Source of the DNA: an uncultured Planctomycetales bacterium | GTDB taxonomy: Bacteria > Omnitrophota > Gorgyraeia > Zapsychrales > JANLHA01 | DNA: 64,000 nucleotides | Reading direction: 5' to 3' | Assembly (NCBI GenBank): GCA_964474085.1 | Contig: CAYYRJ010000002.1 | Span: 6,110 to 70,109 of the forward strand | In this document: positions 1 to 64,000 of the stretch, piece after piece | Numbering within the stretch: position 1 is the first letter of the stretch | Layout of the letters: every line of letters begins with the position of its first letter | Position numbers and translations under genes: made by a program | Notes under the pieces: model-generated | What the model saw: only the letters and a program-made list of their open reading frames with translations | What the model was told of the DNA's origin: nothing | The model's database searches: none

Positions 1-117
1 GATGTGCGCACACTCGTTGAACAACAACAAGGCACATTTTCTGTTTCAAGTCAAATAGGTCAGGGATCGTCTTTTTCATTTACCATTCCAGTTATCATAA
101 CCGGGTTTGAATACTAA
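1..117 (+). CDS. 3' end of a sensor histidine kinase (C-terminus of HATPase_c domain), partial, truncated by window start
   Basis: Frame-1 translation DVRTLVEQQQGTFSVSSQIGQGSSFSFTIPVIITGFEY* resembles the C-terminal G2-box region of histidine kinase ATPase domains; a receiver-domain gene follows 17 nt downstream. Confidence 0.45.
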   Translation, partial: DVRTLVEQQQGTFSVSSQIGQGSSFSFTIPVIITGFEY

Positions 118-134
118 AAAATAGGGAGAGCAGC

Positions 135-512
135 ATGAAAAAAGTCAAAATTTTAATCATCGACGAAAAAGACATGACAGATCTTTTAGAGCTTGAACTG
201 ACCGAAGAAGGTTACGAAATTATGACAATGACAGAAAATAAACCTACTCTTGAGAGTATAAAGCAATCCCATCCGGACTTGATATTTTTAGAACCGGCTT
301 GCGGGACAGAAACCAATGGCCTGGAAATAGTTCGCAGCTTAAAAGCCGACGCCCAAACAAAAAACATTCCCGTTGTCGTTATCAGCAGCAAAACCTTCGA
401 CGATGAAATACAGGAAGCTTTAGACATCGGAGTTATCGACTACATTACAAAGCCATTTTATACACCGCTTCTGCTTCGGCGTATTCAAAACTACGTTCAA
501 AAGCATAAGTAA
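135..512 (+). CDS. single-domain response regulator receiver (CheY-like) with atypical acceptor residue
   Basis: 125 aa; KILIIDE ... DLIFLE-PACGTETNGLEIV ... VVVISS ... YITKPF aligns to REC fold (conserved Ser/Thr and Lys present) but the phospho-acceptor position aligns to Glu (FLE) rather than Asp. Confidence 0.75.
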   Translation: MKKVKILIIDEKDMTDLLELELTEEGYEIMTMTENKPTLESIKQSHPDLIFLEPACGTETNGLEIVRSLKADAQTKNIPVVVISSKTFDDEIQEALDIGVIDYITKPFYTPLLLRRIQNYVQKHK

Positions 513-530
513 TCCTTTGGCCATGAGTCG

Positions 531-2201
531 ATGTCGATGAAATTTTTGCAATCTACTACAAAAAAACTGTCAAAATCCCTCGAGAATTTTCATTATCTTG
601 ATTGTGTCATTGCATTTATTTTCCTGGGGACAATCGTTACCATAATTCTAATTTTGACAAATTATGCGAATTGTTATCAGGAAGCTGAATCCGTTATAAC
701 GTTTACTCCTGCAACGCTCAAGCACGGAACAAAATTCACACTCCATGATTTTATTAATATTTTTAACGTTTGGGGTTTGGACAATGGCTGGAACCGCCCG
801 CGCTTTTTGTCTTACAGTGCTTATATCCTTGCTATCAAAAGCAGAATTCTTTTATGGAACTTCATGACCCCGCACCCGACGCTGTCGGTCACGTGGATCC
901 TCACGCTATTTTTAGCACCATGGATTTTTTATAAGTATCTTAAACTGATCTTAAAAGAAAAGACCGCGAGCTTGGCCGGGGTAGCGGTTTATATTTCTTC
1001 ATGCGGATATTTGTTCTCGGGAACGATGCTCATGCATCCGGGCAAACCGCTGCTTAATGTTGTTGTGATCGGCATTCTGTATCTTTTAGCCAAAAACCAT
1101 CCCCCGAAATCCAGCAATAAAATCAATCCCGCGTTTAACACAAGCATCATCTTAGGCATTATTCCTTTATTAACAGCGTCGCTTTTTCTTGATGAAATGG
1201 CCACGTTTTGTTTTGTTCTTCTTATCGTTTGGAGCATCCGCTTTTTTTTACCATATCGCTTCACATTTCAAAATATAAAAACCTGCATCCAAAACATTCT
1301 TATATACTGCCTTCCGGCGGTGATTTTGCTGTTGATGGTTCTTGTTGTCACGCCCTATGTCGCCCAACACGCTTTCGGCAAATCGTATGATTTCTTTGGA
1401 TGTATTTCAAAAAATGCGCATGTTTCACAGGTCAACGCGCAACTATTTTCATGGAATACGCTCACACTTTTTTCGGCCTGTTTGTTGCCGTGGCAAATGT
1501 TGCACTTGCGTGTTCCGGTTCCCGAGCCGACAACAGGCGTAAATTATGCGGGAATACAAATATTTTATACGCTTTGTCTGCTTTGCGTGTCCTATCTGTT
1601 TTGGAAAACCCGCGAATACCGCAGCCTCTTACTGAAAGTTATTTTGCTCATCGGACTTTTCATTCTTTTACAATCATTAAATATCAGTTTTCATATCCAA
1701 AAAATTGTGATCAGCGGTTACTATTACGGCGCACCGTTTTCAATCCTTTTTGCGGCCCTGATTGCCATCATCGTCGCTATCCTAAACAAGGAAATCCCGG
1801 GCGGCAAATGGCTCTCACGGATTCTTCTTAGCTATATCGTTATTATTCAATTCGTAAATTTTCTGATGATCAACATTTCCTGGAAAACACACTCTGATTG
1901 GAAAGCAACCGTCGGCGTGCCCAAAGAAAAACTTGATACGCCCCGTGGTCAAATCATCTACCTAATCAAAAAACAACTTAAAAATGAGCTTAAAAGCCAA
2001 TACAAAGTTTATTATCCCGGCAACATCACGCCGATTAATCCGACGCAAAAACTGCAAGCAACCGATGCTTTCTGGAAAGAATGGAAAAATGGTAAGTGTG
2101 ATCTGTTTTCTCAAAAACACGATCTGATGTTTGTCCAAACCATGTGGCTCTATGGCGAATTGTGCCCAGAACAATTTAGAGAGTTTTATGGCACCGACTA
2201 A
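531..2201 (+). CDS. polytopic integral membrane protein, possible GT-C-type glycosyltransferase
   Basis: 556 aa with >10 predicted hydrophobic helices and a C-terminal soluble domain; sits in a glycan-modification gene cluster with a GT2 polyprenyl-phosphate glycosyltransferase. Confidence 0.5.
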   Translation: MSMKFLQSTTKKLSKSLENFHYLDCVIAFIFLGTIVTIILILTNYANCYQEAESVITFTPATLKHGTKFTLHDFINIFNVWGLDNGWNRPRFLSYSAYILAIKSRILLWNFMTPHPTLSVTWILTLFLAPWIFYKYLKLILKEKTASLAGVAVYISSCGYLFSGTMLMHPGKPLLNVVVIGILYLLAKNHPPKSSNKINPAFNTSIILGIIPLLTASLFLDEMATFCFVLLIVWSIRFFLPYRFTFQNIKTCIQNILIYCLPAVILLLMVLVVTPYVAQHAFGKSYDFFGCISKNAHVSQVNAQLFSWNTLTLFSACLLPWQMLHLRVPVPEPTTGVNYAGIQIFYTLCLLCVSYLFWKTREYRSLLLKVILLIGLFILLQSLNISFHIQKIVISGYYYGAPFSILFAALIAIIVAILNKEIPGGKWLSRILLSYIVIIQFVNFLMINISWKTHSDWKATVGVPKEKLDTPRGQIIYLIKKQLKNELKSQYKVYYPGNITPINPTQKLQATDAFWKEWKNGKCDLFSQKHDLMFVQTMWLYGELCPEQFREFYGTD

Positions 2202-3693
2202 AATTGTTCTGATCAATCCTAATCTTGTCGTCCAATACGATGATCCTTTCACGACAGGCATCGTTTATATGCCCATCGGATTAGCTTACGTTGCCAGTGC
2301 TTTGCGCGAACAAAACTTTATGCCGGTCGTGATCGATGCTTTTGCCGAAAAACCAGCCCAAGGCTCTCGATGGAATAATTATTTGCTCTTAGGGCTTTCG
2401 GCAGACGAAATTGTCTCACGCATTCCCGCCGATGCACAAGCGATTTTTGTTTATGCGATTAACCTCAACAATCATCTTTCGACGTTAGAAATCGTGCGCG
2501 CTGCAAAGAAAAATTTTCCATCCGTTCCAATCATTATTTTAGAAAATACCCAGTCAGTGACCGGGTATAGTTTATCGAAAATCAGCCGTCAATTTTATGA
2601 AGCCGGCGCCGATTATATTTTGACCGGGCAAGCCGAAAGCCGCTGCGGCGAAATTCTTGCAGCACTCTGTGCGTCGGATTTCTCGACGTTAAAGAAAATT
2701 CCTGGACTGGGCGCCAAAGATTTTTATAACCCTGTGATTAGCGCCACCCATGACCTTGACGCTTTAAGTTTTCCGGCATGGGACTTATTTCCTTTAAAAA
2801 ATTATTGGCGTTTAGGCTTTGCCCACGGACCTCTGACTTCCAAAAAATATTTACCGCTTTTGACCTCGCGTGGCTGTCCGTATCCTTGCCGTTTTTGTGT
2901 CATCCCATCGACAAACAATCTCAAATGGCAAGCACGTTCGGCCAAAAATGTCGTCGATGAGATTGAACATTCCATACAAAAATATGGCGTCAATGAATTT
3001 CACGTGGAGGACTTAGACCCGACGGTCAACGATGAACGCACTCGCGAGATTTGCCGTGAAATTCTAAAACGACAGCTTAATATTACCTGGAAAATCGTCG
3101 CCGGAACAAAAGCCGAAACGATACGGGATGAAGAAACACTCGCCCTCATGGCCCAATCGGGATGTCGTTATATTTCAATCTCGCCGGAAACCGGATCAGC
3201 GCGCATCCTCAAGGCGATGAACAAGCCTTTTAACGTGGAGCACGCTATAAAATTAATAACCGTAATGAAAAAATTAAAAATTTTTTCGCAAGCATGCTTT
3301 GTTTTAGGCTATCCTAACGAGACTGACGAAGACAGAAACGCAACGCAAAAGCTCATCGAGCGCTTAACGCGTTTGGGCGTCGACGAAATCGCGTTGTTTA
3401 TGATCACACCAGTCCCGGGGTCAGCGATTTATAAAGAATTTTCTGGGTACAAAGACCTTTGGGAATTAACATTTACTCCGGCGTGGCGCGCGGATTTTCA
3501 AAATTTGCAGCGTTGGCGGTTAAAACTGTACCGAATTTTTTTGCTTGGGAAATTATGGTTTTTTCCGTTTCGTGTCATGCGACAAATCGTTAATTTTTTG
3601 ACACGCCACTTTGAAACGAAAATGGAAATGGTTCCATACCGCGCTTTGGTGTGGAGGAAAACGGGAATTTTTGCCCGGCCGTTTAAGAATTAA
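2188..3693 (+). CDS. B12-binding radical SAM enzyme
   Basis: N-terminal B12-binding-like segment (KIVLINPNLVVQYDDPFTTGIVYMPIGLAYVASAL) followed by CX3CX2C radical SAM motif SRGCPYPCRFCVIP; ORF tracker start 2131 overlaps upstream gene, ATG at 2188 (MAPTKIV) more plausible. Confidence 0.8.
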   Translation: MAPTKIVLINPNLVVQYDDPFTTGIVYMPIGLAYVASALREQNFMPVVIDAFAEKPAQGSRWNNYLLLGLSADEIVSRIPADAQAIFVYAINLNNHLSTLEIVRAAKKNFPSVPIIILENTQSVTGYSLSKISRQFYEAGADYILTGQAESRCGEILAALCASDFSTLKKIPGLGAKDFYNPVISATHDLDALSFPAWDLFPLKNYWRLGFAHGPLTSKKYLPLLTSRGCPYPCRFCVIPSTNNLKWQARSAKNVVDEIEHSIQKYGVNEFHVEDLDPTVNDERTREICREILKRQLNITWKIVAGTKAETIRDEETLALMAQSGCRYISISPETGSARILKAMNKPFNVEHAIKLITVMKKLKIFSQACFVLGYPNETDEDRNATQKLIERLTRLGVDEIALFMITPVPGSAIYKEFSGYKDLWELTFTPAWRADFQNLQRWRLKLYRIFLLGKLWFFPFRVMRQIVNFLTRHFETKMEMVPYRALVWRKTGIFARPFKN

Positions 3694-3835
3694 ATAATTA
3701 TAAAAAACCAAAGATAAAAATCTTTTGTCAATTCGGGGAATCTTTTTAGGCGAATTGCGCCATAGAGGCGCCAAACAATTGAGCCGAAAAAGATCTTCCC
3801 GAATTGACAAGAATAAGCATAAAAAAGAACGCCAA

Positions 3836-4735
3836 ATGTCAAATCTACAAAATTTTAAAATTTCCGTCGCCATTCCTTGTTATAACGAAGAAGAAAGCGT
3901 TGGGCAAGTCATCGATGACTTTCGCAAACACCTGCCGCAAGCCGAAATCTTCGTTTTTGACAATGCCTCGACCGACAAAACGCCGCAAATTGCCCAAGAG
4001 CATAAAGCGCACGTCATTTATGTTGGACGCAAAGGTAAAGGTAATGTCATGCGCGCAATTTTTGACCAACTCAGCTATTTTGATGCAGTTATTGTTGTCG
4101 ACGGTGATGGAACGTATAGGGCCATCGACGCACAGGCTCTTGTCGGCCCAATCTGTGAAAAGAAAGCGGATATGACCGTCGGCAACCGCTTAAAAAAATC
4201 GAATGAACATGCCCATTTTTACCTTAATCGCCTGGGAACCCATCTGATTGTTAAAATCATCAATGCGCTTTTTGGGACATCGTTTGTGGATGTGCTTTCC
4301 GGATACCGGGTTTTTAATTCACGTTTTCTTAAGACCGTGCCTTTGCTCACCGGCGGATTTGAAACCGAAACCGAACTGACGATTCAAGCGCTGGAAGAAG
4401 GGTTATCGATTACCGAAATCCCGGTCACCTATCAACCCCGTCCGCTTAATAGCCCGTCAAAACTGCGTCCGTTTCAGGACGGCTGGCGGATTATGCTGAC
4501 AATTGCCATGCTCTTGCGCGATCATTATCCTTTGCGTCTTTACGGCGCTTTAGCCTGCGGGTTTTGGATCAGTTCATTGACTGTTCTTTTACTGGACAAA
4601 ACATCGTCGCTATTTAGCGGATTTTTATTATTTTTGGGCGTTTTGCTTTTAGGCATCGGTTTTATTTTAAGCGCGATTAATACGCGGCTTCGCGAAGTCA
4701 AACAAATCATCTTAAGGAATTCAAAAATCACATGA
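3836..4735 (+). CDS. GT2 polyprenyl-phosphate glycosyltransferase (dolichol-P-mannose synthase / ArnC / GtrB-like)
   Basis: ISVAIPCYNEEESVGQVIDD ... DNASTDKT ... VVDGDGTY GT-A fold motifs plus two C-terminal TM helices typical of GtrB/ArnC; ORF tracker start 3725 gives a basic leader, ATG 3836 (MSNLQNFKISVAIPCYNEE) preferred. Confidence 0.8.
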   Translation: MSNLQNFKISVAIPCYNEEESVGQVIDDFRKHLPQAEIFVFDNASTDKTPQIAQEHKAHVIYVGRKGKGNVMRAIFDQLSYFDAVIVVDGDGTYRAIDAQALVGPICEKKADMTVGNRLKKSNEHAHFYLNRLGTHLIVKIINALFGTSFVDVLSGYRVFNSRFLKTVPLLTGGFETETELTIQALEEGLSITEIPVTYQPRPLNSPSKLRPFQDGWRIMLTIAMLLRDHYPLRLYGALACGFWISSLTVLLLDKTSSLFSGFLLFLGVLLLGIGFILSAINTRLREVKQIILRNSKIT

Positions 4736-5658
4736 GTGCCCCCAGCTATAAAGACCTTTTAGAACACATCGCCTGCAATCTTTGCGGGAGCGATGACTTT
4801 GAAATTATTTATCCGCCCCGTTATGACTTGGCCAAAGTTGAAAAACTTACCGACGTGTTTCGCTCATCCGGTGATGATATTCTTCTTGACCAGATGGTCC
4901 AATGCCGCTCTTGCGGACTGAAATATTTAAACCCGCGCCTTAAATCATCGGTCATTCTCGACGGCTACAGTGCAGGGGAGGACCCGCTTTTTGTTTCGCA
5001 AGCCTTGGCACGAGAAAAAACTTTTGCCCGTGCATGGCGGTCGATTATAGGAAAGAATCACAAGCCCGGACGATTGCTCGACGTAGGAACAGCCTCCGGC
5101 GCATTTTTAAAAGTGGCCAAAGACGCCGGCTGGCAGGTACAAGGCTGCGAGCCTAACCGCTGGTTAACGCAGTGGTGCCAAAAACAATACGGCATTTCTG
5201 TTTTTCCCGGAACCATTTTTGAAATGAAACTCCCCGACAATCACTTTGATGCCGTCAGCCTTTGGGATGTGCTTGAGCACACAACTGATCCTAAGGCCGT
5301 CTTATCCGAATGCCGCCGTGTTTTAAAAAAAGGGGGGCTTTTAATCGTCAATTATCCCGACGTGGGTTCAGCCGTTGCACGGGCCATGGGACGCAAATGG
5401 GTCTTTTTACTCTCGATACATCTGTATTACTTTACCCGCAAAACAATCAAAAAGCTGCTTGGCGACGTCGGGTTTGAAATTAAAACCTACCGTCCGCACT
5501 GGCAGTCGCTAGAACTTGGCTACATTAATATGCGCATGAAACCCTATTTGCCCTGGGTGGTGGAGTTTAGCGGAAAAATCATCGCCGGCTTAAACATGCA
5601 AAACCTTTCTGTTCCTTATTGGATGGGACAAACCTTAGTCGTCGCAAAAAAGATTTAA
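4732..5658 (+). CDS. class I SAM-dependent methyltransferase with N-terminal Cys4 zinc-ribbon
   Basis: CNLCGSDDF...CRSCGLKY zinc ribbon; LLDVGTASGAFLKVAKDAGWQVQGCEPN motif I; LLIVNYPD; ATGA overlap with upstream GT2 stop. Confidence 0.75.
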   Translation: MSAPSYKDLLEHIACNLCGSDDFEIIYPPRYDLAKVEKLTDVFRSSGDDILLDQMVQCRSCGLKYLNPRLKSSVILDGYSAGEDPLFVSQALAREKTFARAWRSIIGKNHKPGRLLDVGTASGAFLKVAKDAGWQVQGCEPNRWLTQWCQKQYGISVFPGTIFEMKLPDNHFDAVSLWDVLEHTTDPKAVLSECRRVLKKGGLLIVNYPDVGSAVARAMGRKWVFLLSIHLYYFTRKTIKKLLGDVGFEIKTYRPHWQSLELGYINMRMKPYLPWVVEFSGKIIAGLNMQNLSVPYWMGQTLVVAKKI

Positions 5659-5660
5659 TC

Positions 5661-7067
5661 ATGAAAGAAAAAGTCGTCATTTTAGGCGCTGGAATTGCCG
5701 GGTTATCCGTCGGGTATTTCCTAAGCCGCAGCGGGCGCTATGAAGTTGTTGTCTTAGAGCAGTCGCAGACCGTCGGAGGATTGTGCGCAAGCTTTCCCTA
5801 TAAAAACTTTACCCTTGATTTTGGCCCGCACAAAATCTATTCGGTGCTGCCGGGAATCCTCGACGATTTGGTTGCGTTGATGGGTGATCGTGCCCTGCGT
5901 GTTGAAAAGAAAAACAAAATTTTTATTAACGGCCATTACTTAGAGTATCCGCTGAAACTAACGAATCTTCTGAACGTTTTAGGTCCTAAACATTTCTTAA
6001 AAATCTTAACCACCTTTGCCTTCCAAAAAATCCATAATCTCGTCAGGAAGAAAAACGCCCAATCCTACGAAGATTTTATGATCCAAACTTTTGGGCAAGC
6101 GACGTATCAGCTGATCTTTGAGCCGCTCGCCGAAAAAGTATGGGGCGCGCCCCAAAGTCTGCACGCGGACATGGCGCGGATTCGCGTCTCATCGCTGAAC
6201 ACTTTTCACCTTATTCTGCGGCTTCTCAAACTTTTGCCCGAGAGCCAAGAGACAAGCGCGAAATATTTTTATTACCCTAAAAAAGGCTTTGGAGATTTTG
6301 CCGAAAAACTCAAAGAAGAAATTCAAGCGACCGGCGGCAAAATTTTGACGAACGCTTTTATTAAAGAATTTCATCATAAGGACAATCAAATTACGGGCAT
6401 AACCGTCGAGATAGGGAAGGGTTCCGCTCAATTTTCCTGCGACACGCTCATTTCCTCGATTGCTTTACCGCAACTTTTAAACTATGTTCTACCCGAAAAA
6501 CAGGATGCAGACGTTCTTTCAGCCCGCCATTTGCTTTTGGTGTATCTCTTTGTCAATAAACCTAAAGTTATAGATGAGCAATGGGTTTTCTTTCCAGAAC
6601 GCAAATTTATTTTTAGCCGCATTAGCGAACAAAAAAATATGTCGGAAGATATCGCGCCCGACGATAAGACAATTGTCTGCTGCGACTTTACTTGCGAAGC
6701 TGATAGCGAAATCTGGTCAACAAACGATGATCTTTTAATCACCCGCTGCGCCCAACAGCTCGCAGAGGCTAAAATAATGAACCTCGCAGATATTCAAAAA
6801 GACGCATGTTTTGTCATCCGCAAAAAGAATTTTTATCCACGCTATGACCTTCAGTATTTGGAAAAAATGGCGCACGTCACAAGCAAACTAAAGAAATTTA
6901 CGAATTTATTGACGACGGGCCGTTTGGGTATGTTTAATTACAATAATTCCGACCATTGTTTTGATATGGGAAAATTTATTGCCCAAGGTTTGTCGGACAA
7001 AAAAACCTGTCCGCAAATATGGGCAGAACTCGAAGAGCGCGTGCGAGAATATAAAATCGTTGATTAA
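5661..7067 (+). CDS. FAD/NAD(P)-binding oxidoreductase (amine oxidase / protoporphyrinogen oxidase-like fold)
   Basis: N-terminal dinucleotide-binding motif VVILGAGIAGLSVGYFLSRSG...VLEQSQTVGG; ATG 5661 preferred over tracker start 5619. Confidence 0.7.
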   Translation: MKEKVVILGAGIAGLSVGYFLSRSGRYEVVVLEQSQTVGGLCASFPYKNFTLDFGPHKIYSVLPGILDDLVALMGDRALRVEKKNKIFINGHYLEYPLKLTNLLNVLGPKHFLKILTTFAFQKIHNLVRKKNAQSYEDFMIQTFGQATYQLIFEPLAEKVWGAPQSLHADMARIRVSSLNTFHLILRLLKLLPESQETSAKYFYYPKKGFGDFAEKLKEEIQATGGKILTNAFIKEFHHKDNQITGITVEIGKGSAQFSCDTLISSIALPQLLNYVLPEKQDADVLSARHLLLVYLFVNKPKVIDEQWVFFPERKFIFSRISEQKNMSEDIAPDDKTIVCCDFTCEADSEIWSTNDDLLITRCAQQLAEAKIMNLADIQKDACFVIRKKNFYPRYDLQYLEKMAHVTSKLKKFTNLLTTGRLGMFNYNNSDHCFDMGKFIAQGLSDKKTCPQIWAELEERVREYKIVD

Positions 7068-7068
7068 A

Positions 7069-8790
7069 ATGCCTGCATTTATAAAAAAAACCAAAGCGTT
7101 ACTTTTTGGAATAATAATTTTAGTTAACGTCATCGTCTATTTCCCATCTTTTTTTGATAGCTGCCGGGGGCCGGATCATCAGATCTTTTTAGGGGAAATT
7201 GCCCACATTGAGTCCTTGCCAGAGTTAATCAGCGAATCGTATTCCTACAACCGCTCCCGCGAGCAAATGACAGGGGACAAAGTCCTTTTTCGCCCTTTGG
7301 TGTATCTTCTTTTAGCCTTTGATCGCTGGTTTTTTGGCTATGACTTTTTTTGGTGGCAGCTGGCAGCTTTTGTTTTGCACATTCTGGCGCAATGGGTCTT
7401 GTTTCGAATCCTCAATACTTTTGTTTCTCAGCGATGGTCGTTTGCTCTCGTTTTGTTGTGTTCTCTGTTGCTTTTGCAGCAAGAGCTCGTCGGACGGCAC
7501 CATATCAGCGGGTACCTTTTTTTCCAAATCTTTGGCATGATGGCCATTTATCAATTCTTTAAATACTGCAAAGATCCCGGGAACCAGGAAAAAGTCTTTT
7601 TAACGACCTTAGTGTGGTTGACGCTTTCGTTTTTTGGGTGTGAATGTGCTCTTATCCTCAATGCACTTTTTATTGGGCTTCTATGGATGCCATGGAAATC
7701 GGTATTTCGCCGTTTCCCCAACCGTCACAAAGTCCTGATTTTTTTGCCGATGGGTATCTACAGCGCTGTCAGCGGTGTAGATTTTCTTTTACGGACAAAA
7801 AATTTTTCTTACGCTCAAGAAGGCTTGACCGGCTCGGCACAGACGAACTCTTTTAGTATCGGTATTTTTTTATCCAACTTTTCCAACATCATCAAAATGA
7901 GTTTTGAAGGATTCTTTTTTCCGGCATTTACAAAAATAAAATTTGTTGGACATCAATATAATTATGAAGCTTTTGATTTTCGTCTTGATAGTATTCCACA
8001 GAAATTAAATGCGCTGTTGGCTGTTTTTTTTGCCGTGTTTTTTATTTTCTGTGTTTACTCGGTAATAAAGAACAGGCCTGCCATTAAATCTTTTTGGAAT
8101 AAAAGAAATTCTGTTTTAGGCCTGACAATGCTTCTTTTTTCGGTACTTTATGCGACCCTCTTGTGTCTGACGCGTTTGCAATTAAGTCCGGACTATCTGC
8201 GAACAGTCCCGCACCACTTTTACTTTATTTATTCTTTTGGTCTTATGGGTTTAACGATTCTAATTGCACCGTTTCTAATGTTTATCGACGGGCATCGACC
8301 AATCATAAAGAATGCTTTTTTGGTTCTGCTGATTTCTTTATCATGCTTGCAAGGATATTATTTGCACCGTTTAAACAATGACCTTAAAAATCTCTGGGAA
8401 CCACAACGGATCTTTTTAAAAGAAGTCGACCGCTTTGTCAAAAGTCATAAAAGCGAACCGGATTTTTCGTTCGGTCTTTTTAAAAGTGAACTGGTTTACA
8501 CGCATCTGATTTATGTCAACAATCAACCGCCAGTCCAAAAGAATTTAGTCGAGATGTTTTTTCCAAATTATTTCAAAACCAATAGCCCGCGATATTATCT
8601 GGTGTATACAAAAAAACAGGGACTCCAGACGTTTAAATCCCCCGCAGATGCCAATCGTTATGTCGATGAAATCACACAAAAAAACGGGAAATGGGATCAA
8701 GAGGTTTATATCGGTACGAGCAAAGTTGATTTTCAAAAGCTCTTTTTACTGCAAAAGTACTTGCCGTTATTTAAACAACAAAAAAAATAA
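7069..8790 (+). CDS. polytopic integral membrane protein (possible GT-C-like), hypothetical
   Basis: about 573 aa from MPAFIKK (ATG 7069 immediately after upstream TAA); many hydrophobic helices, Trp/Phe-rich; last gene of the glycan-modification cluster. Confidence 0.5.
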   Translation: MPAFIKKTKALLFGIIILVNVIVYFPSFFDSCRGPDHQIFLGEIAHIESLPELISESYSYNRSREQMTGDKVLFRPLVYLLLAFDRWFFGYDFFWWQLAAFVLHILAQWVLFRILNTFVSQRWSFALVLLCSLLLLQQELVGRHHISGYLFFQIFGMMAIYQFFKYCKDPGNQEKVFLTTLVWLTLSFFGCECALILNALFIGLLWMPWKSVFRRFPNRHKVLIFLPMGIYSAVSGVDFLLRTKNFSYAQEGLTGSAQTNSFSIGIFLSNFSNIIKMSFEGFFFPAFTKIKFVGHQYNYEAFDFRLDSIPQKLNALLAVFFAVFFIFCVYSVIKNRPAIKSFWNKRNSVLGLTMLLFSVLYATLLCLTRLQLSPDYLRTVPHHFYFIYSFGLMGLTILIAPFLMFIDGHRPIIKNAFLVLLISLSCLQGYYLHRLNNDLKNLWEPQRIFLKEVDRFVKSHKSEPDFSFGLFKSELVYTHLIYVNNQPPVQKNLVEMFFPNYFKTNSPRYYLVYTKKQGLQTFKSPADANRYVDEITQKNGKWDQEVYIGTSKVDFQKLFLLQKYLPLFKQQKK

Positions 8791-8797
8791 CAGCTAA

Positions 8798-8870
8798 CAA
8801 CAAAATTCGTGCTTTACATCCGACGCCAAGTTTGGTCAAATACGGGATTTTTAACGTGCTGGTGCCTTTG
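8798..8870 (+). promoter_or_regulatory. promoter module copy 1 (TTTACA-17nt-TCAAAT) upstream of giant gene 1; near-duplicate of module at 15097
   Basis: aacaaaattcgtgctttacatccgacgccaagtttggtcaaatacg... shares about 45 of 49 leading nt with 15097-15146; -35 TTTACA at 8813-8818, 17-nt spacer, -10-like TCAAAT 8836-8841. Confidence 0.4.
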
Positions 8871-9060
8871 AAAGCTAGACTAGAAATTTCTGTCGTCGAG
8901 GGACAGTAAAATTTCCTTGCTGAGAGTCAATTCATGTAGTATTCTTTAGCTGTGTCCTAACCCATCAAAAGTTCTTGATTCAACTTTCTCAACCCGTATA
9001 TTTTCGTTATTTTGTGAGTCCAAAACGATGTTTATTGGCTCGTGGTCAACTGTGTTTGTT

Positions 9061-9110
9061 GTCATCCTCGTTGTGTTTATTGTCATCCCCGCGAAAGCGG
9101 GGATCCATTT
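9061..9110 (+). repeat. GNRA-hairpin palindromic repeat units in 5' leader of giant gene 1
   Basis: tgtcatcctcg...TGTCATCCCCGCGAAAGCGGGGATCCA immediately before ATG 9111; same unit recurs at 9781 and 26784. Confidence 0.6.
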
Positions 9111-12100
9111 ATGAATACAAAACATAAAAATTTATTTCGCAAAGGCGTTAGCACCCTGATTCTGCTGTGTTTTTTAAGCGGACAGGTCTTTTCGCCGTCG
9201 ATTGTTTCGGCACAAAGTGTCCTTAATCTGCCCATGCCCGGAGCGATGGTCGGCATCAGCCCCAGCTACGTTCCAATTGCCATTAAAGGCCTCAAAGTTT
9301 ATCCTGATAATCCTTTTCGTTTTGACTTTATCCTCGACACCGGCAACTCCCGACTTGAAGGCCAGAAACTCCAAAACGAAACTAATCTTTTAATCAAATA
9401 CTTCCTCGCCGCATTAACTGTTCCCGATGACGATCAATGGGTCAATCTTTCGCCTTATGAAAAAGACCGCGTGATCCCTAAAGAATTTGGGGTGACCGAA
9501 ATGGGCCGCGATTTGTTGGCCCAGGATTATCTGCTTAAGCAATTGACCGCATCATTGATTTATCCGGAACATGAATTAGGCAAGAAATTCTGGGACCGGG
9601 TAAATCAGAAGGCTTATGAAAAGTACGGCGACACAAAGGTCCCGATGAGCACATTCAATAAAGTGTGGATCATGCCCGACCATGCCAAGGTTTATGAAAG
9701 CGGGAGTGTCGCTTTTATCACCGAGAGTCATTTGAAGGTGATGTTGGAAAGTGATTATGTAGCATTGGCTACCCAGCAAATGTCATCCCCGCATGCTTTA
9801 AGCGGGGATCCATTATTAAAAATGGATTCCCGCTTCCGCGGGAATGACAAAGGAGAGCAAACAAACGCATTAGGTTCCCAAATCCTTCGCGAAATCGTCC
9901 TGCCGGAGATCGAAAAAGAAATCAATGAAGGCAAGAATTTTACCAAGCTGCGTCAAATTTATCATTCCATGATCATGGCTGCGTGGTTTAAGCGCAAACT
10001 ACAAGGAGGAATGCTGAGCAAGATTTATGTTGGTGCTAATAAAGTGGCGGGCGTCGATGTTGAAGACAAAGACGTTAAACAAAAAATTTACGACCAGTAT
10101 ATCGTTGCGTTCAAGAGGGGTGTTTATAACTATATCAAAGAAGAAATCGACCCCGTCACTCAAGAAAACACACCACGCAAATATTTTTCCGGCGGGGTCG
10201 TGGCAGGGAAAGCCGTGGCGTATACAACGGTCATTGAAATCGCAAGTTCACCACAGCAATTAAACACCGTTGTCGCTAGCAGCACCACTGGCAATTTAAT
10301 TACGGCTTTTTCGACGTTGGAGCCAACATCCGCTTCCAGTTCTTTGGATGATAAGCGTATCAAAAGAATGCTGGAACTTTCCAAGAGTAAAGATTCTTGG
10401 GACTGGGTTTCTGACGAGTGGGAAATTAGCGAACTCATCTACTCCCCAGGAGGGATTCAGAAGTCCGGTATAATTGGTTCCAACCGGCAACCGATTGCAA
10501 CTGACGAATTCGGAAATCGTCCACACTGGGTTTATATCCTTTACAATTCGCAAACTGACAAAACCGTCTATGTCGGACCCGATGATGTCAAAGCCCTTTT
10601 TGGGAAACGTGATCGATTGGAAACTATCGATCAACTGCGCGCGGAAAAAGAAGCGGAAATTAAGGCCAACAGTGCACGGGTAAAGATAATCGCTGCGCTT
10701 CGACAGCTCTTTGGCGAAACAGAGGGCACAAAGCAACTAGTGTCCGAATTGGCCGGTGATATTGAAAAACCCGGCGATCGCCATATCGAGCTTATTGAAT
10801 CCTCAGAGCAAGAATACGAAGAAATCTGGAAGAATTTTCAATTGCCGGATGTAGCGCTCCAGAGATTCCTAGAAATATTTTATGATGTAAGCAAAGCCGC
10901 CAAAGAGGCCAAAAGATGGGAAAAACTGATTTACCTGTCCGTAGATGACCAAAAGCAGGTTTCCAAAGTGCTCGCCGGCATTAAAGATGGAAAAACTTTG
11001 ACAATTGAGGATATCCGTTTATTGATCAAAGTCCACAAAGTTATCTTGGATTTAAAAAACAGTCTCAAAAAAGAAGCCTTAGTTTGGGCCAGGCGCGGAA
11101 CACAGAAATCTGACGAGCATGTCAATCCAAGGCGGCCCGCTTATCAAGCCAATATTTGGGTCGCATCCTGGCTGGCCGCTGCGAGTCTGACTCATCCACT
11201 AATTTTAGACGTGGGAGCAAATTCAAGCGTCCTGTGGTCAACATTAAAAGGCTTTTCCCCGGAGTTGGCAGATGATGTTGTTGACCTCGAATACGATAAA
11301 GATATTTATGAAGTTGCTCCGAATCCCTTAAAAATTCGCGCTGATATCAGCCGCCTCACGGATGGGATCGAGAGTTCCGATGAAACAACCAAAGAACTGA
11401 TTACAACGCCTCACAGCTTCGATATTCTAACTGTTAACTTTGTTTTAGACCAGCTTGAACCCGCCGATGTCCGAGGCGCTTTAATCGCTTTTGAACATTT
11501 GCTTAAATTGGCTTCCGATCATCCGCGGCTAATTATTTCCATGCCTAAGGGGTCGCCGTTAAAAGGTTCTCGTTTTCATGCCGTTTTGCAAAGACTTGGC
11601 TATAAAACCATTGTTGAAGGCGCGAATTTGAGCAATCAGTTAACAACTGCTGCCAAAGAAAGAATCAGCCAAGAAACAGGAGGCAATGAATATTTGCGCA
11701 CGATTGAAGCGACCTTGACCGAAAAAGTTTTTCACGTTGGGGTTTATGAAAAAACCAGAGACGTTGCCGCTAGCGAATTTGATCAGATCGATCTTTCGGA
11801 TCTTGAAATCCGTAACGGCGACAGCAGGCAATCAAACGGTAACGGAAACGGTAACGGTTTTGATTACCGCTTTACGCCTGACACAGTTGATCTTAACGAT
11901 CTATTTGCCTCGCTCAAGCCGGAAGATTTTCTAACTAAATCCGTAGAAATTGTGACGCTAAATGAATTAAGCACAAACCCACAGTATGCGGCGTTCTATA
12001 AAAATTTAGATGTCTTATTATGGCTCAAGGATATGATTACGAATAGGCCTCAAGTTTTAGAAGCCATCCCACAATTGCGCACCTTAAAGCGCAGTTGGGA

Positions 12101-13904
12101 ATCCGCCGCCAGGGCCAAGGCTTCGATGGATGAAGGAGCTGCTTTTATCCAGGCGGATTTTGTCCGGGATATCATGTGGGCGATGGACAGAACAATATTG
12201 GTTTTAGATCAGGTCGCAGCTATGTCGCCGGATGTCTTTGAACACTTAACCCGCCAAAGAGAAGAGGTTAAAACAGCATGGGATTTTGATAACCGGTTTA
12301 ACGTCGATTTTGACCAAGCCCGGCAGGCGTTCATAAGAAATCTAGAAAAACAGAAATATTCCCTTGAGAACATCTACGACATATACCAGATAATTTACGC
12401 CGAAGCTCTTGGACTTGTAGCTGCCCTTGAACAACCTAAAGCTGTTGTAGAGAATAAGCCATATCAAAAACCGGCTAACCCAAAATTCCTCAATGAGGCT
12501 CTCGGTATTAAAAGTTATGCTGACCCCAAAATTGAGGAACAAATAAAACAAACGGCCGCCCGACTCAAAGAACAAAACGGACGGATGGGAACAGTCAGCG
12601 AGATCGCAAAAGCAATGGACGTCGATGTCCTTTTGCTAAATATGCATCTTAAATTCTTTTATCGCAACGATACTCAATATGTAGCATCATTGAATAATTT
12701 AGGGATGGAGCCGGATGACATTCCTTCAAATAAAATGGCACGACGCAAACTTGTGAGTGAAACAGCGATAAGAATTCTTGAAAAATATGGTTATCTTCCC
12801 ACACCGAAAATGGTTGAACGCGTTCTTGGGTTACGGAATGGAACGCTCAACCGATGGCGAACCAAGGGAGGAATGTTGGAGGAACAAGAAGACTGGGGGA
12901 CATTAGGTCTTTTTGCTTACTATGATCGCACTGATTTCGACTACCACACCATCCCCATCGAATCCCGGCTTGCCGCCGTGCGATATTTAGCCAATATAAT
13001 CCGCACCGATCCAAATCCAAAGCCGCTCATTAAACTATTTTTTGATTATTATCATATCCCACTTCATTCAGCAGCTAGGCTTATGAAATCATTATTTGAA
13101 GACGGTTATACCCTTGATGCGCTGGGGATCGACCCAAAGTTCTATAATCATGCTGAATACTTTAAGCCGCAAAACGCTGCATATACGCTACGCATTTTTC
13201 ATAATAAAGATTACCCTGTCGATAAAAGAGAGCAGGCCATAAAGACAATTATTGGAAACTTGGAAAACCGCGGGATTAAGCCGACCTACAGCGCCGTTCT
13301 AAAAGAAATGAATCTTGATATACCGAATTTCTTGAAATTTATTGCTCCTATTCTTCCAGCGGGAGATAGTTATTATGTAAAATTCGGTATCGAAAATGGT
13401 AGCGTCCCCACAGGTTATGACGAGGCGGCTTATCAAAGACTAGAAAAAACTGTGTCTGCCCTGAACTCCCAAAATATTCCGCTAACATGGCCTAATGTTA
13501 AAAAATGGGTTTTTGAGCATTACCCCGCTACTGAGCTGCACGACGGCTGGCTGCCCGGGCCTATCCGACACGATGAGACCGCAAAAAGAAAGGACGCGCT
13601 GGGAATTGCCGACGGTGAACAAATACCGATCGCCAGTTCCAGTTTAAGTCAAGCAGAAATATCACCTGCGACAAAAACCAGAATGGAAAACAATCTCGGC
13701 GGTATCGACATGAATTCAAAGGCTTTAGATTTGCAAACAGAAGGAGAAGGGATCAAGTTCGACATGCCGTTTGACCCGACACAGTTACAAAACATCAAAA
13801 TCGAAGGTTTCACACCGGTGATTTTACGTATCCTTCCAACCAATTTGCCGCTATTACGCGATCTTAAAGAAAATAAAAAAGAAATAGAAGTTAGTAGCTT
13901 ATAA
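9111..13904 (+). CDS. giant secreted protein 1 (about 1597 aa) with conserved N-module and C-module shared with giants 2 and 3; contains methyltransferase-like segment and GNGNGNG repeat
   Basis: Signal-peptide-like start MNTKHKNLFRKGVSTLILLCFLSGQVFSPSIVSAQS; N-module YFLAALTVPDDDQWVNLSPYEKDRVIPKEFGVTEMGRDLLAQDYLLKQLTASL...VWIMPDHAKVYESG shared with ORFs at 55413 and 58661; the 23 codons upstream of 9111 in the tracker ORF are repeat translation (CHPRESGDP). Confidence 0.8.
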   Translation: MNTKHKNLFRKGVSTLILLCFLSGQVFSPSIVSAQSVLNLPMPGAMVGISPSYVPIAIKGLKVYPDNPFRFDFILDTGNSRLEGQKLQNETNLLIKYFLAALTVPDDDQWVNLSPYEKDRVIPKEFGVTEMGRDLLAQDYLLKQLTASLIYPEHELGKKFWDRVNQKAYEKYGDTKVPMSTFNKVWIMPDHAKVYESGSVAFITESHLKVMLESDYVALATQQMSSPHALSGDPLLKMDSRFRGNDKGEQTNALGSQILREIVLPEIEKEINEGKNFTKLRQIYHSMIMAAWFKRKLQGGMLSKIYVGANKVAGVDVEDKDVKQKIYDQYIVAFKRGVYNYIKEEIDPVTQENTPRKYFSGGVVAGKAVAYTTVIEIASSPQQLNTVVASSTTGNLITAFSTLEPTSASSSLDDKRIKRMLELSKSKDSWDWVSDEWEISELIYSPGGIQKSGIIGSNRQPIATDEFGNRPHWVYILYNSQTDKTVYVGPDDVKALFGKRDRLETIDQLRAEKEAEIKANSARVKIIAALRQLFGETEGTKQLVSELAGDIEKPGDRHIELIESSEQEYEEIWKNFQLPDVALQRFLEIFYDVSKAAKEAKRWEKLIYLSVDDQKQVSKVLAGIKDGKTLTIEDIRLLIKVHKVILDLKNSLKKEALVWARRGTQKSDEHVNPRRPAYQANIWVASWLAAASLTHPLILDVGANSSVLWSTLKGFSPELADDVVDLEYDKDIYEVAPNPLKIRADISRLTDGIESSDETTKELITTPHSFDILTVNFVLDQLEPADVRGALIAFEHLLKLASDHPRLIISMPKGSPLKGSRFHAVLQRLGYKTIVEGANLSNQLTTAAKERISQETGGNEYLRTIEATLTEKVFHVGVYEKTRDVAASEFDQIDLSDLEIRNGDSRQSNGNGNGNGFDYRFTPDTVDLNDLFASLKPEDFLTKSVEIVTLNELSTNPQYAAFYKNLDVLLWLKDMITNRPQVLEAIPQLRTLKRSWESAARAKASMDEGAAFIQADFVRDIMWAMDRTILVLDQVAAMSPDVFEHLTRQREEVKTAWDFDNRFNVDFDQARQAFIRNLEKQKYSLENIYDIYQIIYAEALGLVAALEQPKAVVENKPYQKPANPKFLNEALGIKSYADPKIEEQIKQTAARLKEQNGRMGTVSEIAKAMDVDVLLLNMHLKFFYRNDTQYVASLNNLGMEPDDIPSNKMARRKLVSETAIRILEKYGYLPTPKMVERVLGLRNGTLNRWRTKGGMLEEQEDWGTLGLFAYYDRTDFDYHTIPIESRLAAVRYLANIIRTDPNPKPLIKLFFDYYHIPLHSAARLMKSLFEDGYTLDALGIDPKFYNHAEYFKPQNAAYTLRIFHNKDYPVDKREQAIKTIIGNLENRGIKPTYSAVLKEMNLDIPNFLKFIAPILPAGDSYYVKFGIENGSVPTGYDEAAYQRLEKTVSALNSQNIPLTWPNVKKWVFEHYPATELHDGWLPGPIRHDETAKRKDALGIADGEQIPIASSSLSQAEISPATKTRMENNLGGIDMNSKALDLQTEGEGIKFDMPFDPTQLQNIKIEGFTPVILRILPTNLPLLRDLKENKKEIEVSSL
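9781..9849 (+). repeat. 69-bp composite palindromic element inserted in-frame in giant gene 1
   Basis: TGTCATCCCCGC-atgctttaa-GCGGGGATCCA ttattaaaaa TGGATTCCCGC-ttcc-GCGGGAATGACA; translated in frame as MSSPHALSGDPLLKMDSRFRGND; 69 nt = 23 codons, no stop. Confidence 0.7.
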
Positions 13905-13954
13905 TCGTTTTGATGTTGTTCTCTAACCCACAGCATTTATAGGAGAATTTAAAG

Positions 13955-14344
13955 TTGCGACCCTTTAACATTATTGGATATGTGCTTTTAGCCATCGCAA
14001 TGCTTCTGGTTTCATTTGCATTATATTTTTATCTCACAGAAAGGATCATGCCCGATCCAGAGGGATTCGGTTTGGTGTTTACGATCTTTTGTTTACCGCC
14101 CGGATTTATATTCTTGATCGTGGGGTTATGCTTGATTCCGAACAAAGCTATGTTTCTTAAGTTGTTTGGCGTTGGATTTTTATTGTTCTCGGCATTTTAT
14201 TATTCAGAAGTTTACTTGTCAGCGCAATTGCCACCGAGAAACGATGTTCTTTATTTAAGCACCGAATTTATTAACCCGTTGTTAGGGCTAATCCTTTTGG
14301 GATTAGGTTTTAAATTTGAGCACAAGCAATACGATTCAAACTAA
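13955..14344 (+). CDS. small integral membrane protein, hypothetical (TTG start)
   Basis: 129 aa, four hydrophobic helices; AGGAGAA RBS 7 nt before TTG. Confidence 0.45.
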   Translation: MRPFNIIGYVLLAIAMLLVSFALYFYLTERIMPDPEGFGLVFTIFCLPPGFIFLIVGLCLIPNKAMFLKLFGVGFLLFSAFYYSEVYLSAQLPPRNDVLYLSTEFINPLLGLILLGLGFKFEHKQYDSN

Positions 14345-14389
14345 GTGCAACCAAGCAGTTGAGAGTAAAATACCGGAATTTAAAGAAAA

Positions 14390-14418
14390 TTGACAATCAT
14401 TTCCAAATCAGGTATGCT
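14390..14418 (+). promoter_or_regulatory. sigma70-like promoter TTGACA-17nt-TATGCT for toxin-antitoxin operon, with overlapping ATGCTT..AAGCAT inverted repeat
   Basis: ttgacaatcatttccaaatcaggtatgct at 14390-14418; downstream tatgctttaagcaaaagtaagcat inverted repeat is a candidate autoregulatory operator. Confidence 0.5.
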
Positions 14419-14465
14419 TTAAGCAAAAGTAAGCATGTAAGGAAATAGGAAAAATGGAGGTTGTC

Positions 14466-14729
14466 ATGACGATATTAGAAACTGCAAAAATCACCACCAA
14501 GGGGCAAATCACGATCCCCAATCGTATCCGCAAATTGTTGCACCTCAAAGAAGGCTCTGCGGTTGCTTTTGGCGTCAGCAAAGAGGGTGTTCTTCTTCTT
14601 CCTTGCGAGGTTAATGCCAAATCCCCGTATACCACTAAAGAGTGGACCAAAATCGAGAAGCTCGCCGCAGAGAAGGGTAAAACACATCAAACAACCGCCG
14701 CCGCAAAAGCCCATATTCATAGCTTATGA
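14466..14729 (+). CDS. AbrB/MazE/SpoVT-family antitoxin
   Basis: MTILETAKITTKGQITIPNRIRKLLHLKEGSAVAF swapped-hairpin AbrB motif; GGAGG 5 nt upstream of ATG 14466 (tracker start 14454 also possible); stop overlaps toxin start (ATGA). Confidence 0.75.
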   Translation: MTILETAKITTKGQITIPNRIRKLLHLKEGSAVAFGVSKEGVLLLPCEVNAKSPYTTKEWTKIEKLAAEKGKTHQTTAAAKAHIHSL

Positions 14730-15004
14730 GATTTGAATTTAAGCCTTCCTTTGATCGGTCTGTTAAGAGATTTCATGGCCCCGAGAAAGAAGAAATCAAA
14801 ACAGTGGCTGTCCAGCTAATCAATATGCTTTCTCAAGATCGGGAGATTTATAAGGGAATTGGATTAAAGCGGCTTAAAGGCAATTTTTGGGAAGTCCGCA
14901 AGGGTCTAAAAACAAGAATCTTGTTCCGTTGGGAAGGCGACCTCGTCGAGTTCATTCTTGCTGGGAATCACGACGATGTTAAAAAATTTCTTAAGAGCAG
15001 TTAG
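14726..15004 (+). CDS. RelE/ParE-family type II toxin
   Basis: 92 aa; KGNFWEVRKGLKTRILFRWEGDLVEFILAGNHDDV matches RelE/ParE core (WExRxxxxxRIxF...GxHD); translationally coupled to upstream antitoxin. Confidence 0.7.
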   Translation: MRFEFKPSFDRSVKRFHGPEKEEIKTVAVQLINMLSQDREIYKGIGLKRLKGNFWEVRKGLKTRILFRWEGDLVEFILAGNHDDVKKFLKSS

Positions 15005-15096
15005 CTTGTGGCCTTGTTGGCGCAACGGGTTTAAGCTCAAAGGGAGCTTACGAGACTTCTAAAATTAGGACATTTTTAATTTGGTTGGACAAGAAC

Positions 15097-15165
15097 AAAA
15101 TTCGTGCTTTACATCCGACGCTAAGTTTGGTATAAATACGAAGCTTTTGGCGTGCTGGCGCACTG
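15097..15165 (+). promoter_or_regulatory. promoter module copy 2 (TTTACA-17nt-TATAAAT) driving the tRNA operon
   Basis: -35 TTTACA 15111-15116, 17-nt spacer, -10 TATAAA 15134-15139; near-identical to 8798-8845. Confidence 0.55.
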
Positions 15166-15460
15166 TTTTCTCTAGAGCAAAAGGAGGGAAACAGTACTGG
15201 CAGATCTTTCTGAATGTAGAACTGATAGAAATAATGGTAATCTGCTGGCGTCCCTAAAAAAGGGACTGGAAATTTTTAAATTGCTGGCGCCCTGCTTTTT
15301 CCATAAAAAATTCTTAAAGAAAGCAGGACTGGCAAGCCATTCTAAAGATAAATTTTGTAATTTCAGTGGAAGCTTGCTGGCGTAGCTCAGTCCCGCTACG
15401 CGGGACAAAAACGCTTTAAGCAAAAATTTCCAAGGTAGCAACATTTTCTTTGAAGCAAAA
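15154..15460 (+). repeat. cluster of CTGGCG-hairpin-CTGGCA leader repeats plus a truncated tRNA-Thr 5' fragment
   Basis: units at 15154-15203, 15244-15269, 15283-15338 each begin (T)GCTGGCG, contain an internal inverted repeat and end ACTGGCA/G; 15376-15406 GCTGGCGTAGCTCAGTCCCGCTACGCGGGAC = first 15 nt of tRNA-Thr then a hairpin. Confidence 0.5.
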
Positions 15461-15465
15461 CGTGT

Positions 15466-15538
15466 GCTGGCGTAGCTCAGTTGGTAGAGCAACTGATTTG
15501 TAATCAGTAGGCCGGGGGTTCAATTCCTCTCGCCAGCT
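15466..15538 (+). tRNA. tRNA-Thr (anticodon UGU)
   Basis: 73 nt; acceptor GCTGGCG/CGCCAGC, D-arm GCTC-AGTTGGTA-GAGC, anticodon arm ACTGA-TTTGTAA-TCAGT, T-loop TTCAATT; no encoded CCA. Confidence 0.85.
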
Positions 15539-15592
15539 TAAAGTTAAATTTCAATCTTTCTCAAGTAGGACTGGTAATTTTGATGTAATTAT

Positions 15593-15674
15593 GGGCAGAT
15601 ACCCAAGTGGTCAACGGGGGCAGACTGTAAATCTGCTGGCTTTGCCTTCGTAGGTTCGAATCCTGCTCTGCCCA
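15593..15674 (+). tRNA. tRNA-Tyr (anticodon GUA), long variable arm
   Basis: 82 nt; acceptor GGGCAGA/TCTGCCC, anticodon arm GCAGA-CTGTAAA-TCTGC, variable arm TGGCTTTGCCTTCG, T-arm AGG-TTCGAAT-CCT; close to E. coli tyrU architecture. Confidence 0.85.
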
Positions 15675-15690
15675 TTTTGTCTTCGCGGGA

Positions 15691-15770
15691 GTCCCCAAAA
15701 GGGGACTGGCGATTTTTCTGAAATTAATAAATGAAATCGCTGGCGTAGTTCAGTCCCGAAAACGGAACAC
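15691..15770 (+). repeat. post-tRNA-Tyr hairpin (GTCCCC-aaaa-GGGGAC-TGGCG-ttttt) and second truncated tRNA-Thr 5' fragment
   Basis: 15739-15768 GCTGGCGTAGTTCAGTCCCGAAAACGGAAC; the following 60-nt spacer (gcgctttgagcaaaag...ttaaagcaaaa) is homologous to the spacer preceding tRNA-Thr (15407-15465). Confidence 0.5.
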
Positions 15771-15827
15771 AAGCGCTTTGAGCAAAAGGTTCTAAGAAAC
15801 AAACCTTTACTTTAAAGCAAAATTTCT

Positions 15828-15898
15828 GCGGGAGTAGTTCAGTGGTAGAACGCTAGCCTTCCAAGCTGGTCACGAGGGTTCGATTCCCTTCTCCCGCT
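15828..15898 (+). tRNA. tRNA-Gly (anticodon UCC)
   Basis: 71 nt; acceptor GCGGGAG/CTCCCGC, anticodon arm CTAGC-CTTCCAA-GCTGG, T-loop TTCGATT. Confidence 0.85.
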
Positions 15899-15933
15899 TT
15901 AAATGTTCGCCTCCCAACATCTTTGACTTTTTC

Positions 15934-17772
15934 ATGAGCCTCGTCGCACAGCTAAAAAAACTTTCCCAAAACGATTGGTTGATCGGGCTGGGACTTTTTC
16001 TCATCTTCTTAGCGACCAACGGCTACACATACGCATGGGACGATCAGCATCTTGAAATTCCGCTTCTTAAAAGTCTCATCGACCCAACTCTCTTTGTCGG
16101 CGATTATTACGTCGAGGCGCTTAAAGCCAATTTCACGTCATTTCTTTTTCCACTGCTTGCCAAAATAATCACAACCGACCAAGTGCCAACGGCGTATTTC
16201 ATCCTGTATCTCTTAAGCCGTTTCTTTTTGTTTTTTTACGCCTACAAACTTTGGAAACGGATAACACGCAGCCGGCTTTCTGCATCACTTTGTGTTCTGT
16301 CTTTCTTTTTAGTTTTTCGCGTTGAAGAATTTCTGTATCGAACTTTTTCTCATCAAGAATTTGCCCTAGCCATCATCATGGCTGCGATATATTATTTTTA
16401 TAAAAACCGTTTTATGACCGCCGCAATTCTTTTTGGCGTTGCCGCAAATTTTCATGCACTTTACAGTTTTTTTCCATTCTGCTATATGTCACTTTATCTT
16501 CTTTGGAATGCAAGGGAGGCCCAAGGCAAAACACTTTTAAGATCGATCGGATTATTTGCTCTTTTTAGCAGCCCCTTTATCGTCTGGACCTTTAAACGCG
16601 TATTTTCACATCTCCCCGACGATCCGTCGATTTACCAAAACTGGATCGACTTATACAAAATCGCCTGCCCGCCGACTTTTCTTTTTGACAGTGAAACTTT
16701 AAATCACATCGCCCATAGCTTCCCGTCGTTTTTAAAAGGAACACAAGCCTTTTGGCCGGTCATCGCGATGCTCGCTGTTAACGGTGTTTACAATCCGTCC
16801 TTTCGAAAAGACCAAAAAGCTCATGCATTGATGATCGGCGCTATAATTTTTTTAGCCCTTAGTTTTGTCTTCTCTTATATTGTCCCCAGCCGTTTTTTCC
16901 TCGACCTTAACCTTTCGCGCAATATTCAATTTATGCAGTTTATTTTGATCGGATACACAACGGTTCTTGTTATAGATAAAATAAAAACAAGCTCTTTTGA
17001 AATTTCCGCTTTATTGATCTGTCTTTTTTCATTGATACGTTTTGGAAATTTTGTGGCGGCTCTAACATGTATGGCCATTTTCTTTCTTTTAAAAGAAAAC
17101 AATGGTCTGCCCAAAATGCTATCTTGGTTATTTTTTAGCTTATCGCTTATTGGAATTTATTTTGAGTTTAAGTACAATCATTTTAGCCATTGGGCGATTA
17201 TCACATTTTTTGTCATCTGCGGATTGGCGATAACCCTATTACTAGTAAATTTATTTTTAAAGAATCACCGTACAAAACTTCAAATAATTCTTATTCTTGT
17301 CCCATTTTTGCTTTTGACCGGTAACAATATTTACTACCATTATCTGCGTCTGCACGTCGAAACAAAAGGCCCGGGCTTTTGGCAGCTTCAGCGCAATTGG
17401 ATTGACATGCAAAATTTTGTCCGAGAACATACACCAAAAAATGCTTTGATCCTGACGCCCAATGATATGGAAATGGGCGGTTTTCGTATTTTTTCCGAGA
17501 GAAAAGTCTTGGTCTGTTACCGCGACTGCGGGGTTATTGGGTTTGACTACAAAGCGGCTCTCGAGTGGCAAAAACGCTTAAAAGACGTTGAGCATTTCAA
17601 GGTTTTTATCGATGGCGATATCAAACCTGCTCTGGTTAATGCGCTGACCAAATACAAAGTCAATTACATTGTTTTTATGCGTTATTTCAATCCCGGCAAA
17701 AACGCTATGCTTGACTCTGTTTACGAAAACGAAACTTTCACCCTGTATCGAGTCGTCGCAAATCCAATTTAA
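15934..17772 (+). CDS. polytopic integral membrane protein, hypothetical (possible GT-C-like)
   Basis: 612 aa, more than 12 hydrophobic helices and a C-terminal soluble domain; no recognisable catalytic motif by eye. Confidence 0.5.
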   Translation: MSLVAQLKKLSQNDWLIGLGLFLIFLATNGYTYAWDDQHLEIPLLKSLIDPTLFVGDYYVEALKANFTSFLFPLLAKIITTDQVPTAYFILYLLSRFFLFFYAYKLWKRITRSRLSASLCVLSFFLVFRVEEFLYRTFSHQEFALAIIMAAIYYFYKNRFMTAAILFGVAANFHALYSFFPFCYMSLYLLWNAREAQGKTLLRSIGLFALFSSPFIVWTFKRVFSHLPDDPSIYQNWIDLYKIACPPTFLFDSETLNHIAHSFPSFLKGTQAFWPVIAMLAVNGVYNPSFRKDQKAHALMIGAIIFLALSFVFSYIVPSRFFLDLNLSRNIQFMQFILIGYTTVLVIDKIKTSSFEISALLICLFSLIRFGNFVAALTCMAIFFLLKENNGLPKMLSWLFFSLSLIGIYFEFKYNHFSHWAIITFFVICGLAITLLLVNLFLKNHRTKLQIILILVPFLLLTGNNIYYHYLRLHVETKGPGFWQLQRNWIDMQNFVREHTPKNALILTPNDMEMGGFRIFSERKVLVCYRDCGVIGFDYKAALEWQKRLKDVEHFKVFIDGDIKPALVNALTKYKVNYIVFMRYFNPGKNAMLDSVYENETFTLYRVVANPI

Positions 17773-17814
17773 TACAACCTTGCAACTTGTCTTTGTTTCA
17801 TTATAATAAGCCCC

Positions 17815-18816
17815 ATGCCTAAAATAAAACACAGCATTTCGATTATCGGCGACGGGGGATGGGGGACGACCTTGGCGATTTACCTTGCCAAGAAAGAATA
17901 CCGCGTCAAACTCTGGGGCGCGTTTCCCGAGTACGCCGCGCAAGTCCAGGATACGCGCATCAACCGTAAATTTCTTCCCGGCGTTGAAATTCCAGCAAGC
18001 GTTAAAATCACCAGTGATTTAAATTTAGCGGTCAATGAAAGCGAAATTCTTGTCCTTGCTGTCCCGTCCCAATTTTTGCGTTCAGTTTTAAAAAAAATGA
18101 AATCTTTCAATCTCAAGAATAAAATTATTCTCAGCGTCGTCAAAGGTATCGAAACAAAAACTTTGCTGCGCGTCAGTCAAGTGATTAACGATGTTTTGGG
18201 AAATGTCAATTTAGCCGTTCTTTCCGGCCCGACAATTGCCGGGGAAGTCGTCAAAGGGATTCCGACAACTGCGGTCATCGCCGGAAAAAACAGCAAAACC
18301 ACAAAAATTTTACAAGAAATTTTTAATTCCGAAACTTTCAGGATTTATACCAACACAGATTTGATCGGCGTTGAAATAGGCGGGAGCTTAAAAAACGTCA
18401 TCGCGATTTCCTGCGGTGTTTGCGATGGATTAGGATATGGCACCAACACTAAAGCGGCGATCGTCACACGCGGCCTGGCGGAAATGTCACGGTTAGGCAC
18501 TAGTTTGGGAGCCAAGCCAAAAACTTTTGCCGGGTTGACCGGTTTAGGCGATTTGATTACGACCTGTTTTAGCCCGCAAAGCCGCAACCGTACTGTCGGC
18601 GAACAGTTAGGCAAGGGTATTGCGATCAAAACTATTCTTGGCAACATGAACATGGTGGCCGAAGGGGTCGAAACCGCCAAAGCCGCTTACGCCTTAAGCC
18701 GTAAACATAAAATCCCAATGCCGATTACCAGCGAAGTTTACAATATTCTTTTTAAAGGGAAATCCGCAGAAGCCGCCGTCACGGACCTTATGACCCGCAA
18801 AACAAAAGCTGAATGA
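17815..18816 (+). CDS. gpsA: NAD(P)H-dependent glycerol-3-phosphate dehydrogenase
   Basis: ISIIGDGGWGTTLAIYLAKK Rossmann motif and overall GpsA-like sequence; 333 aa. Confidence 0.9.
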   Translation: MPKIKHSISIIGDGGWGTTLAIYLAKKEYRVKLWGAFPEYAAQVQDTRINRKFLPGVEIPASVKITSDLNLAVNESEILVLAVPSQFLRSVLKKMKSFNLKNKIILSVVKGIETKTLLRVSQVINDVLGNVNLAVLSGPTIAGEVVKGIPTTAVIAGKNSKTTKILQEIFNSETFRIYTNTDLIGVEIGGSLKNVIAISCGVCDGLGYGTNTKAAIVTRGLAEMSRLGTSLGAKPKTFAGLTGLGDLITTCFSPQSRNRTVGEQLGKGIAIKTILGNMNMVAEGVETAKAAYALSRKHKIPMPITSEVYNILFKGKSAEAAVTDLMTRKTKAE

Positions 18817-18974
18817 ACCCGTCGAACTTTTCCTTTGCAGGTTTTGGCGATTATAGTATACTGCTTCTTCTAGAATTTACGAACCATTGATTGGTTTAAG
18901 GAAAACAGTATAATACCCAAACGCAACTTTGTAGTCATTTACGCTCTTTACATAGATCTCATTTGCAAATTTTA

Positions 18975-19048
18975 CGGAGCGTAGCGCAGTTGGCTAGCGC
19001 ACTTGAATGGGGTTCAAGAGGTCGTGAGTTCAAACCTCACCGCTCCGA
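18975..19048 (+). tRNA. tRNA-Pro (anticodon GGG)
   Basis: 74 nt; acceptor CGGAGCG/CGCTCCG, anticodon arm CTTGA-ATGGGGT-TCAAG with G37, T-loop TTCAAAC. Confidence 0.85.
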
Positions 19049-19084
19049 CTTTTACAAAAAGTTACACGTGGAAAGGGGATTCTG

Positions 19085-19462
19085 ATGACCAACGAGCCGT
19101 TCCCAGAAAAGCGAAAATATCCACGCATTGCCAAGCACTTTATGTTGTCGTATTTTGACCTTAATGATCCTCTGGTCAAACATAGTGCTTCGCAACTGAA
19201 AAATATCGGTTTAGGAGGCATGTGTTTGATCACATCCAAATCTTTCTCGACGGGAACGAGACTTGGGATCGAACTAAAAACTCCTTTTCTATCAGAGTTT
19301 ATCCATTTAAAAGGGACCGTTTTAGATTCCAAAGAAAAAATACGTAATATTATTTACGAAACCCGTGTGCAGTTTGATGATATCCCTCTGGCAGCACACG
19401 CGGTACTTTCAAAACTCATTGAGCATTTTAGAAACGAAAAGGCAAACGGACACCATGAATAA
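19085..19462 (+). CDS. PilZ-domain (c-di-GMP-binding) protein
   Basis: RKYPRIAKHF (RxxxR) and NIGLGGMCLITSK (D/NxSxGG) PilZ motifs; 125 aa; 3' end overlaps hom start by 8 nt. Confidence 0.6.
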   Translation: MTNEPFPEKRKYPRIAKHFMLSYFDLNDPLVKHSASQLKNIGLGGMCLITSKSFSTGTRLGIELKTPFLSEFIHLKGTVLDSKEKIRNIIYETRVQFDDIPLAAHAVLSKLIEHFRNEKANGHHE

Positions 19463-20759
19463 GATCACTTTAGGGCTTATTGGCTACGGCAATGTCGGCA
19501 GCGGCGTTGTTAACTTTTTACAAAAACGCAAAAGTTTTTTTAAGGACAAATATAATATCGAGTTTGACCTAAGGGCCATTTGTGACCGCAGCATCAAAAA
19601 AAAGTTACCGACGGGCTTAGACAGCACAACGCTTTTGACCACCGACTATAAAAAAGTGATCAATGACCCCGAAATTGATGCGGTCATCGAACTGATTGGC
19701 GGAATTACTCCGGCCCGCGAAATCGTCCTTGAGGCGCTTAAAAAAGGCAAACACATCGTGACCGCCAACAAAAGTCTTTTGGCCATGCACGGCAAAGAAC
19801 TTTTTCAAGAAGCACATAGCTGCAACCGCAATATATATTTTGAATCCTCGGTTATGGCCGGCGTTCCTTTGATCAAAATGCTCACCGAAGGCTTGGCAGG
19901 GAATAAATTCAAAAGCCTTTATGGAATTATCAATGGGACCTGCAATTATATTTTGACCGAGATGACGCAAAAGGACCTTAATTTTGGCCAAGCGCTCGCC
20001 GCGGCGCAAGCCAAAGGTTTTGCCGAAAGCAATCCCACACTTGACATCAACGGCATGGACTCAGCGTCGAAGCTGGCGATCCTCGTTTCCTTAACGATGG
20101 GAAAATTTATCAGCGCCCAACAAGTTTACACTGAAGGGATTACACAAATTTCGCATCACGATATTGAGCACGCCGAAAGTTTAGGGCTGACAATCAAACT
20201 TTTGGCGATTGCTAAAAAAGCAAATCACGAAATCGAGGCCCGCGTGCATCCGACGCTTATTTCCAAAAAACATCCGCTATCCGACGTTAATGGAATTTTT
20301 AACGCGATGTTTATAAACGCAAGTCCCATGGGTGATGTGCTTTTGTCTGGCGAAGGGGCAGGACAGATGACAGCCGCATCCGGGGTTATCAGTGATCTTT
20401 TTCAATTAGCTTCCCGCGTAGGTTGCCCAGCCGACCAATATTTGGCCAATATTTACCGCGAAGCTCCCGAAACAAAAATCCGTAAAATCGACGATATTTC
20501 GACACGATTTTATATCCGTTTTATGGCCCCTGACAAAGTCGGCGTGCTTTCAAAGATCACCGGAATTTTAAGCAAGCATAAGATCAGTATTAATTCGGTC
20601 ACCCAAAAAGCTCATGATCATTGGGCATCCGCGCTTCCGGTCATTATGTTGACCGACGTCGCACAGGAAAAAATGGTCCGCATCGCACTCGATAAAATTC
20701 ACAAACAAGGCATTGTCAAGTCAAAGCCCGTCGCGATCCGCATGGAAGAGTTAAAGTAA
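19455..20759 (+). CDS. hom: homoserine dehydrogenase with C-terminal ACT domain
   Basis: MNKITLGLIGYGNVGSGVV NAD-binding start, central catalytic domain, ACT domain at C-terminus; ATG 19455 preferred over tracker start 19365. Confidence 0.9.
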   Translation: MNKITLGLIGYGNVGSGVVNFLQKRKSFFKDKYNIEFDLRAICDRSIKKKLPTGLDSTTLLTTDYKKVINDPEIDAVIELIGGITPAREIVLEALKKGKHIVTANKSLLAMHGKELFQEAHSCNRNIYFESSVMAGVPLIKMLTEGLAGNKFKSLYGIINGTCNYILTEMTQKDLNFGQALAAAQAKGFAESNPTLDINGMDSASKLAILVSLTMGKFISAQQVYTEGITQISHHDIEHAESLGLTIKLLAIAKKANHEIEARVHPTLISKKHPLSDVNGIFNAMFINASPMGDVLLSGEGAGQMTAASGVISDLFQLASRVGCPADQYLANIYREAPETKIRKIDDISTRFYIRFMAPDKVGVLSKITGILSKHKISINSVTQKAHDHWASALPVIMLTDVAQEKMVRIALDKIHKQGIVKSKPVAIRMEELK

Positions 20760-21811
20760 TGTTATATAAAGGCCTTATCGAAAAATATCGGGCATTTTTG
20801 CCTGTGAGCGACAAAACACCTGTCGTGACTTTGTGCGAAGGAAACACGCCGCTTATTTTTTCTGAGGATCTTTCCAACGATCTTGGACTTAAGGTCTATC
20901 TTAAATATGAAGGCTTAAACCCGACCGGTTCTTTTAAAGATCGCGGGATGACCATGGCGATTTCCAAGGCCAAAGAAAAAAAGGCGACAACTGTGATGTG
21001 TGCATCGACAGGAAACACGTCCGCGTCCGCCGCTGCCTATGCAGCTAAATGCGGACTTCAATGCGCCGTCCTTATTCCTGACGGGAATATCGCTTTAGGA
21101 AAACTGGCCCAAGCGATGATCCACAATGCTAAAGTCATTGCGATCCGCGGCAATTTTGACGATGCTCTTAATTTAGTCAAAACGATCACCGGAAAATACC
21201 CGATCGAATTGGTCAATTCTTTAAATCCGTTTCGGATTGAAGGCCAAAAAACCGCAGCGTTTGAAATTTGCGACAGCTTAGGTGATGCACCGGAATTTCA
21301 TGCGATTCCCGTCGGCAACGCTGGGAACATCACCGCTTACTGGAAAGGCTATAAAGAATACCAAACAGCCGGCAAGTCAAAAACCTTGCCCAAAATGCTT
21401 GGGTTTCAGGCTGCGGGATCCGCCCCGATTGTTTTAAATCATGTTGTTGAAAACCCTCAAACCCTGGCGACGGCAATTCGTATTGGAAATCCGGCCAGTT
21501 GGAAACAGGCCCTTGAAGCGCGCGATCAGTCCAAGGGCTTAATTGATAGCGTCACCGACGAAGAAATCGTTTGTGCCTATAAGCGTTTAGCCAAAGGCGG
21601 CGTTTTTGCCGAACCGGCATCTGCCGCTTGCGTTGCCGGAATTATTAAATTAGGCGGCCAAGGCTATTTCAAAAATTTTAAAGGCGCCCGTATTGTCTGC
21701 ACTCTGACCGGCCATGGGTTAAAGGATCCGAACATCGCAATAAAAAATGTCGGGCAGCCGGTTGTGCTTAATGCAGATATTAAGGAAATTTTAAAAGAAG
21801 TCGGCCTCTAA
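20759..21811 (+). CDS. thrC: threonine synthase
   Basis: PLP fold-type II with TGSFKDRGMT lysine motif and overall ThrC similarity; overlaps hom stop. Confidence 0.9.
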   Translation: MLYKGLIEKYRAFLPVSDKTPVVTLCEGNTPLIFSEDLSNDLGLKVYLKYEGLNPTGSFKDRGMTMAISKAKEKKATTVMCASTGNTSASAAAYAAKCGLQCAVLIPDGNIALGKLAQAMIHNAKVIAIRGNFDDALNLVKTITGKYPIELVNSLNPFRIEGQKTAAFEICDSLGDAPEFHAIPVGNAGNITAYWKGYKEYQTAGKSKTLPKMLGFQAAGSAPIVLNHVVENPQTLATAIRIGNPASWKQALEARDQSKGLIDSVTDEEIVCAYKRLAKGGVFAEPASAACVAGIIKLGGQGYFKNFKGARIVCTLTGHGLKDPNIAIKNVGQPVVLNADIKEILKEVGL

Positions 21812-22500
21812 TGATTCGTTTAACACAAACAAAAAAATCATTGGCGGGCAAACGCATCTTGATTACCAGTGGGCCCACGGCTGTAGGGCTTGATCCGATG
21901 CGAGTCATCAGCAATCGGGCAACCGGAGAATTAGGACAAAAAATTGCAGTCGCCTTAAGCCAAATCGGGGCTAAGGTCACTTTGTTGCAAGGAGCCGTCG
22001 CGCAACAATTCCAGGCAAAAAGCATCCGGATCAAAAGATTTTATTTTTACGACGAGCTAGCAGCACTTTTAAAAACAGAGCTTAAAAAAAAATATGATGC
22101 GGTCATTCACAATGCCGCAGTTTCGGACTATCAACTCAAAAAACCATTTGCATCAAAACTTGATTCCGACAAAAAAACTTTGACCATAACGCTTGTCCCG
22201 ACGAAAAAACTGATTAGTACAATAAAAGTTCTGGCGCCAAAAACATTTTTAGTCGGATTTAAGCTTGAGGATTTCAAAAACGAAAAAGATGTCGTATCAG
22301 AAGCCCAAAAACTGATCGCAAACTCGCAATGCGATCTGGTTGTGGCCAATACCTTAAAAGGGGGCTACAAAGCCACCGTTTTGGATCGCGACGCTAAAAT
22401 TTGCAGTCATGCGTATTCACGTTCGCAATTAACAAAAAACCTTGTTTGTGCATTGAAGGAAAATTTATCTAAAAATTGGACATGCCTTCCTCCCCATTGA
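21811..22500 (+). CDS. CoaB-like protein (phosphopantothenoylcysteine synthetase / DFP C-terminal domain family)
   Basis: KRILITSGPTAVGLDPMRVISNRATGELGQKIA matches the CoaB domain signature (ITxGPTxEPIDPVRxIxNxSSGKxG); stand-alone, inside the thr-lys operon. Confidence 0.6.
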   Translation: MIRLTQTKKSLAGKRILITSGPTAVGLDPMRVISNRATGELGQKIAVALSQIGAKVTLLQGAVAQQFQAKSIRIKRFYFYDELAALLKTELKKKYDAVIHNAAVSDYQLKKPFASKLDSDKKTLTITLVPTKKLISTIKVLAPKTFLVGFKLEDFKNEKDVVSEAQKLIANSQCDLVVANTLKGGYKATVLDRDAKICSHAYSRSQLTKNLVCALKENLSKNWTCLPPH

Positions 22501-22531
22501 TAGGGGAGGGAAATTTAATTGAAGGAAAATT

Positions 22532-23734
22532 ATGAAGTACATCATCATCGTCCCCGACGGAATGGCAGACAATCCGATTGAAGAACTCAGGGACAAAACG
22601 CCGCTGGAAGCTTGCCGGCGCACGAATATGGATTACCTGGCCAAGCACGGCATGACGGGTTTGATTAAAACCATTCCTGACAATTTTCATCCCGGCTCCG
22701 AAATCGGAAATCTCTCGCTGTTAGGATACAAGCCAGAAAACCACTTCACCGGACGAGCGCCGCTGGAAGCCGCAAATTTGGGTATAAAACTTGCGGACGA
22801 TGAAATTGCCTTTCGATGCAATCTCGTGACCATTGTCGCCGGTAAAATGGCTGATTACAGCGCCGGGCATATTTCGACACAAGAAGCCGCAGAACTCATC
22901 GCCTCGTTAAATGAAAAAATGGCCGAAACTGATATCAAGTTTTATGCCGGGCAAAGCTATCGGCATTTGCTGGTGATGCGAGTGCGGAATATTTCTGATT
23001 TCATGAAAGTCAAGTGCGTGCCGCCGCATGACATTATCAATCAGGATATCGCGAAGTATTTGCCGTCGGGAACATCGGGGACTTTACTTTTAAAATATAT
23101 GGAAAAAGCGTCCCGGATTCTTTCTGAACATCCGATCAATAAAGTCCGCGTAGACCTTAAAGAAAATCCGGGCAGCCACATTTGGCTCTGGGGACAGGGA
23201 ACAAAACCGCATTTGCCGTCGTTTAAAGAAAAATTTAACGTTGAAGGTTCGATTATTTCCGCCGTGGATTTGATCAATGGCATCGGCCGGCTCTCGGGTT
23301 TGGAAGTGATCAAAGTTCCCGGCGCAAACGGCTACTATGACACCAACTACGCCGGCAAAGCACAGGCCGCGATAGACTCGTTAAAAACAAAAGATTTTGT
23401 GTTTGTTCATATCGAAGGCCCCGACGAAGCCGGTCACAATGGCGACTATAAGGCCAAAATCCATTGCATTGAACATATCGACCGCGAAATTGTGGGCCCA
23501 ATCCTTAATCATTTCCAGGGGGTCACCGATATGCGCATGGTCGTTTTGCCGGATCACCCCACACCGGTCAAACTGCGCACGCACACACGCGAACCGGTCG
23601 GGTTTGTGATGTTTGGCAAAGGAATTATCCCCGACGACTCGACAAGCTATTGCGAGTCATCCTGCAAACAGCGGGGTCTTAAGTTTAAAAATGGCGAAGA
23701 ATTTATGGAATATTTTATGCGCAAGAATGTTTAA
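22532..23734 (+). CDS. cofactor-independent phosphoglycerate mutase homolog (ApgM family); probable non-canonical homoserine kinase given operon context
   Basis: MKYIIIVPDGMADNPIEELRDKTPLEA metalloenzyme/ApgM N-terminus; sits between thrC and lysC with no thrB nearby. Confidence 0.75.
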   Translation: MKYIIIVPDGMADNPIEELRDKTPLEACRRTNMDYLAKHGMTGLIKTIPDNFHPGSEIGNLSLLGYKPENHFTGRAPLEAANLGIKLADDEIAFRCNLVTIVAGKMADYSAGHISTQEAAELIASLNEKMAETDIKFYAGQSYRHLLVMRVRNISDFMKVKCVPPHDIINQDIAKYLPSGTSGTLLLKYMEKASRILSEHPINKVRVDLKENPGSHIWLWGQGTKPHLPSFKEKFNVEGSIISAVDLINGIGRLSGLEVIKVPGANGYYDTNYAGKAQAAIDSLKTKDFVFVHIEGPDEAGHNGDYKAKIHCIEHIDREIVGPILNHFQGVTDMRMVVLPDHPTPVKLRTHTREPVGFVMFGKGIIPDDSTSYCESSCKQRGLKFKNGEEFMEYFMRKNV

Positions 23735-23877
23735 CCCGGATTTTGTATTAGCCTCGCTCCTGCGAGGCCAAGCAAAATTCGCCCGAAGGGTCGCATGTCT
23801 TAACAAAGTTAAGACGTGCGAGGTTAATCCTTGCGGTAACCCGCAAGGATTAAGAACAAAAGGAGAAAAGCTAAGAA
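23735..23877 (+). promoter_or_regulatory. structured leader upstream of lysC with 13-bp perfect inverted repeat abutting the RBS
   Basis: gcctcgctcctgcgaggc hairpin, then TTAATCCTTGCGG-taa-CCCGCAAGGATTAA (23822-23853) followed by aaaggagaaaagctaagaaATG; no U-run. Confidence 0.3.
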
Positions 23878-25098
23878 ATGGCCAAACCGATTATTGTACA
23901 AAAATTTGGCGGATCTTCCGTCGCAAATGTTGAACGCATCAAAGCTGTTGCGCAAAGAATCGTTGAAACCAAAACAAAAAGAAATAACGTTGTCGTCGTT
24001 GTTTCCGCTTTAGGTGATACCACCGATGACTTGGTGGACCTTGCCGCAAAAATCTCTGAGCACCCCCCCGAGCGGGAAATGGATATGCTTATGGCAACCG
24101 GTGAGCAAATTTCCTGTGCACTTGTCGCCATGGCGGTCAAGGAGCTTGGACACGACGCTGTTTCTTTTACTGGCGGGCAAGTCGGAATTTTGACCGACGA
24201 CACACACACAAAAGCGAAAATACAAAAAATCAACGCTAAGGCGATCCGCAAAGCGCTTCGCGCAAACAAAATTGTTATCGTCGCCGGTTTTCAAGGCGTG
24301 ACAAAAGATAATGAAATCACAACCTTAGGGCGCGGCGGCTCTGATCTTACGGCTGTTGCTCTGGCCATCGCTATTGAAGCGAAGGTCTGCGAAATTTTTA
24401 CGGATGTCGCTGGGATTTATACGACCGACCCGCGAATTGTACCAGCCGCACAGAAGATCAAAGAAATCACATTCGATGAAATGCTCGAGATGGCTTCATT
24501 GGGCGCGCAGGTCATGCAGCCGCGTTCGATTGAAGTTGCCCGACGATTTAATATTCCACTACATGTTCGTTCAAGCTTCTCTAAGGAGGAAGGGACTATG
24601 ATTATCAAGAATACTCAAAAACTCGAAGACTTGGCCGTCAGCGGTATTACCTGCAACAAGGCGGAAGCCAAGATCACCATTTGCGGGGTTCAGGACAAGC
24701 CGGGGGTCGCGGCAGAAATTTTTACACAAATTTCTAACGCCGGGGTCATGGTTGACACGATCGTCCAAAACGTCGGACATACGCGCCAAACGGATATTTC
24801 CTTTACTGTGCTTAAAACTGATTTAGCCAAAGCACTCAAAGCCACGACGAGTATCGCCGAAAAATTAAAAGCCGGCGAAGTTTTGCACGACAAAAACATT
24901 GCGCGCATTTCCATCGTCGGTTCCGGCATGCGCTCACATCGCGGGGTGGCGGCAAAAATGTTTCAAACCTTGGCCGAAAACGAAGTCAATATCGAAATGA
25001 TCACCACATCCGACATCAGCGTCTCGTGTATCATCGAACAAACGCAGGCAGAAAAAGCAGTCAAAGCCCTGCATAAAGCGTTTGGCTTGGAAGGATAA
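23878..25098 (+). CDS. lysC: aspartate kinase with tandem ACT domains
   Basis: IVQKFGGSSVANVERIKAVA amino-acid kinase N-terminus; C-terminal ACT repeats; 406 aa. Confidence 0.9.
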   Translation: MAKPIIVQKFGGSSVANVERIKAVAQRIVETKTKRNNVVVVVSALGDTTDDLVDLAAKISEHPPEREMDMLMATGEQISCALVAMAVKELGHDAVSFTGGQVGILTDDTHTKAKIQKINAKAIRKALRANKIVIVAGFQGVTKDNEITTLGRGGSDLTAVALAIAIEAKVCEIFTDVAGIYTTDPRIVPAAQKIKEITFDEMLEMASLGAQVMQPRSIEVARRFNIPLHVRSSFSKEEGTMIIKNTQKLEDLAVSGITCNKAEAKITICGVQDKPGVAAEIFTQISNAGVMVDTIVQNVGHTRQTDISFTVLKTDLAKALKATTSIAEKLKAGEVLHDKNIARISIVGSGMRSHRGVAAKMFQTLAENEVNIEMITTSDISVSCIIEQTQAEKAVKALHKAFGLEG

Positions 25099-25104
25099 TT
25101 CTTT

Positions 25105-26673
25105 ATGGCAAAACCCATCACCATTTACGACACAACCCTTCGCGACGGTTCCCAGACCGAAGGGATATCGTTTACGGTCAATGACAAACTTAAAATCACC
25201 GAAAAGCTTGATAGCTTAGGCGTTCATTACATCGAAGGCGGCTGGCCGGGATCCAACCCCAAGGACCGCGATTATTTTCTTGCTGTCAAAGAAAAAAAAC
25301 TTAAGCACGCTAAAATTGCGGCCTTCGGTTCAACCCGACGGGCGAATGTCAAACCCGAGGATGATGCTAACCTGCAGGAGCTTATCAAGTCCGAAACTCC
25401 GACGGTAACGATCTTCGGCAAAAGTTGGGATTTGCATGTCACTGATATTATCAAGACGACTTTAGACGAAAATCTTAAAATGATTTTTGAGTCTGTGGAC
25501 TTTTTAAAGAAAAAGAAAAAGGAAGTCTTTTACGACGCGGAACATTTCTTTGACGGATACAAGCGCAATCCGCAGTATGCGCTTAAAACGATTTTGGCCG
25601 CGCAAAAAGCCAAAGCCGATTGCATCATCCTCTGTGACACCAACGGCGGGACACTGCCGCAAGAGGTGAGCAAAATCGTCGCGCAAGTTAAAAAGAAAAT
25701 CAAAACGCCCTTAGGCATTCACACGCACAATGACCTTGATCTGGCTGTGGCCAATTCGCTTGCGGCAATTGAAATGGGCGCTGTGCAAGTGCAGGGGACT
25801 TTTAACGGTTTAGGCGAGCGCTGCGGCAATGCGGACTTAGGAACCGTCGTCGGGATTTTGCATACCAAATTAAACCGCAAATCGCTTGCTGACAACAAGA
25901 TCAAACTTTTGACCGAAACATCCTATTTCATCAGCGAAATCAGTAATGTCAAACTCGCGGATAATCACGCTTTTGTCGGGCACTCAGCGTTTGCGCACAA
26001 AGGGGGAGTGCATATTGACGCAATGCTCAAAAACCCGCTGGCCTATGAGCATATTGAGCCGTCGATCGTCGGTAATCACCGGCGTTTTGTCACCTCAGAA
26101 TTAGCCGGCAAAATGCCGATTATTTTGCGCGCCAAAAAGATGAATATCGATCTCGACAAAAAGTCCCCGCAGTCGCAGGAACTTTTAAAAAAATTGCAAG
26201 AAATGGAACACGCCGGGTACCAATTTGAAGCGGCCGATGCGTCGTTTGAATTATTTATGAAACGCGCGCTCAATAAATACACGCCGTTTTTTACGCTCGA
26301 AAGCTTTAAAGTCACCACCGAAAAACGTTTTGACGGCCGCACGTTTGCGGAAGGTTCGGTACGTTTAAATGTTAAGGGCCACGAAGAATTTTGTGCGGCC
26401 ACAGGCGACGGGCCGGTAGACGCGCTGGATAAGGCCGCACGCCAAGCGCTGTCTAAATTTTATCCTACCTTAGTCCAAATGCATCTAACGGATTACAAGG
26501 TGCGCGTCCTGGATTCTAAAGAAGGCACAGCAGCACGCGTGAGGGTCTTAATCGAGTCCCAAGATGAGAGCGATTCGTGGACGACGATGGGAGTCCATGA
26601 AAACATCATCGAAGCCTCCTGGGAAGCCTTGACGGATTCGATTGAGTATAAATTGTTGAAGGATAAAAAATAA
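25105..26673 (+). CDS. cimA: (R)-citramalate synthase / 2-isopropylmalate synthase family enzyme with C-terminal LeuA-dimer regulatory domain
   Basis: PITIYDTTLRDGSQTEGISFTVNDKLKITEKLDSLGVHYIEGGWPGSNPKD DRE-TIM barrel motifs; 522 aa typical of CimA/LeuA type 2. Confidence 0.8.
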   Translation: MAKPITIYDTTLRDGSQTEGISFTVNDKLKITEKLDSLGVHYIEGGWPGSNPKDRDYFLAVKEKKLKHAKIAAFGSTRRANVKPEDDANLQELIKSETPTVTIFGKSWDLHVTDIIKTTLDENLKMIFESVDFLKKKKKEVFYDAEHFFDGYKRNPQYALKTILAAQKAKADCIILCDTNGGTLPQEVSKIVAQVKKKIKTPLGIHTHNDLDLAVANSLAAIEMGAVQVQGTFNGLGERCGNADLGTVVGILHTKLNRKSLADNKIKLLTETSYFISEISNVKLADNHAFVGHSAFAHKGGVHIDAMLKNPLAYEHIEPSIVGNHRRFVTSELAGKMPIILRAKKMNIDLDKKSPQSQELLKKLQEMEHAGYQFEAADASFELFMKRALNKYTPFFTLESFKVTTEKRFDGRTFAEGSVRLNVKGHEEFCAATGDGPVDALDKAARQALSKFYPTLVQMHLTDYKVRVLDSKEGTAARVRVLIESQDESDSWTTMGVHENIIEASWEALTDSIEYKLLKDKK

Positions 26674-26692
26674 TTAAACCTGACCATTTTAT

Positions 26693-26923
26693 CCCCCTCT
26701 TAAGTTACAGACTGGGTCAGATGCAGGGGCATTCTGAAAAGTGGATTCCCGCTTTCGCGGGAATGACAAAAGAGGTAGTGTCATCCCTGCGAAAGCAGGG
26801 ATCCAGGGTTTTAGTGGCACATAATTAAAAAATTTTATGTTCTCGACGACAAGCTATAATTCATCGTCGACAAATATCATTAAATCTCTCCCCATCTGAC
26901 CCAGCCTGAAGTTAAAGAGGGGG
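26693..26923. mobile_element. MITE-like non-autonomous element with 31-bp imperfect terminal inverted repeats carrying GNRA-hairpin repeat units
   Basis: Left end CCCCCTCTTAAGTTACAGACTGGGTCAGATG vs right end CATCTGACCCAGCCTGAAGTTAAAGAGGGGG (about 26 of 31 complementary); interior holds TGGATTCCCGC-tttc-GCGGGAATGACA and TGTCATCCCTGC-gaaa-GCAGGGATCCA plus TCGACGA...TCGTCGA; no ORF. Confidence 0.55.
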
Positions 26924-26953
26924 CAGCGGGGGAGTTCTAAAAAAATAAAATTT

Positions 26954-27454
26954 ATGTCCGAACTTTCTCCTTTTAGAAGGAAAAAAGTAATGAGCCAAAA
27001 GAAACCACTATCTGTTTTTTTAAGTGCAATTGAATTAATGCTTCTCGGCGGAGGTGGAGTATTTTTATATTCATCAGGTCTATTTCAAATACTGTCAAAT
27101 GACGTGGTTAAAGATCCAAAGTTTTTCATGTTTCTTATTGAATTCGCAGTAAGAATCATTTTTTATCTTACGTTCATTATTACTGGAATATTTCTTTTTA
27201 ATTTCAAGAAAAAGGCCCAAAAGACAGCCATTGTTTTATTAGTACTTCAATCTCTTGTCTTTTTTCATTTCTTTTCAGAATATCAATTTGCTGGTTCATG
27301 TCGAGAATTTGCAGACTGTTCAACAAAATATTACCAATTCTTTAATTTATCTAAATTACTTTTTTCGCTACCTTATTTATTGCCCGTCTTAGTTTTAACA
27401 CTTTTGCCAATCTATTACTTAACTCGACCAAAAATAAAAGAACTTTTCCAATAA
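26954..27454 (+). CDS. small membrane protein, hypothetical; first codons duplicate valS start
   Basis: 166 aa with four hydrophobic helices; ATGTCCGAACTTTCTCC at 26954 vs ATGTCTGAACTATCTCC at valS 27457; alternative start ATG 26993 (MSQKKPLSVF). Confidence 0.4.
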   Translation: MSELSPFRRKKVMSQKKPLSVFLSAIELMLLGGGGVFLYSSGLFQILSNDVVKDPKFFMFLIEFAVRIIFYLTFIITGIFLFNFKKKAQKTAIVLLVLQSLVFFHFFSEYQFAGSCREFADCSTKYYQFFNLSKLLFSLPYLLPVLVLTLLPIYYLTRPKIKELFQ

Positions 27455-27456
27455 CT

Positions 27457-30246
27457 ATGTCTGAACTATCTCCACGTTTTGATTTTGCTGCTGTCGAGGC
27501 CAAATGGTGTAAGTACTGGGAAGATAACAAAACTTTCCACGCTAAACCAAACCCCGACAAAAAGCCATACACGATCGTGATTCCACCGCCGAATGTCACG
27601 GGTATTTTGCACATGGGCCATGGCCTGAATAATACTTTGCAGGATATTATGGCGCGTTACAAGCGAATGAACGGTTTTGAAACCTGCTGGTTAGCTGGCA
27701 CCGATCACGCCGGGATTGCAACCCAAAACGTCGTCGAAAAACAACTGGCCAAAGAGGGAAAAACGCGCCACGATATCGGCCGAGAAGAGATGCTCAAACG
27801 TCTCTGGCAATGGAAAGAGCAATACGGCGGCACGATCATCAATCAATTAAAAAAACTGGGCAGCTCGTGCGACTGGCAGCGTTTGCGTTTTACGATGGAC
27901 GAAGGTTACAGCGAAGCGGTCAAAGAAGTTTTTATCCGACTTTACGAAAAAGATTTGATTTACAGAGGTAAACGAATCATCAACTGGTGCCCACGCTGTC
28001 AAACAGCATTGTCCGACGAAGAAGCGGAGCATCGCGAAAAGCAGGGCGCTCTGTATCACATCAAGTATCCCTTAAAAGATTTTCCTGACCAACATATCAT
28101 CGTCGCAACTACACGACCTGAGACGATGTTGGGCGACACAGCGGTTGCGGTCAATCCAACCGATGAACGCTATAAAAGTTTGATTGGCAAAATTCTTATT
28201 CTGCCAATCGTCAACCGCGAAATAAAAATCATCGCCGATGAGCTGGTTGATATCAGCTTTGGCAGCGGGGCTGTCAAAGTCACCCCAGCGCATGATCCCA
28301 ATGACTTTACGATGGGAACACGCCACAAGTTGGATTTCATAAATATTTTGGAACCCGACGCGAAACTCAATACCAATGCCGGTGAATTTGCCGGCATGGA
28401 CCGTTTTGAAGCCCGTGAAGCGATTATCGAAACTCTCAAGAACTTAAAACTTCTCGATAAAGTGGAGCCGCACACCCACGCGGTTGGCCATTGCTATCGA
28501 TGCAATACCGTCGTCGAACCCTATTTGTCTTGGCAGTGGTTTGTGAAGATGCAGCCATTAGCCGCACCAGCACTCAAAGCTGTCAAAGAGGGGACGATCA
28601 AATTTTATCCTGACCGCTGGACAAAAGTTTATTTAAACTGGATGGAAAACATTCAAGACTGGTGCATTTCGCGGCAAATCTGGTGGGGCCATCAAATCCC
28701 AGTTTGGTACGATGGGCATCTTCATGTTGCCGCAAAAGACAAGGAAGAAGCACTCATCAAGATTAAAGCAAAATATTTAGCGCAAGCAAAACTGCTCGGA
28801 AAATCAACTATTCTGTCTGATGATGAAATATTAAAAAGTCTCAAACAAGATGAAGATGTTTTAGACACATGGTTCTCGTCGTGGCTTTGGCCGTTTGCTA
28901 CCTTCGGCTGGCCCGCCCAAATCCCGGCAGCTTCGACGGCTTTCGATTTGACCCTTCAAAATCGAGGGACTACTACTCATCAGGCGGGCAAGCCCACTAA
29001 CGTCCAGCGTCCAGCGTCTAACGATCTAGACTACTTCTATCCGACTAATTCACTGTTTACCGCTTCCGAAATTATTTTCTTCTGGGTCGCGCGGATGATC
29101 ATGGCCGGCTACGAATTTATGGGAGAGGCGCCATTTAAAGACGTTTACATTCACGGCACGGTACGCGACGCTAAAGGACGCAAAATGTCCAAATCGCTGG
29201 GCAATGCGCTTGATCCGCTGGAAATCATCAATGAATATGGGGCTGATGCGCTGCGCTTTAGCCTCATCATAAACTCCGGCCAAGACCTTTTTATTTCCAA
29301 AGAAAAATTTGAAGGCGGCCGCAACTTTGCCAACAAAATCTGGAACGCTTCGCGCTTAGTATTGCTCAACACAAAACCAGAAAACAAAACTAACCCCCAA
29401 CCCCTAAACCCTAATCACCCTGACCTTGCGTCCCAATGGATCATTTCCAAATTTTATTCGACAGTCGCTTTAGTCAGTGATGCGATCGAAAACTACCGCT
29501 TCTCGGAAGCCGAAAACTTGATTTATGATTTCTTCTGGAAAAATTATTGCGACTGGTATTTGGAAATCATAAAAAATAAATTCTCCGACGATAATATCCA
29601 GCAAACAGCCTTTTTTATTCTCAAGGAATCTCTGAGGATGTTGCATCCTTTTATGCCGTTTGTCACTGAAGAGTTATGGCAAAATATTACGGGCGACACA
29701 AAACCGCTTTCCCTAGAGAGTTGGCCAGAATCCAAAAAAGAGTTCCTCAACATCGGCGCTGTTGACCAAATGGACACTCTGATCCAATTAGTCACCACGA
29801 TTCGCAACCTCAAAAGCCAATTAAATATTAAACCGCAAGAGCAAATCGATTGTCATTTAAGCGCCTCTGACCCTTCTGGAAAAATGATTATCAATAACAA
29901 CCAGGAAACAATACGCTTTCTTTTAAAAATCAAAAACTTAAACATCCACAACGCACTTCCTGATCTTAAGAATGCCGTCTGTGGTGTTATTAGCGTGACG
30001 GGTGGCCAACCGATCAAAGTCACAATTCCTTTAGACGGACTTGTGGACACGGCGAAAGCAAAAGAAAAAATTCAAAAAGAAATCACCCAGAAAGAAAATT
30101 CGGCATCAGCAATTACGCAACGCTTAAACAATGAAGGGTTTGTGAGCAAAGCTCCGGCGGATGTCATCGAAAAAGAACGCGCACGCGCGATGGCTTTAAG
30201 CGTAGAGGCCAAAGAACTCCAAAGCCTTTTAAAAAATTTGACATGA
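27457..30246 (+). CDS. valS: valyl-tRNA synthetase
   Basis: HIGH-class motif ILHMGHGLNNTLQD, KMSKS motif RKMSKSLGN, editing domain, C-terminal coiled coil; 929 aa. Confidence 0.95.
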   Translation: MSELSPRFDFAAVEAKWCKYWEDNKTFHAKPNPDKKPYTIVIPPPNVTGILHMGHGLNNTLQDIMARYKRMNGFETCWLAGTDHAGIATQNVVEKQLAKEGKTRHDIGREEMLKRLWQWKEQYGGTIINQLKKLGSSCDWQRLRFTMDEGYSEAVKEVFIRLYEKDLIYRGKRIINWCPRCQTALSDEEAEHREKQGALYHIKYPLKDFPDQHIIVATTRPETMLGDTAVAVNPTDERYKSLIGKILILPIVNREIKIIADELVDISFGSGAVKVTPAHDPNDFTMGTRHKLDFINILEPDAKLNTNAGEFAGMDRFEAREAIIETLKNLKLLDKVEPHTHAVGHCYRCNTVVEPYLSWQWFVKMQPLAAPALKAVKEGTIKFYPDRWTKVYLNWMENIQDWCISRQIWWGHQIPVWYDGHLHVAAKDKEEALIKIKAKYLAQAKLLGKSTILSDDEILKSLKQDEDVLDTWFSSWLWPFATFGWPAQIPAASTAFDLTLQNRGTTTHQAGKPTNVQRPASNDLDYFYPTNSLFTASEIIFFWVARMIMAGYEFMGEAPFKDVYIHGTVRDAKGRKMSKSLGNALDPLEIINEYGADALRFSLIINSGQDLFISKEKFEGGRNFANKIWNASRLVLLNTKPENKTNPQPLNPNHPDLASQWIISKFYSTVALVSDAIENYRFSEAENLIYDFFWKNYCDWYLEIIKNKFSDDNIQQTAFFILKESLRMLHPFMPFVTEELWQNITGDTKPLSLESWPESKKEFLNIGAVDQMDTLIQLVTTIRNLKSQLNIKPQEQIDCHLSASDPSGKMIINNNQETIRFLLKIKNLNIHNALPDLKNAVCGVISVTGGQPIKVTIPLDGLVDTAKAKEKIQKEITQKENSASAITQRLNNEGFVSKAPADVIEKERARAMALSVEAKELQSLLKNLT

Positions 30247-31094
30247 AAAATATCAACAACACCATCGACCGCATCATCCAAATAGCCATGGACGAGGATT
30301 TTGTCGATCGAGATGTCACAACGCAAAATCTCGTCGACAAAAATCAAATTTCGCAAGCCTACATTCTCAGCCGGGAAGATGCCGTCATTTGCGGCAACGA
30401 CATCGTCAAAAAGATCTTTAAAAAAATCGACACGCAGGTTAAAGTTTTTTCATATCATAAGGATGGGGAAGATATTAAAAAAAACGAACCTGTCATTTTT
30501 CTCAAAGGGCCGACGAGATCAATTCTTTCCTGCGAACGGGTTGCATTAAATTTTTTGGGGCATCTTTCCGGCATTTCAACATTGACCGCAGAATTTGTTA
30601 AACTCGTTTCCGGTACCAGTGTCAAAATTCTTGATACCCGAAAGACAACCCCGGGCTTGCGCGATCTTGAAAAATACGCAGTCCGCTGCGCCAAGGGCGA
30701 GAATCATCGCCGGGATTTAAGCGATATGGTGTTGATCAAAGATAATCATCTTTTGGCCAAAGCTCAAAACCTTTCGATGGCCACAATCATTGCACGCTTG
30801 CGCGCCAAGACAAAAAAGAAAATTGAGCTCGAGGTTGATACACTCTCCCAATACAGGGAAGCTCTTTTGGCTAAACCGGACATTATCTTATTGGACAATA
30901 TGACGCTTTCCCAAATCAAACAAGCGGTGAACATTAAAAAAAAGGCGGGAAGCAAAATCCTTTTAGAAGTTTCTGGAGGCATAAATCTTCAGAGCATCGT
31001 CAAAATTTCGAAAACCGGCATCGACCGGATCTCAATTGGCGCCCTGACGCATTCGGCAAAAAGCGTCAATTTTTCTATGGAGTTTGTCCGATGA
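30243..31094 (+). CDS. nadC: nicotinate-nucleotide pyrophosphorylase (quinolinate phosphoribosyltransferase)
   Basis: ILDTRKTTPGLRDLEKYAVRCAKGENHRRDLSDMVLIKDNH QPRTase signature; ATGA overlap with valS. Confidence 0.9.
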   Translation: MKNINNTIDRIIQIAMDEDFVDRDVTTQNLVDKNQISQAYILSREDAVICGNDIVKKIFKKIDTQVKVFSYHKDGEDIKKNEPVIFLKGPTRSILSCERVALNFLGHLSGISTLTAEFVKLVSGTSVKILDTRKTTPGLRDLEKYAVRCAKGENHRRDLSDMVLIKDNHLLAKAQNLSMATIIARLRAKTKKKIELEVDTLSQYREALLAKPDIILLDNMTLSQIKQAVNIKKKAGSKILLEVSGGINLQSIVKISKTGIDRISIGALTHSAKSVNFSMEFVR

Positions 31095-31762
31095 AAAATC
31101 GCAATAAAATATTTTCCCTGATCGTTTTTATTTGTCTTTTGGCCCTCAACCCAAGGGCAAACGCCCAGTCGCCTGAAAATCAAGGCGTTTACGACGATGC
31201 CAAAATTCTCGCCGGGTACGCCGGTCAATATTTAACGGAGGCGAAGTATTCTATCGTTGGGCGGATCAATGACGATACGCTTAATTTCTATCAAACGGCC
31301 GCCGCAATCCGCGTTTTTAAAGAAAAATTTGGGACAATTGTCGTCGGACGCGAAAAGCTTCGCATCGAAGAAGACCTGATCCGGCGCATCAACCGGACTA
31401 ATTCTGCGTTTATCGAAGTCGAGATCATGCACACCTTGTGTGTGCTGGACCGTTACAAATATTTTGACGCCATGGTCCCAGCGCTTATTTTGAAACTTGA
31501 TCATTACAATGTTACCGTTAATGAAATGGCCGAAAAAGCGCTGGACGATATCATCGCGAAAGGCAAAAACAGCAGCCGGGATGCGCGAATCATGTTTAAT
31601 ACATTGCGCAATGTGCTTTTTTTATCACGCAATACGCTAAAAAAAACAACTGTGCCCGACAGCCGTTTGGAGAGAAAACTAAAATTTCTTCGATGGTCGA
31701 TTAAAATTTTAGGCGCACACGAACTTAAGCGCCTACCCAAAGAACTTCTGCATCTTTTATAA
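31091..31762 (+). CDS. secreted hypothetical protein
   Basis: Signal peptide MKNRNKIFSLIVFICLLALNPRANAQ; helical, no recognisable catalytic motifs. Confidence 0.5.
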   Translation: MKNRNKIFSLIVFICLLALNPRANAQSPENQGVYDDAKILAGYAGQYLTEAKYSIVGRINDDTLNFYQTAAAIRVFKEKFGTIVVGREKLRIEEDLIRRINRTNSAFIEVEIMHTLCVLDRYKYFDAMVPALILKLDHYNVTVNEMAEKALDDIIAKGKNSSRDARIMFNTLRNVLFLSRNTLKKTTVPDSRLERKLKFLRWSIKILGAHELKRLPKELLHLL

Positions 31763-31766
31763 AATT

Positions 31767-33617
31767 ATGGCCGTGATATCAAAAAGGTCGTGGATCACAT
31801 TTATCACTCTGAGCTTTTTTTCCATCCTTGCATGGGAAATCTTTACCGCTCCCCAACTGTCTTTTATTAACCTTTCCGTCGGGCGTTCTTCCGCACTTAA
31901 AATTGCTTCCCAATATATGATCAAGGAAGTCGGCTTGTCCACAGCTCAACTGGCCACGTATGATCATGCGATTATTTTTAGCTCACGTGATAGCGCCGAT
32001 CGCTATTTACAAAAAGCCATCGGGTTTAAAAAAGAATTGGAATTCTTTAAAAAGTTCGACTTTGAACTCTTTTTCTGGTCTGTGCGTTTTTTTAAAGAAA
32101 ACCAAAAAGAAGAGTACAGCGTTGCCTTAAGTGCCGCAACCGGACAGGTGACCAGCTACACACATACCATTGACAACAGCGCTTACCGCCTACCCCAAAC
32201 CGAAGAGCAAGCCCGCCAAAAAGCGGTTGAATTTTTAAAAACGAAATTCAAATTTGATCCTCGCCTTTACTCTGAACAGACGAGCAACTCGCAAAAATAT
32301 GAGAAACGGGTCAATTATTCTTTTTCCTGGGAACACAATGACTCCAAAATCCCCTGGAGCAGTGATCCTGCAAGCGGCTGGGCCATCATGCATACCGGAG
32401 CGACTGTCAGCGGCAATGAAATCCTGGGCTTTTACAAAAATGGCCTAAAAATCCCGGATCAATATTCCCGTTATGTCGAAAGCAAACAAAATGTCGGCTG
32501 GAATATTTCTGTCTTGTTTCGAATCTTTTTTTATATCATTTTAACCGCCGCCATTTTTCATGTGATTATCCGGCGCAATAATTTGATAATGCATTCGGTA
32601 AAAAACTTTGCCGTCACTCTGACCGCGGTCATCTTTGTGTTCTATCTGGCATCGTATGCCAATAATTTTCAAAATATACTCTTCGGTTACCCGACGACAA
32701 CCTCTATGGCCTCCTACCTGTGGCGCAGTATCAGCTCGACGGTCATGAATACCTTTATCGCCGTTTTAGGAATTCTTATGCCATGTTTGGCCGGCGAATC
32801 CCTGCACCCAGAAGCTTTTCCAAAAAGAAAAGAGGGCACGTTTCTCTATTATCTTCGCACTTCATTTCTATCCCGGGATGTCGCCAGCGCAATTTTAATC
32901 GGGACATTCAGCGCCATCATCATGATCGGCATCCAGTCGATAGCTTTCGAAATCGGCCAGCGTTACTTTGGCGTTTGGATCGAATACAGCTGGATGACAG
33001 AACTATCCGCAAATTATTTTCCTTTTCTTGCCGCTTTTATCGTCGGGATAACAGCCGGATTTTCGGAAGAAATTTGTTTTCGCCTCTTTGGCATCAACAT
33101 CGGGAAAAAGTTCTTCAAAAGTACGTTTCTAGCCTGTTTGATTGCGTCGATCATTTGGGGTTATGGCCACAGCGGTTATCCGGTGTTTCCGATGTGGTTT
33201 CGAGGACTCGAAGTTACTTGTCTTGGCTTATTTCTTTCTTATATTTATCTGCGTTTTGGCATTATCGCCGTTATTACGGCGCATTATCTGTTTGACGTCT
33301 TCTGGGAATCCTGCGCGTATCTTTCTGGGAAAGCGCCTGCAAGTGATTTTTACAGCTGCTTAGGAGCTTTGCTTTTACCGCTGTTTTTGGCGGCCATTGC
33401 CTTTGTTGTTAACAAAAAAGTGCCCGAGCGGCGCTTGGCATGGAAATTAAGTGTGCATCAGCTTTTTAATCTTCAAATCCTCAAGGAGTATCTTGAGCGT
33501 CATCGATTGCTGGACTCAAAACCAGCTGACCAGCTCAAACACGAAATCGCTTCCCACGGCTGGGACTTGGCGGTTGTTGAAATAGCTATTGAAGATTTGA
33601 CAAAAAAGAAAGATTGA
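31767..33617 (+). CDS. CPBP-family (CAAX/Abi) intramembrane metalloprotease with large N-terminal extracytoplasmic domain
   Basis: GFSEEICFRLFG (EExxxR), IWGYGHSGYP (FxxxH) and AHYLFDVFWE (HxxxD) motifs in the C-terminal membrane region. Confidence 0.7.
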   Translation: MAVISKRSWITFITLSFFSILAWEIFTAPQLSFINLSVGRSSALKIASQYMIKEVGLSTAQLATYDHAIIFSSRDSADRYLQKAIGFKKELEFFKKFDFELFFWSVRFFKENQKEEYSVALSAATGQVTSYTHTIDNSAYRLPQTEEQARQKAVEFLKTKFKFDPRLYSEQTSNSQKYEKRVNYSFSWEHNDSKIPWSSDPASGWAIMHTGATVSGNEILGFYKNGLKIPDQYSRYVESKQNVGWNISVLFRIFFYIILTAAIFHVIIRRNNLIMHSVKNFAVTLTAVIFVFYLASYANNFQNILFGYPTTTSMASYLWRSISSTVMNTFIAVLGILMPCLAGESLHPEAFPKRKEGTFLYYLRTSFLSRDVASAILIGTFSAIIMIGIQSIAFEIGQRYFGVWIEYSWMTELSANYFPFLAAFIVGITAGFSEEICFRLFGINIGKKFFKSTFLACLIASIIWGYGHSGYPVFPMWFRGLEVTCLGLFLSYIYLRFGIIAVITAHYLFDVFWESCAYLSGKAPASDFYSCLGALLLPLFLAAIAFVVNKKVPERRLAWKLSVHQLFNLQILKEYLERHRLLDSKPADQLKHEIASHGWDLAVVEIAIEDLTKKKD

Positions 33618-33650
33618 CGGCACAAAAAATCTGGCTAGTATAAAAACACT

Positions 33651-34508
33651 ATGTTACTCAGACCTTTTACTTTACATGCACCGACAACGATAGTAGAAGC
33701 TGCCAAACTGCAAGCGACACTAGAGGACGCCCGCATTTTGGCAGGGGGGACGTTTCTTTTAAACAGCCTTAAACTTATGAAACGCAAGGGCTCCAAAACG
33801 CCGGCGCATGTGATCAGTCTGCGTAAAATTAAGGAACTCAAAAACATCCGCATCGAGAATAACACGCTGCTAATTGGGGCGATGACGATCGTCAATGACC
33901 TGTATGATTCGCCGCTTTTGACTCATAACACGGCGATTTTGCGCAGCGTTTGTAAAAATATTTCGACAAATCCGATCCGCAATATGGCGACCGTCGGCGG
34001 AAATTTAACTTGCCGTTATACGTGGACCGAATTTGGCTCTGTCATGGTCGCTTTAGAAGCGAATATGCATTTTATTGACCAAGACGGCCAAAAAGAAATC
34101 GTGTCCGCCGAGAATTTCTTTACGAATGCGGCAAAGTCGGACAAAATCTTTTCCCATGTTTCGATCAAGATTGATAACAGCGCTTCTGTCGCTTACCAGC
34201 GCGTCAAAAAATCTGCCAATGTCGATATTCCTTTGCTAGCTGTTTGTGTCAAAACCAACCTTGTCGAAAAAAAATTTACGAATACCCGCGTAACTGTCAA
34301 CAGCGGCAGTGCTTTTGCCCAGCGCGATCAAAAACTTGAAAACTTCCTAGACACACAAACTGCGCATCCGGGCCTTGAAATTGAAGCTCTTGACCATTTA
34401 GAAAGTGAAATTTATGATAAACGCAGCGACGATTACAAAAAACACATATTTCGGATCAGTTTAAAAAATGCAATAAAAGAAATTTATGACCAAACTCATC
34501 ATCAATAA
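33651..34508 (+). CDS. molybdenum hydroxylase FAD-binding (medium) subunit, CoxM/XdhB-like
   Basis: FAD_binding_5-like N-terminus RPFTLHAPTTIVEAAKLQATLEDARILAGGTFLLNSLKL, CO-dehydrogenase flavoprotein C-terminal region. Confidence 0.8.
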   Translation: MLLRPFTLHAPTTIVEAAKLQATLEDARILAGGTFLLNSLKLMKRKGSKTPAHVISLRKIKELKNIRIENNTLLIGAMTIVNDLYDSPLLTHNTAILRSVCKNISTNPIRNMATVGGNLTCRYTWTEFGSVMVALEANMHFIDQDGQKEIVSAENFFTNAAKSDKIFSHVSIKIDNSASVAYQRVKKSANVDIPLLAVCVKTNLVEKKFTNTRVTVNSGSAFAQRDQKLENFLDTQTAHPGLEIEALDHLESEIYDKRSDDYKKHIFRISLKNAIKEIYDQTHHQ

Positions 34509-35046
34509 AAAAGAGTACGATCTTAATTTAAAAGGCCACGAAACGCTTCTTGAAGTGTTGCGCGATCAGCTTTCGCTAACCGGGACAAAAACCGCCTGCG
34601 AAGAAAGCGAATGCGGCACATGTACGGTAACTATCGACGGAAAAGCCGTCTTGTCCTGCATTACACTGGCTGCCGACTTAGAGGGGGAAGAAATCACCAC
34701 AATCGAAGGCTTGGCCGATGGAGACAATCTTCATCCCGTCCAGCAAGCCTATGTTGATTATGGCGCTGTCCAATGCGGATTTTGCATTCCCGGGATGATC
34801 ATGTCCTCTAAGGCGCTATTGGATAAAAACCCTGACCCCACTCAAGAAGAAATCGAGTATGCTTTAGACGGTAATATTTGCCGATGCGCCGGGTACCCTA
34901 AAATTTTTGATGCGGTCCGAAAAGCCGGCGAGTGTATCAAAAACGGCGGGACAAAAACAGAAGAACAGATCGACAAAAAAGAAAAATTTAAAAACACAAT
35001 GGCCAAAGGCATAACGTACGAAGAATTTCTTAAACTTCAAAAATAA
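34486..35046 (+). CDS. molybdenum hydroxylase [2Fe-2S] (small) subunit, CoxS/XdhA-like
   Basis: CEESECGTCTV plant-type ferredoxin cluster and CGFCIPGMIMS...CRCAGY second cluster. Confidence 0.85.
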   Translation: MTKLIINKKEYDLNLKGHETLLEVLRDQLSLTGTKTACEESECGTCTVTIDGKAVLSCITLAADLEGEEITTIEGLADGDNLHPVQQAYVDYGAVQCGFCIPGMIMSSKALLDKNPDPTQEEIEYALDGNICRCAGYPKIFDAVRKAGECIKNGGTKTEEQIDKKEKFKNTMAKGITYEEFLKLQK

Positions 35047-35078
35047 CCACTAACCACCAACGACTAACCATTGCTTTT

Positions 35079-37436
35079 ATGAGCGTATCGATCAATTCTT
35101 CCCACGACCCCATACACCTTAACCCCGTCGGAAAAAGTGTGCCGCGTATTGAAGGCAAGGGGATCGTGACGGGTCAGACAAAATATGTTTTTGATGTGTC
35201 GTTCCCCAATATGTTAGTGGGCAAAATGATCCGCAGCCCCTATCCGCATGCTAAGATTTTAAAAATCGATACGACCAAGGCAGAACAACTGCCGGGTGTG
35301 CGCGCGATTATTACGGCCAAAGACACGTACAATATCAAGTTTGGATCCAATGAATATTTCTTTCCCCACACCGTCGACCAAATGGCCCTGGAGTCCGAAA
35401 AGGTGCGTTATATCGGCGATGAAATCGGTGCCGTGGCCGCAGTCGATGAAGAAACCGCTCTGGCCGCCCTTGATCTTATTGACGTTGAATACGAACAGTT
35501 GCCGTCGGTCACAGATGTTTTGGACGCGATGAAGCCGGGTGCCCCGCAGATTCATGAAGCGATGAACAATATCGGCGTTATTTTACCGGTTAACTTTGGA
35601 AATCCCGACCGTGCGCTTAAAGAATCTTTTCATGTTCGCGAAGACAAATTTTATGCCTCGGCAGCTGCCATGGCGGCGCTCGAACCGCATGTTTGCGTAG
35701 GCCAGTGGGAAACTTTTTCGAACAAAATCACTTTATGGGCTTCAAGCCAGGCGCCGTTTAAGTGCCGCGAAGCACTCGCCAAGACTTTGAAAATGGACCT
35801 CAACAATATCCGCGTCATTAAGCTTGCCGTCGGCGGCGGCTTTGGGGGAAAACTCGAAATGCTTCCGATGGATTTTGCGGCGTGTCTTTTGTCAAAAAAA
35901 GCCGGTGGCCTTCCGGTCAAAATTTGCTATAACCGTGAAGAAGAATTTTCTTTTTCCCGTCGCAAGCACGCGATGTATTACAAAGTCAAAACCGGTGTCA
36001 CCAAAGAAGGCTTGCTGACTGCGATGACCGGTGAGGTCATTGCCGACGGTGGCGCTTATTGCAGCTATGGCCCGACGGTCATGGCCGCAGCGATCATGCG
36101 GATTTTTATGGTTTATAAAATCCAGCATTTTCGCATCAACGGTTATCGTGTTTACACCAATACGCCGATCAGTGGCGCGATGCGCGGATTTGGCGGGGTC
36201 CAATCGGGATTTGCCATCGAGTCGCACATGGATTTATTAGCCAAAGATATCGGACTTGACCCGATCGAATTTCGGCTTAAAAATATTACGACCCCCAATA
36301 TGGTGACCGTCAACAAAATGATTTTGACAACCAATGGCCTTAAAGAGTGTATTGAAAAAGCTGCGGCAGCCGCAGAGTGGACAAAAAAGCGCGGGAATAA
36401 AGATTACTTTAAGACCGGCATTCTTCGTCGGGGAGTGGGAATTGGGATCGCGGCAGATGTTATGGGGTCAAAGATGTATAAGTCGCATGAAAGCGCAGGG
36501 GCGATTGTCAAAGTCGAAGAAGACGGGTCTGTTTATCTTTTTACAGGGGCAGCCGACACCGGACAGGGATCAAACACCGCACTTTCGCAAATTGCCGCGC
36601 ACGCTTTAGGTGTTAAATATGAACGGATCAAATGCACCTCCGGCGACACCGAAACAACGCCTTTTGACACCGGAAGCTTTGCCAGCCGCGTTACGTTTAT
36701 TTCCGGTAATTCGGCTTTACGCGCCGGGCAGGATGCCAAAATGCAAATTTTAGAAATCGTCGCGCAGGAATACAAAATTGATATCCATGATCTTGATCTT
36801 GTCGCCGAGCAAGTTATTAATAAAAAAACGAATGCCGTGCTTATGAATTTTGACAAAGCCCTCGAGCTTTGCTATTCATTTAATTACGGCAAACAGATTA
36901 TCGGCCGCGGCAGCTATAATCCGACGACAACGCCAATCGATTTTCGGACCGGCGAGGGAAATGTTTCCGGTAGTTATGGCTTTGAAGCGCAAATCGCAGA
37001 AGTTGAAGTCAACACCGAAACCGGCGAAGTCAAAATATTAAGCATGTGGGATGCGCATGATATCGGTAAGGCGATTAACCCGCAGTCTGTCGAAGCACAA
37101 ATCGAAGGGTCGCTGGCCATGGGAATCGGCTACACATTTACCGAAGACTTGCGTTTTAAAAATGGGCGTGTGGTCAATCCCAATTTTGCCAATTACCGGG
37201 TGCCGCGCTCGATTGGAATTCCGCAAATGCACTCGATTCTCGTCGAAACAAACGACCCTGAAGGCCCCTATGGGGCAAAGGGGATGGGGGAGGCTTCACT
37301 TTTGCCAACATCCGCGGCCATTGCCAACGCTATTGAAGATGCCTGCGGGGTTCGTATCAAGGAACTTCCGATTACGCCGGCTAAGATCATTGCCGGATTA
37401 AAAGCTTTAGACAATCTTTCACAAAATCATTCTTAG
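35079..37436 (+). CDS. molybdenum hydroxylase molybdopterin-binding (large) subunit (xanthine dehydrogenase / aldehyde oxidoreductase family)
   Basis: 785 aa; Ald_Xan_dh_C hammerhead N-terminus and MoCo-binding domains (GGGFGGK, AHDIGKAINP, EASLLPTSAAIANAI). Confidence 0.85.
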   Translation: MSVSINSSHDPIHLNPVGKSVPRIEGKGIVTGQTKYVFDVSFPNMLVGKMIRSPYPHAKILKIDTTKAEQLPGVRAIITAKDTYNIKFGSNEYFFPHTVDQMALESEKVRYIGDEIGAVAAVDEETALAALDLIDVEYEQLPSVTDVLDAMKPGAPQIHEAMNNIGVILPVNFGNPDRALKESFHVREDKFYASAAAMAALEPHVCVGQWETFSNKITLWASSQAPFKCREALAKTLKMDLNNIRVIKLAVGGGFGGKLEMLPMDFAACLLSKKAGGLPVKICYNREEEFSFSRRKHAMYYKVKTGVTKEGLLTAMTGEVIADGGAYCSYGPTVMAAAIMRIFMVYKIQHFRINGYRVYTNTPISGAMRGFGGVQSGFAIESHMDLLAKDIGLDPIEFRLKNITTPNMVTVNKMILTTNGLKECIEKAAAAAEWTKKRGNKDYFKTGILRRGVGIGIAADVMGSKMYKSHESAGAIVKVEEDGSVYLFTGAADTGQGSNTALSQIAAHALGVKYERIKCTSGDTETTPFDTGSFASRVTFISGNSALRAGQDAKMQILEIVAQEYKIDIHDLDLVAEQVINKKTNAVLMNFDKALELCYSFNYGKQIIGRGSYNPTTTPIDFRTGEGNVSGSYGFEAQIAEVEVNTETGEVKILSMWDAHDIGKAINPQSVEAQIEGSLAMGIGYTFTEDLRFKNGRVVNPNFANYRVPRSIGIPQMHSILVETNDPEGPYGAKGMGEASLLPTSAAIANAIEDACGVRIKELPITPAKIIAGLKALDNLSQNHS

Positions 37437-37451
37437 GGAGAGACAAACGCC

Positions 37452-37868
37452 ATGAAAAAAACAAGCCTTTTAATCTTAGCTCTTATCATCTTGACTGCCG
37501 GATGCACTTTTTATGGTGTCGATGCGCAAGAAATCATGATCGCCCCGTCAGATAAAACAACAAATTGGAAGGAAGTCCAATACCTTGAAACGGTAACTGT
37601 TCCCTACGAGGTTATCGGTCATGTGACGGTCAATACCGAACGGCGCAATAGCATGGAAGAAGTCATTGAAAAAATGAAACGACAGGTCGCTGTGCTAGGC
37701 GGAGATGCGATCACAAACATCGTCCAGACGGATAAACCAAGCCCCATCACTCACGTGCGTACCATTTATACCGGGACGGTCATTGTCTTTAAAACCGCTC
37801 CCGAAAAAACAGCTCCGGCGCAAGCTTCGACGGAAAGTACCGCACCGGCAGGAGAAAACCTTAAATAA
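37452..37868 (+). CDS. lipoprotein, hypothetical
   Basis: Lipobox LILALIILTAGC; 138 aa. Confidence 0.5.
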   Translation: MKKTSLLILALIILTAGCTFYGVDAQEIMIAPSDKTTNWKEVQYLETVTVPYEVIGHVTVNTERRNSMEEVIEKMKRQVAVLGGDAITNIVQTDKPSPITHVRTIYTGTVIVFKTAPEKTAPAQASTESTAPAGENLK

Positions 37869-37971
37869 CACTATCAATTCTCTGTTCGGTTAATCGATAA
37901 TTTTGATTTTTGTAATTTGTGTTATTTATATTTTTAAAAAGCTGAAAAACAACTATTGCTAAATTACAAAA

Positions 37972-39276
37972 ATGAGAAATAAACCAAACTATCTAATTCT
38001 TTTAATACTATCTCTACTGACAATAGTAAGCGGTCTTCCAGGTATTTTTAATTTCAATCGCTCAGTAAATATCGTTCTATTTATATTAGGCGCAGCGGGA
38101 GCGATATACTCTACGTTTTCCTCAGAGATGGAAAGAATTAGCGCCAATGAGCAGATGGATGAATTAGCCACTATATTAGCCACGAATGGTTTAGGAAACA
38201 AGTATTTAAATCGACTTAAACGAGAGATTAAGAATAAAGGATGGTATGATTTTAATAAAGCCGTTAAGCTTTTATATGAAGCATTGGCACTAAATCCCAA
38301 GGATTTAGAGGCATTAATATTGCTATCGGCAATTTTAACTTTAAATCTCTGCTTTAAGCGTTTCTGCTGTCAGAATAGAAAATTAAGTGGTTCCGTCAAT
38401 GAGGTGAAGCAATTACTTAAGGCAGGATATAAAATTGACCCCAAAAATAATGAGCTATACATTCTATCCGGGATGCTCGCTGACGTGAACTCTCAACATG
38501 AAGCCGCCCGTCAGTTATTTAGAAAATCAGCTCAGTATAATGATGGCTATGCTTGGAATTTAGCAATGTCAACTTCATATGGCATATCTGGACAATATTG
38601 GCATTCTTTGGCTGAGATGAAAACTGCAATACAAAAGGGAGCGACGGGAGCCATGGTAGATTTTTATTACGGGAGGGCACTTCTTGATACGGGGGAATAT
38701 GAAAAATCCATTTTTTATCTTAAAAAAGCTCATGAAGCATATCCTAATAATCCCGAAATATTGGCCTTTTATATAGATGCTTTTTACTATCAAGGATACT
38801 TAATGCACGTAGCACTATTAAATTTACGGATGGCTTTTTTGTTGCTTTTTATTAATCCTTCACAATCATTCAGAAGATTTACGGAAGTAATAACAACAAT
38901 TACTATGGTTTCAATATCCGGACTTTCCAGGTTGCTTTGGAACGTTTCACAATGTTTTCCGTGGCTGGCAAAATTTCACTTGGATATAATGCCTCCTAAT
39001 GAACCAGAAACAGCTTTGGGCCTTCAAATGCTTAAAAAAGAGCATTTCTACGCGGCAGAAAAGCTTCTTAAAAAGGCAGTTACTTTCTGTCCTGAACATG
39101 TACCAACTTTAAATAATCTCGCAGTTTCATTGGTGCGGACAGGACGGTATAGCGATGCAATAAGGGTTCTAGATCAGGTGCTTACCATTGATCCAGTTAA
39201 TAAATTGGCATTGTTAAATAAGGGCAATCTTCAAAAAATGCTAGAAGCTCAAAGCAAATCTATGGAAGTCTTTTAG
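37972..39276 (+). CDS. TPR-repeat protein with N-terminal membrane anchor
   Basis: Two N-terminal hydrophobic helices then multiple TPR-like repeats (AxxYxxxG...NP). Confidence 0.55.
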   Translation: MRNKPNYLILLILSLLTIVSGLPGIFNFNRSVNIVLFILGAAGAIYSTFSSEMERISANEQMDELATILATNGLGNKYLNRLKREIKNKGWYDFNKAVKLLYEALALNPKDLEALILLSAILTLNLCFKRFCCQNRKLSGSVNEVKQLLKAGYKIDPKNNELYILSGMLADVNSQHEAARQLFRKSAQYNDGYAWNLAMSTSYGISGQYWHSLAEMKTAIQKGATGAMVDFYYGRALLDTGEYEKSIFYLKKAHEAYPNNPEILAFYIDAFYYQGYLMHVALLNLRMAFLLLFINPSQSFRRFTEVITTITMVSISGLSRLLWNVSQCFPWLAKFHLDIMPPNEPETALGLQMLKKEHFYAAEKLLKKAVTFCPEHVPTLNNLAVSLVRTGRYSDAIRVLDQVLTIDPVNKLALLNKGNLQKMLEAQSKSMEVF

Positions 39277-39387
39277 AACCTTTTAAGTAAATTCATGAAG
39301 CGATATTAAAATGTCTGCCATCACGAGAATCCCAAATCGGACAGGCCACGATTAAATGACATGAGTTTTAACTTAAGATAAAAATTT

Positions 39388-40410
39388 ATGAAAGAAAAAA
39401 ATCTGCAAATACGTAACAGCACAGCGGAATTCCTGATCTTCACAGGTCAGTCGGGCGATAAAAGCATTGAGGCGCGGTATGAAGACGAAACGATCTGGCT
39501 GACACAAAAATTAATGGCTGAATTGTTTGATGTCGCTATCCCAACAATTAACGAGCATCTCAAGAACGTCTTTTCAAGCAAAGAGGTCGACGAGAAGTCA
39601 GGTATTAGGAAATTCCTAACAACTGCCGCGGACGGCAAAAAATACCATACGAATTTCTATAATCTGGACACGATCATTTCAGTCGGATATCGGGTGAATT
39701 CTTTACGTGCCACTCAATTCCGGCAATGGGCAACCCGTATTTTGAAAGACTTCGCCATCAAAGGGTATGTGCTGGATAAGAAACGGCTGGAGAATGGCGC
39801 TTTTCTTGGTGAGGATTACTACGAACGGGTATTGGAAGAAATCCGTGAAATACGCTTGAGTGAACGGCGTTTTTATCAAAAAATTACGGATATTTACTCG
39901 ACGAGCATGGATTATAACCCTCAGTCTTCTATCACCCAAGAATTTTTTGCAAAAGTGCAAAATAAATTACATTTCGCGATCCACGGATATACGGCCGCAG
40001 AATTGATTGTGCAGCGGGCGGACAGCCAAAAAAAACACATGGGATTAACGTCATGGGAAAAAAGCCCCACTGGTAAGGTATTAAAGAGTGATGTTAGCGT
40101 GGCAAAGAATTATCTGACCAAAGACGAAGTAGAATCGCTGGGACGCATTGTTAACGCGTACCTGGATTTGGCTGAAGACCGGGCGCGTCGAAGAATGCCA
40201 ATGACAATGGAAGATTGGTCAAAGCGTCTGGACATGTTCTTGCAGGTCGCAGACAGAGATATTTTAAAAGACAGCGGGAAGATAACGGCTCAGATTGCCA
40301 AAGAACATGCTGAAAATGAGTTTGAAAAATACCGTATTGTTCAGGATCGTTTATTTCAAAATGATTTTGATCGTGAAATAAAATATCTTAAAAATAAAAA
40401 AAACAAATAA
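39388..40410 (+). CDS. RhuM-family virulence/accessory protein
   Basis: WLTQKLMAELFDV...TINEHLKNVFSSKEVDEKSGIRKFLTTAADGKKYHTNFYNLDTIISVGYRVNSLRATQFRQWATRILKDFAIKGY is a close match to the RhuM family core. Confidence 0.75.
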   Translation: MKEKNLQIRNSTAEFLIFTGQSGDKSIEARYEDETIWLTQKLMAELFDVAIPTINEHLKNVFSSKEVDEKSGIRKFLTTAADGKKYHTNFYNLDTIISVGYRVNSLRATQFRQWATRILKDFAIKGYVLDKKRLENGAFLGEDYYERVLEEIREIRLSERRFYQKITDIYSTSMDYNPQSSITQEFFAKVQNKLHFAIHGYTAAELIVQRADSQKKHMGLTSWEKSPTGKVLKSDVSVAKNYLTKDEVESLGRIVNAYLDLAEDRARRRMPMTMEDWSKRLDMFLQVADRDILKDSGKITAQIAKEHAENEFEKYRIVQDRLFQNDFDREIKYLKNKKNK

Positions 40411-40439
40411 AAATCTTAATGCAAAATGCAAAATCCGGA

Positions 40440-41030
40440 TTAAATAACTTTTTTATGAATCGATTGCAATTCTTGCACGGTATTAAAGGATAGAAGCACA
40501 CCATTATCATCAACACGCAGAGTTTTAACATCCATCGGATGGTTATATAAAATTGAATTAAGCCCACGATCATCCGGCATGTTAAGAATTTCCTCGCGCA
40601 AAGCAAGACCAAAAAAAGGAGGATGACCTTTTTTATCCTCAAACGTCGGAACAAGTATTAAAGGCTGCGTGCGCAAAAATTCTTCAACGATAATATTTAA
40701 TGTTTGTATTTGGATCAACGGAAAATCCACCGGCAAAAGACCGACAGCTTGTCCCGACGGCAAAACATTTTGTAATCCTGCCTTAAAAGAAGATGTCTGC
40801 CCTAATTTATAATCTTTATTATAGACAACCTTAATCTTGTTATGCTTTAATAGAAACGGTTTGATTTGGTCAGCATACGCTCCAAGAACAACAATAATCT
40901 CGTCGAGATTGGTCGACAAAAGTGTATTTTGCAAATGCACGATTAGAGGGACACCGCGCCAGGACGCCAACGCTTTAGGAGAACCAAAGCGCGTGCTTAA
41001 ACCGCCACTTAACAGAATTAAACTGACCAT
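40440..41030 (-). CDS. MobA-like NTP transferase (molybdenum cofactor cytidylyl/guanylyltransferase, MocA/MobA-like)
   Basis: LILLSGGLSTRFGSPKALASWRGVPLI N-terminal nucleotide-binding motif; probable maturation factor for the molybdenum hydroxylase at 33651-37436. Confidence 0.7.
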   Translation of the reverse strand: MVSLILLSGGLSTRFGSPKALASWRGVPLIVHLQNTLLSTNLDEIIVVLGAYADQIKPFLLKHNKIKVVYNKDYKLGQTSSFKAGLQNVLPSGQAVGLLPVDFPLIQIQTLNIIVEEFLRTQPLILVPTFEDKKGHPPFFGLALREEILNMPDDRGLNSILYNHPMDVKTLRVDDNGVLLSFNTVQELQSIHKKVI

Positions 41031-41090
41031 GCGGGATATTATATAGCTGGCTTTTAAAAACCTTAAAAAAATTTTAAGAGGTTTTAAACA

Positions 41091-42119
41091 ATGACGTTAT
41101 TTTATATTTTAGTTCTGATTATGTTAACCGGCGCGGGAGCGATTGCCTGGATTTTGATCGCTGAAAAAAAGAAAGAATCCCCGTCAGAAAAGCCCCTGAA
41201 AACCAGCGAGCCGCAACTTTCCCCCAAAGACCTTCTGGACCGGCTTGGCCTTGAAAAACCGCTGTCAACGACACCTGCTGCCGGACAACCAACGGCCATT
41301 TTGGCATCGGCAAAAGCCGAAAGCGAACTGTCACTCAAATATGATGAGCTTCTGATGGAACATAATGAGCTCACCGCTAAATATGCCAAAATTGAAACTC
41401 TTTTTGCCGAAAAAAGTCTAGCTCTGGAAAAATCTGAAAAAACCTTAACCAATGAATTAAAAAACCAAAAAGAATTTAATAAAGTTAAGGACATTTTGGA
41501 AAAAGAAATCAAAGACTCTAAAGACAAAATAAACAGCCTGCAAGCGGATGTCTCAGGCGCCGAAACAGAAACTCAAACCCAATTAAAGCGTGTCCAACAG
41601 CTCGAGGAAAAAGTCAAAAAGCTGGAAATGGAAGTTTTGACTTCCGAAGCCGCGATCAATGATGCCCAGGCGTTAACCCAACTAGCGCGAAAACACTCTT
41701 CCGAACTTGAAGAAAAGCTGCGCACTTTAGAAAACCAGATTTTGGAAAAAAATCAAAAAATTGAAGATCTTGTCAGCCGGCTTAAAGATTTGCCAAATAT
41801 TTTCCCCAGCAACACACTCAAAAACTCTGACTTGGCGCAACCGCCCGATTCTTTGAATGTCGACGAGAAGGGGGGGCAACAAGAAGAAGATCTCCCTTCC
41901 CCCGTCTCTGTAGAACCCCAAAGGGAGGAGCCTGCTGTTGATGAAAATTCAACATTATTAAAGAATATTCCCGCTCCAGAAATTTTGCCCCATTTAGAAA
42001 AGCAATCTTCCCAAAACACAGTCATCGAAAAACCTGCTGATGGTGCGCTGACTTTACGCCCCGATATTTTAGCCAACCAACAAAATACCCCAGAATCTAA
42101 AGAAAAAACAGATACTTAA
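41091..42119 (+). CDS. membrane-anchored coiled-coil protein, hypothetical
   Basis: N-terminal TM helix then about 200 aa of heptad-rich K/E sequence and a Pro/Glu-rich tail. Confidence 0.45.
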   Translation: MTLFYILVLIMLTGAGAIAWILIAEKKKESPSEKPLKTSEPQLSPKDLLDRLGLEKPLSTTPAAGQPTAILASAKAESELSLKYDELLMEHNELTAKYAKIETLFAEKSLALEKSEKTLTNELKNQKEFNKVKDILEKEIKDSKDKINSLQADVSGAETETQTQLKRVQQLEEKVKKLEMEVLTSEAAINDAQALTQLARKHSSELEEKLRTLENQILEKNQKIEDLVSRLKDLPNIFPSNTLKNSDLAQPPDSLNVDEKGGQQEEDLPSPVSVEPQREEPAVDENSTLLKNIPAPEILPHLEKQSSQNTVIEKPADGALTLRPDILANQQNTPESKEKTDT

Positions 42120-42142
42120 TTAAAACAAAGGAGAACCCAAAG

Positions 42143-42703
42143 ATGTATTCATTAAAAATCCTTACCCTTATTGCGAGTTTGACTTTAATCTGTGCTTGCG
42201 GGGCAAACGCCCAAAGCAAAAAATCCGAACAGATTGTCTTTTTGCTTACGAATCAAGGAACCATCCAGATCAAACTTTATCCGAATATTGCGCCTAAAAC
42301 CTGCGAAAATTTCATCGGCCTGATCAATAAAGGGTATTACAATGGCCTAATTTTTCATCGTGTAATTCCAGGATTTATGATTCAAGGCGGCGATCCGACA
42401 GGAACTGGCATGGGCGGGGAGAGTGTTTGGGGCGGAAAGTTTGAAGACGAATTTTCACCCAAAGCAGAATTTAACAAACCTGGAATTCTCGCGATGGCCA
42501 ACTCCGGACCCGGCACCAATGGCAGCCAATTTTTTATTACGGTAGCCCAAACGCCGTGGCTCAATGGCCGTCATACAATTTTTGGCGAAGTTGTCGAAGG
42601 CATGGATGTTGTTGAAAAAATCGTCAATACCCCGCGCGGGACCAATGACCGGCCCAATGAAGAACAAAAAATCATCAAAGCCTATTTGCCTGAGAATGAA
42701 TAA
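42143..42703 (+). CDS. cyclophilin-type peptidyl-prolyl cis-trans isomerase, exported
   Basis: Signal peptide; GYYNGLIFHRVIPGFMIQGGDPTGTGMGG ... LAMANSGPGTNGSQFFIT cyclophilin signatures. Confidence 0.9.
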   Translation: MYSLKILTLIASLTLICACGANAQSKKSEQIVFLLTNQGTIQIKLYPNIAPKTCENFIGLINKGYYNGLIFHRVIPGFMIQGGDPTGTGMGGESVWGGKFEDEFSPKAEFNKPGILAMANSGPGTNGSQFFITVAQTPWLNGRHTIFGEVVEGMDVVEKIVNTPRGTNDRPNEEQKIIKAYLPENE

Positions 42704-42715
42704 AACATAATTGAA

Positions 42716-43540
42716 ATGAATCCTGTAATCAAAAAAGCGTTTGAAGCTGCGCAAAAAGGGCAAAGTTTTGCCTTTGCGACAATTATCAAAGCAACGGCTA
42801 AAGGCACACCGCGCAAGGCCGGCGCCAAAATGGTCGTTTTTTCCGACGGAACAATCGACGGAACAATCGGCGGCGGACGCAATGAGAAAGCGGCGATCGC
42901 GCAGTGCTGCAAAGCGCTACAAACCGGACAGGCCACAACCGTCACGTACAATTATTTTGGAAACGAAGGAGAATCTGTTTGCGGCGGGCAAATGGACGTT
43001 TTTATCGAGCCGTTTGCCGGACAAAAACACCTGATTATCTGCGGCGGCGGACATATTGCTTTGCCGTTGTCATTTTTGGGGAAACTGCTTAATTTTAAAG
43101 TCACCATCATTGATAATCGCAAAGAATTTGCCAACAAAAAACGTTTTGCTTACGTCGATAAAGTGATTTTGGGCGATCATCCTATTGATTTAGACAAACA
43201 AAAAACCGACGAGAATACCTATATTGTTATTGTCACGCAAGGCAATGAATATGATTACGCGTGCCTTAAAACCGCGATCAAAAAAAACTTTGCGTATCTT
43301 GGGGTGATCTCCAGCAAAGCCAAACGGATCAAATTTTTTAGCCGGCTTAAAAAAGATGGCATTTCTGAAAAATTATTCAGGAAAGTCCACATTCCAACCG
43401 GCTTAGACATCGGAAGCCAAACACCCGAAGAAATCGCCATTTCCATTGCTGCTGAAATCATCCAAACGACAAATAAAAACTTTATAAAATCTGCCAAATT
43501 TGCGGAAAAATCGAAACAACCCTACAAAGGAGCTCTTTAA
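42716..43540 (+). CDS. XdhC/CoxI-family molybdenum hydroxylase maturation factor
   Basis: XdhC_CoxI N-domain (FAFATIIKATAKGTPRKAGAKMVV) and Rossmann C-domain HLIICGGGHIALPLSFLGKLLNFKVTIIDNR. Confidence 0.8.
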   Translation: MNPVIKKAFEAAQKGQSFAFATIIKATAKGTPRKAGAKMVVFSDGTIDGTIGGGRNEKAAIAQCCKALQTGQATTVTYNYFGNEGESVCGGQMDVFIEPFAGQKHLIICGGGHIALPLSFLGKLLNFKVTIIDNRKEFANKKRFAYVDKVILGDHPIDLDKQKTDENTYIVIVTQGNEYDYACLKTAIKKNFAYLGVISSKAKRIKFFSRLKKDGISEKLFRKVHIPTGLDIGSQTPEEIAISIAAEIIQTTNKNFIKSAKFAEKSKQPYKGAL

Positions 43541-43541
43541 A

Positions 43542-43952
43542 ATGACAAAGCAAGAAGTCATCGACTTAATCAAAGACGCCGGCTATGGCGTGCTGTGCAC
43601 CACAGAAGCTGACCAACCTAAAGCCAGGCCGATGATGCCATATTTAGATGAAGATGGCAATTTATTACTCGCGGTTTTAAGCCATTCACGAACGATTGGC
43701 CAAGTGAAAGCCAATCCTAAGATTGAATTTTGCTTTATCGACCGAAAAATGAGTTTTGCCAGAATCAGTGGTTTGGCCAAAGTATCAAACGATTTGGAAA
43801 AAAAGGAAAAGGTTTGGAATTATATTCCGATGCTGCGCCAATACTTTAGCGGACCAGAAGATACAAAATTTGTTTTACTAGAGATTGAAACAACGCATGT
43901 CGAAGCGATGACACCGCACCAAAAAGCACCAGATGTTTTATCCTTAAAATAA
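43542..43952 (+). CDS. pyridoxamine 5'-phosphate oxidase-like FMN-binding split-barrel protein (general stress protein 26 family)
   Basis: MTKQEVIDLIKDAGYGVLCTTEADQPKARPMMPYLDEDGNLLLAV; AAGGAG RBS before ATG 43542. Confidence 0.55.
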   Translation: MTKQEVIDLIKDAGYGVLCTTEADQPKARPMMPYLDEDGNLLLAVLSHSRTIGQVKANPKIEFCFIDRKMSFARISGLAKVSNDLEKKEKVWNYIPMLRQYFSGPEDTKFVLLEIETTHVEAMTPHQKAPDVLSLK

Positions 43953-43973
43953 TTCTTTGAGAAACAAAATACG

Positions 43974-44006
43974 AGGTTGGCCTCAAAACCAACCTCTCTC
44001 TTTTTA
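43974..44006 (+). terminator. rho-independent terminator
   Basis: GAGGTTGG-cctcaaaa-CCAACCTC followed by tctctttttaa. Confidence 0.5.
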
Positions 44007-44116
44007 ACCTATCGTACTTTACATAACATATATTATAGGAAGTTGTTAATAATAAAAATATACAAGATTTTAAACGATGGTAATAACCTGTGAAATTCCC
44101 TAACTTTCTTTGGTTT

Positions 44117-44527
44117 TTATAGCGAACTTGGACTGGGTATGCCTTTGACAAGATGGGCGACATTCTCCGAAACAAGACTTTCCTTGCGCGCCGCAACAGC
44201 AGAATCTTTCGTTGCCACACGTTGGCGAACGCCAATCTGGGCATCCCCCATCTGAATCTTGATAATTTTTCCATTAACAAGCGCATCTGCAATCTTTCGA
44301 CGCGCCTGACGAACCGCTCTGCCAAAGCTTGCCCGAGAAAGCTTCATTGCCAGAGCTCCTTGAGTCTGGCTAAACATTTGGAAGTCAGCCAACTTGAATG
44401 CCTCAAATTCATCGATGAACAAAACAACTTCCTCTGGTCGGCCAGGCTTGCCCCGAGGACTAAATTGCCGCACCGCCGGCATTTTTTGAATGTAGCGGAC
44501 CTTTTTGGGACGTCCTTGCTGCGCCAT
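44117..44527 (-). CDS. DUF134 / UPF0251-family DNA-binding protein
   Basis: MAQQGRPKKVRYIQKMPAVRQFSPRGKPGRPEEVVLFIDEFEAFKLADFQ...SRASFGRAVRQARRKIADALVNGKIIKI matches the UPF0251 pattern (GRPKKxR...F.P.G...E.v.L..DE.EA.rL.D...lsQ..aA..M.VSR.Tf.R.l..AR.KiA.ALv.Gk); GGGAGG RBS before ATG 44527. Confidence 0.7.
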   Translation of the reverse strand: MAQQGRPKKVRYIQKMPAVRQFSPRGKPGRPEEVVLFIDEFEAFKLADFQMFSQTQGALAMKLSRASFGRAVRQARRKIADALVNGKIIKIQMGDAQIGVRQRVATKDSAVAARKESLVSENVAHLVKGIPSPSSL

Positions 44528-44741
44528 GCGCGCCCTCCCTTTTAAATGTTGAAAATCCAGCAAATCATCAAATGCCAGGATATTTGGATTCACATGCTCA
44601 AAATAACCGGCAGGTACTTTTAAGCATATGCTCATAAGTACTATAGTGTTCTTTTGAGCATTTGTAAAATAATATCATGGGGATTTTTAATTCGTTTTTT
44701 CCGACGAGATTTTTACAAAACAACGATTAGCTATGGAGAGA

Positions 44742-45800
44742 TTACAAACTCTGGAGGGCTATTGAGATAAAGCGAGACAGCTGCTGGACATCGCGAACGA
44801 TGTGCTCAATTCCAGCGGCAGCATCATGCTCGTGACTTTTTGTGCACAGGTTAAGCACACCTATAACCTTCTCTTCTACAATCAGAGGAATCACAATGGA
44901 GTGCTTAATTTCGGGGCGTTTTAGAAATGGCCGCAAGGATGCGTTACTTTCTGTACCCTTTATAAAAAGTGGGGTTTTTTCCTTGGCTGCAAACCCGGCA
45001 ATCCCTTCCCCAATTTTTATACGCGACTGCAGAATGTTTTTCTTGTTTTCAAGTCCGCGCGAAACCCGGATACTAAATTCCCCGGTTTGCGGATCTAAAA
45101 GCATAATCGACCCTCCCTGCGCATGCGACATTTTGATTGCGCTGTCAAGAATCGAGACCAAAAGTTCATCTTCTTGAATCGTCGCAAAAATATCTTGGGC
45201 CGCATCAATAATTTCAGGGCGGACAATTTGACTTGCCGATTGCATAGAATGCAATTTCGTTTTTTCTGATTCAAGCTCCAAAACATCCCTGACCACTTCA
45301 GCCAATAAATCCAAAATCGCATTGGCTGCCGAACTGGACATCTGCGGGACACAATGAATATCTTTCAAAAAATCATCAGCAAGAATACCTAGCTGATCCG
45401 CCAAAGCCAAATATTTTGCATCCGGCCACGGCTTATTCATCACAATCGGTCCAGCAATTAAATAAAGTTTTGCCTCGTCATTTTCAATAACTACGGGAAC
45501 GGCAAAAACATGTAGATCAAAAGGGTCAACCATCTGCAACAAACTGTCACTTTGAGTAAAATTTGCCAAAAGAATACCCTTCTCTTGATTGACCTCAAAA
45601 GCAAAAGTTTTTTTCAAAAGCGAAACGCCAAAATCCCCTTTTTGCCCTGAAGGACTCAACGCAACGATCAGCTGACCGCTGGGATCAACAGCAAAAATAC
45701 TAAGGCCAAGAACATCTTCAAATTGGTTAAGGAGATTACGCCACTTTTGCGGCTGTGACATCATTACACGAACCGAAGCGTTGACGGCGGGATTTTCCAT
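44742..45800 (-). CDS. sensor-domain protein (PocR-like N-terminal region plus C-terminal GAF domain), no output domain
   Basis: C-terminal GAF-like region GGSIMLLDPQTGEFSIRVSRGLE...KIGEGIAGFAAKEKTPLFI...GVLNL; N-terminal 180 aa resembles PocR-type ligand-sensing domains. Confidence 0.5.
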   Translation of the reverse strand: MENPAVNASVRVMMSQPQKWRNLLNQFEDVLGLSIFAVDPSGQLIVALSPSGQKGDFGVSLLKKTFAFEVNQEKGILLANFTQSDSLLQMVDPFDLHVFAVPVVIENDEAKLYLIAGPIVMNKPWPDAKYLALADQLGILADDFLKDIHCVPQMSSSAANAILDLLAEVVRDVLELESEKTKLHSMQSASQIVRPEIIDAAQDIFATIQEDELLVSILDSAIKMSHAQGGSIMLLDPQTGEFSIRVSRGLENKKNILQSRIKIGEGIAGFAAKEKTPLFIKGTESNASLRPFLKRPEIKHSIVIPLIVEEKVIGVLNLCTKSHEHDAAAGIEHIVRDVQQLSRFISIALQSL

Positions 45801-45857
45801 TTGGGCTTATTATATACCCATTAGATTTTTTAAAAATAATTTTTGGTTAAATTTTGA

Positions 45858-46838
45858 CTAGATATCCCAATCAAACTGGTTAGATTTACGTCGATCCGCT
45901 TTATTACGCATAATCAACTGATTTTCTTCGTAAACCACCAAAGAATTTGCAGGGACGCTGTGCATAATAAAAACATTGGCGCCGATTGTGGAGTTAGCGC
46001 CAACAACGGTATCACCGCCTAAGATTGTTGAGTTGGGATATATGGTGACATTACTTTGAACATCCGGATGGCGCTTGCCGCCTTTGACAATATGGCCGCT
46101 GTCATCTTTTGCAAAACTTCGTGCGCCCAAAGTGACCCCATGGTAGAGCTTGACGCGCTCTGCGATGCGGCATGTTTCACCGATAACTACACCAGTCCCA
46201 TGGTCTATAAAAAAATACCGCCCTATTTCGGCGCCCGGATGTATATCAATCCCGCTACGGCTATGCGCCCATTCAGTCATCATTCGGGGAATAATCGGGG
46301 CGCCCGACTTATATAAGACATGCGCCACGCGTTGTATGGCCATAACTTCTATAAAAGGATACGCCAAAATAATCTCTTCACGAAGCCGAACAGCGGGATC
46401 ACCTTCAAAAGCGGCTTCGATATCAGTTTGCAAAAGCTCGCGGATACTAGCAAGAGCGCAGCAAAACTCTTTTAAAATCGGCGGAGTTCGCCCGGTAGGT
46501 TTATGTGGATCACCGACTCGAACAGCTTTTCGGACTTGATCTTCGAGCTTTTTTGCGACACGTTCAAAACGGCTCGAGGTAATTTCTGCTAAAGTTGAAT
46601 GCGAAAGAGCATCATTGTCATGAAAACCCGGAAAAATAATTTGAAGCAAATCCTCACAGATCTGACCGACCGCACGCTTTGAGGGCATATTGTGGACGTC
46701 GCGGTGATTAAGCCCGCCGACCTTTTCATACGATTCTAAAAGGCTGGGGACATAAATTTGATACGCTCCATCCGAAGGCTGTGCTTCAAGAAGTTCTTTA
46801 AGCGAATCTTTAAGTGGAGAAAAATTTTTGTCCGACAT
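45858..46838 (-). CDS. cysE: serine O-acetyltransferase, long form with N-terminal extension
   Basis: SATase_N-like helix region then hexapeptide LbH DIHPGAEIGRYFFIDHGTGVVIGETCRIAERVKLYHGVTLG. Confidence 0.85.
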   Translation of the reverse strand: MSDKNFSPLKDSLKELLEAQPSDGAYQIYVPSLLESYEKVGGLNHRDVHNMPSKRAVGQICEDLLQIIFPGFHDNDALSHSTLAEITSSRFERVAKKLEDQVRKAVRVGDPHKPTGRTPPILKEFCCALASIRELLQTDIEAAFEGDPAVRLREEIILAYPFIEVMAIQRVAHVLYKSGAPIIPRMMTEWAHSRSGIDIHPGAEIGRYFFIDHGTGVVIGETCRIAERVKLYHGVTLGARSFAKDDSGHIVKGGKRHPDVQSNVTIYPNSTILGGDTVVGANSTIGANVFIMHSVPANSLVVYEENQLIMRNKADRRKSNQFDWDI

Positions 46839-46844
46839 GGCATT

Positions 46845-48590
46845 TTATTTTGTTTTTCGCGGCAATTTTTCCAAAGCTCGAATCAAAACATCGACTTCTT
46901 CTCTGGTATTATAAAAAGCTAAAGACGGTCTGACTGTTGTGTCTAAACCAAATCGCCGCAATGAAGGTTGCGCGCAATGATGACCCGCGCGCACGGCAAT
47001 CCCATGTTCGTCTAAATACTTTCCGATTTCTACCGGCGTATACCCTTCCCTAACAAATGATAAAACGCCAGCCTTGTTTACCGCTGTGCCTATCAAACGC
47101 AATCCGGGAATAGTTTCCAAGCCCGCCGTCGCGTACTCTAAAAGCTCATGCTCATACGCCGCGATAGCCGCTAAACCGGTGCGCATCAAATATTCAACAG
47201 CAGCACCTAAACCAACAACGCCGGCAATATTTGGCGTGCCAGCTTCAAATTTATTGGGCAGACCTTCAAAAGTTGTTTTTGTAAACGTAACTTCTTTAAT
47301 CATATTGCCCCCGCCCTGCCACGGCGGCATACTTTCCAATAAAGCCTTTTTCCCGTACAAAACACCAATTCCCGTCGGGCCAAAAATTTTATGTCCTGAA
47401 AATGTAAAGAAATCTGCGTCCATCGCCTGAACATTGACCGGCATGTGCGGGGTCGATTGCGCGCCGTCAACGAGAACAGGGACGCCATGCGCGTGAGACA
47501 AAGCAATGATCTCTTCAACAGGATTAACCGTGCCCAAAGCATTAGCAACTTGTGTAATAGAAACGAACTTTGTCCGCGAACTAAAAAGCGCAGCAAATTG
47601 TTCTAAAAGCAACTCCCCTTTATCATTGATTGGCGCAACCCGAATGACAGCCCCCGTCTGTTTCGCAAGCATTTGCCACGGGACAATATTCGCGTGATGT
47701 TCCATGGTCGTAATAATAATTTCGTCGCCTGCGCCAATATTTTCGCGGCCATAGGATTGAGCAACAAGATTAATAGCTTCCGTCGTGCCGCGCACAAAAA
47801 TAATCTCTTGCGGCAAAGCCGCCCCCAAGAATTGACGGACTTTTTCTCTGGCTCCCTCATAAAGGTCAGTCGCCCTCGCTGCTAAAGCGTGCGCAGCGCG
47901 GTGAATATTAGAATTGTCGCGACCATAAAAACGGGATGTCGCTTCAATAACACATAAGGGCTTATGCGTTGTTGCGGCATTATCTAACCAAATGAGCGGT
48001 TTACCATTAACGCTTTGGTGTAAAGCCGGAAAATCGCGGCGCACCGACTGAACATCAAAATTCGTTTTAGCCACCGGCGGCTTAAGCGGCCATTGCGTCG
48101 AGGAAACAACTGGGTCAACATCTTCTTGATTAAGAAAATACAATGAATGCGCATCCTGTTTTTCGGCTTTAGTCTTAAAAGTTTCGCTGTGGCGCGAAAC
48201 TTCGTGCGTCCCTTCTTCTTCAAGACGCGGTTCGCCGAATTGATACGAGTCAACTGCGCCGGGCGAATATTCGCCGGAGTCAACAGATTTCGCATCAGAA
48301 AATTCTTCAGCAGCCGGATGAACCGGCGGCGCATAGGCCTCGGTTTTAGCCGGATAAACACCAGCCAGACCATTATCTTTTGCCACTGACCTTCCATCAA
48401 CACTCTGGGTGCTAATGGGTGCCGAGACATTCATAAATTCTGAATAAAACTCATTTGCCAAACGCGTGATCAATTTTGTGTCAAACGGATCCTCTCTGGA
48501 CGCCAGAGCTTGTGATTGATTCGGATTAGGATTTGTCATAGCTATGATAATTGTTGATCTCAACATTTTGAAGTTGCGCAATCGCGTCAT
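46845..48590 (-). CDS. SufS/CsdA-type cysteine desulfurase with about 190-aa intrinsically disordered N-terminal extension (candidate encapsulin cargo-loading domain)
   Basis: PLP-lysine motif SGHKIFGPTGIGVLYGK, TTMEHHANIVPWQ, active-site Cys RAGHHCAQPSLRRFGL; N-terminal 190 aa is Pro/Ser/Glu/Ala-rich low complexity; start ambiguous (48590, 48566 or 48539), all overlapping the upstream shell gene. Confidence 0.85.
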   Translation of the reverse strand: MTRLRNFKMLRSTIIIAMTNPNPNQSQALASREDPFDTKLITRLANEFYSEFMNVSAPISTQSVDGRSVAKDNGLAGVYPAKTEAYAPPVHPAAEEFSDAKSVDSGEYSPGAVDSYQFGEPRLEEEGTHEVSRHSETFKTKAEKQDAHSLYFLNQEDVDPVVSSTQWPLKPPVAKTNFDVQSVRRDFPALHQSVNGKPLIWLDNAATTHKPLCVIEATSRFYGRDNSNIHRAAHALAARATDLYEGAREKVRQFLGAALPQEIIFVRGTTEAINLVAQSYGRENIGAGDEIIITTMEHHANIVPWQMLAKQTGAVIRVAPINDKGELLLEQFAALFSSRTKFVSITQVANALGTVNPVEEIIALSHAHGVPVLVDGAQSTPHMPVNVQAMDADFFTFSGHKIFGPTGIGVLYGKKALLESMPPWQGGGNMIKEVTFTKTTFEGLPNKFEAGTPNIAGVVGLGAAVEYLMRTGLAAIAAYEHELLEYATAGLETIPGLRLIGTAVNKAGVLSFVREGYTPVEIGKYLDEHGIAVRAGHHCAQPSLRRFGLDTTVRPSLAFYNTREEVDVLIRALEKLPRKTK

Positions 48591-49503
48591 CTGTTAATAC
48601 TGCCGCCGAAAAATAACGGGTAACCAAATGCGAAGCGATCGAATATTCATTAGTGCTCATATACCGGACGGAAAGACCGTCTTCAATTTCACCGGCCACA
48701 CCCGCCTTTTGCAAACCAACGACGCCTTGTTCGTTTTCACCGACGCGTAACAATAAAATACTTGTCGTGGCGGTATTTTTGTTGACTTTAAGCGCCAATT
48801 TATCGCTGGGCACCAAGGGAACCCCGCGCCAAGTTAAAAACGGAACCCCAAAAAGCTGCACTGTCGGCGGAGGAACTCCGCGTCGGGTACATTCCCGGCC
48901 AAAAGCCGCTATCGCCTTAGGATGAGCCAAAAAGAAAGCCGGTTTTTTCCAAACTAAACTTAAAAGTTCATCCAAATCATCAGGCGTAGGCGATCCTTTT
49001 CGGGTGCTGATTGTCTGGTCGGAAGAAATCTCACGAATAAGTCCAAAATCCGGATTGTTGATCAGCTCCCACTCTTCTCTTTCCTTAAGAGCTTCGATAA
49101 TCAAGCGGATCTGCTCGCGCAATTGGTCAATCTTATTGCTGTAAAGATCCGTGACGCGCGTATGCGTATGAACGACGGTTTGAATCGTGCTCAAATGAAT
49201 TTCTCGGGGATGTTTTTCATAATTGACAAAAGTCGTCGGCAATTTGGGTTCGCCGCTTTCAACCGTCAAGAGATCAACCTTGGCCTCGCCATGTCCGCCC
49301 GGACTATTGTCATCTTTAGATTTTGAAACACGATTCAAACGGTAAACACCGCCATCAATATGCACATACGGCAAAAGACGCAACAGCCAACGCGGGGTAA
49401 TCTGCGCCATTTGCGGGACCGTAACCGTCGCGGTCGCGAGATTGCGCGCAACAAAAGCGCTTAAACTTAATTGTGGATGGGATTGATCTGATGACTTTAC
49501 CAT
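48526..49503 (-). CDS. candidate Family 2A encapsulin shell protein (HK97-fold nanocompartment), context-based call
   Basis: 325-aa soluble protein immediately upstream of and overlapping a cysteine desulfurase with a long disordered N-terminal domain, followed by a long-form CysE. This gene order matches the described Family 2A encapsulin sulfur-storage operons; no domain recognisable by eye. Confidence 0.5.
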   Translation of the reverse strand: MVKSSDQSHPQLSLSAFVARNLATATVTVPQMAQITPRWLLRLLPYVHIDGGVYRLNRVSKSKDDNSPGGHGEAKVDLLTVESGEPKLPTTFVNYEKHPREIHLSTIQTVVHTHTRVTDLYSNKIDQLREQIRLIIEALKEREEWELINNPDFGLIREISSDQTISTRKGSPTPDDLDELLSLVWKKPAFFLAHPKAIAAFGRECTRRGVPPPTVQLFGVPFLTWRGVPLVPSDKLALKVNKNTATTSILLLRVGENEQGVVGLQKAGVAGEIEDGLSVRYMSTNEYSIASHLVTRYFSAAVLTDDAIAQLQNVEINNYHSYDKS

Positions 49504-49830
49504 AACGTTTCCTTTTCTGTTAAAAACTGCTAATAATAAAATAAAAAACCCACTGCCGTGTAAATTCGGTAGTGGGTTGTCCCATCCTACAAAACTATTT
49601 AAATTATGACCTGCAGAAAAAAATATTGGACATTGGTGTTTCCAGCCGTCCTGTAGTCTCGTGACTTAGGGACTTTATAACACAGACAATTAGTAAACGT
49701 CAAATATTATTTCAGAATGCCCTCACAAAAATACACTCATGAAAAGTCAACTGCAACTTATCGTGCCACAAAAATTTGACTTTCCCAAAAAACTATCGTA
49801 TTTGATCTTCTGATTTCATTTAACGCTAAA

Positions 49831-50727
49831 CTACAACCAACAATCTGACTCGTGCTCAACATCAAATTTATAAATCAACTGGATTCGTTTTTTTATCTCG
49901 ATCAATTTGGGGTCAGTTCTTATTCTTGGTCTTGGCAGAGCAACAGGAATGGTGTTACGGATCGATCCTGGCGCCCTTGAAAATACAATAATCTCATCTG
50001 ATAGATAGACAGCTTCGTCCAAATCGTGTGTCACAAGAACAATAGTCTTACCAGTTAAACTCCAAATTTTTAAAAGGTCATCCTGAAGATCCTCTCGACT
50101 TTGAGTATCGACCGCGGCAAATGGTTCATCCATTAATATAATTTCAGGCTCAAAGGATATTGCTCTTGCCAGCGCAAGTCTCTGACGCATTCCACCCGAA
50201 AGCTGAGATGGATACTTATTTCTTGATGCCTCAAGTCCAACCCCCCTCAAATATTGTCGAGCCAAATATTCGCGTTCAGAAACCGAAACCCCACGCATAC
50301 GCAATGTAAAAGTAACATTTTCAAGCGCTGTCATCCACGGGAACACAGCATAATCTTGAAAGATCATGGCAATATCGTGGCGTGACCGATCTTTTACCAA
50401 ACTATTGGATATAGGAGAAAGAAACCGATACTTCTTGCGATAAGCCTCAATTTCATCTCTTGATGCAGGCAACGGTTCGAGAACCAGCTTGCCATTGATA
50501 TAAACTTGTCCGTCCGACGGCGCCTGAAGCCCCGCCAAAATTTCCAAAAACGTTGATTTCCCGCACCCGCTAGGGCCAACCAAGGAAACAATTTTTCCCT
50601 TAGGAATAGAAAGCGAAACAGAATGGACAGCCGTTAATCCTTCCGCTGTCCGGTCGGGATTCACAATAGAAAAAAATTTCGTAATTCCACGCGCTTCAAT
50701 CATACAAATTACCGACCCACTTTCCAA
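49831..50727 (-). CDS. ABC transporter ATP-binding protein, NitT/TauT (sulfonate/nitrate/taurine) family
   Basis: Walker A GPSGCGKST, signature LSGGMRQR, Walker B IILMDEPF; alternative start at 50703 (MIEARGITKFF). Confidence 0.85.
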   Translation of the reverse strand: MESGSVICMIEARGITKFFSIVNPDRTAEGLTAVHSVSLSIPKGKIVSLVGPSGCGKSTFLEILAGLQAPSDGQVYINGKLVLEPLPASRDEIEAYRKKYRFLSPISNSLVKDRSRHDIAMIFQDYAVFPWMTALENVTFTLRMRGVSVSEREYLARQYLRGVGLEASRNKYPSQLSGGMRQRLALARAISFEPEIILMDEPFAAVDTQSREDLQDDLLKIWSLTGKTIVLVTHDLDEAVYLSDEIIVFSRAPGSIRNTIPVALPRPRIRTDPKLIEIKKRIQLIYKFDVEHESDCWL

Positions 50728-51554
50728 ACAGCCAGTTTTAACTCAATAAATTTCATGATTTCAATCAGAAACCACCCGAACGCGCCCAGGACAATCATGC
50801 ATACAACCATACGGCTTATCAAAAAGAAATCCTTGGATTCAACCAATAAAAACCCTATTCCGGTCCGGCCCCCGTTCATTTCTGCAATCACAAGCATCAC
50901 TAAACCAAGTGCAATGCCGATCTTGATCCCCATGATAATCGAACTAAGCGCATGCGGCAAATAGACATACCGTATTAACGTTAATTCGCTAGCCCCAAAT
51001 ACTCTTGCTGAAGCTACATAACGAGGGTCCGTATCTTTAACACCCTGATAAGTATTAAACAGCACCGGATAAAAGACACCAAGAAAAATAAGAAATGTCT
51101 GCATCGGCAATCCAACACCAAAAATGATAATGGTCAAAGGCACCCAAGCTGGCGGCGGTATCGGAGCTAACAATTGAAAAAGAGGCAAGCAATGCTTACG
51201 GATATACAAATTCCAGCCCATAGCTGTTCCGATTGGGAGAGCCAACAACAACGCAAAGAAAAATCCAAAGAAGAATCTTTTCAAACTGTCCGCCAAATGA
51301 CCAAGTAAATTTTTATGCAGTAGCATATCTACAAATGTTTTAGCAACTTCAGACGGGGGAGGAACAAGCGACCGAGGGACAACTCCTATCGAGGGCAAAA
51401 TTTCCCAAAGAATCAAAAGAGGAATAATAACTTTCAAAAACTCTCGTGTCACGAGGCTACCAGCTGAATTCTTCAAAAACAAGAATAATTCACTGCGCAC
51501 CTTGTCGACAAGACGAATTTCGTGTTGGTTATCATCTTTTTTAATATTATCCAT
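50709..51554 (-). CDS. ABC transporter permease, NitT/TauT family (SsuC/TauC-like)
   Basis: 281 aa, six TM helices, conserved permease EAA-like loop region (ARVFGASELTLIRYVYLP). Confidence 0.8.
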   Translation of the reverse strand: MDNIKKDDNQHEIRLVDKVRSELFLFLKNSAGSLVTREFLKVIIPLLILWEILPSIGVVPRSLVPPPSEVAKTFVDMLLHKNLLGHLADSLKRFFFGFFFALLLALPIGTAMGWNLYIRKHCLPLFQLLAPIPPPAWVPLTIIIFGVGLPMQTFLIFLGVFYPVLFNTYQGVKDTDPRYVASARVFGASELTLIRYVYLPHALSSIIMGIKIGIALGLVMLVIAEMNGGRTGIGFLLVESKDFFLISRMVVCMIVLGAFGWFLIEIMKFIELKLAVWKVGR

Positions 51555-51568
51555 GTCTTACAATCCCG

Positions 51569-52489
51569 CTATTTATTTTCATGGCCATGATGATCTTCAC
51601 CTGCAGAATGACGATGTCCCCTTATTGCGTCTAGCATCGCTTGCGTGACATCAGTATATGAAGACAACGGCAACTGCGATAAAGCAGAATCAGGGTAACC
51701 CAAATTCCGGGCAACAGATTTTCTAACGAGTTCAGGCGAAACAGTCTCCGCCAACTTCAAGTCAGCAATCAACTGATCAAATCGTCTGTCCCCCTTTTTT
51801 ACCACAAAAAGCCATTCGATCTGGGCGATGATCGCTGGGCAACATTCATCTCCGGCGGCCACATCCCAATTCTGATACAACAACGAATGGCCCTGTAATT
51901 CTGCCAGTGCCGCATAAGACCCTTTGACCAAAATGGCATCGACCACCCGCGCTTCCAGCGCAGGTAACATCGTGTCAAAAGTCAAAACCGTTGTTTGTAA
52001 GGAATCCACGTTCAGCCCGAGCCTCTTTGCATCCCTACGGAACTGTTTCCAAAGAACACATGACGGACCTGACACCGCAATTTTCTTCCCGACAAGCTCC
52101 GGTAATCTTAAATGAAAATCTTTGCGCATAACCAATGCCGCACCATAAGGGAAAGTGATCGCCCCTTTAAACTCAAACTGCCCCTCCCCACCACGCTCAA
52201 TAAATGCAAAAGTTGTTTTGTCAACAAATCCTGCAGGAATTGATCCCGACAAAAGAGCGATGCCAACATCACTGCTTGACGAAAACCTCTTAGGGGCGAC
52301 CCTTCCGTCTGCTTTCTCTTTTGCCATATCAAGGGCGATGAAAAAAGGTGCTAAAAGAGGGGTGGCGACATATCCAACAACTGGCAACTGCGGACTTTGT
52401 AATGCCTTAATTGCGATCAAAGTCGTAATCAAGACAATAAAGGTCATTAGAAAGACTAGAACTTTGTTTTGATAATATGACGCCACCAC
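51569..52489 (-). CDS. NMT1/THI5-like (SsuA-like) substrate-binding protein with N-terminal membrane anchor
   Basis: N-terminal TM helix, then periplasmic-binding-protein-like sequence; adjacent to the NitT/TauT permease and ATPase. Confidence 0.6.
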   Translation of the reverse strand: MVASYYQNKVLVFLMTFIVLITTLIAIKALQSPQLPVVGYVATPLLAPFFIALDMAKEKADGRVAPKRFSSSSDVGIALLSGSIPAGFVDKTTFAFIERGGEGQFEFKGAITFPYGAALVMRKDFHLRLPELVGKKIAVSGPSCVLWKQFRRDAKRLGLNVDSLQTTVLTFDTMLPALEARVVDAILVKGSYAALAELQGHSLLYQNWDVAAGDECCPAIIAQIEWLFVVKKGDRRFDQLIADLKLAETVSPELVRKSVARNLGYPDSALSQLPLSSYTDVTQAMLDAIRGHRHSAGEDHHGHENK

Positions 52490-52514
52490 GCCTCCACTTA
52501 ATTAGATAACCTTA

Positions 52515-53459
52515 TTACCAAGTCACGTTTTTAAACTCCTCAGCATAAAGCTTGTCACCAGGATTTTCCTTGATCGTACCGATGGCAACTAATTCATCGG
52601 CTAAAGCACCCAAGCCTTCGCGGTCAAGATTCGTCTGAAACTTGAGACGTCCATTACCATGAGCAATGGCATCTTTGGGCGCACCGGTAAATTGCTGGGC
52701 GATCGTAAGGATCTCCTCGGACGTTGGATCGTTTAAAATCAACTCGTTGGCTTTTTGAATTGCTTGAATAAATTTCTTTACCGCGTCGGGATTTTGCTTA
52801 ACGAACGCCTTACGCGCATTGATCGTGCGGCAAGGAATATTGGAAGAAGCATCCTTGAGAATAACCTTGAACCCTTTGAGCTCGGCAATACTGACATGTG
52901 GCTCCTCAAGGATCGCGCCATCGACCTTGCCAGCTTCAAGAGCGGCAATAGCCGGTCCACCAGCCAGTTTTTCAAGATTGAAACTTCCGCCAGCCTCACG
53001 CACTTTCCTGGTATAAGAAATGACCGCTTCGCACGTCGGAGATATTCCGGCGATTTTTTTACCGATCAAATCGCTGTAACTGCGGATCGGAGATCCTTGC
53101 GGAACAACGAGGACTGATGTGCAGGGCTTTTTGACTTGTGCGATAAGGCAGATTGGAGCGCCGTTGGCAGCCGCGCTAATTGCCGCTGTCGGGCAGGTAA
53201 AATAAATATCCGCTGATCCTGAAACCACCAGATCGCGTGACGCCGCGGCGTCCACAACAGGCACAACCGTTACGTCGAGACCTAACTCGGAGAAATACCC
53301 TTTTTCCTTTGCAACGTAAAGATTTAGGTGATGCGTTGTTTTTGCATCAGCTACATAAATCTTCACCGAACCCTGACCCGCTTGTGCACCCGCAGGGACA
53401 GTCGAAAAAAGCAAAGATGCCCCTAAAATAAATGATGTTATTTGATTTGTTTTTTTCAT
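52515..53459 (-). CDS. NMT1/THI5-like (SsuA-like) ABC substrate-binding protein, secreted
   Basis: Signal peptide MKKTNQITSFILGASLLFSTVPAGAQA; KIYVADAKTTHHLNLYVAKEKGYFSELGLDVTVV typical of SsuA/TauA/NMT1 binding proteins. Confidence 0.75.
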   Translation of the reverse strand: MKKTNQITSFILGASLLFSTVPAGAQAGQGSVKIYVADAKTTHHLNLYVAKEKGYFSELGLDVTVVPVVDAAASRDLVVSGSADIYFTCPTAAISAAANGAPICLIAQVKKPCTSVLVVPQGSPIRSYSDLIGKKIAGISPTCEAVISYTRKVREAGGSFNLEKLAGGPAIAALEAGKVDGAILEEPHVSIAELKGFKVILKDASSNIPCRTINARKAFVKQNPDAVKKFIQAIQKANELILNDPTSEEILTIAQQFTGAPKDAIAHGNGRLKFQTNLDREGLGALADELVAIGTIKENPGDKLYAEEFKNVTW

Positions 53460-53533
53460 AAATTTCCCTTTCTTAGATTGATTCTACATAAGAAGCCTTT
53501 ACCAAAAAAATAGAAGGATATATTTGCATCTGT

Positions 53534-54823
53534 TTAAAACTTATACAGGAATGTCGTTTGAACGCGATGAGCATCCGCTTTCTGTTTATCAAACCACTTG
53601 GTATTAAAAGTTTGATACTCAAGAGCCACAAGAATATCCTTGCTTAAGCTGTATTTCACGTTGGTATAGTACGTTTTATTAACATCCCAAAGAGCACTTT
53701 TATCGGCGTTTGAATAAGCAGAATTATCTTTTACATCATCAATACCGATACCAAAGTTAGCTTCGACGTTGTTAACCGGGATGTAAGACAATTCAGCAAA
53801 ACCACCTTTGACTTCAATGGGTTTGCGATTGGCTTCTCCGGTGCGAGAGTCTAGCGTTTGCGCAGGCCCCCCACTGAATTTGTTTAAACCTTTTCCAACG
53901 AAACCTTCACTCTTAAAGGAAAGCCAATCCGTTAATTTAAGCGTCAAACTTACGGTTGTCGCCGCAAGCTCTTCGCTTCCAAGTCCCTTGCCAATAGTGT
54001 TAAACCGACCATAAAGACCGCCAACCCCTAATGTCGATTTAATCCCATAAACTGTTTTATCATATTGGGCATAGGCACCCAAAACCGGCAAACCGGAATC
54101 TTCCTGAACGGAATCATCAGAGTCTAGGGCGCCGACTTTGGTTGTCACAACTCCGCCTAAGGCCTCGCCCCACTTATTAGTGAGCGTAATCTGCGCATGC
54201 CGGACACCGATATTCCCGGATCTAAATAAGTACCCCGGATTCACCAGATTAGGCATTAAAGGGGCTACGAAATCCCAATCCTGCCCCGCCCGTAAACTCC
54301 ATTTCTGAAAAGATAAATCGGCATAGGCTAAACGCAAACGTGGCGTATATGTGCCGACCGTACTCCCACCAAAAAAATCAAATTCTACCTTCCCTGACAA
54401 TTTCCCACCGTTAAATAAATCAGGCGCTTTAAGATTTAAGCCCAACCGTGTATCCTGAGCTGAAAACTGTGTTTCAGGGTCATCTGATACGCTTGGACGA
54501 CTTGCATTGGTTTGAAGTGTTGAATTGACACCATTTCCTCCAGCATCACCACTAGAAAAAACCAAGTCCGTTTTAACCTGACCGTATAACTCAATTTCCC
54601 CCTTTGATTTGACAAAATTTCCTGCGCTAGGATTAGGTTTAGCCTTAAATTCTGATAACTCGTTTTTCTGCACAGCGTTTTCTCTTTCAAGCGAATCAAC
54701 ACGTGACGTAAGAGTCTTTATCTGTGTCACTAAGTCCTCCGTCTGATCTGCTGATGCTGGCATAGCAACACCGACCACCACAAATACGGCAGACCAAAAT
54801 CCTAATAAGTATTTCCTAGTCAT
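53534..54823 (-). CDS. outer-membrane beta-barrel porin-like protein with N-terminal coiled-coil segment
   Basis: Signal peptide (MTRKYLLGFWSAVFVVVGVAMPASA), alternating amphipathic beta-strands, C-terminal aromatic beta-signal ...TTFLYKF; strong RBS AAGGAG before ATG 54823 (tracker start 54883 less likely). Confidence 0.6.
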   Translation of the reverse strand: MTRKYLLGFWSAVFVVVGVAMPASADQTEDLVTQIKTLTSRVDSLERENAVQKNELSEFKAKPNPSAGNFVKSKGEIELYGQVKTDLVFSSGDAGGNGVNSTLQTNASRPSVSDDPETQFSAQDTRLGLNLKAPDLFNGGKLSGKVEFDFFGGSTVGTYTPRLRLAYADLSFQKWSLRAGQDWDFVAPLMPNLVNPGYLFRSGNIGVRHAQITLTNKWGEALGGVVTTKVGALDSDDSVQEDSGLPVLGAYAQYDKTVYGIKSTLGVGGLYGRFNTIGKGLGSEELAATTVSLTLKLTDWLSFKSEGFVGKGLNKFSGGPAQTLDSRTGEANRKPIEVKGGFAELSYIPVNNVEANFGIGIDDVKDNSAYSNADKSALWDVNKTYYTNVKYSLSKDILVALEYQTFNTKWFDKQKADAHRVQTTFLYKF

Positions 54824-55412
54824 TATCTTCTCCTTTTTTTTGTGTTTGACTAATTCACCATTTTGTATGTAATCGCCTAACAAAATGCATTAAGCGTCAT
54901 ATCTCCCCAGAACCAGACCTTAATAAAAAAAGTCCTTATTAAATACCTTTGGGCTCGCAGAGCTTATTGCTCCGTAGTCAATTCAAAAGTTATTTGCCAA
55001 TAATTTTTGGCAAATAAAAAGGCCCAAAACACATTCGGGTTGAACCGAAAATATTTTGAGCCTCCAGATGTCTGGTGAGCCTGTTTATTAATGAAGCTTC
55101 AACACAACAACTTGCCAACTTAAATCACACACGACAAAAACAATTTTTCACAACTCAAACCACAATGCCTACTATCCCTATAGTCTTTATAGGCTTATAA
55201 TTTAGCATAAAAAATTTTCTTGTCAACATTTTTTATTTCCTATTACATTTCAAGAGTAAAAGATATTAAACACAATAACTTACAACTCAAACCGCTTCCT
55301 AAGAAATCTATTAAAAATACACTTAAAACTCCTTGATGAACCTTCTTCGAAAACTTTACGACACAAATCTACAAAAACCCTCAAAATTTCTTTCGCCTCT
55401 CACGATCTAAAT

Positions 55413-58400
55413 CTAGTTAGTTATTTCGCTTAATATTGGTACGGTCTGGACATTAATCGGCATAATATTAAGGATAACCGGATAAAAACCATTTACATGA
55501 ATATCCTCTAAATCTTTTTGCGAGAAAGACAGATGCCCACGACTCCGATCTTCATCACCCTCGATCTGCAAGTTGAGTTTAGAAGGATCAAAGTTAATAC
55601 CACCGAGATTTTTATGGACCGCTGGAAAAAAAGCAGCTTCATGTCCATTAACTGCGTTTAAAACGACACCGTCTTTTTGTTTATCTAAAACGTTTTTCTC
55701 TACCCGTCTAGATAATTCGTTTCGTGCCCATGCAAAAATAAGTTCATACATCTTGTCCCCCGCAGAAACACCACTGGCTTTAGCGAACACTTCTCCCTCA
55801 TTGAAAGCAAGAACTCTTTTCCAAGAAGATCGAAACCAATACTTAATCGCAAATGGCCGAAAAAGCACACTTTCCGACGATCCTTTTGCCCAATATTCGA
55901 GATATTCCTTATCCAATGCAGCAAAATATGTTTGAAAAAAAGTTTGTATCATTTCGGCGGAAGACGGCAAAATATATTTTTGATCAGGCTCAGTGTATCT
56001 AACAATGTCTTTTATATCCTCGAGCACAGAAAGCATACCTGCCGTGCTAATTCTATACTTGCGCAATGTTTCGATATCTTTTTCAGTAGCTTTTCCTTTT
56101 TCAACATAAACAACAAAATCATTGTAGGAAAGAAATTCTTCATTGTCTGATTCTTGAAAAAACGGGAAAACGATATCTTGAGGATGTATCGTTTTTTTGA
56201 ATAATTGCTTATTTTGTTTTTCTGCTTCAGCCAAAGCTCTTTTTTCGACTCCTGCTAAGATCAATTCTTTAACTGACAAAATCTTCCCCGCAGGCAACAT
56301 GTTTAACTCCACCATTCTTCTCGATATTCTTCGACGCAATCGCTCGAATCCCGGATCGCCATTAAGAATTTGACGAAACTTGGTTAATCGCTGCGGGTAT
56401 ACTACTCGATTAAATATGAGGACAGGAATAAACTTCGACCCATCCTCATCTTGAAAAAGATCCAGATTTTTTACGGAAACTAGATTGCCATTCCCGTCGG
56501 GTATCTCATTTAAATATTGATACCCCAAAATTTCGACAAACAAACCTTTTGTATTCTCTAAGATTTTACTAGCAGCCATGGCCGCCTTGGCTTCTTTTTC
56601 AGAGGCTAATCCCCAGTTTCTCGAAGATGCTAATTCCGGGTTTCTTAATAGTTCAGGCATACTTTTCACTGAGAAAAAAGGAGGTTTATCCTCATATACG
56701 TACTGACCTGATCCTTTTATACTAAACCAAGAAGAGGCATAGGCCTGCCTCCCATTGGCGACTCTAAATCCGGGGCTAAAAGTTTCATCCGCCGAACTAA
56801 ATCGATCGGTGATCCCAATAAATATTTTAGTTTCCGGGTTTTGACGTAATGCCCTAAGAGCAACCTCTGCATTGCCAATTAGAAAACCGCGATGTTCTTT
56901 TATATAATCCCGTATCGGCTTACCATCAATATACTCAACAGCCCTATTATTATTGACGACCATATCACCAACACTATGATCGGGCAATGATTGCAAAAAT
57001 TGCGGCCTCAAGGAAGGGTCATCTAATAAAATTTGTTTAACTTCCAAAGTAAACAAATCTAAAAGTGGTTGATAATGATGTTCCTTGTGTTCAAAGTCAG
57101 GGAAGATAGAATCTTGCCTCGTTAAATAAGCTCGCCATTTACTCTTAAATTCTTCTGGGGATAAATCTTCTGCCAAATTTACTTCCTGGGTCTTCGCGAT
57201 ATTAACGAAACCATCCTCGGCAGGATTAACTTTTCTGGCGTGGTGACTTTCCGAAACACGGGAAGAAACAAGCACGACTTGGTTTTCCTGCAAATCGCTA
57301 ATCGCGCGCACAGCCAGATCACGTCCGCGATCATCAATGACGGTTAATGAACTCGAAGCAAAGCTCATCACTTCTCCACCCGAGAAATATTTTCGAGGAA
57401 TCATTTCCCCATCGGGGCCGTCTTCTTCCTTGATAAGGTTATATGCGCCGTTTTTGAATGCTTCCAAATACTTCTCATAAACTTCTTGCTTAATATCTTG
57501 AACATCGCTTTCAAGACCTGCGACTTTCGATTTGTCGGTGTAAATTCTGCTAAACAAAGAGTCTTTAAGCGCCTTTTTATACCAAGCCGCTAAAATGACG
57601 CTTTGATAAACTTGGCGGGTCGCGGCAAAATTCTTGCCCGTGTTGACTTCTTCAATAAGCTTAGGCAAGATCAGCTCGCGAAAAACCGCGGTGGAAATGG
57701 AAACGACAGAAGAACCCCTATTTATCTGTAGGGGCGTATTGCAATACGCCCCTACGGCATTATTTTCATATTCCTCATCTAACATCACCTTTAATTTACT
57801 TTCCGTAATGTAAGCAAAGCCGTCCTTTTCGACAACTGTTGCGCCGTCGGGAACGATCCAGACTTTATTCTGTAGGGGTGTATTACAATACGCCCCTACG
57901 GCAATGCTTCGTTCATTAACTGTATCCCAGAATCTTTTCCCCAAATCCGTATCCGGATTGGTCAAAGACGCAGCCAACTGCTTTAAAACATAATCCTGTT
58001 CAAGCATTTGTCGACCCATTTCGGTTTGTCCGAGAGCATCAGGAACGATACGATCTTTCTCATACGGTGATAGATTAACCCACGCGTCCTTATCAGGAAT
58101 AGTGATGGAAGCTAAAAAGTATTTTATGAGTTTTGTGCTTTCGTTTTTGAGGGTCGCATTATCGATCCTCTCCTGCCCGCGATCGACGATAAAATCAAAC
58201 AAAAACGGATTTTCAGGATGAACCGTCATCCCTCTTAATACGGGCGGTTGAAAAGCGACCGAAGTCGCAAAGTCTAAAGGGATACCGATCCGACCCGCGG
58301 CGAGGCCAGAGGTAAGCCAAACCATCTGCCCTACCAAAAACGCCAGCAGAATAAAGCCGCTCATAGCTTTGCGAAACCCAAATTTATCTTTAACAAGCAT
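55413..58400 (-). CDS. giant secreted protein 2 (about 995 aa); N-module and C-module shared with giants 1 and 3; unknown core
   Basis: N-module LIKYFLASITIPDKDAWVNLSPYEKDRIVPDALGQTEMGRQMLEQDYVLKQLAASL...VWIVPDGATVVEKDG; C-module KNLGGINFDPSKLNLQIEGD...VNGFYPVILNIMPINV; start ATG 58400 (MLVKDKFGFRKAMSGFILLAFLVG, signal-peptide-like) preferred over 58481, which would overlap the small ORF at 58403-58630. Confidence 0.75.
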   Translation of the reverse strand: MLVKDKFGFRKAMSGFILLAFLVGQMVWLTSGLAAGRIGIPLDFATSVAFQPPVLRGMTVHPENPFLFDFIVDRGQERIDNATLKNESTKLIKYFLASITIPDKDAWVNLSPYEKDRIVPDALGQTEMGRQMLEQDYVLKQLAASLTNPDTDLGKRFWDTVNERSIAVGAYCNTPLQNKVWIVPDGATVVEKDGFAYITESKLKVMLDEEYENNAVGAYCNTPLQINRGSSVVSISTAVFRELILPKLIEEVNTGKNFAATRQVYQSVILAAWYKKALKDSLFSRIYTDKSKVAGLESDVQDIKQEVYEKYLEAFKNGAYNLIKEEDGPDGEMIPRKYFSGGEVMSFASSSLTVIDDRGRDLAVRAISDLQENQVVLVSSRVSESHHARKVNPAEDGFVNIAKTQEVNLAEDLSPEEFKSKWRAYLTRQDSIFPDFEHKEHHYQPLLDLFTLEVKQILLDDPSLRPQFLQSLPDHSVGDMVVNNNRAVEYIDGKPIRDYIKEHRGFLIGNAEVALRALRQNPETKIFIGITDRFSSADETFSPGFRVANGRQAYASSWFSIKGSGQYVYEDKPPFFSVKSMPELLRNPELASSRNWGLASEKEAKAAMAASKILENTKGLFVEILGYQYLNEIPDGNGNLVSVKNLDLFQDEDGSKFIPVLIFNRVVYPQRLTKFRQILNGDPGFERLRRRISRRMVELNMLPAGKILSVKELILAGVEKRALAEAEKQNKQLFKKTIHPQDIVFPFFQESDNEEFLSYNDFVVYVEKGKATEKDIETLRKYRISTAGMLSVLEDIKDIVRYTEPDQKYILPSSAEMIQTFFQTYFAALDKEYLEYWAKGSSESVLFRPFAIKYWFRSSWKRVLAFNEGEVFAKASGVSAGDKMYELIFAWARNELSRRVEKNVLDKQKDGVVLNAVNGHEAAFFPAVHKNLGGINFDPSKLNLQIEGDEDRSRGHLSFSQKDLEDIHVNGFYPVILNIMPINVQTVPILSEITN
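57728..57755. repeat. 28-bp perfect palindrome inserted in-frame in giant gene 2 (copy 1)
   Basis: GTAGGGGCGTATTGCAATACGCCCCTAC; translated on the minus strand as AVGAYCNTPLQ. Confidence 0.7.
57872..57899. repeat. 28-bp palindrome inserted in-frame in giant gene 2 (copy 2, two mismatches)
   Basis: GTAGGGGTGTATTACAATACGCCCCTAC; also translated as AVGAYCNTPLQ; the two copies flank the conserved VWIVPD...ITESKLKVMLDEEY segment. Confidence 0.7.
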
Positions 58401-58402
58401 AT

Positions 58403-58630
58403 TTAAAGAGTGTCCCCGCGAACCAACAAACGGCGTTTTCGGGTTCCAACTGTCTTTCGTTTCCGATAACGGGCGATCCAAGCCATCGCGTATCTCTTAA
58501 GCCACTGCGCAGATCCCTGCTCAAAACTTATTTCATGTCCGGCCTTTTCGCTTTCGATCCAAATATAGCGGTCGATCTCGGCTAAGACTTTTTTGTTTTT
58601 CAATAACTGTGAATAATAAATACTGGCCAT
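58403..58630 (-). CDS. small hypothetical protein (75 aa) between giant genes 3 and 2
   Basis: MASIYYSQLLKNKKVLAEIDRYIWIESEKAGHEISFEQGSAQWLKRYAMAWIARYRKRK; compact, non-low-complexity; stop 2 nt before the preferred start of giant gene 2. Confidence 0.4.
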   Translation of the reverse strand: MASIYYSQLLKNKKVLAEIDRYIWIESEKAGHEISFEQGSAQWLKRYAMAWIARYRKRKTVGTRKRRLLVRGDTL

Positions 58631-58660
58631 TTTGTCTCCAACACATACTTTTCCTTTACT

Positions 58661-61600
58661 TTAAACGTCTGAATGCTCCAACTGCGATTTAAACCCCAAA
58701 AAAATCGGCATATTTACCGGCGTCATCGGCGAGATATTTCTAATAACAGGCACAAGCCCCGGGATATCAAGCAATGCCGGATCCTGAAACTGCACAGGTA
58801 ACACGAACCCTTTATCATCAACTTTGACATTGATCTTTAAATTATTCGCATCAAGGTCAATACCGCCAACCGGCGCTGAGGCAACACTTGCGGCGGCATC
58901 TGAATCCGGCAAAAGATAATACGGAAACAAATGCGGCAAAATAACCTCTCCTGCTTGACGAGAAGCAATCGAATTATAATTGCGATGATTCCCTATGCCG
59001 GTGACATCCGCCTGCGGCACAATCAGAACACCAGCCACACTTTCTTCGCCGTCTCTGACATCCAAAACAGTGATATCCGCGCCGTCTGAAAGCGGATGAT
59101 CGCCGCGCTTTATCCCTTGTGTGTTGATCCATGCAACTTTTGCATTAAACGCGTTTCCTTTAATGGATCCGATAACTCGCCTGCTTTCTAAACCCTGCTC
59201 ATCAACTAAGACATAATCGGTATCTTTGTCAAAAGCCGCAGACCTTAAAAAGTTTTGCTCGTCGGGACTGACCGTCGTAAATTTGACGCGTTGTTGTCCC
59301 GAAATTTCAAAAAGATGTCCATCGTTTTCTTGAAACTGCTGGATTAACTTATCCGCCGAGGAATCTTTTTTTGTCACAACCACAATGTTGATGGGTTTAC
59401 CGTTTGGTTTTGCGGCCGTGTCAAAAACCCAATGTTTCAACAGAAGATTAACCGCCCCGGCAAATGACGGCGCGGAAATTCCCTGAACTTCCTGACTAAA
59501 GGCCTTTGCGGCACCGGCTTCAGCTGTCGCTAAAAGTAGCTGCGCTGTTGCGCTCGCCGGATTTCCAAAACGTCCATATGTCCGGTAAGATCCCTGAGCA
59601 GGAAAAGAACCACTGCTAGGATCCCCCGCCTTGCCATTCCAACCAAAACCAGTTTTAAGATCATCCGGGTCATCCGCGCGAAAAGCGTTTGATGGATTGC
59701 CGCCGCTGGCAACCAGCGAGCGATGGTCTCCGCTTAACAATCCCCAAATGGACGTATGATGTATAAACAATGTGTGCGGATTATATTTTGTGATCAGCGT
59801 CGCATCGTTGATCAGCTGCGCTGTTTGTTTAAGAGGATTTTCCGAGATAATAAAATAGTCCCGAACCCGGTCAAGTTCGGCAATTGACGCATTGATATCC
59901 GGTTCCACGCCGTAGGCGCCTTTTGTGTCACGCTTGACGACTGGATACTTGCGCAACGCGTAGCCTGTTTTTCCGTCGACATTTGTTGTCGGCTGCATAA
60001 AAATAGTGTCGAGCTGCGCGAACGGAATTTTTTCAAACTTGCCATCGTATATTTTAAGAATCTCAAAAATAGCGTCTAATTCACGCAAAACATCCTTTGG
60101 ATCCTCAATTCCCACAGCCCAGCGAATACCCCCACGCGTGACCCCGCCTTGGCGCAGTTCTTCGTCACTTAATCCCGATAGCGCGCCATAACCGGGCATT
60201 TGCATGAGGTTACGAACATCACCTAGGCTCACAGCGTGTTCAATAGTTCGAAAATACCGTAAAAGCGCCATAAACGCTTTCGCGCGCTCTTCTGTTTTCA
60301 AATCAAAATAAATCATATGTCCCGGGTTATCCATCTGCTTTTGCGCTAAACCATATTGTGGATGCGTTTGATCGCCGGGATAACGCACAAACTCAACCTG
60401 AGGATTCTTTTTTAACCACTCGACATAAAATCGGGCGTTTTCCTGCTGCCGAAAAAATCTTCTTTCCAAATTCGGCAATCCGTAACGCAAAAGTTTAATC
60501 GCATCATCCCTATTGATCGGCTCGGCCCGAGAATTTCGCAATTCTTGCGCGATCTCTTTTTGGGCAACAATGACCGCGCCAAAAACATTTCCGTCGCCGG
60601 AAAGCCCTTTGGTCACAACCTGAACAACCGCGTCAACACCAAAATCTAGCGGCTGTTGGCCTAAGGATGTTGCAAATGATCCGTCGAAAATAATAAACGC
60701 TTGCGGTGAAACAGAACTGCGCACCGCGTCAACTGTCCGCTTAATACTAATAATCGGCAAGGAAGGATTAGCCGGAGTTTCAAAAATCAAAGCCGCTGTA
60801 TTTCGAGATAACTCCTGCGCAAGTTGATTTTCCGGATCAGTCACAATCTTAACCTTAAGGCCATATTTCCTATATAATTCAACATCGCCTTCTGTCCCGC
60901 CGTAAGCCGGACGAATTAAAATTATTTCAGGAACCAAAGCAGGATTTTGTTCAGTAAATTTTTTTAACGCGTATCGCAGCGGCAAATGCACACCAGCAAC
61001 ACCGGAAGCAACACTAACACCGGCATATTGCTCTGTTACTAAATTTCGTGTCTCAAGCGCTGTGATCGCCTGCTCAACTTGTTCGACAGGATTCAAAACG
61101 ATTTGAGGTGTATTCCCAGAACCATTATTCCCGCCAGAGCCGGCTTTATTTGCGATTGGAGGTTTTCTTGGTGCTCGGGCTTTTGCCACAGGCTTTTGTC
61201 CCAAAGCTTCTTGCGCAACCACAACCCGAAGCTCATCTAAAGTCTCTGTTTTTGCGGCAATGGGACTGATGCTATCCGATATAAATCCCTGTGCTGTCCC
61301 GACGCTAATTCCTTCATCTTCCAAAACAACATCTGGTTTATTTTCTGATGTATTAACAGGAAGAATTCGGTTTGTATCAACAACGGTCTGATCTGCTAAA
61401 ACTGTTTTTGTAACCGTAGCGTTAGCTCCAATTTGAGCCCCTTTACCGACGGTGATCGGTCCTATGATCTGTGCTCCGGCGCCTAAAGTGACATCATCTT
61501 CAACAATGGGGTGTCGGCGACCGTCAATCGTATTTTTATTTGCGCCAAGGGTCACGCCATGCAAAATATAAACATTGTTTCCAACGACAGCTGTCTGCCC

Positions 61601-63973
61601 TATAACAACACCTGTCGCATGATCAAACAATACGCCATCGCCAATTGTCGCGCCTGGATGAATATCCACCCCGAAATTGTTCGTGATCGCATTTTGTAAA
61701 GCTAAAGCCAAATCCTGCCTGTCATTAAGCCACAGCCAATGTGCGATGCGATAAGCCGCAAGCGCGTGGAACCCTTTAAAATTAAGGAATGGATTAGAAA
61801 TATCCCCGGACGCAGGATCACGTTCAAGCACAGCCAAAAGATCGCGGCTAACTGAGTTAAGAATATCCGGCGATGCGTTTAACACTTGCAATATTCCCTG
61901 CTTTAGCTTATCAACATCAAATACGTCTGAGCGGAGTTTACTTGCTAATAAATTAGCAAGCGCCGTTTTAAAATCTGGTGCGGAAAGGATCGTTTTTTCA
62001 AGAGGCGCAGAAAGAAGCGGCTCTTGTTTGGCAACACGGCCAGCATTTTCTTTTAAACGATTCCAGAGAGAATCCAATTGCGCCGAATCAGAACTGCTAT
62101 CTGCCTTACCGCTAGTATCTCCAACAACTTTTAATGCTGGTTTTTTTGTCGACGTTTTTGCGGCTTTTTCTGCCCGCTTTAAATTTGTTGAACTTTCCGT
62201 CTTCGCGTAAACTCTTTTTAATTGCGCTAAACGTTCCCATGCTTCTTCTGGATCAATCGAATCAATCTGGCGATCATCTCGATGGGCTCTTAAACTTTCG
62301 GCAATTGCTTTTTCGGAAACAACGATCAACCCTTTTGAATTTTGCTGCGCAAGCGTTGTGGTTGCCTTATTTAAACGTGCCCCGCTGAAAGCAACAAGCG
62401 CTTGCGGATTTTTAGCATTGACCGTCTGGATAAATTGCTGCGAACTTTCTGATTTCGCAAATGGGAACAATACAATAGCAGTTTGTTTTGTCAAAACTTC
62501 GGTTAACTGTTCAATATTCTTAACAATGTGCACTTGCTGTGAATTACGACGAGCATATTCGCCAATAACGCTATCTTGCGGCGTATCTTCAGGGATATAA
62601 AATACTACTTGGCCGGCTTGGCCGGTAAATTCAGGTTTTGTTTTTGCAAAATCGATCAGATGACCTACAGCTGAGAATTGATCCGCATAACTGACACCGT
62701 CAAAATCGCCTTTTTCTCCTGAAAAATGCACACGCGCAGTCAAATGCTCAACGGACCGCACCTTTTGATCGACTCCCAAATCCGAAAAATCATTGTAAGC
62801 TGATCGTATCGCATTGACCAAATCCGTATCAACTATATCCGGTGATTTGCCGTTTAAAAGTCGGTTCACCGAGCTTGAGGATACATTAGTGTTAATAATC
62901 GTCGGGTCAACGCCCAGCATCCCGCCGGAAAAATATTTACGAGGCAAAGTCTCATGCGTTAGCGGATCTTCTTCTTCCTTAATATAGTTAAACACCCCGA
63001 CCTTAAAAGCCTGCAAATATTGTTCATAAATTTTTTCTTTAGCCTGCGGGTCATCAACCTGCACACCCGCGACTTTATTCTTATCCGTGTAAACTTGCGC
63101 TAAAAGTGTTTCCTTGAGTGTTTTTTTATACCATGTCGCGAGAATCATTGAATTGTAGATCTGGCGAAGCGGCGCAAAGTTTTTGCCCTCGTTGACTTCC
63201 TTTTCGATGATCGGGATAATAATTTCGCGTACCGCGTTTAAAGTATATTCCTGATTTTCTGTGGAACTTTCAGGTTGCACCGTCTGTCCGCCGGAAGCCA
63301 AAACTTTGCTGTTTTCTTTTTCGGCCAGATAATCTTTTTCGAGCATGACTTTCAAATGGCTTTTTACCAAAAACGCAGTGCCGTCTTTTTGATAAATATC
63401 TGCCTGATCGGCACGAATCCAAATTTTATTAAATGTATTAATAGGGATATCTGTCGTCTTAAATTTTTCATATGCCTGACTATACACTTTTTGCCAAAAT
63501 CCACGACCAATATCCTCTTCTGGATACATCAAAGAGGCTGTAAATTGTTTTAGAATATAATCCTGTGCTAAAAGTTCTTTTCCGGTGTTCGTTTGCTCAA
63601 GATTTTTGCCAATGATCCGATTAGACTCATAAGGCGAAAGATTAACCCACATGTCTTTATTGGCAACCGTCAAAGATGCAAGAAAATGCTTAATGAGTTT
63701 TGTGTACTGTTCTTTCTGCTGATTGGCACTCAAAAGCTCATCGCCCTTGTCCATCACAAAGTAAAAGTGGAAAGGGTTTTGCGGGTCGATCTTTAAACCG
63801 ATCATCTGCGCCGGAGTAAAAATGCCGGTCGGCTGCAACATTTGCCCGATGGGAGAAAGCAAAGGCACAGCTTGCGCATAACCCGACTGCGCAGGCAACG
63901 CGCTTAGCATAAACACAATAAGTGCAATCGCGATTGGACGAAACAAAGATTTTTTCTTAATTTGCTGAAACAT
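58661..63973 (-). CDS. giant secreted multidomain protein 3 (1770 aa): shared N-module, complete CysE-like serine acetyltransferase, complete PLP-dependent Cys/Met-metabolism (CGS/OAS-OAH sulfhydrylase family) domain, shared C-module
   Basis: Signal peptide MFQQIKKKSLFRPIAIALIVFMLSALPAQSGYAQA. N-module HFLASLTVANKDMWVNLSPYESNRIIGKNLEQTNTGKELLAQDYILKQFTASL. Residues about 700-860: GFHALAAYRIAHWLW...DIHPGATIGDGVLFDHATGVVIGQTAVVGNNVYILHGVTLG (SAT). Residues about 955-1305: ASGVAGV...YGGT...ETPANP...FDGSFATS...GVDAVVQVVTKGLSGDGNVFGAVIV...GIRWAVGIEDPKDVLRELDAI (PF01053-type, PLP lysine K1122 at nt 60608-60610). Confidence 0.8.
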   Translation of the reverse strand: MFQQIKKKSLFRPIAIALIVFMLSALPAQSGYAQAVPLLSPIGQMLQPTGIFTPAQMIGLKIDPQNPFHFYFVMDKGDELLSANQQKEQYTKLIKHFLASLTVANKDMWVNLSPYESNRIIGKNLEQTNTGKELLAQDYILKQFTASLMYPEEDIGRGFWQKVYSQAYEKFKTTDIPINTFNKIWIRADQADIYQKDGTAFLVKSHLKVMLEKDYLAEKENSKVLASGGQTVQPESSTENQEYTLNAVREIIIPIIEKEVNEGKNFAPLRQIYNSMILATWYKKTLKETLLAQVYTDKNKVAGVQVDDPQAKEKIYEQYLQAFKVGVFNYIKEEEDPLTHETLPRKYFSGGMLGVDPTIINTNVSSSSVNRLLNGKSPDIVDTDLVNAIRSAYNDFSDLGVDQKVRSVEHLTARVHFSGEKGDFDGVSYADQFSAVGHLIDFAKTKPEFTGQAGQVVFYIPEDTPQDSVIGEYARRNSQQVHIVKNIEQLTEVLTKQTAIVLFPFAKSESSQQFIQTVNAKNPQALVAFSGARLNKATTTLAQQNSKGLIVVSEKAIAESLRAHRDDRQIDSIDPEEAWERLAQLKRVYAKTESSTNLKRAEKAAKTSTKKPALKVVGDTSGKADSSSDSAQLDSLWNRLKENAGRVAKQEPLLSAPLEKTILSAPDFKTALANLLASKLRSDVFDVDKLKQGILQVLNASPDILNSVSRDLLAVLERDPASGDISNPFLNFKGFHALAAYRIAHWLWLNDRQDLALALQNAITNNFGVDIHPGATIGDGVLFDHATGVVIGQTAVVGNNVYILHGVTLGANKNTIDGRRHPIVEDDVTLGAGAQIIGPITVGKGAQIGANATVTKTVLADQTVVDTNRILPVNTSENKPDVVLEDEGISVGTAQGFISDSISPIAAKTETLDELRVVVAQEALGQKPVAKARAPRKPPIANKAGSGGNNGSGNTPQIVLNPVEQVEQAITALETRNLVTEQYAGVSVASGVAGVHLPLRYALKKFTEQNPALVPEIILIRPAYGGTEGDVELYRKYGLKVKIVTDPENQLAQELSRNTAALIFETPANPSLPIISIKRTVDAVRSSVSPQAFIIFDGSFATSLGQQPLDFGVDAVVQVVTKGLSGDGNVFGAVIVAQKEIAQELRNSRAEPINRDDAIKLLRYGLPNLERRFFRQQENARFYVEWLKKNPQVEFVRYPGDQTHPQYGLAQKQMDNPGHMIYFDLKTEERAKAFMALLRYFRTIEHAVSLGDVRNLMQMPGYGALSGLSDEELRQGGVTRGGIRWAVGIEDPKDVLRELDAIFEILKIYDGKFEKIPFAQLDTIFMQPTTNVDGKTGYALRKYPVVKRDTKGAYGVEPDINASIAELDRVRDYFIISENPLKQTAQLINDATLITKYNPHTLFIHHTSIWGLLSGDHRSLVASGGNPSNAFRADDPDDLKTGFGWNGKAGDPSSGSFPAQGSYRTYGRFGNPASATAQLLLATAEAGAAKAFSQEVQGISAPSFAGAVNLLLKHWVFDTAAKPNGKPINIVVVTKKDSSADKLIQQFQENDGHLFEISGQQRVKFTTVSPDEQNFLRSAAFDKDTDYVLVDEQGLESRRVIGSIKGNAFNAKVAWINTQGIKRGDHPLSDGADITVLDVRDGEESVAGVLIVPQADVTGIGNHRNYNSIASRQAGEVILPHLFPYYLLPDSDAAASVASAPVGGIDLDANNLKINVKVDDKGFVLPVQFQDPALLDIPGLVPVIRNISPMTPVNMPIFLGFKSQLEHSDV

Positions 63974-64000
63974 ATTCGCTCCTGTTTTGATGATACCTGA

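Follow-up and report, generated by a model that had tools for sequence, protein, structure and literature searches.

Omnitrophota are abundant, uncultured and ultra-small, and are thought to be predators or episymbionts. The means by which they affect their partners have been debated around a few giant genes. Signal-peptide-bearing multi-enzyme giants have already been reported from them as a puzzle (bioRxiv 10.64898/2026.06.07.730766). The domains of these giants include HEAT, NUDIX, HAD, PPDK_N, receiver, HATPase_c and methyltransferases, and the papers describing them make no mention of the two modules presented here (bioRxiv 10.64898/2026.06.07.730766; 10.1101/2023.11.21.568195). In logic, the closest analogy to our proteins is MARTX, where conserved N- and C-terminal regions surround central effector or enzyme modules that are unrelated to each other and exchanged among paralogues and strains.

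We analysed a window of 64,000 nucleotides of Omnitrophota DNA, to which all positions below refer. A preliminary description had singled out three giant paralogues in it, and all three ORFs are present. G1 is a protein of 1597 aa, composed of a leader, an N-module, a core of 1166 aa and a C-module (9111..13904, plus strand). G2 (995 aa; 55413..58400) and G3 (1770 aa; 58661..63973) lie in tandem on the minus strand, and BLASTP between the three ORFs places them in one family. Together they cover about 20% of the window sequence. Their ATG starts at 9111, 58400 and 63973 agree better with the leader pattern of the family than do the GTG/TTG starts that would lengthen the ORFs, at 9042 and 58481. 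Rfam and tRNA scans found no regulatory RNA near the three genes. At 995-1770 aa the proteins are large, but by Omnitrophota standards the label "giant" does not apply. The length of the Archaeovorin class (at least 10 kAA) is reached neither by them nor by the longest representative seen (4,969 aa). Their relatedness stands; speaking of three paralogues, however, understates a phylum-wide superfamily. G1, G2 and G3 belong to a huge Omnitrophota family of thousands of proteins, of which we found no earlier description in the literature.

Each protein opens with a putative Sec/SPase I-type signal peptide: MNTKHKNLFRKG-VSTLILLCFLSGQVF-SPSIVSA/QS in G1 (9111..9212, plus strand), MLVKDKFGFRK-AMSGFILLAFLVGQMVWLTSGLA/A in G2 (58299..58400, minus strand) and MFQQIKKKSLFR-PIAIALIVFMLSAL-PAQSGYAQA/V in G3 (63869..63973, minus strand), the slash marking the predicted cleavage position. 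The call combines inspection with simple statistics on 135 family representatives, and looks for a positive n-region, a hydrophobic h-region of 7-16 residues and small residues at -3/-1 (AxA). Positive charges precede the hydrophobic segment in 94% of the representatives, with a median net charge of +3 before the h-region, whose median length is 16 aa. AQA, YAQ and SYA motifs are found in their leaders; the corresponding sites are VSA/Q in G1 and AQA/V in G3. By inspection and these simple statistics, the Sec/SPase I pattern extends across the 135 representatives, and the signal-peptide-like start noticed earlier reads as a Sec-type leader in all three proteins. The leader is the sole hydrophobic 19-mer of G1; a second hydrophobic segment is absent from G1-G3 and from 110 of the 135 representatives.

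The leader is followed by an N-module of about 330 residues. It spans residues ~35-362 of G1 (9213..10196, plus strand), and its counterparts lie at 57375..58298 in G2 and 62921..63868 in G3 (both minus strand); in G1 and G3 it ends with PRKYFSGG. The shared similarity holds on pairwise BLASTP alignment, at 44-46% identity and E-values of 2e-75 to 1e-95: 44% over 376 aa between G1 and G2 (E 1e-95), 45% over 404 aa between G1 and G3 (E 1e-89) and 46% over 300 aa between G2 and G3 (E 2e-75). The N-module of one surveyed locus (L001, CAZWOH010000027.1) is 99% identical to that of G1. In the best 150 of 8,408 clusters, the module always occurs as one copy within residues ~1-400, and the YFSGG boundary motif is present in 132 of 135 representatives. 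An AlphaFold2 (AF2) model of the G1 N-module (pLDDT 75.5, pTM 0.69) predicts a mixed alpha/beta fold, for which no counterpart was found among PDB or viral structures. The low-pLDDT segment of this model is a variable loop that bears a palindromic REP-like element translated in frame (…SSPHALSGDPLLKMDSRFRGNDKGE…; 9782..9850, plus strand). REP-like elements occupy the same loop in other family members. The G2 N-module carries two in-frame palindromes of 28 nt (57728-57755 and 57872-57899, minus strand), with the peptide AVGAYCNTPLQ.

At the other end lies a C-module of about 65 residues, which starts with GGID and includes a hydrophobic strand, GF.PVIINI.P. In G1 (LGGIDMNSKALDLQTEGEGIKFDMPFDPTQLQNIKIEGFTPVILRILPTNLPLL…) it occupies 13695..13904 on the plus strand, tail and stop included; in G2 (NLGGINFDPSKLNLQIEG…GFYPVILNIMPINVQTVPIL…) and G3 (VGGIDLDANNLKINVKVDD…GLVPVIRNISPMTPVNMPIFLG…), 55413..55610 and 58661..58870 on the minus strand. 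Its similarity is lower than that of the N-module, with 36% identity over 66 aa between G1 and G2 (E 2e-8), 32% over 59 aa between G2 and G3 (E 8e-4) and 26% over 69 aa between G1 and G3 (E 0.005). This is not a chance resemblance, since a C-module HMM matches the extreme C-terminus of 111 of the 135 independent representatives. The match is always C-terminal, lies a median of 12 residues before the stop and never occurs in two copies; 108 of the 111 modules have the motif GGI[DN]. Fifty-nine of 68 complete ORFs end with the C-module, and at least five of the nine that do not resemble frameshift splits. Modelled alone with AF2 from 50 sequences, the module shows no fold (pLDDT 58, pTM 0.20), which indicates that it is not an autonomous domain. 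Double-glycine processing by a C39 peptidase at the GG of the two module boundaries was considered and set aside; before the GG of the C-module, residues are unconserved, unlike those of bacteriocin leaders.

The two modules resemble no named domain, as first proposed. Pfam, NCBIfam and the PDB contain neither of them, solved folds offer no counterpart, and profile searches with both against PDB sequences gave zero matches. For the 72-aa C-module and its 70-sequence profile, word-indexed searches returned just short C-terminal fragments. As for a viral connection, we discarded it: only 3 loci turned up in 2.9 million IMG/VR contigs, and BFVD gave no fold match.

Between the modules, BLASTP detects no significant similarity among the three cores, which are unrelated, as described before. 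The G1 core (10197..13694, plus strand) does contain the GNGNGNG run that had been pointed out. Its reading as a methyltransferase is weak: the best profile match, Methyltransf_12 near residues 732-799, lies below threshold (E 0.093, 13.9 bits against a cutoff of 30). No confident domain emerges, and a search against PDB sequences found no match. The G2 core (55611..57374, minus strand) belongs to no detectable family and is indeed unrecognisable in Pfam, NCBIfam and PDB searches.

In G3, the cargo was said to comprise a complete CysE and a complete PLP domain. The first is a serine O-acetyltransferase (SAT; 61328..62083, minus strand) that combines SATase_N (PF06426, E 5.8e-28), hexapeptide repeats (PF00132, E 3e-12) and the catalytic His motif DIHPGA at residue 770. 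It also matches NF008349 (E 1.7e-69) over profile positions 4-254 of 273, with a score under the equivalog cutoff. The second is a Cys/Met-metabolism PLP enzyme domain (60065..61084, minus strand) that matches Cys_Met_Meta_PP (PF01053, E 9.4e-54) over positions 55-380 of 381. It is present but incomplete, missing the first ~54 positions of the profile. A TK dipeptide (VVTKGLSGDG) can be seen by eye, and all equivalog scores are far under their cutoffs. No record came up for G3 in an exact-sequence look-up, and a metagenome scan with the combined SAT and PLP core matched standalone CysE genes only. The window itself encodes a standalone SAT, 34% identical to that of G3, which is therefore an extra copy.

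The surroundings of G3 invite a reading in which nothing is exported. G3 lies upstream, on the same strand, of an SsuA-type ABC transporter, a SrpI encapsulin, a cysteine desulfurase and a SAT, and the cargo of the family is of cytoplasmic type. The proteins might then form a cytoplasmic metabolon tethered to the inner membrane by an uncleaved N-terminal anchor, the two modules scaffolding the cell's own enzymes, such as those for Cys/Met synthesis beside the sulfur operon. One preprint interprets roughly half of the long proteins of Omnitrophota as membrane-anchored with cytoplasmic domains (bioRxiv 10.64898/2026.06.07.730766). By topology rules, however, the charge, the short h-region and the AxA motifs of the leaders together predict a protein body outside. 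In addition, at least SAT and iPGM are also encoded as standalone copies in the genome, which makes the fused enzymes extras. We consider this arrangement improbable.

The same neighbourhood raises the idea that the C- or N-module directs enzymes into the family 2A encapsulin, whose gene lies ~9 kb downstream of G2. The SrpI-like shell gene (PF19307, E 2.8e-105) shares window and strand with G2 and G3, and the G3 enzymes have a link to sulfur, as known 2A cargo does. We give the idea almost no credence. Sec leaders are incompatible with loading into a cytoplasmic compartment, and cargo of 1,000-5,000 aa would be too big for the T=1 shell of a 2A encapsulin. Moreover, a cysteine desulfurase with an N-terminal extension of ~200 aa is already present in the operon as its canonical cargo, and an encapsulin recurs as neighbour in none of 79 other family loci.

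The layout of leader, constant N-module, variable enzyme cargo and constant C-module generalises from the window to thousands of proteins, and swapped cores behind the N-module are found throughout the family. Omnitrophota genomes carry several members each, and tandem arrays occur. Family members range from 0.44 to 5 kAA. About ten ORFs run for more than 3,000 aa and off the ends of the fetched loci; larger members are therefore possible. The core spans from 0 to about 4,500 residues. One protein (P0104) has no cargo at all, its neighbourhood containing only another family member in tandem and unrelated genes, while members of 4,553 and 4,969 aa hold several enzymes each. BLASTP finds similarity in just 7 of 1,711 core pairs (cores of 232-2,092 aa). 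N-module and C-module distances are correlated (Mantel r 0.51, reached by 0 of 2,000 permutations). The two ends travel together in strict coupling and the cores are interchangeable; the correlation could come from shared descent alone.

The cores, 58 of which were covered by a Pfam census, contain PGK, enolase, SNF2/DEAD helicases, dehydrogenases, CoA and ATP enzymes and an acyl-AMP ligase. Regulatory and repeat cargo is found as well, namely receivers, a histidine-kinase ATPase and ankyrin, HEAT and TPR repeats. The family shares its domain repertoire (HEAT, NUDIX, HAD, PPDK_N, receiver, HATPase_c, methyltransferases) with the giant Omnitrophota proteins. This content bears on a family of polymorphic toxins for contact-dependent competition, in which constant ends would traffic a variable toxin, as in CDI, Rhs, MARTX or LXG systems. 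The trafficking-like constant ends, the hypervariable region, the tandem arrays and the many paralogues per genome all recall such toxins. Nonetheless, metabolic enzymes of an ordinary kind, regulators and repeats make up the cargo, and toxin, RTX, Rhs/YD, CPD, TPS and LXG domains are absent from G1-G3 and the census. The variable part is central rather than C-terminal, with both ends conserved, and no small immunity-like gene recurs downstream in 79 loci. A toxin family is, in our judgement, very improbable.

A more serious alternative is that the proteins are exported and kept by their producer. The modules would tether them in the periplasm or at the surface, for example in the thick protein coat described for Velamenicoccus, and the cores would serve in adhesion, binding or moonlighting. 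Sec-type leaders and the absence of internal TM segments agree with this, ankyrin, HEAT and TPR cargos suit binding, and no outer-membrane secretion machinery is linked to the genes in 79 loci. Published giant Omnitrophota proteins have likewise been interpreted as surface or attachment proteins (bioRxiv 10.1101/2023.11.21.568195). Most cargos, however, need ATP, NAD, CoA or acetyl-CoA (PGK, enolase, SNF2/DEAD helicases, acyl-AMP ligase, SAT), which are absent outside the cytoplasm, and the SAT of G3 retains its catalytic motif. Pfam and NCBIfam searches of G1-G3 detected no LPXTG, PEP-CTERM, lipobox, S-layer homology or peptidoglycan-binding element. We regard retention at the envelope as unlikely.

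Our preferred reading, held tentatively, is a constant two-ended frame for the export and delivery of interchangeable payloads in predatory or episymbiotic nanobacteria. Judging from the sequence, a cleavable Sec signal peptide would carry the polypeptide across the inner membrane. The folded N-module of ~330 residues, with its near-invariant KYFSGG end, would provide a constant handle. The C-module may be a second handle in need of a partner; this could be the N-module, or a shared component of the envelope or of secretion whose gene lies elsewhere in the genome. Flexible linkers between the two handles would bear anything from nothing to several enzymes. The payloads are enzymes and regulators that depend on ATP, NAD(P), CoA, acetyl-CoA or PLP. 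It would be most economical if they acted within a different cell or where predator and prey join, and not in an ordinary periplasm. V. archaeovorus is an epibiotic predator, and the open cytoplasmic contact and predator RNA in dead prey reported for it (PMC13153191) count in favour of delivery.

Several observations weigh against delivery. No machinery or receptor gene is linked to the family in 79 loci or in the window: when the neighbours were clustered, nothing recurred except generic response regulators and ABC ATPases, with no conserved transporter, protease or chaperone; no secretion genes were found in the window, and a porin-like gene after G2 has no Pfam match. Many cargos are atypical as effectors, such as receivers, the histidine-kinase ATPase, HEAT/TPR repeats and housekeeping glycolytic enzymes. 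For the Cys/Met enzymes of G3, beside a same-strand sulfur-uptake/encapsulin operon, metabolism in the producing cell fits at least as well. Of the delivery or sorting system suggested at the outset, the layout stands; its polymorphic-toxin, T9SS-CTD and encapsulin-cargo candidates fall away, and the function is what we infer.

A bolder form of the two-ended export frame, which we find rather unlikely, takes the N- and C-modules as the bipartite signal of a new, Omnitrophota-specific route. From ultra-small predatory or episymbiotic cells, it would move whole payloads of folded enzymes, among them glycolytic, CoA-, ATP- and PLP-dependent enzymes, helicases and regulators, into prey, host or a shared junction. 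The giant Omnitrophota proteins would be extreme members of the framed architecture. Two short HMMs, matching the head and the tail respectively, select thousands of leader-bearing proteins that vary only in a normally cytoplasmic enzyme payload. Should the frame prove to be a signal for export or delivery, it would define the effector repertoire of the phylum, offer a portable tag for experiments and account for cofactor-dependent enzymes behind signal peptides. If the proteins are retained, they point to an unusual, metabolically active envelope compartment. Either way, both modules are large domain families new to Pfam, NCBIfam and the PDB.

Among known systems, the family 2A encapsulin (SrpI and cysteine desulfurase) shares the window and a sulfur theme with the G3 cargo. 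Its operon is nevertheless separate and self-contained, whereas the framed proteins have Sec leaders and elsewhere occur without encapsulins. A classical autotransporter (T5aSS) was rejected: it needs a C-terminal beta-barrel of at least ~250 aa (PF03797), and the C-module has only ~65 aa and no Pfam match.

Substrates of the T9SS are alike in having a Sec leader, a variable functional region and a C-terminal tag common to unrelated proteins. However, full-length G1-G3 have no match to Por_Secre_tail/PF18962/TIGR04183 at E<=0.01 in Pfam and NCBIfam. The T9SS CTD is a beta-sandwich of ~80-100 aa, whereas the ~65-aa C-module forms no autonomous fold in AF2. The host belongs to the Omnitrophota and not to the Bacteroidota, and our family has a required conserved N-module in addition.

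TpsA proteins, including CdiA of CDI, share the Sec signal, a conserved N-terminal domain of ~300 aa as a possible handle, a long variable body and many paralogues. They differ in their TPS domain (PF05860), to which we find no match; for the N-module a mixed alpha/beta fold is predicted, not a beta-helix. No adjacent TpsB/Omp85 gene was found in 79 loci, and the framed family adds a conserved C-terminal module.

MARTX remains an analogy without kinship in sequence or fold. Its RTX/glycine-rich repeats and cysteine protease domain (CPD) are absent from G1-G3 in Pfam and NCBIfam searches, and it is exported by a T1SS, while our family bears a Sec leader and cargos of housekeeping type. The giant Omnitrophota proteins (Archaeovorins and the 'multi-enzyme metabolic cluster' class) are of 10-147 kAA, often contain numerous TM helices and adjoin T2SS/Tad-like loci, whereas the framed proteins, shorter by far, mostly lack TM segments and have no conserved neighbours. 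Both nevertheless belong to the same phylum, and in both a signal peptide precedes many domains of cytoplasmic type.

The window holds three large open reading frames, G1 (9111-13904, plus strand, 1597 aa), G2 (55413-58400, minus strand, 995 aa) and G3 (58661-63973, minus strand, 1770 aa), as a preliminary description had reported. Each is built as a frame: a Sec-type leader, an N-module of about 330 residues, a variable core and a C-module of about 65 residues. Both ends are retained in all three BLASTP pairs. The N-terminal regions align at 45% over 404 aa for G1-G3 (E 1e-89), 44% over 376 aa for G1-G2 (E 1e-95) and 46% over 300 aa for G2-G3 (E 2e-75); the last ~65 residues align at 26% (E 0.005), 36% (E 2e-8) and 32% (E 8e-4), respectively. 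The cores had been described as unrelated, and indeed no significant BLASTP similarity links any two of them. Pfam and NCBIfam recognise the cargo of G3 as the sole known part of the three proteins. The G2 core, already called unrecognisable, matched nothing in profile and database searches, and the methyltransferase-like stretch attributed to G1 is reduced to a sub-threshold match (E 0.093).

The paralogy of G1-G3 stands, but three copies misjudge the scale: they belong to a phylum-wide family. Queried with the N-module of G1, a word-indexed search gave 1,430 matches. The best 120 of these are 49-72% identical and come nearly all from Candidatus Omnitrophota MAGs; they are annotated as hypothetical, and their module bears no Pfam domain. 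When 1.84 billion cluster representatives were scanned exhaustively with HMMER, the N-module turned up in 8,408 clusters at E<=1e-3, of which 6,800 reached E<=1e-30. Each of the best 150 clusters has it as a single copy, at residues ~1-400 of proteins of 420 to 4,969 aa. Scanning one genome per species confirmed at least 595 N-module stretches, the best 79 of which form our locus set. These loci lie in MAGs of Omnitrophota, a few of which bear the label 'uncultured Planctomycetales'; NCBI taxonomy places Candidatus Aceula in Omnitrophota, and one locus is labelled Candidatus Elulimicrobium (Patescibacteria group). These 79 best loci alone show up to six family ORFs per assembly, and tandem arrays occur frequently.

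Some family contigs, including P0024, P0074, L001, L002, L008 and L053, are labelled Heimdallarchaeota, Pacearchaeota, 'uncultured Planctomycetales' (binchicken MAGs) or Candidatus Elulimicrobium; they are probably mis-binned or mislabelled Omnitrophota. The N-module at locus L001 (CAZWOH010000027.1) shares 99% identity with that of G1. At loci L005, L006, L007, L008, L011, L013, L014, L022, L034 and L056, ORFs starting with an N-module exceed 3,000 aa, past the end of the retrieved DNA. The N-module head may be common to far larger proteins, possibly those of the published 'giant' class.

N- and C-modules occur in strict association, and what lies between them varies freely. The 79 loci contain 97 N-module ORF segments, 68 of them complete, and the C-module ends 59 of these 68. 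At least five of the nine complete ORFs without it have a C-module-only ORF just downstream, the pattern expected of frameshifts; other C-module-only segments are restricted to genes cut by a contig end. A second, independent set comprises 135 cluster representatives, of which 111 have exactly one terminal C-module, at a median of 12 residues before the stop. The boundaries are nearly constant: YFSGG closes the N-module in 132 of the 135, and GGI(D/N) opens the C-module in 108 of the 111. A, S, P, T and K abound in the adjoining linkers. The order of leader, scaffold module, variable cargo and C-terminal tag, proposed from G1-G3, thus extends to related genomes with unrelated cores. Pairwise distances of N- and C-modules over 61 members correlate with r 0.51, a value reached by none of 2,000 permutations; the two ends therefore seem to be inherited or to evolve together while the cores swap, and shared descent alone could explain the correlation.

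Core length in the loci ranges from 232 to 2,092 aa, and only 7 of 1,711 core pairs show BLASTP similarity. The frame can also be empty, as seen on five contigs. One such protein, P0104 (438 aa), consists of the leader, the N-module, a 15-residue linker and the C-module, and stands immediately upstream of a cargo-bearing member of 1,110 aa (L080, 2704-4020 and 4093-7425 of ENA ERZ18640406 scaffold_519). A Pfam census of 58 cores, many of which had no match, recovered enzymes of central metabolism (PGK, enolase, UDP-glucose pyrophosphorylase, PRK/uridine kinase, phosphoribosyltransferase, PPDK_N), redox and sugar-nucleotide enzymes (Glu/Leu/Phe/Val dehydrogenase, alanine dehydrogenase, RmlD and other epimerases), NUDIX, methyltransferases, CofD, and SNF2 and DEAD/ResIII helicases. 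Signalling domains (PP2C, histidine-kinase ATPase, receiver) and ankyrin, HEAT and TPR repeats occur as well. Members of 4.5-5 kAA carry several enzymes apiece: enoyl-CoA hydratase, acyl-AMP ligase, SDR/KR, UDP-glucose dehydrogenase and GHMP kinase. The cargo domains overwhelmingly use ATP, NAD(P), CoA or PLP, and their chemistry is therefore cytoplasmic. That such a repertoire belongs to polymorphic toxins we regard as very unlikely.

G3 carries two recognised cargoes. The first is a serine O-acetyltransferase (SAT), with SATase_N and hexapeptide repeats in Pfam and NCBIfam and the catalytic DIHPGA motif at residue 770. It is 34% identical to the standalone SAT of the window and is an additional copy, neither the sole SAT nor a recent duplicate. 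The second is a Cys/Met-metabolism PLP domain (E 9.4e-54). Both had been called complete; both are recognised, but the PLP domain covers profile positions 55-380 of 381 and lacks 1-54. Past it, residues ~1440-1690 (window about 58900-59650) look by eye like the N-terminal half of another Cys/Met PLP domain, with YGRFGNPAS (a Y.R..NP motif) at residue 1466 (59552-59578) and no lysine region; Pfam finds no match in this stretch. The two stretches could represent either a tandem domain that has degenerated or a permuted order.

The leaders of the 135 representatives have a median net charge of +3 before the hydrophobic segment (at least +1 in 94%) and a median h-region of 16 residues. AxA-type motifs follow (AQA|Q, SYA|Q; VSA|Q in G1, AQA|V in G3), and then a conserved extended stretch, LNLP.PG.MV..SP.F.P. 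A second hydrophobic 19-mer is absent from G1-G3 and from 110 of the 135. Under standard Sec signal-peptide rules such features predict export across the inner membrane, so we infer that family members are soluble exported proteins. Once exported, they might instead reside in the envelope as a display system, which we consider unlikely.

The N-module is modelled reasonably well by AF2 from a 58-sequence alignment (pLDDT 75.5, pTM 0.69), with a predicted mixed α/β fold of three β-hairpins and about eight helices. Foldseek finds no relative in the PDB (best E 0.05, TM 0.15) and nothing significant in BFVD; PDB sequence and profile searches give nothing credible (one sequence match at E 0.98, no profile match), and Pfam and NCBIfam have no entry for it. 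The C-module, with consensus GGIDLNP..LDLQ...G.G....D......I.GF.PVIINI.P..NLP.LLG, has no profile match in the PDB. Modelled alone from 50 sequences (pLDDT 58, pTM 0.20), it looks less like a domain than like a linear element or one that needs a partner. The early impression that the modules resemble no named domain is borne out, and we describe them as two domain families without known relatives. REP-like palindromes are translated in frame within G1 and G2: gtcatccccgc…gcgggaatgac in a variable loop of the G1 N-module (9782-9850), with a copy just upstream of the G1 ATG (9082-9106), and two copies of gtaggggcgtattgcaatacgcccctac in the G2 N-module (57728-57755 and 57872-57899). Unrelated members (P0091, P0193, P0230, L079, L027) have an RFRGND-type peptide at the same loop.

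Among the 79 loci, no neighbour gene recurs beyond generic response regulators (16 loci) and ABC ATPases (5 loci). In the window, G3 lies directly upstream of a complete sulfur-type family 2A encapsulin neighbourhood, which follows G3-G2 on the same strand (45858-54883, minus): a porin-like protein (53534-54883), an ABC transporter with SsuA/NMT1-type binding protein, permease and ATPase (49831-53459), an SrpI-like family 2A shell (48526-49503, PF19307, E 2.8e-105), a 581-aa cysteine desulfurase (46845-48590) whose N-terminal extension of ~200 aa is likely a cargo-loading domain, and the standalone SAT, a SAT-like hexapeptide acyltransferase (45858-46838). A PocR-GAF regulator comes next (44742-45800). 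That the framed proteins are themselves encapsulin cargo seems extremely improbable. This placement of G3 favours a membrane-tethered cytoplasmic metabolon, a reading contradicted by the leader features and, in our view, improbable.

The remainder of the window is housekeeping. Directly upstream of G1, 2131-8790 (plus) encodes B12-binding radical SAM, GT2 glycosyltransferase, class I methyltransferase and FAD amine-oxidase-like genes and a polytopic membrane protein of 609 aa that has no Pfam match; the run resembles a cluster for modifying envelope glycans or lipids. An ORF-poor gap past G1 holds a cluster of tRNAs Thr-TGT, Tyr-GTA and Gly-TCC (15466-15898) and tRNA Pro-GGG (18975-19049); a DUF6798 membrane protein (15934-17772) is likewise downstream of G1. 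Amid the housekeeping genes, 39388-40410 encodes a RhuM-family 'virulence protein' (PF13310, E 1e-109), and 31767-33617 an Rce1-like CAAX protease of 616 aa that has a DUF4901 repeat.

We tentatively propose, as the reading with the most support, that after Sec export the two-ended frame would confer one common fate on many unrelated payloads. Because these need cytoplasmic cofactors, the most sensible destination would be another cell's cytoplasm or a predator-prey junction. Export or delivery fits published Omnitrophota biology: the cells are ultra-small and host-dependent (PMC10066038), an epibiotic predator makes open cytoplasmic contact and its RNA is found in dead prey (PMC13153191), and the topology of signal-peptide-bearing multi-enzyme giants contradicts a cytoplasmic role (bioRxiv 10.64898/2026.06.07.730766).

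The papers that we consulted on Omnitrophota giant genes do not mention the two modules, and we found no published description of the family. There is a real, though less than even, chance that it represents a route of export or delivery that is new in kind. None of the testable defining features of MARTX, TpsA or T9SS proteins was found in it. In logic, the family is like all three: in MARTX toxins conserved arms flank swappable modules, TpsA proteins combine a Sec leader with a conserved N-terminal secretion domain, and T9SS substrates have a C-terminal tag in common. We assign it to a general kind that is already known, modular exported proteins whose trafficking ends are constant and whose cargo varies.

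Follow-up and report, generated by a model that had tools for sequence, protein, structure and literature searches.

The gene giant 2 encodes the peptide AVGAYCNTPLQ twice, each time across a 28-nt palindrome. How did one palindrome come to lie twice, in frame, in a single gene of an Omnitrophota genome, and what do the encoded peptides represent? We analysed the 64-kb stretch of DNA that contains the gene (hereafter the window), following up an earlier note on the same DNA. Our preferred reading, held with considerable confidence, is that both copies are double-foot REPs, that a Y1 transposase brought the REP into the gene, that one copy probably seeded the other and that the peptides are most likely passengers.

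One palindrome twice in the reading frame of giant 2

The copy at site 2, GTAGGGGCGTATTGCAATACGCCCCTAC, is a perfect 14+14 palindrome of 28 nt, and the copy at site 1, GTAGGGGTGTATTACAATACGCCCCTAC, is the same palindrome with two mismatches (Table 1). The earlier note had described this pair and had read both copies in one frame as AVGAYCNTPLQ, on either side of a VWIVPD block. Both palindromes were confirmed in the DNA, and ORF translation gave the common frame, the identical peptides and the bracketed block, which reads NKVWIVPD...KVMLDEEYENN in the host protein. A pattern search returned no palindrome match in 100 dinucleotide-preserving shuffles, and the 64-kb window held no GTAGGGG...CCCCTAC beyond these two copies in one gene. 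Neither difference between the copies alters the residue encoded on the coding strand (TGC/TGT for Cys and ACG/ACA for Thr), which hints weakly that the peptide is constrained and not simply neutral.

The match between the copies extends beyond the palindrome itself. On the plus strand both have TCT before the 28-mer and GGCA after it, and they are direct repeats of this slightly larger unit of 35 nt. Since the unit is common to both and is read in the same frame, one copy was probably derived from the other. The copies start 144 bp apart, a spacing with p ~0.5% under independent uniform placement in 64 kb (2 x 144 / 64000), and the 35-nt unit suggests that they were not independent arrivals. 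Members of a second palindrome family in the window are also listed in Table 1.

Table 1. Positions of giant 2, its palindrome copies and the second palindrome family in the window
Feature	Coordinates	Strand	Description
Giant 2	55413..58481	-	ORF of 1022 codons; frame intact through both REPs
Palindrome copy, site 2	57728..57755	.	Double-foot GTAG REP, GTAG-GGGCGTATTG/CAATACGCCC-CTAC; minus-strand peptide VGAYCNTPL, within AVGAYCNTPLQ; hypervariable linker after KVMLDEEY
Palindrome copy, site 1	57872..57899	.	Same REP with 2 mismatches; identical peptide and frame; AYEKYGTTxIPVNTF in homologues
35-nt unit, instance 1	57725..57759	-	Coding strand T GCC + 28-mer + AG A; 11 codons AVGAYCNTPLQ
35-nt unit, instance 2	57869..57903	-	Aligned coding-strand segments
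Spacer	57756..57871	-	116 nt; conserved block NKVWIVPDGATVVEKDGFAYITESKLKVMLDEEYENN, predicted β-hairpin and helix start; host sequence, homologous across the family
Dimer in giant 1	9781..9851	+	TGTCATCCCCGC..GCGGGGATCCA / TGGATTCCCGC..GCGGGAATGACA; in frame, same linker position as site 2; encodes ..SSPHALSGDPLLKMDSRFRGNDK..
Second-family intergenic dimer	26742..26805	.	
Second-family single copy	9080-9107		Just upstream of probable true ATG of giant 1

Insertion sites in the host protein

The product of giant 2 is predicted to be secreted and carries a hydrophobic signal/anchor at its N terminus. Its N-terminal domain of ~350 aa is Omnitrophota-specific, and the rest of the protein is lineage-specific. 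We found 845 homologues, and the named ones all come from Omnitrophota/Omnitrophica, a phylum known for its very large and rapidly evolving surface proteins. A Pfam search of giant 2 gave no matches, and in a fold search no PDB entry resembled the N-terminal domain significantly (best E = 0.012, TM < 0.2). Close orthologues of the giant-2-specific region were sought in JGI metagenomes, where none of the 114 pattern matches was confirmed.

AVGAYCNTPLQ occurred in none of the 120 best homologues and in neither of the two paralogues in the window. Since it is missing from all of these, sequence comparison indicates that the peptide is acquired and not ancestral; the earlier note had named conservation in distant orthologues, together with a palindrome absent elsewhere in the genome, as the result that would count against an inserted element. 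An ancestral or selected motif, for instance paired cysteines flanking a β-hairpin, with the palindrome incidental, could account for the synonymous differences between the copies, and the signal/anchor sequence makes a disulfide conceivable. The absence from the homologues and paralogues largely refutes this reading. Moreover, the same 28-mer lies mostly outside genes elsewhere and, where it lies inside genes, is read in two different frames in unrelated genomes, and selection on a peptide would not be expected to produce a perfect 28-nt palindrome. We consider a selected motif scarcely credible.

The earlier note had proposed insertion without a break of the frame. The frame is indeed intact, but the copy at site 1 is a replacement of ~15 conserved residues rather than a simple addition: 15 aa are lost and 13 gained, and the lost segment, AYEKYGTTxIPVNTF, is nearly invariant in homologues. 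Because site 1 is no clean insertion, the explanation needs at least one additional deletion. The loss includes a T-F pair that is at least 90% conserved in the family, as might be expected of a decaying pseudogene with an apparently intact ORF, and palindromic repeats can confuse assemblers, as in a mis-join at a repeated palindrome. An artefact or pseudogene is nevertheless extremely unlikely. All 1022 codons are open, and 25 of the 25 family-invariant residues are kept, both outside and between the copies. Assembly collapse, which the earlier note had raised, is unlikely: each copy has unique flanks, the two differ at two positions, and frame and homology continue on either side.

We examined an AlphaFold model of a 350-aa fragment of giant 2 (pLDDT 75.6), in which the two peptides are residues 124-134 and 172-182. 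The first covers the end of a helix (109-125) and part of a loop (126-136), and the second the end of another helix (165-174) and part of the loop at 175-187, where pLDDT is ~60. Between them, strands at residues 137-149 and 152-164 form a β-hairpin. The peptides are thus predicted to lie in surface loops and helix ends that bracket this hairpin, in agreement with the expectation that a structure prediction would place them in loops; each has one cysteine, at the base of the one β-hairpin.

Other palindromes occupy the same sites in the family. At the DNA level, the homologue P0006 has another palindrome, GTAGGGACACGGCATGCCGTGCCCCTAC, at site 2, P0040 and giant 1 also have other palindromes at site 2, and P0002 has hairpins at both site 1 and site 2. 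Because homologues have other palindromes at both sites and the AlphaFold model places the peptides in loops, the idea that both sites are tolerated insertion hotspots is supported. The earlier note had proposed such a hotspot after KVMLExxY, and giant 1, P0006, P0040 and P0002 all bear this out.

The predicted RNA fold pairs the two copies in a duplex of ~27 bp that encloses the conserved block (MFE -85.7 kcal/mol, z = -6.5). Such a fold would be in keeping with palindromes retained for a nucleic-acid function, either as an mRNA structure acting in translation or decay or as a DNA structure excising or inverting the 144-bp β-hairpin module. However, any two copies of a palindrome pair in silico, and one copy has already lost perfect symmetry. 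Homologues without the palindromes leave no covariation or conservation to test, and an Rfam search of positions 57400-58200 gave only a chance-level CRISPR-DR match elsewhere. A retained nucleic-acid function is, in our view, very unlikely.

The 28-mer in other genomes and an associated transposase

The same sharp-edged 28-mer was found in at least 119 DNA stretches from >20 bacterial phyla, using its 22-mer core as the search probe. The phyla include Cyanobacteria, Omnitrophota, Planctomycetota, Chloroflexota, Nitrospirota, CPR, Sumerlaeota, Atribacterota and others. Among the matches listed there are several loci per genome, with at least six in the Omnitrophota MAG STF1_189 and at least seven in Thermoflexus. 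Boundary statistics were taken from 131 occurrences among the matches listed. In these the three bases flanking the 22-mer were 92-97% conserved and nothing beyond them was, giving sharp 28-nt edges; neither target duplication nor flank conservation beyond the 28-mer was seen. Elsewhere the 28-mer also lies in frame within real genes, namely those for a class I aaRS, a UvrD helicase, an Eco57I-type methylase and a T9SS tail. At the cyanobacterial loci L024, L069, L109 and L119 it is nested in other palindromes.

Insertion into pre-existing hairpins was considered and rejected: the palindrome extends by at least 1 bp into the flanks in 30 of the 131 listed occurrences, with no above-chance excess. 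Phage was likewise rejected as a vector of spread, with only 5 exact matches in 2.9 million viral contigs and none adjoining a RAYT gene. A literature search for the sequence of the 28-mer or of its three peptides returned nothing relevant.

At 7 of the at least 119 loci we found a ~180-aa Y1 gene, and in 6 of them the 28-mer lies inside the gene, in frame, after HUH. Additional 28-mer copies lie just upstream of the Y1 gene at loci L077, L001 and L085. An E. coli RayT sequence served only as the probe for RAYT genes, and its matches were validated with Pfam (Y1_Tnp, 26 bits, cut-off 23) and NCBIfam (REP_Tyr_transpos, 72 bits). The latter score is below the curated cut-off of 80, and the Y1 proteins were not taken as equivalogs of the E. 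coli enzyme. They have the subclass-2.4 motifs NH[IFV]H, WQ and YIxNNP, and in nearly all of the best 120 transposase homologues the loop after HUH contains RGVLQYAPT or a comparable peptide derived from a palindrome. The association of the 28-mer with a Y1 transposase was thus found in other genomes, and no RAYT-like gene was found in the 64-kb window.

These features match a described class. According to Quentin, Siguier, Chandler and Fichant (2018, BMC Genomics 19:475; PMC6006769), a double-foot REP has 5' GT[AG]G, 3' C[TC]AC, a hairpin of 20-40 nt and three consecutive G-C pairs at the stem foot. Genes of TnpA_REP/RAYT subclass 2.4 are there said typically to carry the same palindrome in frame just after HUH, between HuH and Y, and/or flanking the gene, and the subclass (Bertels group 4) to have a patchy distribution over many phyla including Cyanobacteria. 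Both copies in giant 2 read GTAG...CTAC, and the hairpin is 28 nt long with GGG/CCC directly after GTAG. By sequence, the element is a 28-nt double-foot GTAG REP of the kind tied to subclass 2.4.

We infer copying into giant 2 by a Y1 transposase that had bound the GTAG-footed hairpin in single-stranded DNA; in vivo mobilisation of REPs by TnpA_REP is, according to PMC8266576, still poorly understood. Intragenic copies would survive only if the total change keeps the frame and the site is a tolerant surface loop. Survival would also need a reading frame without the TAG of GTAG, which leaves one of two, giving VGAYCNTPL or RGVLQYAPT. From one copy the second, 144 bp away, would then probably have arisen through a local hop or a recombination/repair event; local seeding is probable because of the 35-nt unit and frame that the two have in common. 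The REP-encoded peptides are most likely passengers with a neutral or mildly deleterious effect.

The second step may have needed no transposase. One REP would have come from outside, and local recombination, gene conversion or replication slippage between the two loops would have duplicated it within the gene. The seven extra flanking bases common to the copies, the same frame and the same flank orientation fit such a duplicate, as do the lack of conservation of these flanks in other genomes, the 144-bp distance and a window with no other copy. However, outside the unit the target sites have no homology on which conversion could act, flanks would also move if a RAYT cut a few bases beyond the hairpin, and a common donor with those flanks is possible. 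We regard an intragenic duplicate as a serious possibility, somewhat short of even. The preferred reading, with a Y1 transposase as the source of the REP, can also be extended. In that extension one subclass-2.4 RAYT lineage with an internal REP would be a minimal self-seeding replicator, spreading horizontally across >20 phyla. Its 28-nt REP would be held essentially invariant by hairpin and codon constraint while it remodels the loops of a large family of Omnitrophota surface proteins, and in giant 2 the peptides would have gained a use, such as that of a disulfide staple, or the mRNA duplex would act as a regulator. We regard this extension as improbable.

The locus shows cleanly and with good controls how a mobile REP-type palindrome rewrites protein loops: >800 homologues can be compared, two sites recur, and several palindrome families unrelated to one another occupy the same loops. 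The uniformity of one 28-mer across phyla bears on vertical inheritance versus horizontal spread of RAYT/REP systems. In predicted proteins, peptides such as VGAYCNTPL, RGVLQYAPT and GRIAIRPY can be interpreted as footprints of REPs and not as motifs.

Comparison with known palindromic elements

Rickettsia palindromic elements (RPEs) are reportedly selfish palindromic repeats that lie in frame within genes, typically in surface loops. The classic RPE-1 type is about 100-150 bp long, Rickettsia-specific and without a GTAG tag. The earlier note had likened the giant 2 palindromes to RPEs. The behaviour agrees, since both insert in frame at positions compatible with the fold, but this is a likeness of behaviour and no proof of membership. 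The identity does not agree: the element is 28 nt long, GTAG-tagged, cosmopolitan and in an Omnitrophota host, and is set apart by the described size and host range of RPEs. It is a double-foot GTAG REP and not an RPE. Cyanobacterial small dispersed repeats are said to be palindromic mobile repeats of ~21-27 nt, often nested; by that description the 28-mer resembles them as a very short palindrome that is nested in other palindromes at cyanobacterial loci. It is not a MITE, with terminal inverted repeats, a non-coding core and a target-site duplication, as the unit is one hairpin and its flanks TCT / GGCA are not direct repeats.

Two REPs ~100 bp apart and a link to RAYT recall REPINs (Bertels and Rainey 2011, PLoS Genet; PMC3116915). 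In a REPIN, however, the spacer is part of the mobile unit, whereas here the 116-nt spacer is conserved host coding sequence, homologous across 120 relatives, so that the two copies do not make up a REPIN. Compared with the subclass-2.4 REPs of PMC6006769, the giant 2 copies have the same tags, foot and size, but lie in an unrelated host gene and in Omnitrophota, a phylum not named in the available text of that work.

Intragenic GTAG/CGTC REPs have been catalogued that lie wholly inside ORFs with the frame unbroken, sometimes two per ORF (Di Nocera, De Gregorio and Rocco 2013, BMC Genomics 14:522; PMC3733652). The same study proposed that they sit in flexible linkers or loops, counted them in the highest numbers in the PVC relative Opitutus terrae, and matched RPE-4 and RPE-6 of R. 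conorii to CGTC REPs. Giant 2 has the features of such cases, namely a real ORF of >120 aa (1022 codons), a frame that is kept, a conserved domain on both sides and homologues without the element. The REPs of Di Nocera et al. are tagged at one end, and dimers make up more than half of the intragenic cases (PMC3733652), whereas giant 2 has two single, doubly tagged units that bracket a β-hairpin, one of them replacing conserved residues. In-frame REPs within genes have thus already been described, and giant 2 is a real and tidy case that extends the phenomenon to Omnitrophota.

Two in-frame REP copies in giant 2

The ORF 55413..58481(-) (giant 2, 1022 codons) encloses two copies of a 28-mer REP, tabulated below with the related features. 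The 57728 copy is a perfect palindrome and the 57872 copy carries two differences, as the earlier note had described, and translation agrees with its claim that both read AVGAYCNTPLQ on the minus strand, in one common frame. Both nucleotide differences between the copies are synonymous (Cys TGC/TGT and Thr ACG/ACA). The 28-mer pattern was matched in none of 100 dinucleotide-preserving shuffles, and no further GTAGGGG...CCCCTAC was found in the 64-kb window besides these two copies. Identity extends 3 and 4 bases past the 28-mer, so that the common units, at 57725-57759 and 57869-57903, are 35 nt long. With only two copies in 64 kb, a distance of 144 bp has a chance of ~0.5% by simple arithmetic if they were placed independently and uniformly, and such placement is very unlikely. 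The common 35-nt unit and the 144-bp spacing mark one copy as the likely parent of the other. The second copy could have arisen by a local hop that took along a few flanking bases, or by a recombination or repair event.

An artefact or a pseudogene is unlikely, as the 1022-codon frame is intact and all family-invariant residues are kept. In the predicted mRNA fold of window 57700-57930(-), the copies pair mutually rather than each on itself, in a duplex of ~27 bp, with the conserved block that encodes the beta-hairpin left as the loop between them (MFE -85.7 kcal/mol, z -6.5). This pairing would fit palindromes selected for RNA or DNA structure in giant 2; however, it is expected of any two palindrome copies, and no Rfam match was found.

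Locations of the REP copies, their encoded peptides and other palindromic elements (P, protein homologue; L, DNA stretch from another genome bearing the 28-mer; site 1 and site 2, loops holding the 57872 and 57728 copies)
Feature	Location	Strand	Sequence	Description
28-mer copy	57728-57755		GTAGGGGCGTATTGCAATACGCCCCTAC	perfect 14+14 palindrome
28-mer second copy	57872-57899		GTAGGGGTGTATTACAATACGCCCCTAC	two positions differ
Peptide 1, site 1	model residues 124-134			helix 109-125 (end) plus loop 126-136; pLDDT about 80
Peptide 2, site 2	model residues 172-182			helix 165-174 (end) plus loop 175-187; pLDDT about 60
Second family, in-frame dimer	9781-9851	+		giant 1, site 2; differs from the 28-mer; DNA-level
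Second family, intergenic dimer	26742-26805			
Second family, single	9080-9107			just upstream of giant 1's probable true ATG
P0006	site 2		GTAGGGACACGGCATGCCGTGCCCCTAC	another double-foot variant, frame as in giant 2; DNA-level
P0040	site 2		ATTCCGGCGAAAGCCGGAAT	DNA-level
P0002	sites 1 and 2		CCCCCTCTTTGGTTAAAGAGGGGG	hairpins at each; third element at site 1; DNA-level
In-frame 28-mer elsewhere	L092			class I aminoacyl-tRNA synthetase
In-frame 28-mer elsewhere	L107			UvrD-type helicase
In-frame 28-mer elsewhere	L054			Eco57I-type methylase
In-frame 28-mer elsewhere	L041			T9SS sorting domain

The host domain and its two loops

The N-terminal ~350 residues of giant 2 form a domain common to the paralogues 58661..63973(-) and 9042..13904(+) (giant 1). 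The domain has 845 database homologues, and the named ones are all Omnitrophota/Omnitrophica except P0086, a hydrothermal-vent metagenome record. It matched no Pfam family and gave no significant PDB fold match. Among the best 120 of the 845 homologues the nearest to giant 2 is 61% identical, and AVGAYCNTPLQ occurs in none of the 120, so the REP-encoded peptide is acquired rather than ancestral. In relatives, site 1 is a conserved ~15-residue segment with the consensus AYEKYGTTxIPVNTF. In giant 2, SIAVGAYCNTPLQ stands in its place and a T-F pair that at least 90% of the family retains is missing, and the event at site 1 was therefore insertion plus deletion, not simple insertion. The site 2 linker, 3' of the KVMLExxY motif, varies in length and sequence family-wide.

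We modelled ORF residues 71-420 with AlphaFold2 from an 83-sequence alignment (mean pLDDT 75.6; residue numbers are positions in the 350-aa fragment). Both peptides were placed at helix ends and loops, in agreement with the surface-loop location proposed earlier, and they flank a predicted beta-hairpin (137-164) on either side. At the DNA level, relatives hold other palindromes at the same positions. This confirms the tolerated insertion hotspot of the earlier note and applies it to both loops. Two homologues (P0059 and P0109) carry VGAQNFEPLR near residue ~87, a third domain position; judged on the peptide, this looks like another GTAGGGGC...GCCCCTAC-type REP in the VGA...PL frame.

A second palindromic family, TGTCATCCC[C/T]GC..GC[G/A]GGGATCCA, encodes the peptides VIPAKAGI / SGDP / DSRFRGND, and related copies are present in homologues P0002, P0021, P0029 and P0040. 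The first 23 codons of the giant 1 ORF (window 9042-9110, VVNCVCCHPRCVYCHPRESGDPF) are a palindromic repeat read through, and the homologous signal peptide begins at the ATG of MNTKHKN, so the GTG start listed for this ORF is probably spurious. The three paralogues have in common an N-terminal signal/anchor and, by eye, a C-terminal ~60-aa motif (..GGI[DN]....L.LQ..G......GF.PVI..I.P..), a possible sorting or anchoring signal specific to the lineage. The paralogue at 58661-63973(-) (1770 aa) fuses the secreted-type N-domain to a serine acetyltransferase (SATase_N + hexapeptide) and to a Cys/Met-metabolism PLP enzyme domain, an odd combination beside a signal peptide.

Spread of the 28-mer and an associated transposase

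The 22-nt core was searched in a set with a single genome for each species, and at least 119 stretches matched. Those listed belong to Cyanobacteria, Omnitrophota, Planctomycetota (anammox lineages), Chloroflexota, Nitrospirota, Sumerlaeota, Atribacterota, CPR groups, Zixibacteria, Ignavibacteria, Deinococcota and others. In 131 occurrences among the matches listed, the three bases on either side of the core (GTA / TAC) are 92-97% conserved and no conservation was found past them; the repeat is thus sharply bounded and consists of exactly the 28-mer. Among the same matches, 39% of 28-mers lie in open frames of at least 150 codons, compared to 80% of random positions in the same loci, so most copies lie outside genes and a substantial minority within them. 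Within genes it reads VGAYCNTPL or RGVLQYAPT, and the TAG of GTAG falls in the third frame. This use of two frames and of non-coding locations, together with the homologue comparison, contradicts the view that AVGAYCNTPLQ is an ancestral or functional motif.

Three 28-mers cluster inside larger local repeats in L104 (3266-3650, an open stretch upstream of an apparent valyl-tRNA synthetase start, by eye) and in L072 (4719-6408, GC-rich without a clear gene). In L024, L069, L109 and L119 (cyanobacteria, Chloroflexia) the 28-mer is central in another palindrome, ..GAAACCCGGTTTCG[28-mer]CGAAACCGGGTTTC.., and longer flanks common to L019/L032/L039 and to L017/L038/L063 indicate that the repeats of these genomes are composite. 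Among 2.9 million IMG/VR contigs the exact 28-mer was found just 5 times (L123-L127), each solitary and with no adjoining RAYT (REP-associated Y1 HUH transposase, TnpA_REP).

A ~180-residue Y1 HUH protein is encoded in 7 of 119 loci among the matches listed. It scores above the Pfam Y1_Tnp threshold; for the NCBIfam model 'REP-associated tyrosine transposase' its score is 72 bits, slightly below the cut-off of 80. In six of these seven loci the 28-mer lies within the Y1 gene directly 3' of the HUH motif (MPNHIHGI...), reading RGVLQYAPT five times and VGAYCNTPLQ once; L077, L001 and L085 have extra copies shortly upstream of the gene. Nearly all of the best 120 Y1 homologues carry RGVLQYAPT or an analogue at this spot (RGTMHRAPT, RGTLQRAPT, RGDRPVAPT, VGATRRVAPT), and back-translation suggests that a GTAGGGGC-N12-GCCCCTAC palindrome can encode several of these. 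Several tandem, partly degenerate REP-derived peptides follow the HUH motif in the RAYT homologues P0139, P0146, P0157, P0193, P0203 and P0234, among them four repeats of RGESQYAPTEDAPTEYDI type in P0193, so REPs seem to accumulate inside the transposase gene. No RAYT gene was found within the 64-kb window.

Class of the element and proposed mechanism

By analogy with IS200/IS605 and TnpA_REP enzymes, the GTAG-footed hairpin, in single-stranded DNA, would be bound by a Y1 transposase and copied elsewhere. Selection would then retain intragenic copies only if the frame is kept, the TAG frame avoided and the loop permissive.

As defined by Quentin et al. (2018, PMC6006769), TnpA_REP subclass 2.4 (Bertels group 4) has the motifs NH[IFV]H, WQ and YIxNNP, each of which is found in the Y1 HUH proteins of the 28-mer loci. 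In the same paper, subclass 2.4 REPs are 'double foot' (5' GT[AG]G, 3' C[TC]AC, three foot G-C pairs), and REPs in frame within tnpA_REP, in the HuH-Y interval, are its 'remarkable and unique feature'. The element is thus named a double-foot GTAG REP of RAYT subclass-2.4 type, not a Rickettsia palindromic element (RPE); the earlier interpretation was essentially right apart from that name. This class of element has been published before, and so has its residence in frame within genes. What is added is modest: an Omnitrophota surface-protein family as host, in which two loops recurrently accept palindromes; conserved residues that were replaced at site 1; and a 28-mer strikingly uniform across phyla. 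The catalogue of Di Nocera et al. (2013, PMC3733652) has GTAG/CGTC REPs in genes, with some ORFs hit twice, and identifies RPE-4 and RPE-6 of R. conorii as CGTC REPs.

Follow-up and report, generated by a model that had tools for sequence, protein, structure and literature searches.

A cysteine-free Omnitrophota protein carrying serine O-acetyltransferase and PLP-fold domains between a signal peptide and a conserved tail

The window analysed here is a 64,000-nucleotide stretch of contig CAYYRJ010000002.1 (GenBank assembly GCA_964474085.1) from an uncultured bacterium of the phylum Omnitrophota. The ORF of interest, giant 3, lies beside a co-directional sulfur cluster in which genes for an Ssu-like ABC transporter accompany a family 2A encapsulin operon that also encodes a cysteine desulfurase and a serine O-acetyltransferase (SAT). 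Two paralogues occur in the same window:

9111-13904, plus strand: paralogue giant 1, ~1,597 aa from Met24, with the same signal peptide, head and tail
45858-49503, minus strand: family 2A encapsulin operon (shell 48526-49503, cysteine-desulfurase cargo 46845-48590, SAT 45858-46838)
49831-54883, minus strand: genes separating the encapsulin operon from the giants (ABC transporter, porin-like ORF)
55413-58400, minus strand: paralogue giant 2, ~995 aa from Met28, with the same signal peptide, head and tail and a passenger without recognisable domain
58661-63973, minus strand: giant 3, complete ORF, 1,770 aa, no Cys

The ABC transporter consists of an NMT1/SsuA-like binding protein, a permease and an ATPase, and the porin-like ORF, of 449 aa, ends ...FLYKF. 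Giant 3 starts at an ATG with AGGAG 7 nt 5' of the start codon; the frame stays open for nine further codons 5' of the ATG, up to the window edge. This start was set by orthologues sharing the same first methionine and by a database entry of 1,770 aa with identical sequence. The chain is laid out as follows, all on the minus strand:

63872-63973, minus strand: signal peptide, residues 1-34, read from sequence
62849-63871, minus strand: head domain (N-dom), residues 35-375, from paralogue identity and the family profile
62174-62791, minus strand: psi-PLP0, residues ~395-600, large PLP-binding domain, degenerate copy
61328-62083, minus strand: SAT (SATase_N and left-handed beta-helix), residues 631-882, from Pfam, NCBIfam and PDB matches
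60059-61096, minus strand: PLP domain 1, residues 960-1305, PF01053 large and C-terminal domains, N-terminal Tyr/Arg segment absent
60608-60610, minus strand: codon of the Schiff-base lysine, Lys1122, from alignment with orthologues
59654-60058, minus strand: connector, residues 1306-1440, small and beta-rich, conserved throughout the tandem-PLP proteins
58889-59653, minus strand: psi-PLP2, residues 1441-1695, N-terminal segment and large domain of a CGS-family enzyme
58664-58876, minus strand: tail (C-tag), residues 1700-1770, conserved across the family

A preliminary description of this locus had proposed a SAT and a PF01053 domain embedded in a signal-peptide protein with a secretion-type N-terminus, and that layout is real. 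The N-terminus is built in n-, h- and c-regions like a cleavable Sec signal peptide: an n-region KKK..R, a 14-residue h-region (PIAIALIVFMLSAL) and a c-region PAQSGYA/QA (the slash marks the predicted cut) provide the positive n-region, 7-15-residue hydrophobic core and small residues at -3/-1 expected of a Sec-type signal. The substrate-binding protein and the porin-like ORF of the window have signal peptides of like form. Across the family, the median n-region contains 3 K/R and 0 D/E, and the h-region of ~14 residues is followed by ...SGYA/Q. Tat export was set aside, as the twin arginine is absent and the n-region has only a single conserved F-R.

Giant 3 is matched by both local HMMs, head and tail. 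Its head domain is 44-46% identical to those of both window paralogues and carries the motifs LPxPG (degenerate in giant 3: SPIG), NPFHFYF, WVNLSPYE, SHLKVM, EKEVNEG and PRKYFSGG. The head profile recovers 8,249 cluster representatives, with the head N-terminal in all, and every genomic locus recovered with the head domain is from an Omnitrophota MAG, although some of these MAGs bear the label Planctomycetales. A single-protein genome scan returned mostly paralogues, matched via the head domain. The C-terminal tag noted in the preliminary description is likewise genuine and conserved, a family-wide tail with the shared consensus GGIDLN..L.LQIKRDG.G.PLP..Q....I.GF.PVI..I.P..NLPLLLG. that forms the very end of the chain in 198 of 235 representatives. 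Tail-bearing ORFs also carry the head in 32 of 35 cases; the remaining three are contig-end truncations. The head has no Pfam or NCBIfam match and no PDB fold match, and five tails scanned at E<=10 gave no sorting signal or other Pfam/NCBIfam family.

Between these two ends, the passengers include PGM, glycogen synthase, PGK, isocitrate lyase, GDH, response regulators, HATPase, HTH, GGDEF and phosphoribosyltransferases. As read from these sequences, the family plan is a Sec-type signal peptide, a ~340-aa head, a variable cytoplasm-type enzyme passenger and a ~70-aa tail. The head/tail family is Omnitrophota-restricted, comprises ~8,200 sequence clusters and was not found described in a literature search. 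Giant 3 is a real, conserved and undescribed variant. The fusion had been called highly unusual, which holds only outside the phylum; within it, the SAT-PLP segment is one passenger of many.

The breadth of this family bears on the neighbouring encapsulin operon, with which the preliminary description had associated giant 3. Like giant 3, the operon combines a SAT and a PLP enzyme that handles sulfur, in the same gene array, and giant 3 could be imagined as a cargo or docking partner of the shell, since the two lie ~9 kb apart on the same strand in a sulfur-related array. The operon is, however, a separate canonical system scoring above the NCBIfam cut-offs (encap_f2a 448.9 against 380, f2_encap_cargo1 [NF041166] 808.8 against 800, EpsC-type SAT 151.3 against 150), its SAT is 34% identical to that of giant 3, and no targeting feature is common to the two. 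A disordered extension at the N-terminus marks family 2A cargo and is present on the adjacent desulfurase, whereas giant 3 has a signal peptide there; no NCBIfam encapsulin cargo model matches giant 3. Moreover, head and tail are common to clusters with unrelated passengers throughout the family, and a ~195-kDa, probably oligomeric protein would be an unlikely guest of a small shell. The tie is one of proximity within a co-directional cluster, nothing marks giant 3 as cargo, and we regard such a role as highly improbable.

The SAT domain is matched in Pfam by SATase_N (PF06426, residues 636-739, E 5.8e-28) and Hexapep (PF00132, residues 821-856, E 3e-12); these and PF01053, discussed below, are the families that the preliminary description had expected. 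The closest solved structure, 3gvd, aligns end to end (E 3.7e-62), with RDPA, DIHP, DHATG and RRHP in register. NCBIfam scores against their cut-offs are 190.3 against 210.65 bits for TIGR01172, 233.9 against 397 for PRK11132 and 152.1 against 150 for NF041874 (EpsC-type SAT). The motifs are ERDPA (717-721), VDIHPGA (769-775), FDHATG (783-788) and GRRHP (818-822). Two of them, VDIHPGA and FDHATG, had already been quoted at the correct places, and a SAT had been assigned to residues ~700-860; the domain is present with the right motifs, but it begins near 631, and a start at 700 removes two thirds of SATase_N. RDPA, DIHP, DH and RRHP are kept in 7/7 SAT-bearing sequences, and the catalytic residues of both the SAT and the PF01053 domain are conserved in six full-length orthologue clusters at 40-64% identity. 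The degeneracy envisaged earlier as a possible outcome is therefore not seen, catalytic residues being intact in the SAT and in PLP domain 1. The SAT is apparently active, judging from its intact catalytic residues.

The SAT is not an obligate companion of the PLP domains. Two orthologue clusters and all stand-alone tandem-PLP proteins are without it (P0008, P0009, P0121-P0125), so that the PLP unit is independent of the SAT. One further locus, L036, had like L040 been taken for a SAT-bearing relative from its tblastn range and was rejected; the passenger of its ORF is unrelated, with AAA-ATPase-like P-loop motifs and, by eye, beta-propeller-like repeats. No SAT-PF01053 fusion was found described in the literature search.

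PLP domain 1 is matched by Cys_Met_Meta_PP at residues 964-1303 (E 9.4e-54, above the Pfam gathering score and with the fold of the family), and its motifs are AYGGT (1023-1027), ETPANP (1065-1070), FDGSFAT (1096-1102), VVTKGLSGDG (1119-1128) and GIRWAVGIED (1282-1291). Four residues are invariant in 9/9 sequences: K1122 (Schiff base), D1097 (pyridine N1), Y1024 (PLP stacking) and R1284 (substrate carboxylate). All PLP motifs quoted in the preliminary description are at their given places, and its codon for the Schiff-base lysine is correct. Its description of a full PF01053 enzyme stands for the domain and the catalytic residues and fails for the N-terminal Tyr-x-Arg segment: the Pfam match begins at profile position 55 of 381, and no conserved Tyr/Arg lies upstream. 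Some contacts to the PLP phosphate also depart from the canon (Ser to Val at 1119, DNT to DGS).

The label of an OAS/OAH-sulfhydrylase-like enzyme is not specifically supported. PLP domain 1 scores 132 bits, in two stretches, against the OAH/OAS sulfhydrylase (MetY/Met17) model TIGR01326 (cut-off 495.1), less than the 170.5 bits against the methionine gamma-lyase (MGL) model TIGR01328 (cut-off 549.7), the best subfamily model; it belongs to neither group, and all NCBIfam subfamily models are far under their cut-offs. Since the MGL models match best and no subfamily cut-off is reached, sulfhydrylase chemistry is a guess from the fusion, and a serine-to-cysteine reaction is likewise a guess, drawn solely from fusion logic.

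These scores raise the question of whether PLP domain 1 is instead a C-S lyase of the methionine/cystathionine gamma-lyase type, converting methionine, homocysteine or cysteine to H2S or methanethiol, ammonia and a keto acid in sulfur or carbon scavenging. The SAT would then be an add-on of one subclade, at most recapturing sulfide. The closest solved structure is also a methionine gamma-lyase (7bqw, E 2.2e-42), the stand-alone tandem homologues likewise match MGL best (201.9 bits) and keep the YGCT motif, and the tandems without SAT fit the same idea. However, every score falls far short of the subfamily cut-offs, and the hallmark Cys of the MGL YGCT motif is replaced by Gly in giant 3. The covalent SAT fusion, kept in six clusters, further argues that O-acetylserine is used by the neighbouring domain. 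The lyase assignment is accordingly a minority possibility, rather unlikely on balance.

Two further regions of giant 3 have the PLP fold and are clearly degenerate. In psi-PLP0, YGGT has become EDTP, ETPANP has become PFAKSE, FDG has become FSG, and the Lys segment is deleted. In psi-PLP2, Asp stands in place of the Lys and Ile in place of the PLP-N1 Asp, but YGRFGNP is kept (1466-1472; 59558-59578). A phmmer search with residues 1311-1770 against PDB sequences gave no match (best E 0.32), and psi-PLP2 surfaced only by profile-profile comparison, in which hhalign matched it to canonical CGS-family proteins (Prob 93.8, E 1.8e-7, template 14-271 of 440) and to PLP domain 1 (Prob 96.6). In this alignment, YGRFGNP falls on the YSRxxNPT of the canonical proteins. 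Y1466, R1468 and G1470 occur without exception in 10 tandem proteins, among them stand-alone ones at 27-33% identity; pLDDT in the YGRFG loop is only ~50 in the AF2 model. The alignments behind the AF2 model and the profile comparison both included one wrong row, the C-terminal part of giant 1, from which the local HMM is free.

PLP domain 1 is without the Tyr/Arg segment, and psi-PLP2 retains exactly that segment. This complementarity suggests that the two form a single-chain pseudo-dimer, in which psi-PLP2 would lend Tyr1466 and Arg1468 to the Lys1122 site. Glycine decarboxylase P-protein, in its single-chain form, offers a precedent: its two homologous halves are both fold-type I PLP domains, but PLP is bound by only one of them, and the dead half serves as the partner subunit. 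Giant 3 also pairs an active and a dead PLP half in one chain. It differs in that its PLP family is another one, its dead half is C-terminal and apparently retains only the trans Tyr/Arg, its chain has two insertions, a SAT and a third dead copy, and the pseudo-dimer is a proposed, not a solved, arrangement.

With two of its three PLP-fold domains clearly dead, giant 3 might be thought to hold only pseudo-enzymes, kept for structure or ligand binding in a surface protein, for example an adhesin or coat; these two roles have been suggested for Omnitrophota giant proteins (PMC10066038). The complete catalytic sets of the SAT and PLP domain 1 are nonetheless invariant in orthologues down to 40% identity, and the trans Tyr/Arg is retained in an otherwise decayed psi-PLP2, the pattern expected from selection for catalysis. 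We consider loss of all enzymatic function improbable.

In the preferred reading, an active single-chain PLP enzyme, the SAT would produce O-acetylserine, and the PLP site would swap the acetate for sulfide or a thiol to give cysteine or a thioether. SAT beta-helices would trimerise, each chain bringing its own pseudo-dimeric PLP enzyme, and a clash between 3-fold and 2-fold symmetry would thus be avoided. The arrangement resembles the CysE-CysK cysteine synthase complex, in which a SAT of the same fold and motifs is coupled to a PLP enzyme able to use O-acetylserine. In giant 3, by contrast, the coupling is covalent, and the partner is a fold-type I PF01053 domain, whereas CysK is fold-type II. 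The giant 3 SAT also has no free C-terminal Ile tail to plug the CysK site, the domain being internal with ~890 residues downstream, and giant 3 has a signal peptide and no cysteine.

The lack of cysteine is specific. The other window ORFs contain ~1-2% Cys, and at 1.2% Cys simple arithmetic gives a probability of ~5e-10 for none in giant 3. Family-wide, 295 of 349,026 residues are Cys, with 122 of the 295 in the first 35 residues. Methionine is normal at 2.3%, and sulfur economy was rejected on this ground as the cause of the loss. The near-absence of Cys with normal Met fits export. Together, the signal peptide, the family-wide Cys avoidance and the two conserved ends indicate exit from the cytoplasm; giant 3 would be presented at the cell surface or shed from it, perhaps in the direction of a host cell.

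The passengers themselves speak against export. The SAT requires acetyl-CoA and the PLP domain requires PLP, neither of which is expected outside the cytoplasm, and response regulators, HTH, GGDEF, PGK and phosphoribosyltransferases are workable in the cytoplasm only. An alternative is that the N-terminus is uncleaved and the head tethers giant 3 inside the producer, to the inner membrane or an internal structure, as a scaffolded cytoplasmic cysteine-synthesis enzyme, the head/tail family being an intracellular enzyme-organising scaffold. Passengers that need acetyl-CoA, PLP, ATP, nucleotide sugars or phosphorelay partners, HATPase among them, are in keeping with this, and the phylum's largest giants were first taken by their authors for intracellular metabolic clusters (10.64898/2026.06.07.730766). 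However, the positive charges precede the hydrophobic stretch, with none for ~25 residues after it, which predicts an N-in/C-out topology, and the h-region of only ~14 residues is followed by a small-x-small site. Cys-specific avoidance over the whole family has no obvious cytoplasmic reason, and 94% of the phylum's giants of at least 10 kAA have a signal peptide or TM helices by DeepTMHMM (10.64898/2026.06.07.730766). On these grounds, retention in the cytoplasm seems doubtful, with perhaps one chance in four.

For an exported protein, functional analogues exist. MARTX toxins and TpsA proteins are large, Cys-poor and exported, with conserved ends for secretion or translocation and a variable enzymatic payload. 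Giant 3 showed no relation to them in sequence or fold, its family carries housekeeping enzymes of metabolism rather than toxins, and a partner transporter was not found; MARTX toxins are, in addition, T1SS-secreted, whereas giant 3 has a Sec signal.

Closer at hand are the 'multi-enzyme metabolic cluster' giants of the Omnitrophota, which carry starch synthase, PGM, receiver, HATPase and hexokinase domains (10.64898/2026.06.07.730766; West-Roberts et al. 10.1101/2023.11.21.568195). These belong to the same phylum, have a signal peptide or TM helices and cytoplasm-type enzyme domains, and pose the same location puzzle; Omnitrophota giants of at least 10 kAA have the same kinds of metabolic Pfam domains (10.64898/2026.06.07.730766). 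They differ in size (at least 10,000 aa, against 0.6-5 kAA for the head/tail family), and those studies do not describe the head/tail family, the SAT-PLP passenger or the cysteine avoidance. An Omnitrophota predator has been found to pass RNA into archaeal cells (PMC13153191). That signal peptide, head and tail constitute a hitherto unrecognised, phylum-wide export or display system, carrying cytoplasmic enzymes and signalling domains to the surface or into the cytoplasm of an attached host or prey cell, with metabolic enzymes taking the place of the modular MARTX or TpsA payloads, is a tentative proposal, to which we give somewhat less than one chance in three. If true, cysteine could be made, or sulfur amino acids processed, from host acetyl-CoA, serine and sulfide, and the PLP unit, a pseudo-dimer within one chain, would reflect adaptation to the need to fold and function once translocated.

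We take the domain layout of giant 3, its intact catalytic residues, its place in the head/tail family and the avoidance of cysteine as established; its oligomeric state and pseudo-dimer contact, like its reaction and its location, we infer from these data. The composite reading, a head/tail member with a psi-PLP0/SAT/PLP/psi-PLP2 sulfur-amino-acid passenger and a pseudo-dimeric PLP enzyme that works outside the cytoplasm, has about an even chance of being right. The earlier interpretation of the locus survives in its active sites, N-terminus and tail, and gives way in its sulfhydrylase label, its claim of uniqueness and its encapsulin tie.

The pairing, in one chain, of an active PLP half with a dead partner that keeps no more than the trans Tyr/Arg would be a new solution in a normally tetramer-obligate family, and such a tandem is of interest to enzyme evolution and engineering. 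At 1.8 kAA and with two assayable enzymes, giant 3 is a tractable handle on a family of ~8,200 clusters without any annotation, which shares with the phylum's 10-150-kAA giants the puzzle of metabolic domains behind signal peptides. A SAT-PLP passenger behind a signal peptide, head and tail raises the question of where 'cytoplasmic' enzymes work. Given the need for acetyl-CoA, the working site of the SAT would show in what way Omnitrophota that are ultra-small and dependent on hosts exploit these partners, and giant 3 would exemplify central-metabolism enzymes built for life beyond the producer's cytoplasm.

Giant 3 is a 1,770-residue protein encoded on the minus strand (58661..63973). Its ATG is preceded by AGGAG at a spacing of 7 nt and is the methionine at which its orthologues also begin; upstream, the frame stays open without a stop to the window edge. 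The public protein collection holds an identical 1,770-aa entry. The preliminary description proposed a serine acetyltransferase (SAT) fused to a PLP enzyme, to be checked by domain search. Pfam matches SATase_N (residues 636-739, E 5.8e-28), Hexapep (821-856) and Cys_Met_Meta_PP (964-1303, E 9.4e-54); the motifs quoted earlier all lie where they were placed, and the codon of the Schiff-base Lys1122 is 60608-60610, as had been read. The SAT assigned to ~700-860 is present, with its true start at about residue 631. The PLP enzyme is not "full", as its match begins at position 55 of the 381-position profile.

Domain order of giant 3, N- to C-terminus
signal peptide (63872-63973)
head, conserved domain of ~340 aa
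psi0 (~395-600), degenerate PLP-fold domain
SAT
PLP1 (960-1305), PF01053 domain, predicted active
connector
psi2, degenerate PLP-fold domain, dead, Tyr/Arg kept
tail, conserved C-terminus of ~70 aa

The SAT-PLP fusion is real and conserved, and its predicted active enzyme domains are catalytically plausible. The nearest solved structure to the SAT is serine acetyltransferase 3gvd (E 3.7e-62). Alignment with Yersinia SAT shows that RDPA, DIHP, DHATG and RRHP, which hold the catalytic Asp/His pair and serine-binding residues, are all retained; they are also conserved in all six clusters of full-length orthologues with this architecture (40-64% identity), consistent with the intact active site proposed earlier. 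After the SAT beta-helix, residues ~845-882 (61328-61440; ...GTAQGFISDSISPI) resemble the CysK-binding C-terminus of free SATs, here internal. The linkers at 600-630 and 880-960, rich in Lys, Ser, Ala and Pro, may be sites of processing.

PLP1 falls in no NCBIfam subfamily: every model stays well short of its cut-off, methionine gamma-lyase scoring highest (170.5 versus 549.7), ahead of the OAH/OAS sulfhydrylase originally suggested (132 versus 495). The nearest solved structure is likewise a methionine gamma-lyase (7bqw, E 2.2e-42), and lyase action by PLP1 is a serious rival. That PLP1 would turn O-acetylserine into cysteine or a thioether is suggested by the fusion to SAT, not by subfamily membership.

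In CGS, CBL and MGL structures, each active site is completed by an N-terminal Tyr-x-Arg segment contributed by the neighboring subunit. PLP1 lacks this segment. Located 3' of PLP1, psi2 carries YGRFGNP at residues 1466-1472. In hhalign, the profile of residues 1379-1694 aligns with positions 14-271 of canonical family members, their N-terminal segment and large domain (Prob 93.8, E 1.8e-7), pairing YGRFGNP with YSRxxNPT. Asp occupies the lysine position of psi2 and Ile that of the PLP-N1 aspartate; Tyr1466, Arg1468 and Gly1470 never vary, and this extends to free-standing tandem proteins whose identity in this region is only 27-33%. Between head and SAT, psi0 has a confidently predicted fold (pLDDT >90) and aligns with PLP1 (Prob 98.9, E 3.4e-17), with all cofactor-binding motifs destroyed. 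The simplest reading is that PLP1 and psi2 would form a single-chain pseudo-dimer, akin to single-chain glycine decarboxylase; the YGRFG loop is modeled at a pLDDT of only ~50. If true, a dimer-dependent PLP enzyme could be carried by a trimeric SAT.

Two orthologue clusters (P0008, P0009) have the PLP tandem but no SAT, as do five free-standing proteins of 784-925 aa (P0121-P0125), all of which start with a signal-peptide-like N-terminus of their own. This makes the tandem the older unit, with SAT inserted in one subclade. On the metagenomic contig of an AT-rich organism (L002 226-9849), P0123, with its signal-peptide-like N-terminus, lies beside a hexokinase of 780 aa and two further proteins. 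These neighbors have similar N-termini, then an L-R-[VL]-P motif, which suggests a second, head-less way to tag metabolic enzymes.

From 63973 down to 44117, all genes lie on the minus strand in an uninterrupted array:

58661..63973, minus, giant 3 (SAT-PLP)
55413-58400, minus, giant 2, a paralogue
53534-54883, minus, porin-like ORF, 449 aa
minus, NMT1/SsuA-type ABC transporter
minus, canonical family 2A encapsulin, cysteine-desulfurase cargo and SAT, all exceeding NCBIfam cut-offs
minus, PocR/GAF protein (sensor)
44117-44635, minus, DUF134 protein

This array has a sulfur theme. The physical link once suggested between giant 3 and the encapsulin operon reduces to that shared setting; their SATs are only 34% identical. 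The porin-like ORF, which separates giant 2 from the Ssu-like transporter, contains no cysteine. It opens with a signal peptide, has a coiled-coil-like stretch in its N-terminal part and ends in ...TTFLYKF; it has no Pfam match and looks like an outer-membrane beta-barrel. The desulfurase ORF (46845-48590) shares 65 nt with the 3' end of the encapsulin gene (48526-49503, both minus strand), which makes an ATG further downstream its probable true start; its match to the NCBIfam cargo model begins only at residue 105. Elsewhere in the window are a xanthine-dehydrogenase/CO-dehydrogenase-type molybdoenzyme gene set (33651-43540; FAD, 2Fe-2S and MoCo subunits) with nearby XdhC and a MobA-like gene, a RhuM-family gene (39388-40410) and three consecutive cysteine-free ORFs (39388-42119).

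The head and tail define a carrier family. Giants 1 (9111-13904, plus, ~1,597 aa) and 2 (~995 aa) share giant 3's signal peptide/head/tail plan. An N-terminal region of ~370 residues is common to all three (44-46% identity); a direct match of ~65 C-terminal residues links giants 1 and 2, and a tail HMM matches all three tails. The 500-1,100-residue passengers of giants 1 and 2 have no Pfam domain, and their sole NCBIfam match is a weak folK-like one in giant 1. The top whole-protein homologues of giant 3 are Omnitrophota proteins of 1,000-3,000 aa with only the head in common. Head-bearing relatives carry phosphoglucomutase, UDP-glucose pyrophosphorylase, glycogen/starch synthase, phosphoglycerate kinase, isocitrate lyase plus malate synthase, phosphoribosyltransferase, glutamate dehydrogenase, or receiver, HATPase and GGDEF domains. 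The locus of orthologue P0005 (L001 4869-21169) packs four members into 16 kb: besides the SAT-PLP orthologue itself (1,752 aa), there are a 1,055-aa protein containing a glutamate-dehydrogenase domain and two others of 670 and 834 aa. Upstream are an ArsP-type permease gene and, as in the window's array, a DUF134 gene.

A head profile matched 8,249 representatives (50%-identity clusters; 1.84 billion searched), 6,650 at E<=1e-30, always at the N-terminus. Scanning one genome per species gave 38 loci, and every head-bearing locus is an Omnitrophota MAG. With local HMMs over 569 kb of head-locus DNA, 35 ORFs carry the tail and 32 of these carry the head as well; the other three are truncated by contig ends or a frameshift. 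The tail ends the protein in 198 of 235 family representatives. Neither head nor tails match Pfam or NCBIfam (tails down to E 10), the head has no fold match in the PDB, and a literature search found no published description of the family. The head's most conserved motif, WVNLSPYE (residues 109-116; 63626-63649), falls where the AF2 model is least confident (pLDDT ~47-53) and may act as a functional loop or as a site of binding or processing.

Sequence features favor a location outside the cytoplasm. The N-terminus of giant 3 combines a positively charged n-region with a hydrophobic core of 14 residues and ...SGYA|QA, and the porin-like ORF and the binding protein of the window have similar signal peptides. 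Family N-termini share this design in nearly the same sequence (before the core, median K/R 3, D/E 0), and 109 of 120 have LPxPG near position 39. Since signal peptides normally diverge fast, the unusual conservation among paralogues (...FR.IA..VI.AF...IPAQSGYAQV, then LPxPG) may indicate a dedicated targeting or processing step. Giant 3 has no cysteine, versus ~1-2% in other window ORFs; 235 members hold 295 Cys in 349,026 residues, 122 of them within the first 35 residues, and methionine is normal (2.3%). Such Cys-specific avoidance is known in autotransporter and TpsA passengers and S-layer proteins, which cross the envelope unfolded or live outside.

Cofactor logic disfavors export: SAT requires acetyl-CoA, many passengers depend on ATP, nucleotide sugars or phosphorelay partners, and PLP synthesis is reported incomplete in Omnitrophota (PMC10407285). 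Omnitrophota proteins of >=10 kAA, the subject of a 2026 preprint, bear the same kinds of metabolic domains, with a signal peptide or TM helices reported in 94% (10.64898/2026.06.07.730766). Members of the phylum have been characterized as host-dependent or predatory (PMC10066038), and one member passes RNA into archaeal cells (PMC13153191). Speculatively, delivery of enzymes to a host cytoplasm would fit the evidence both for and against export. The novelty is a SAT joined to a putatively pseudo-oligomeric PF01053 enzyme on a previously undescribed carrier, which may belong to a phylum-wide system exporting metabolic enzymes.
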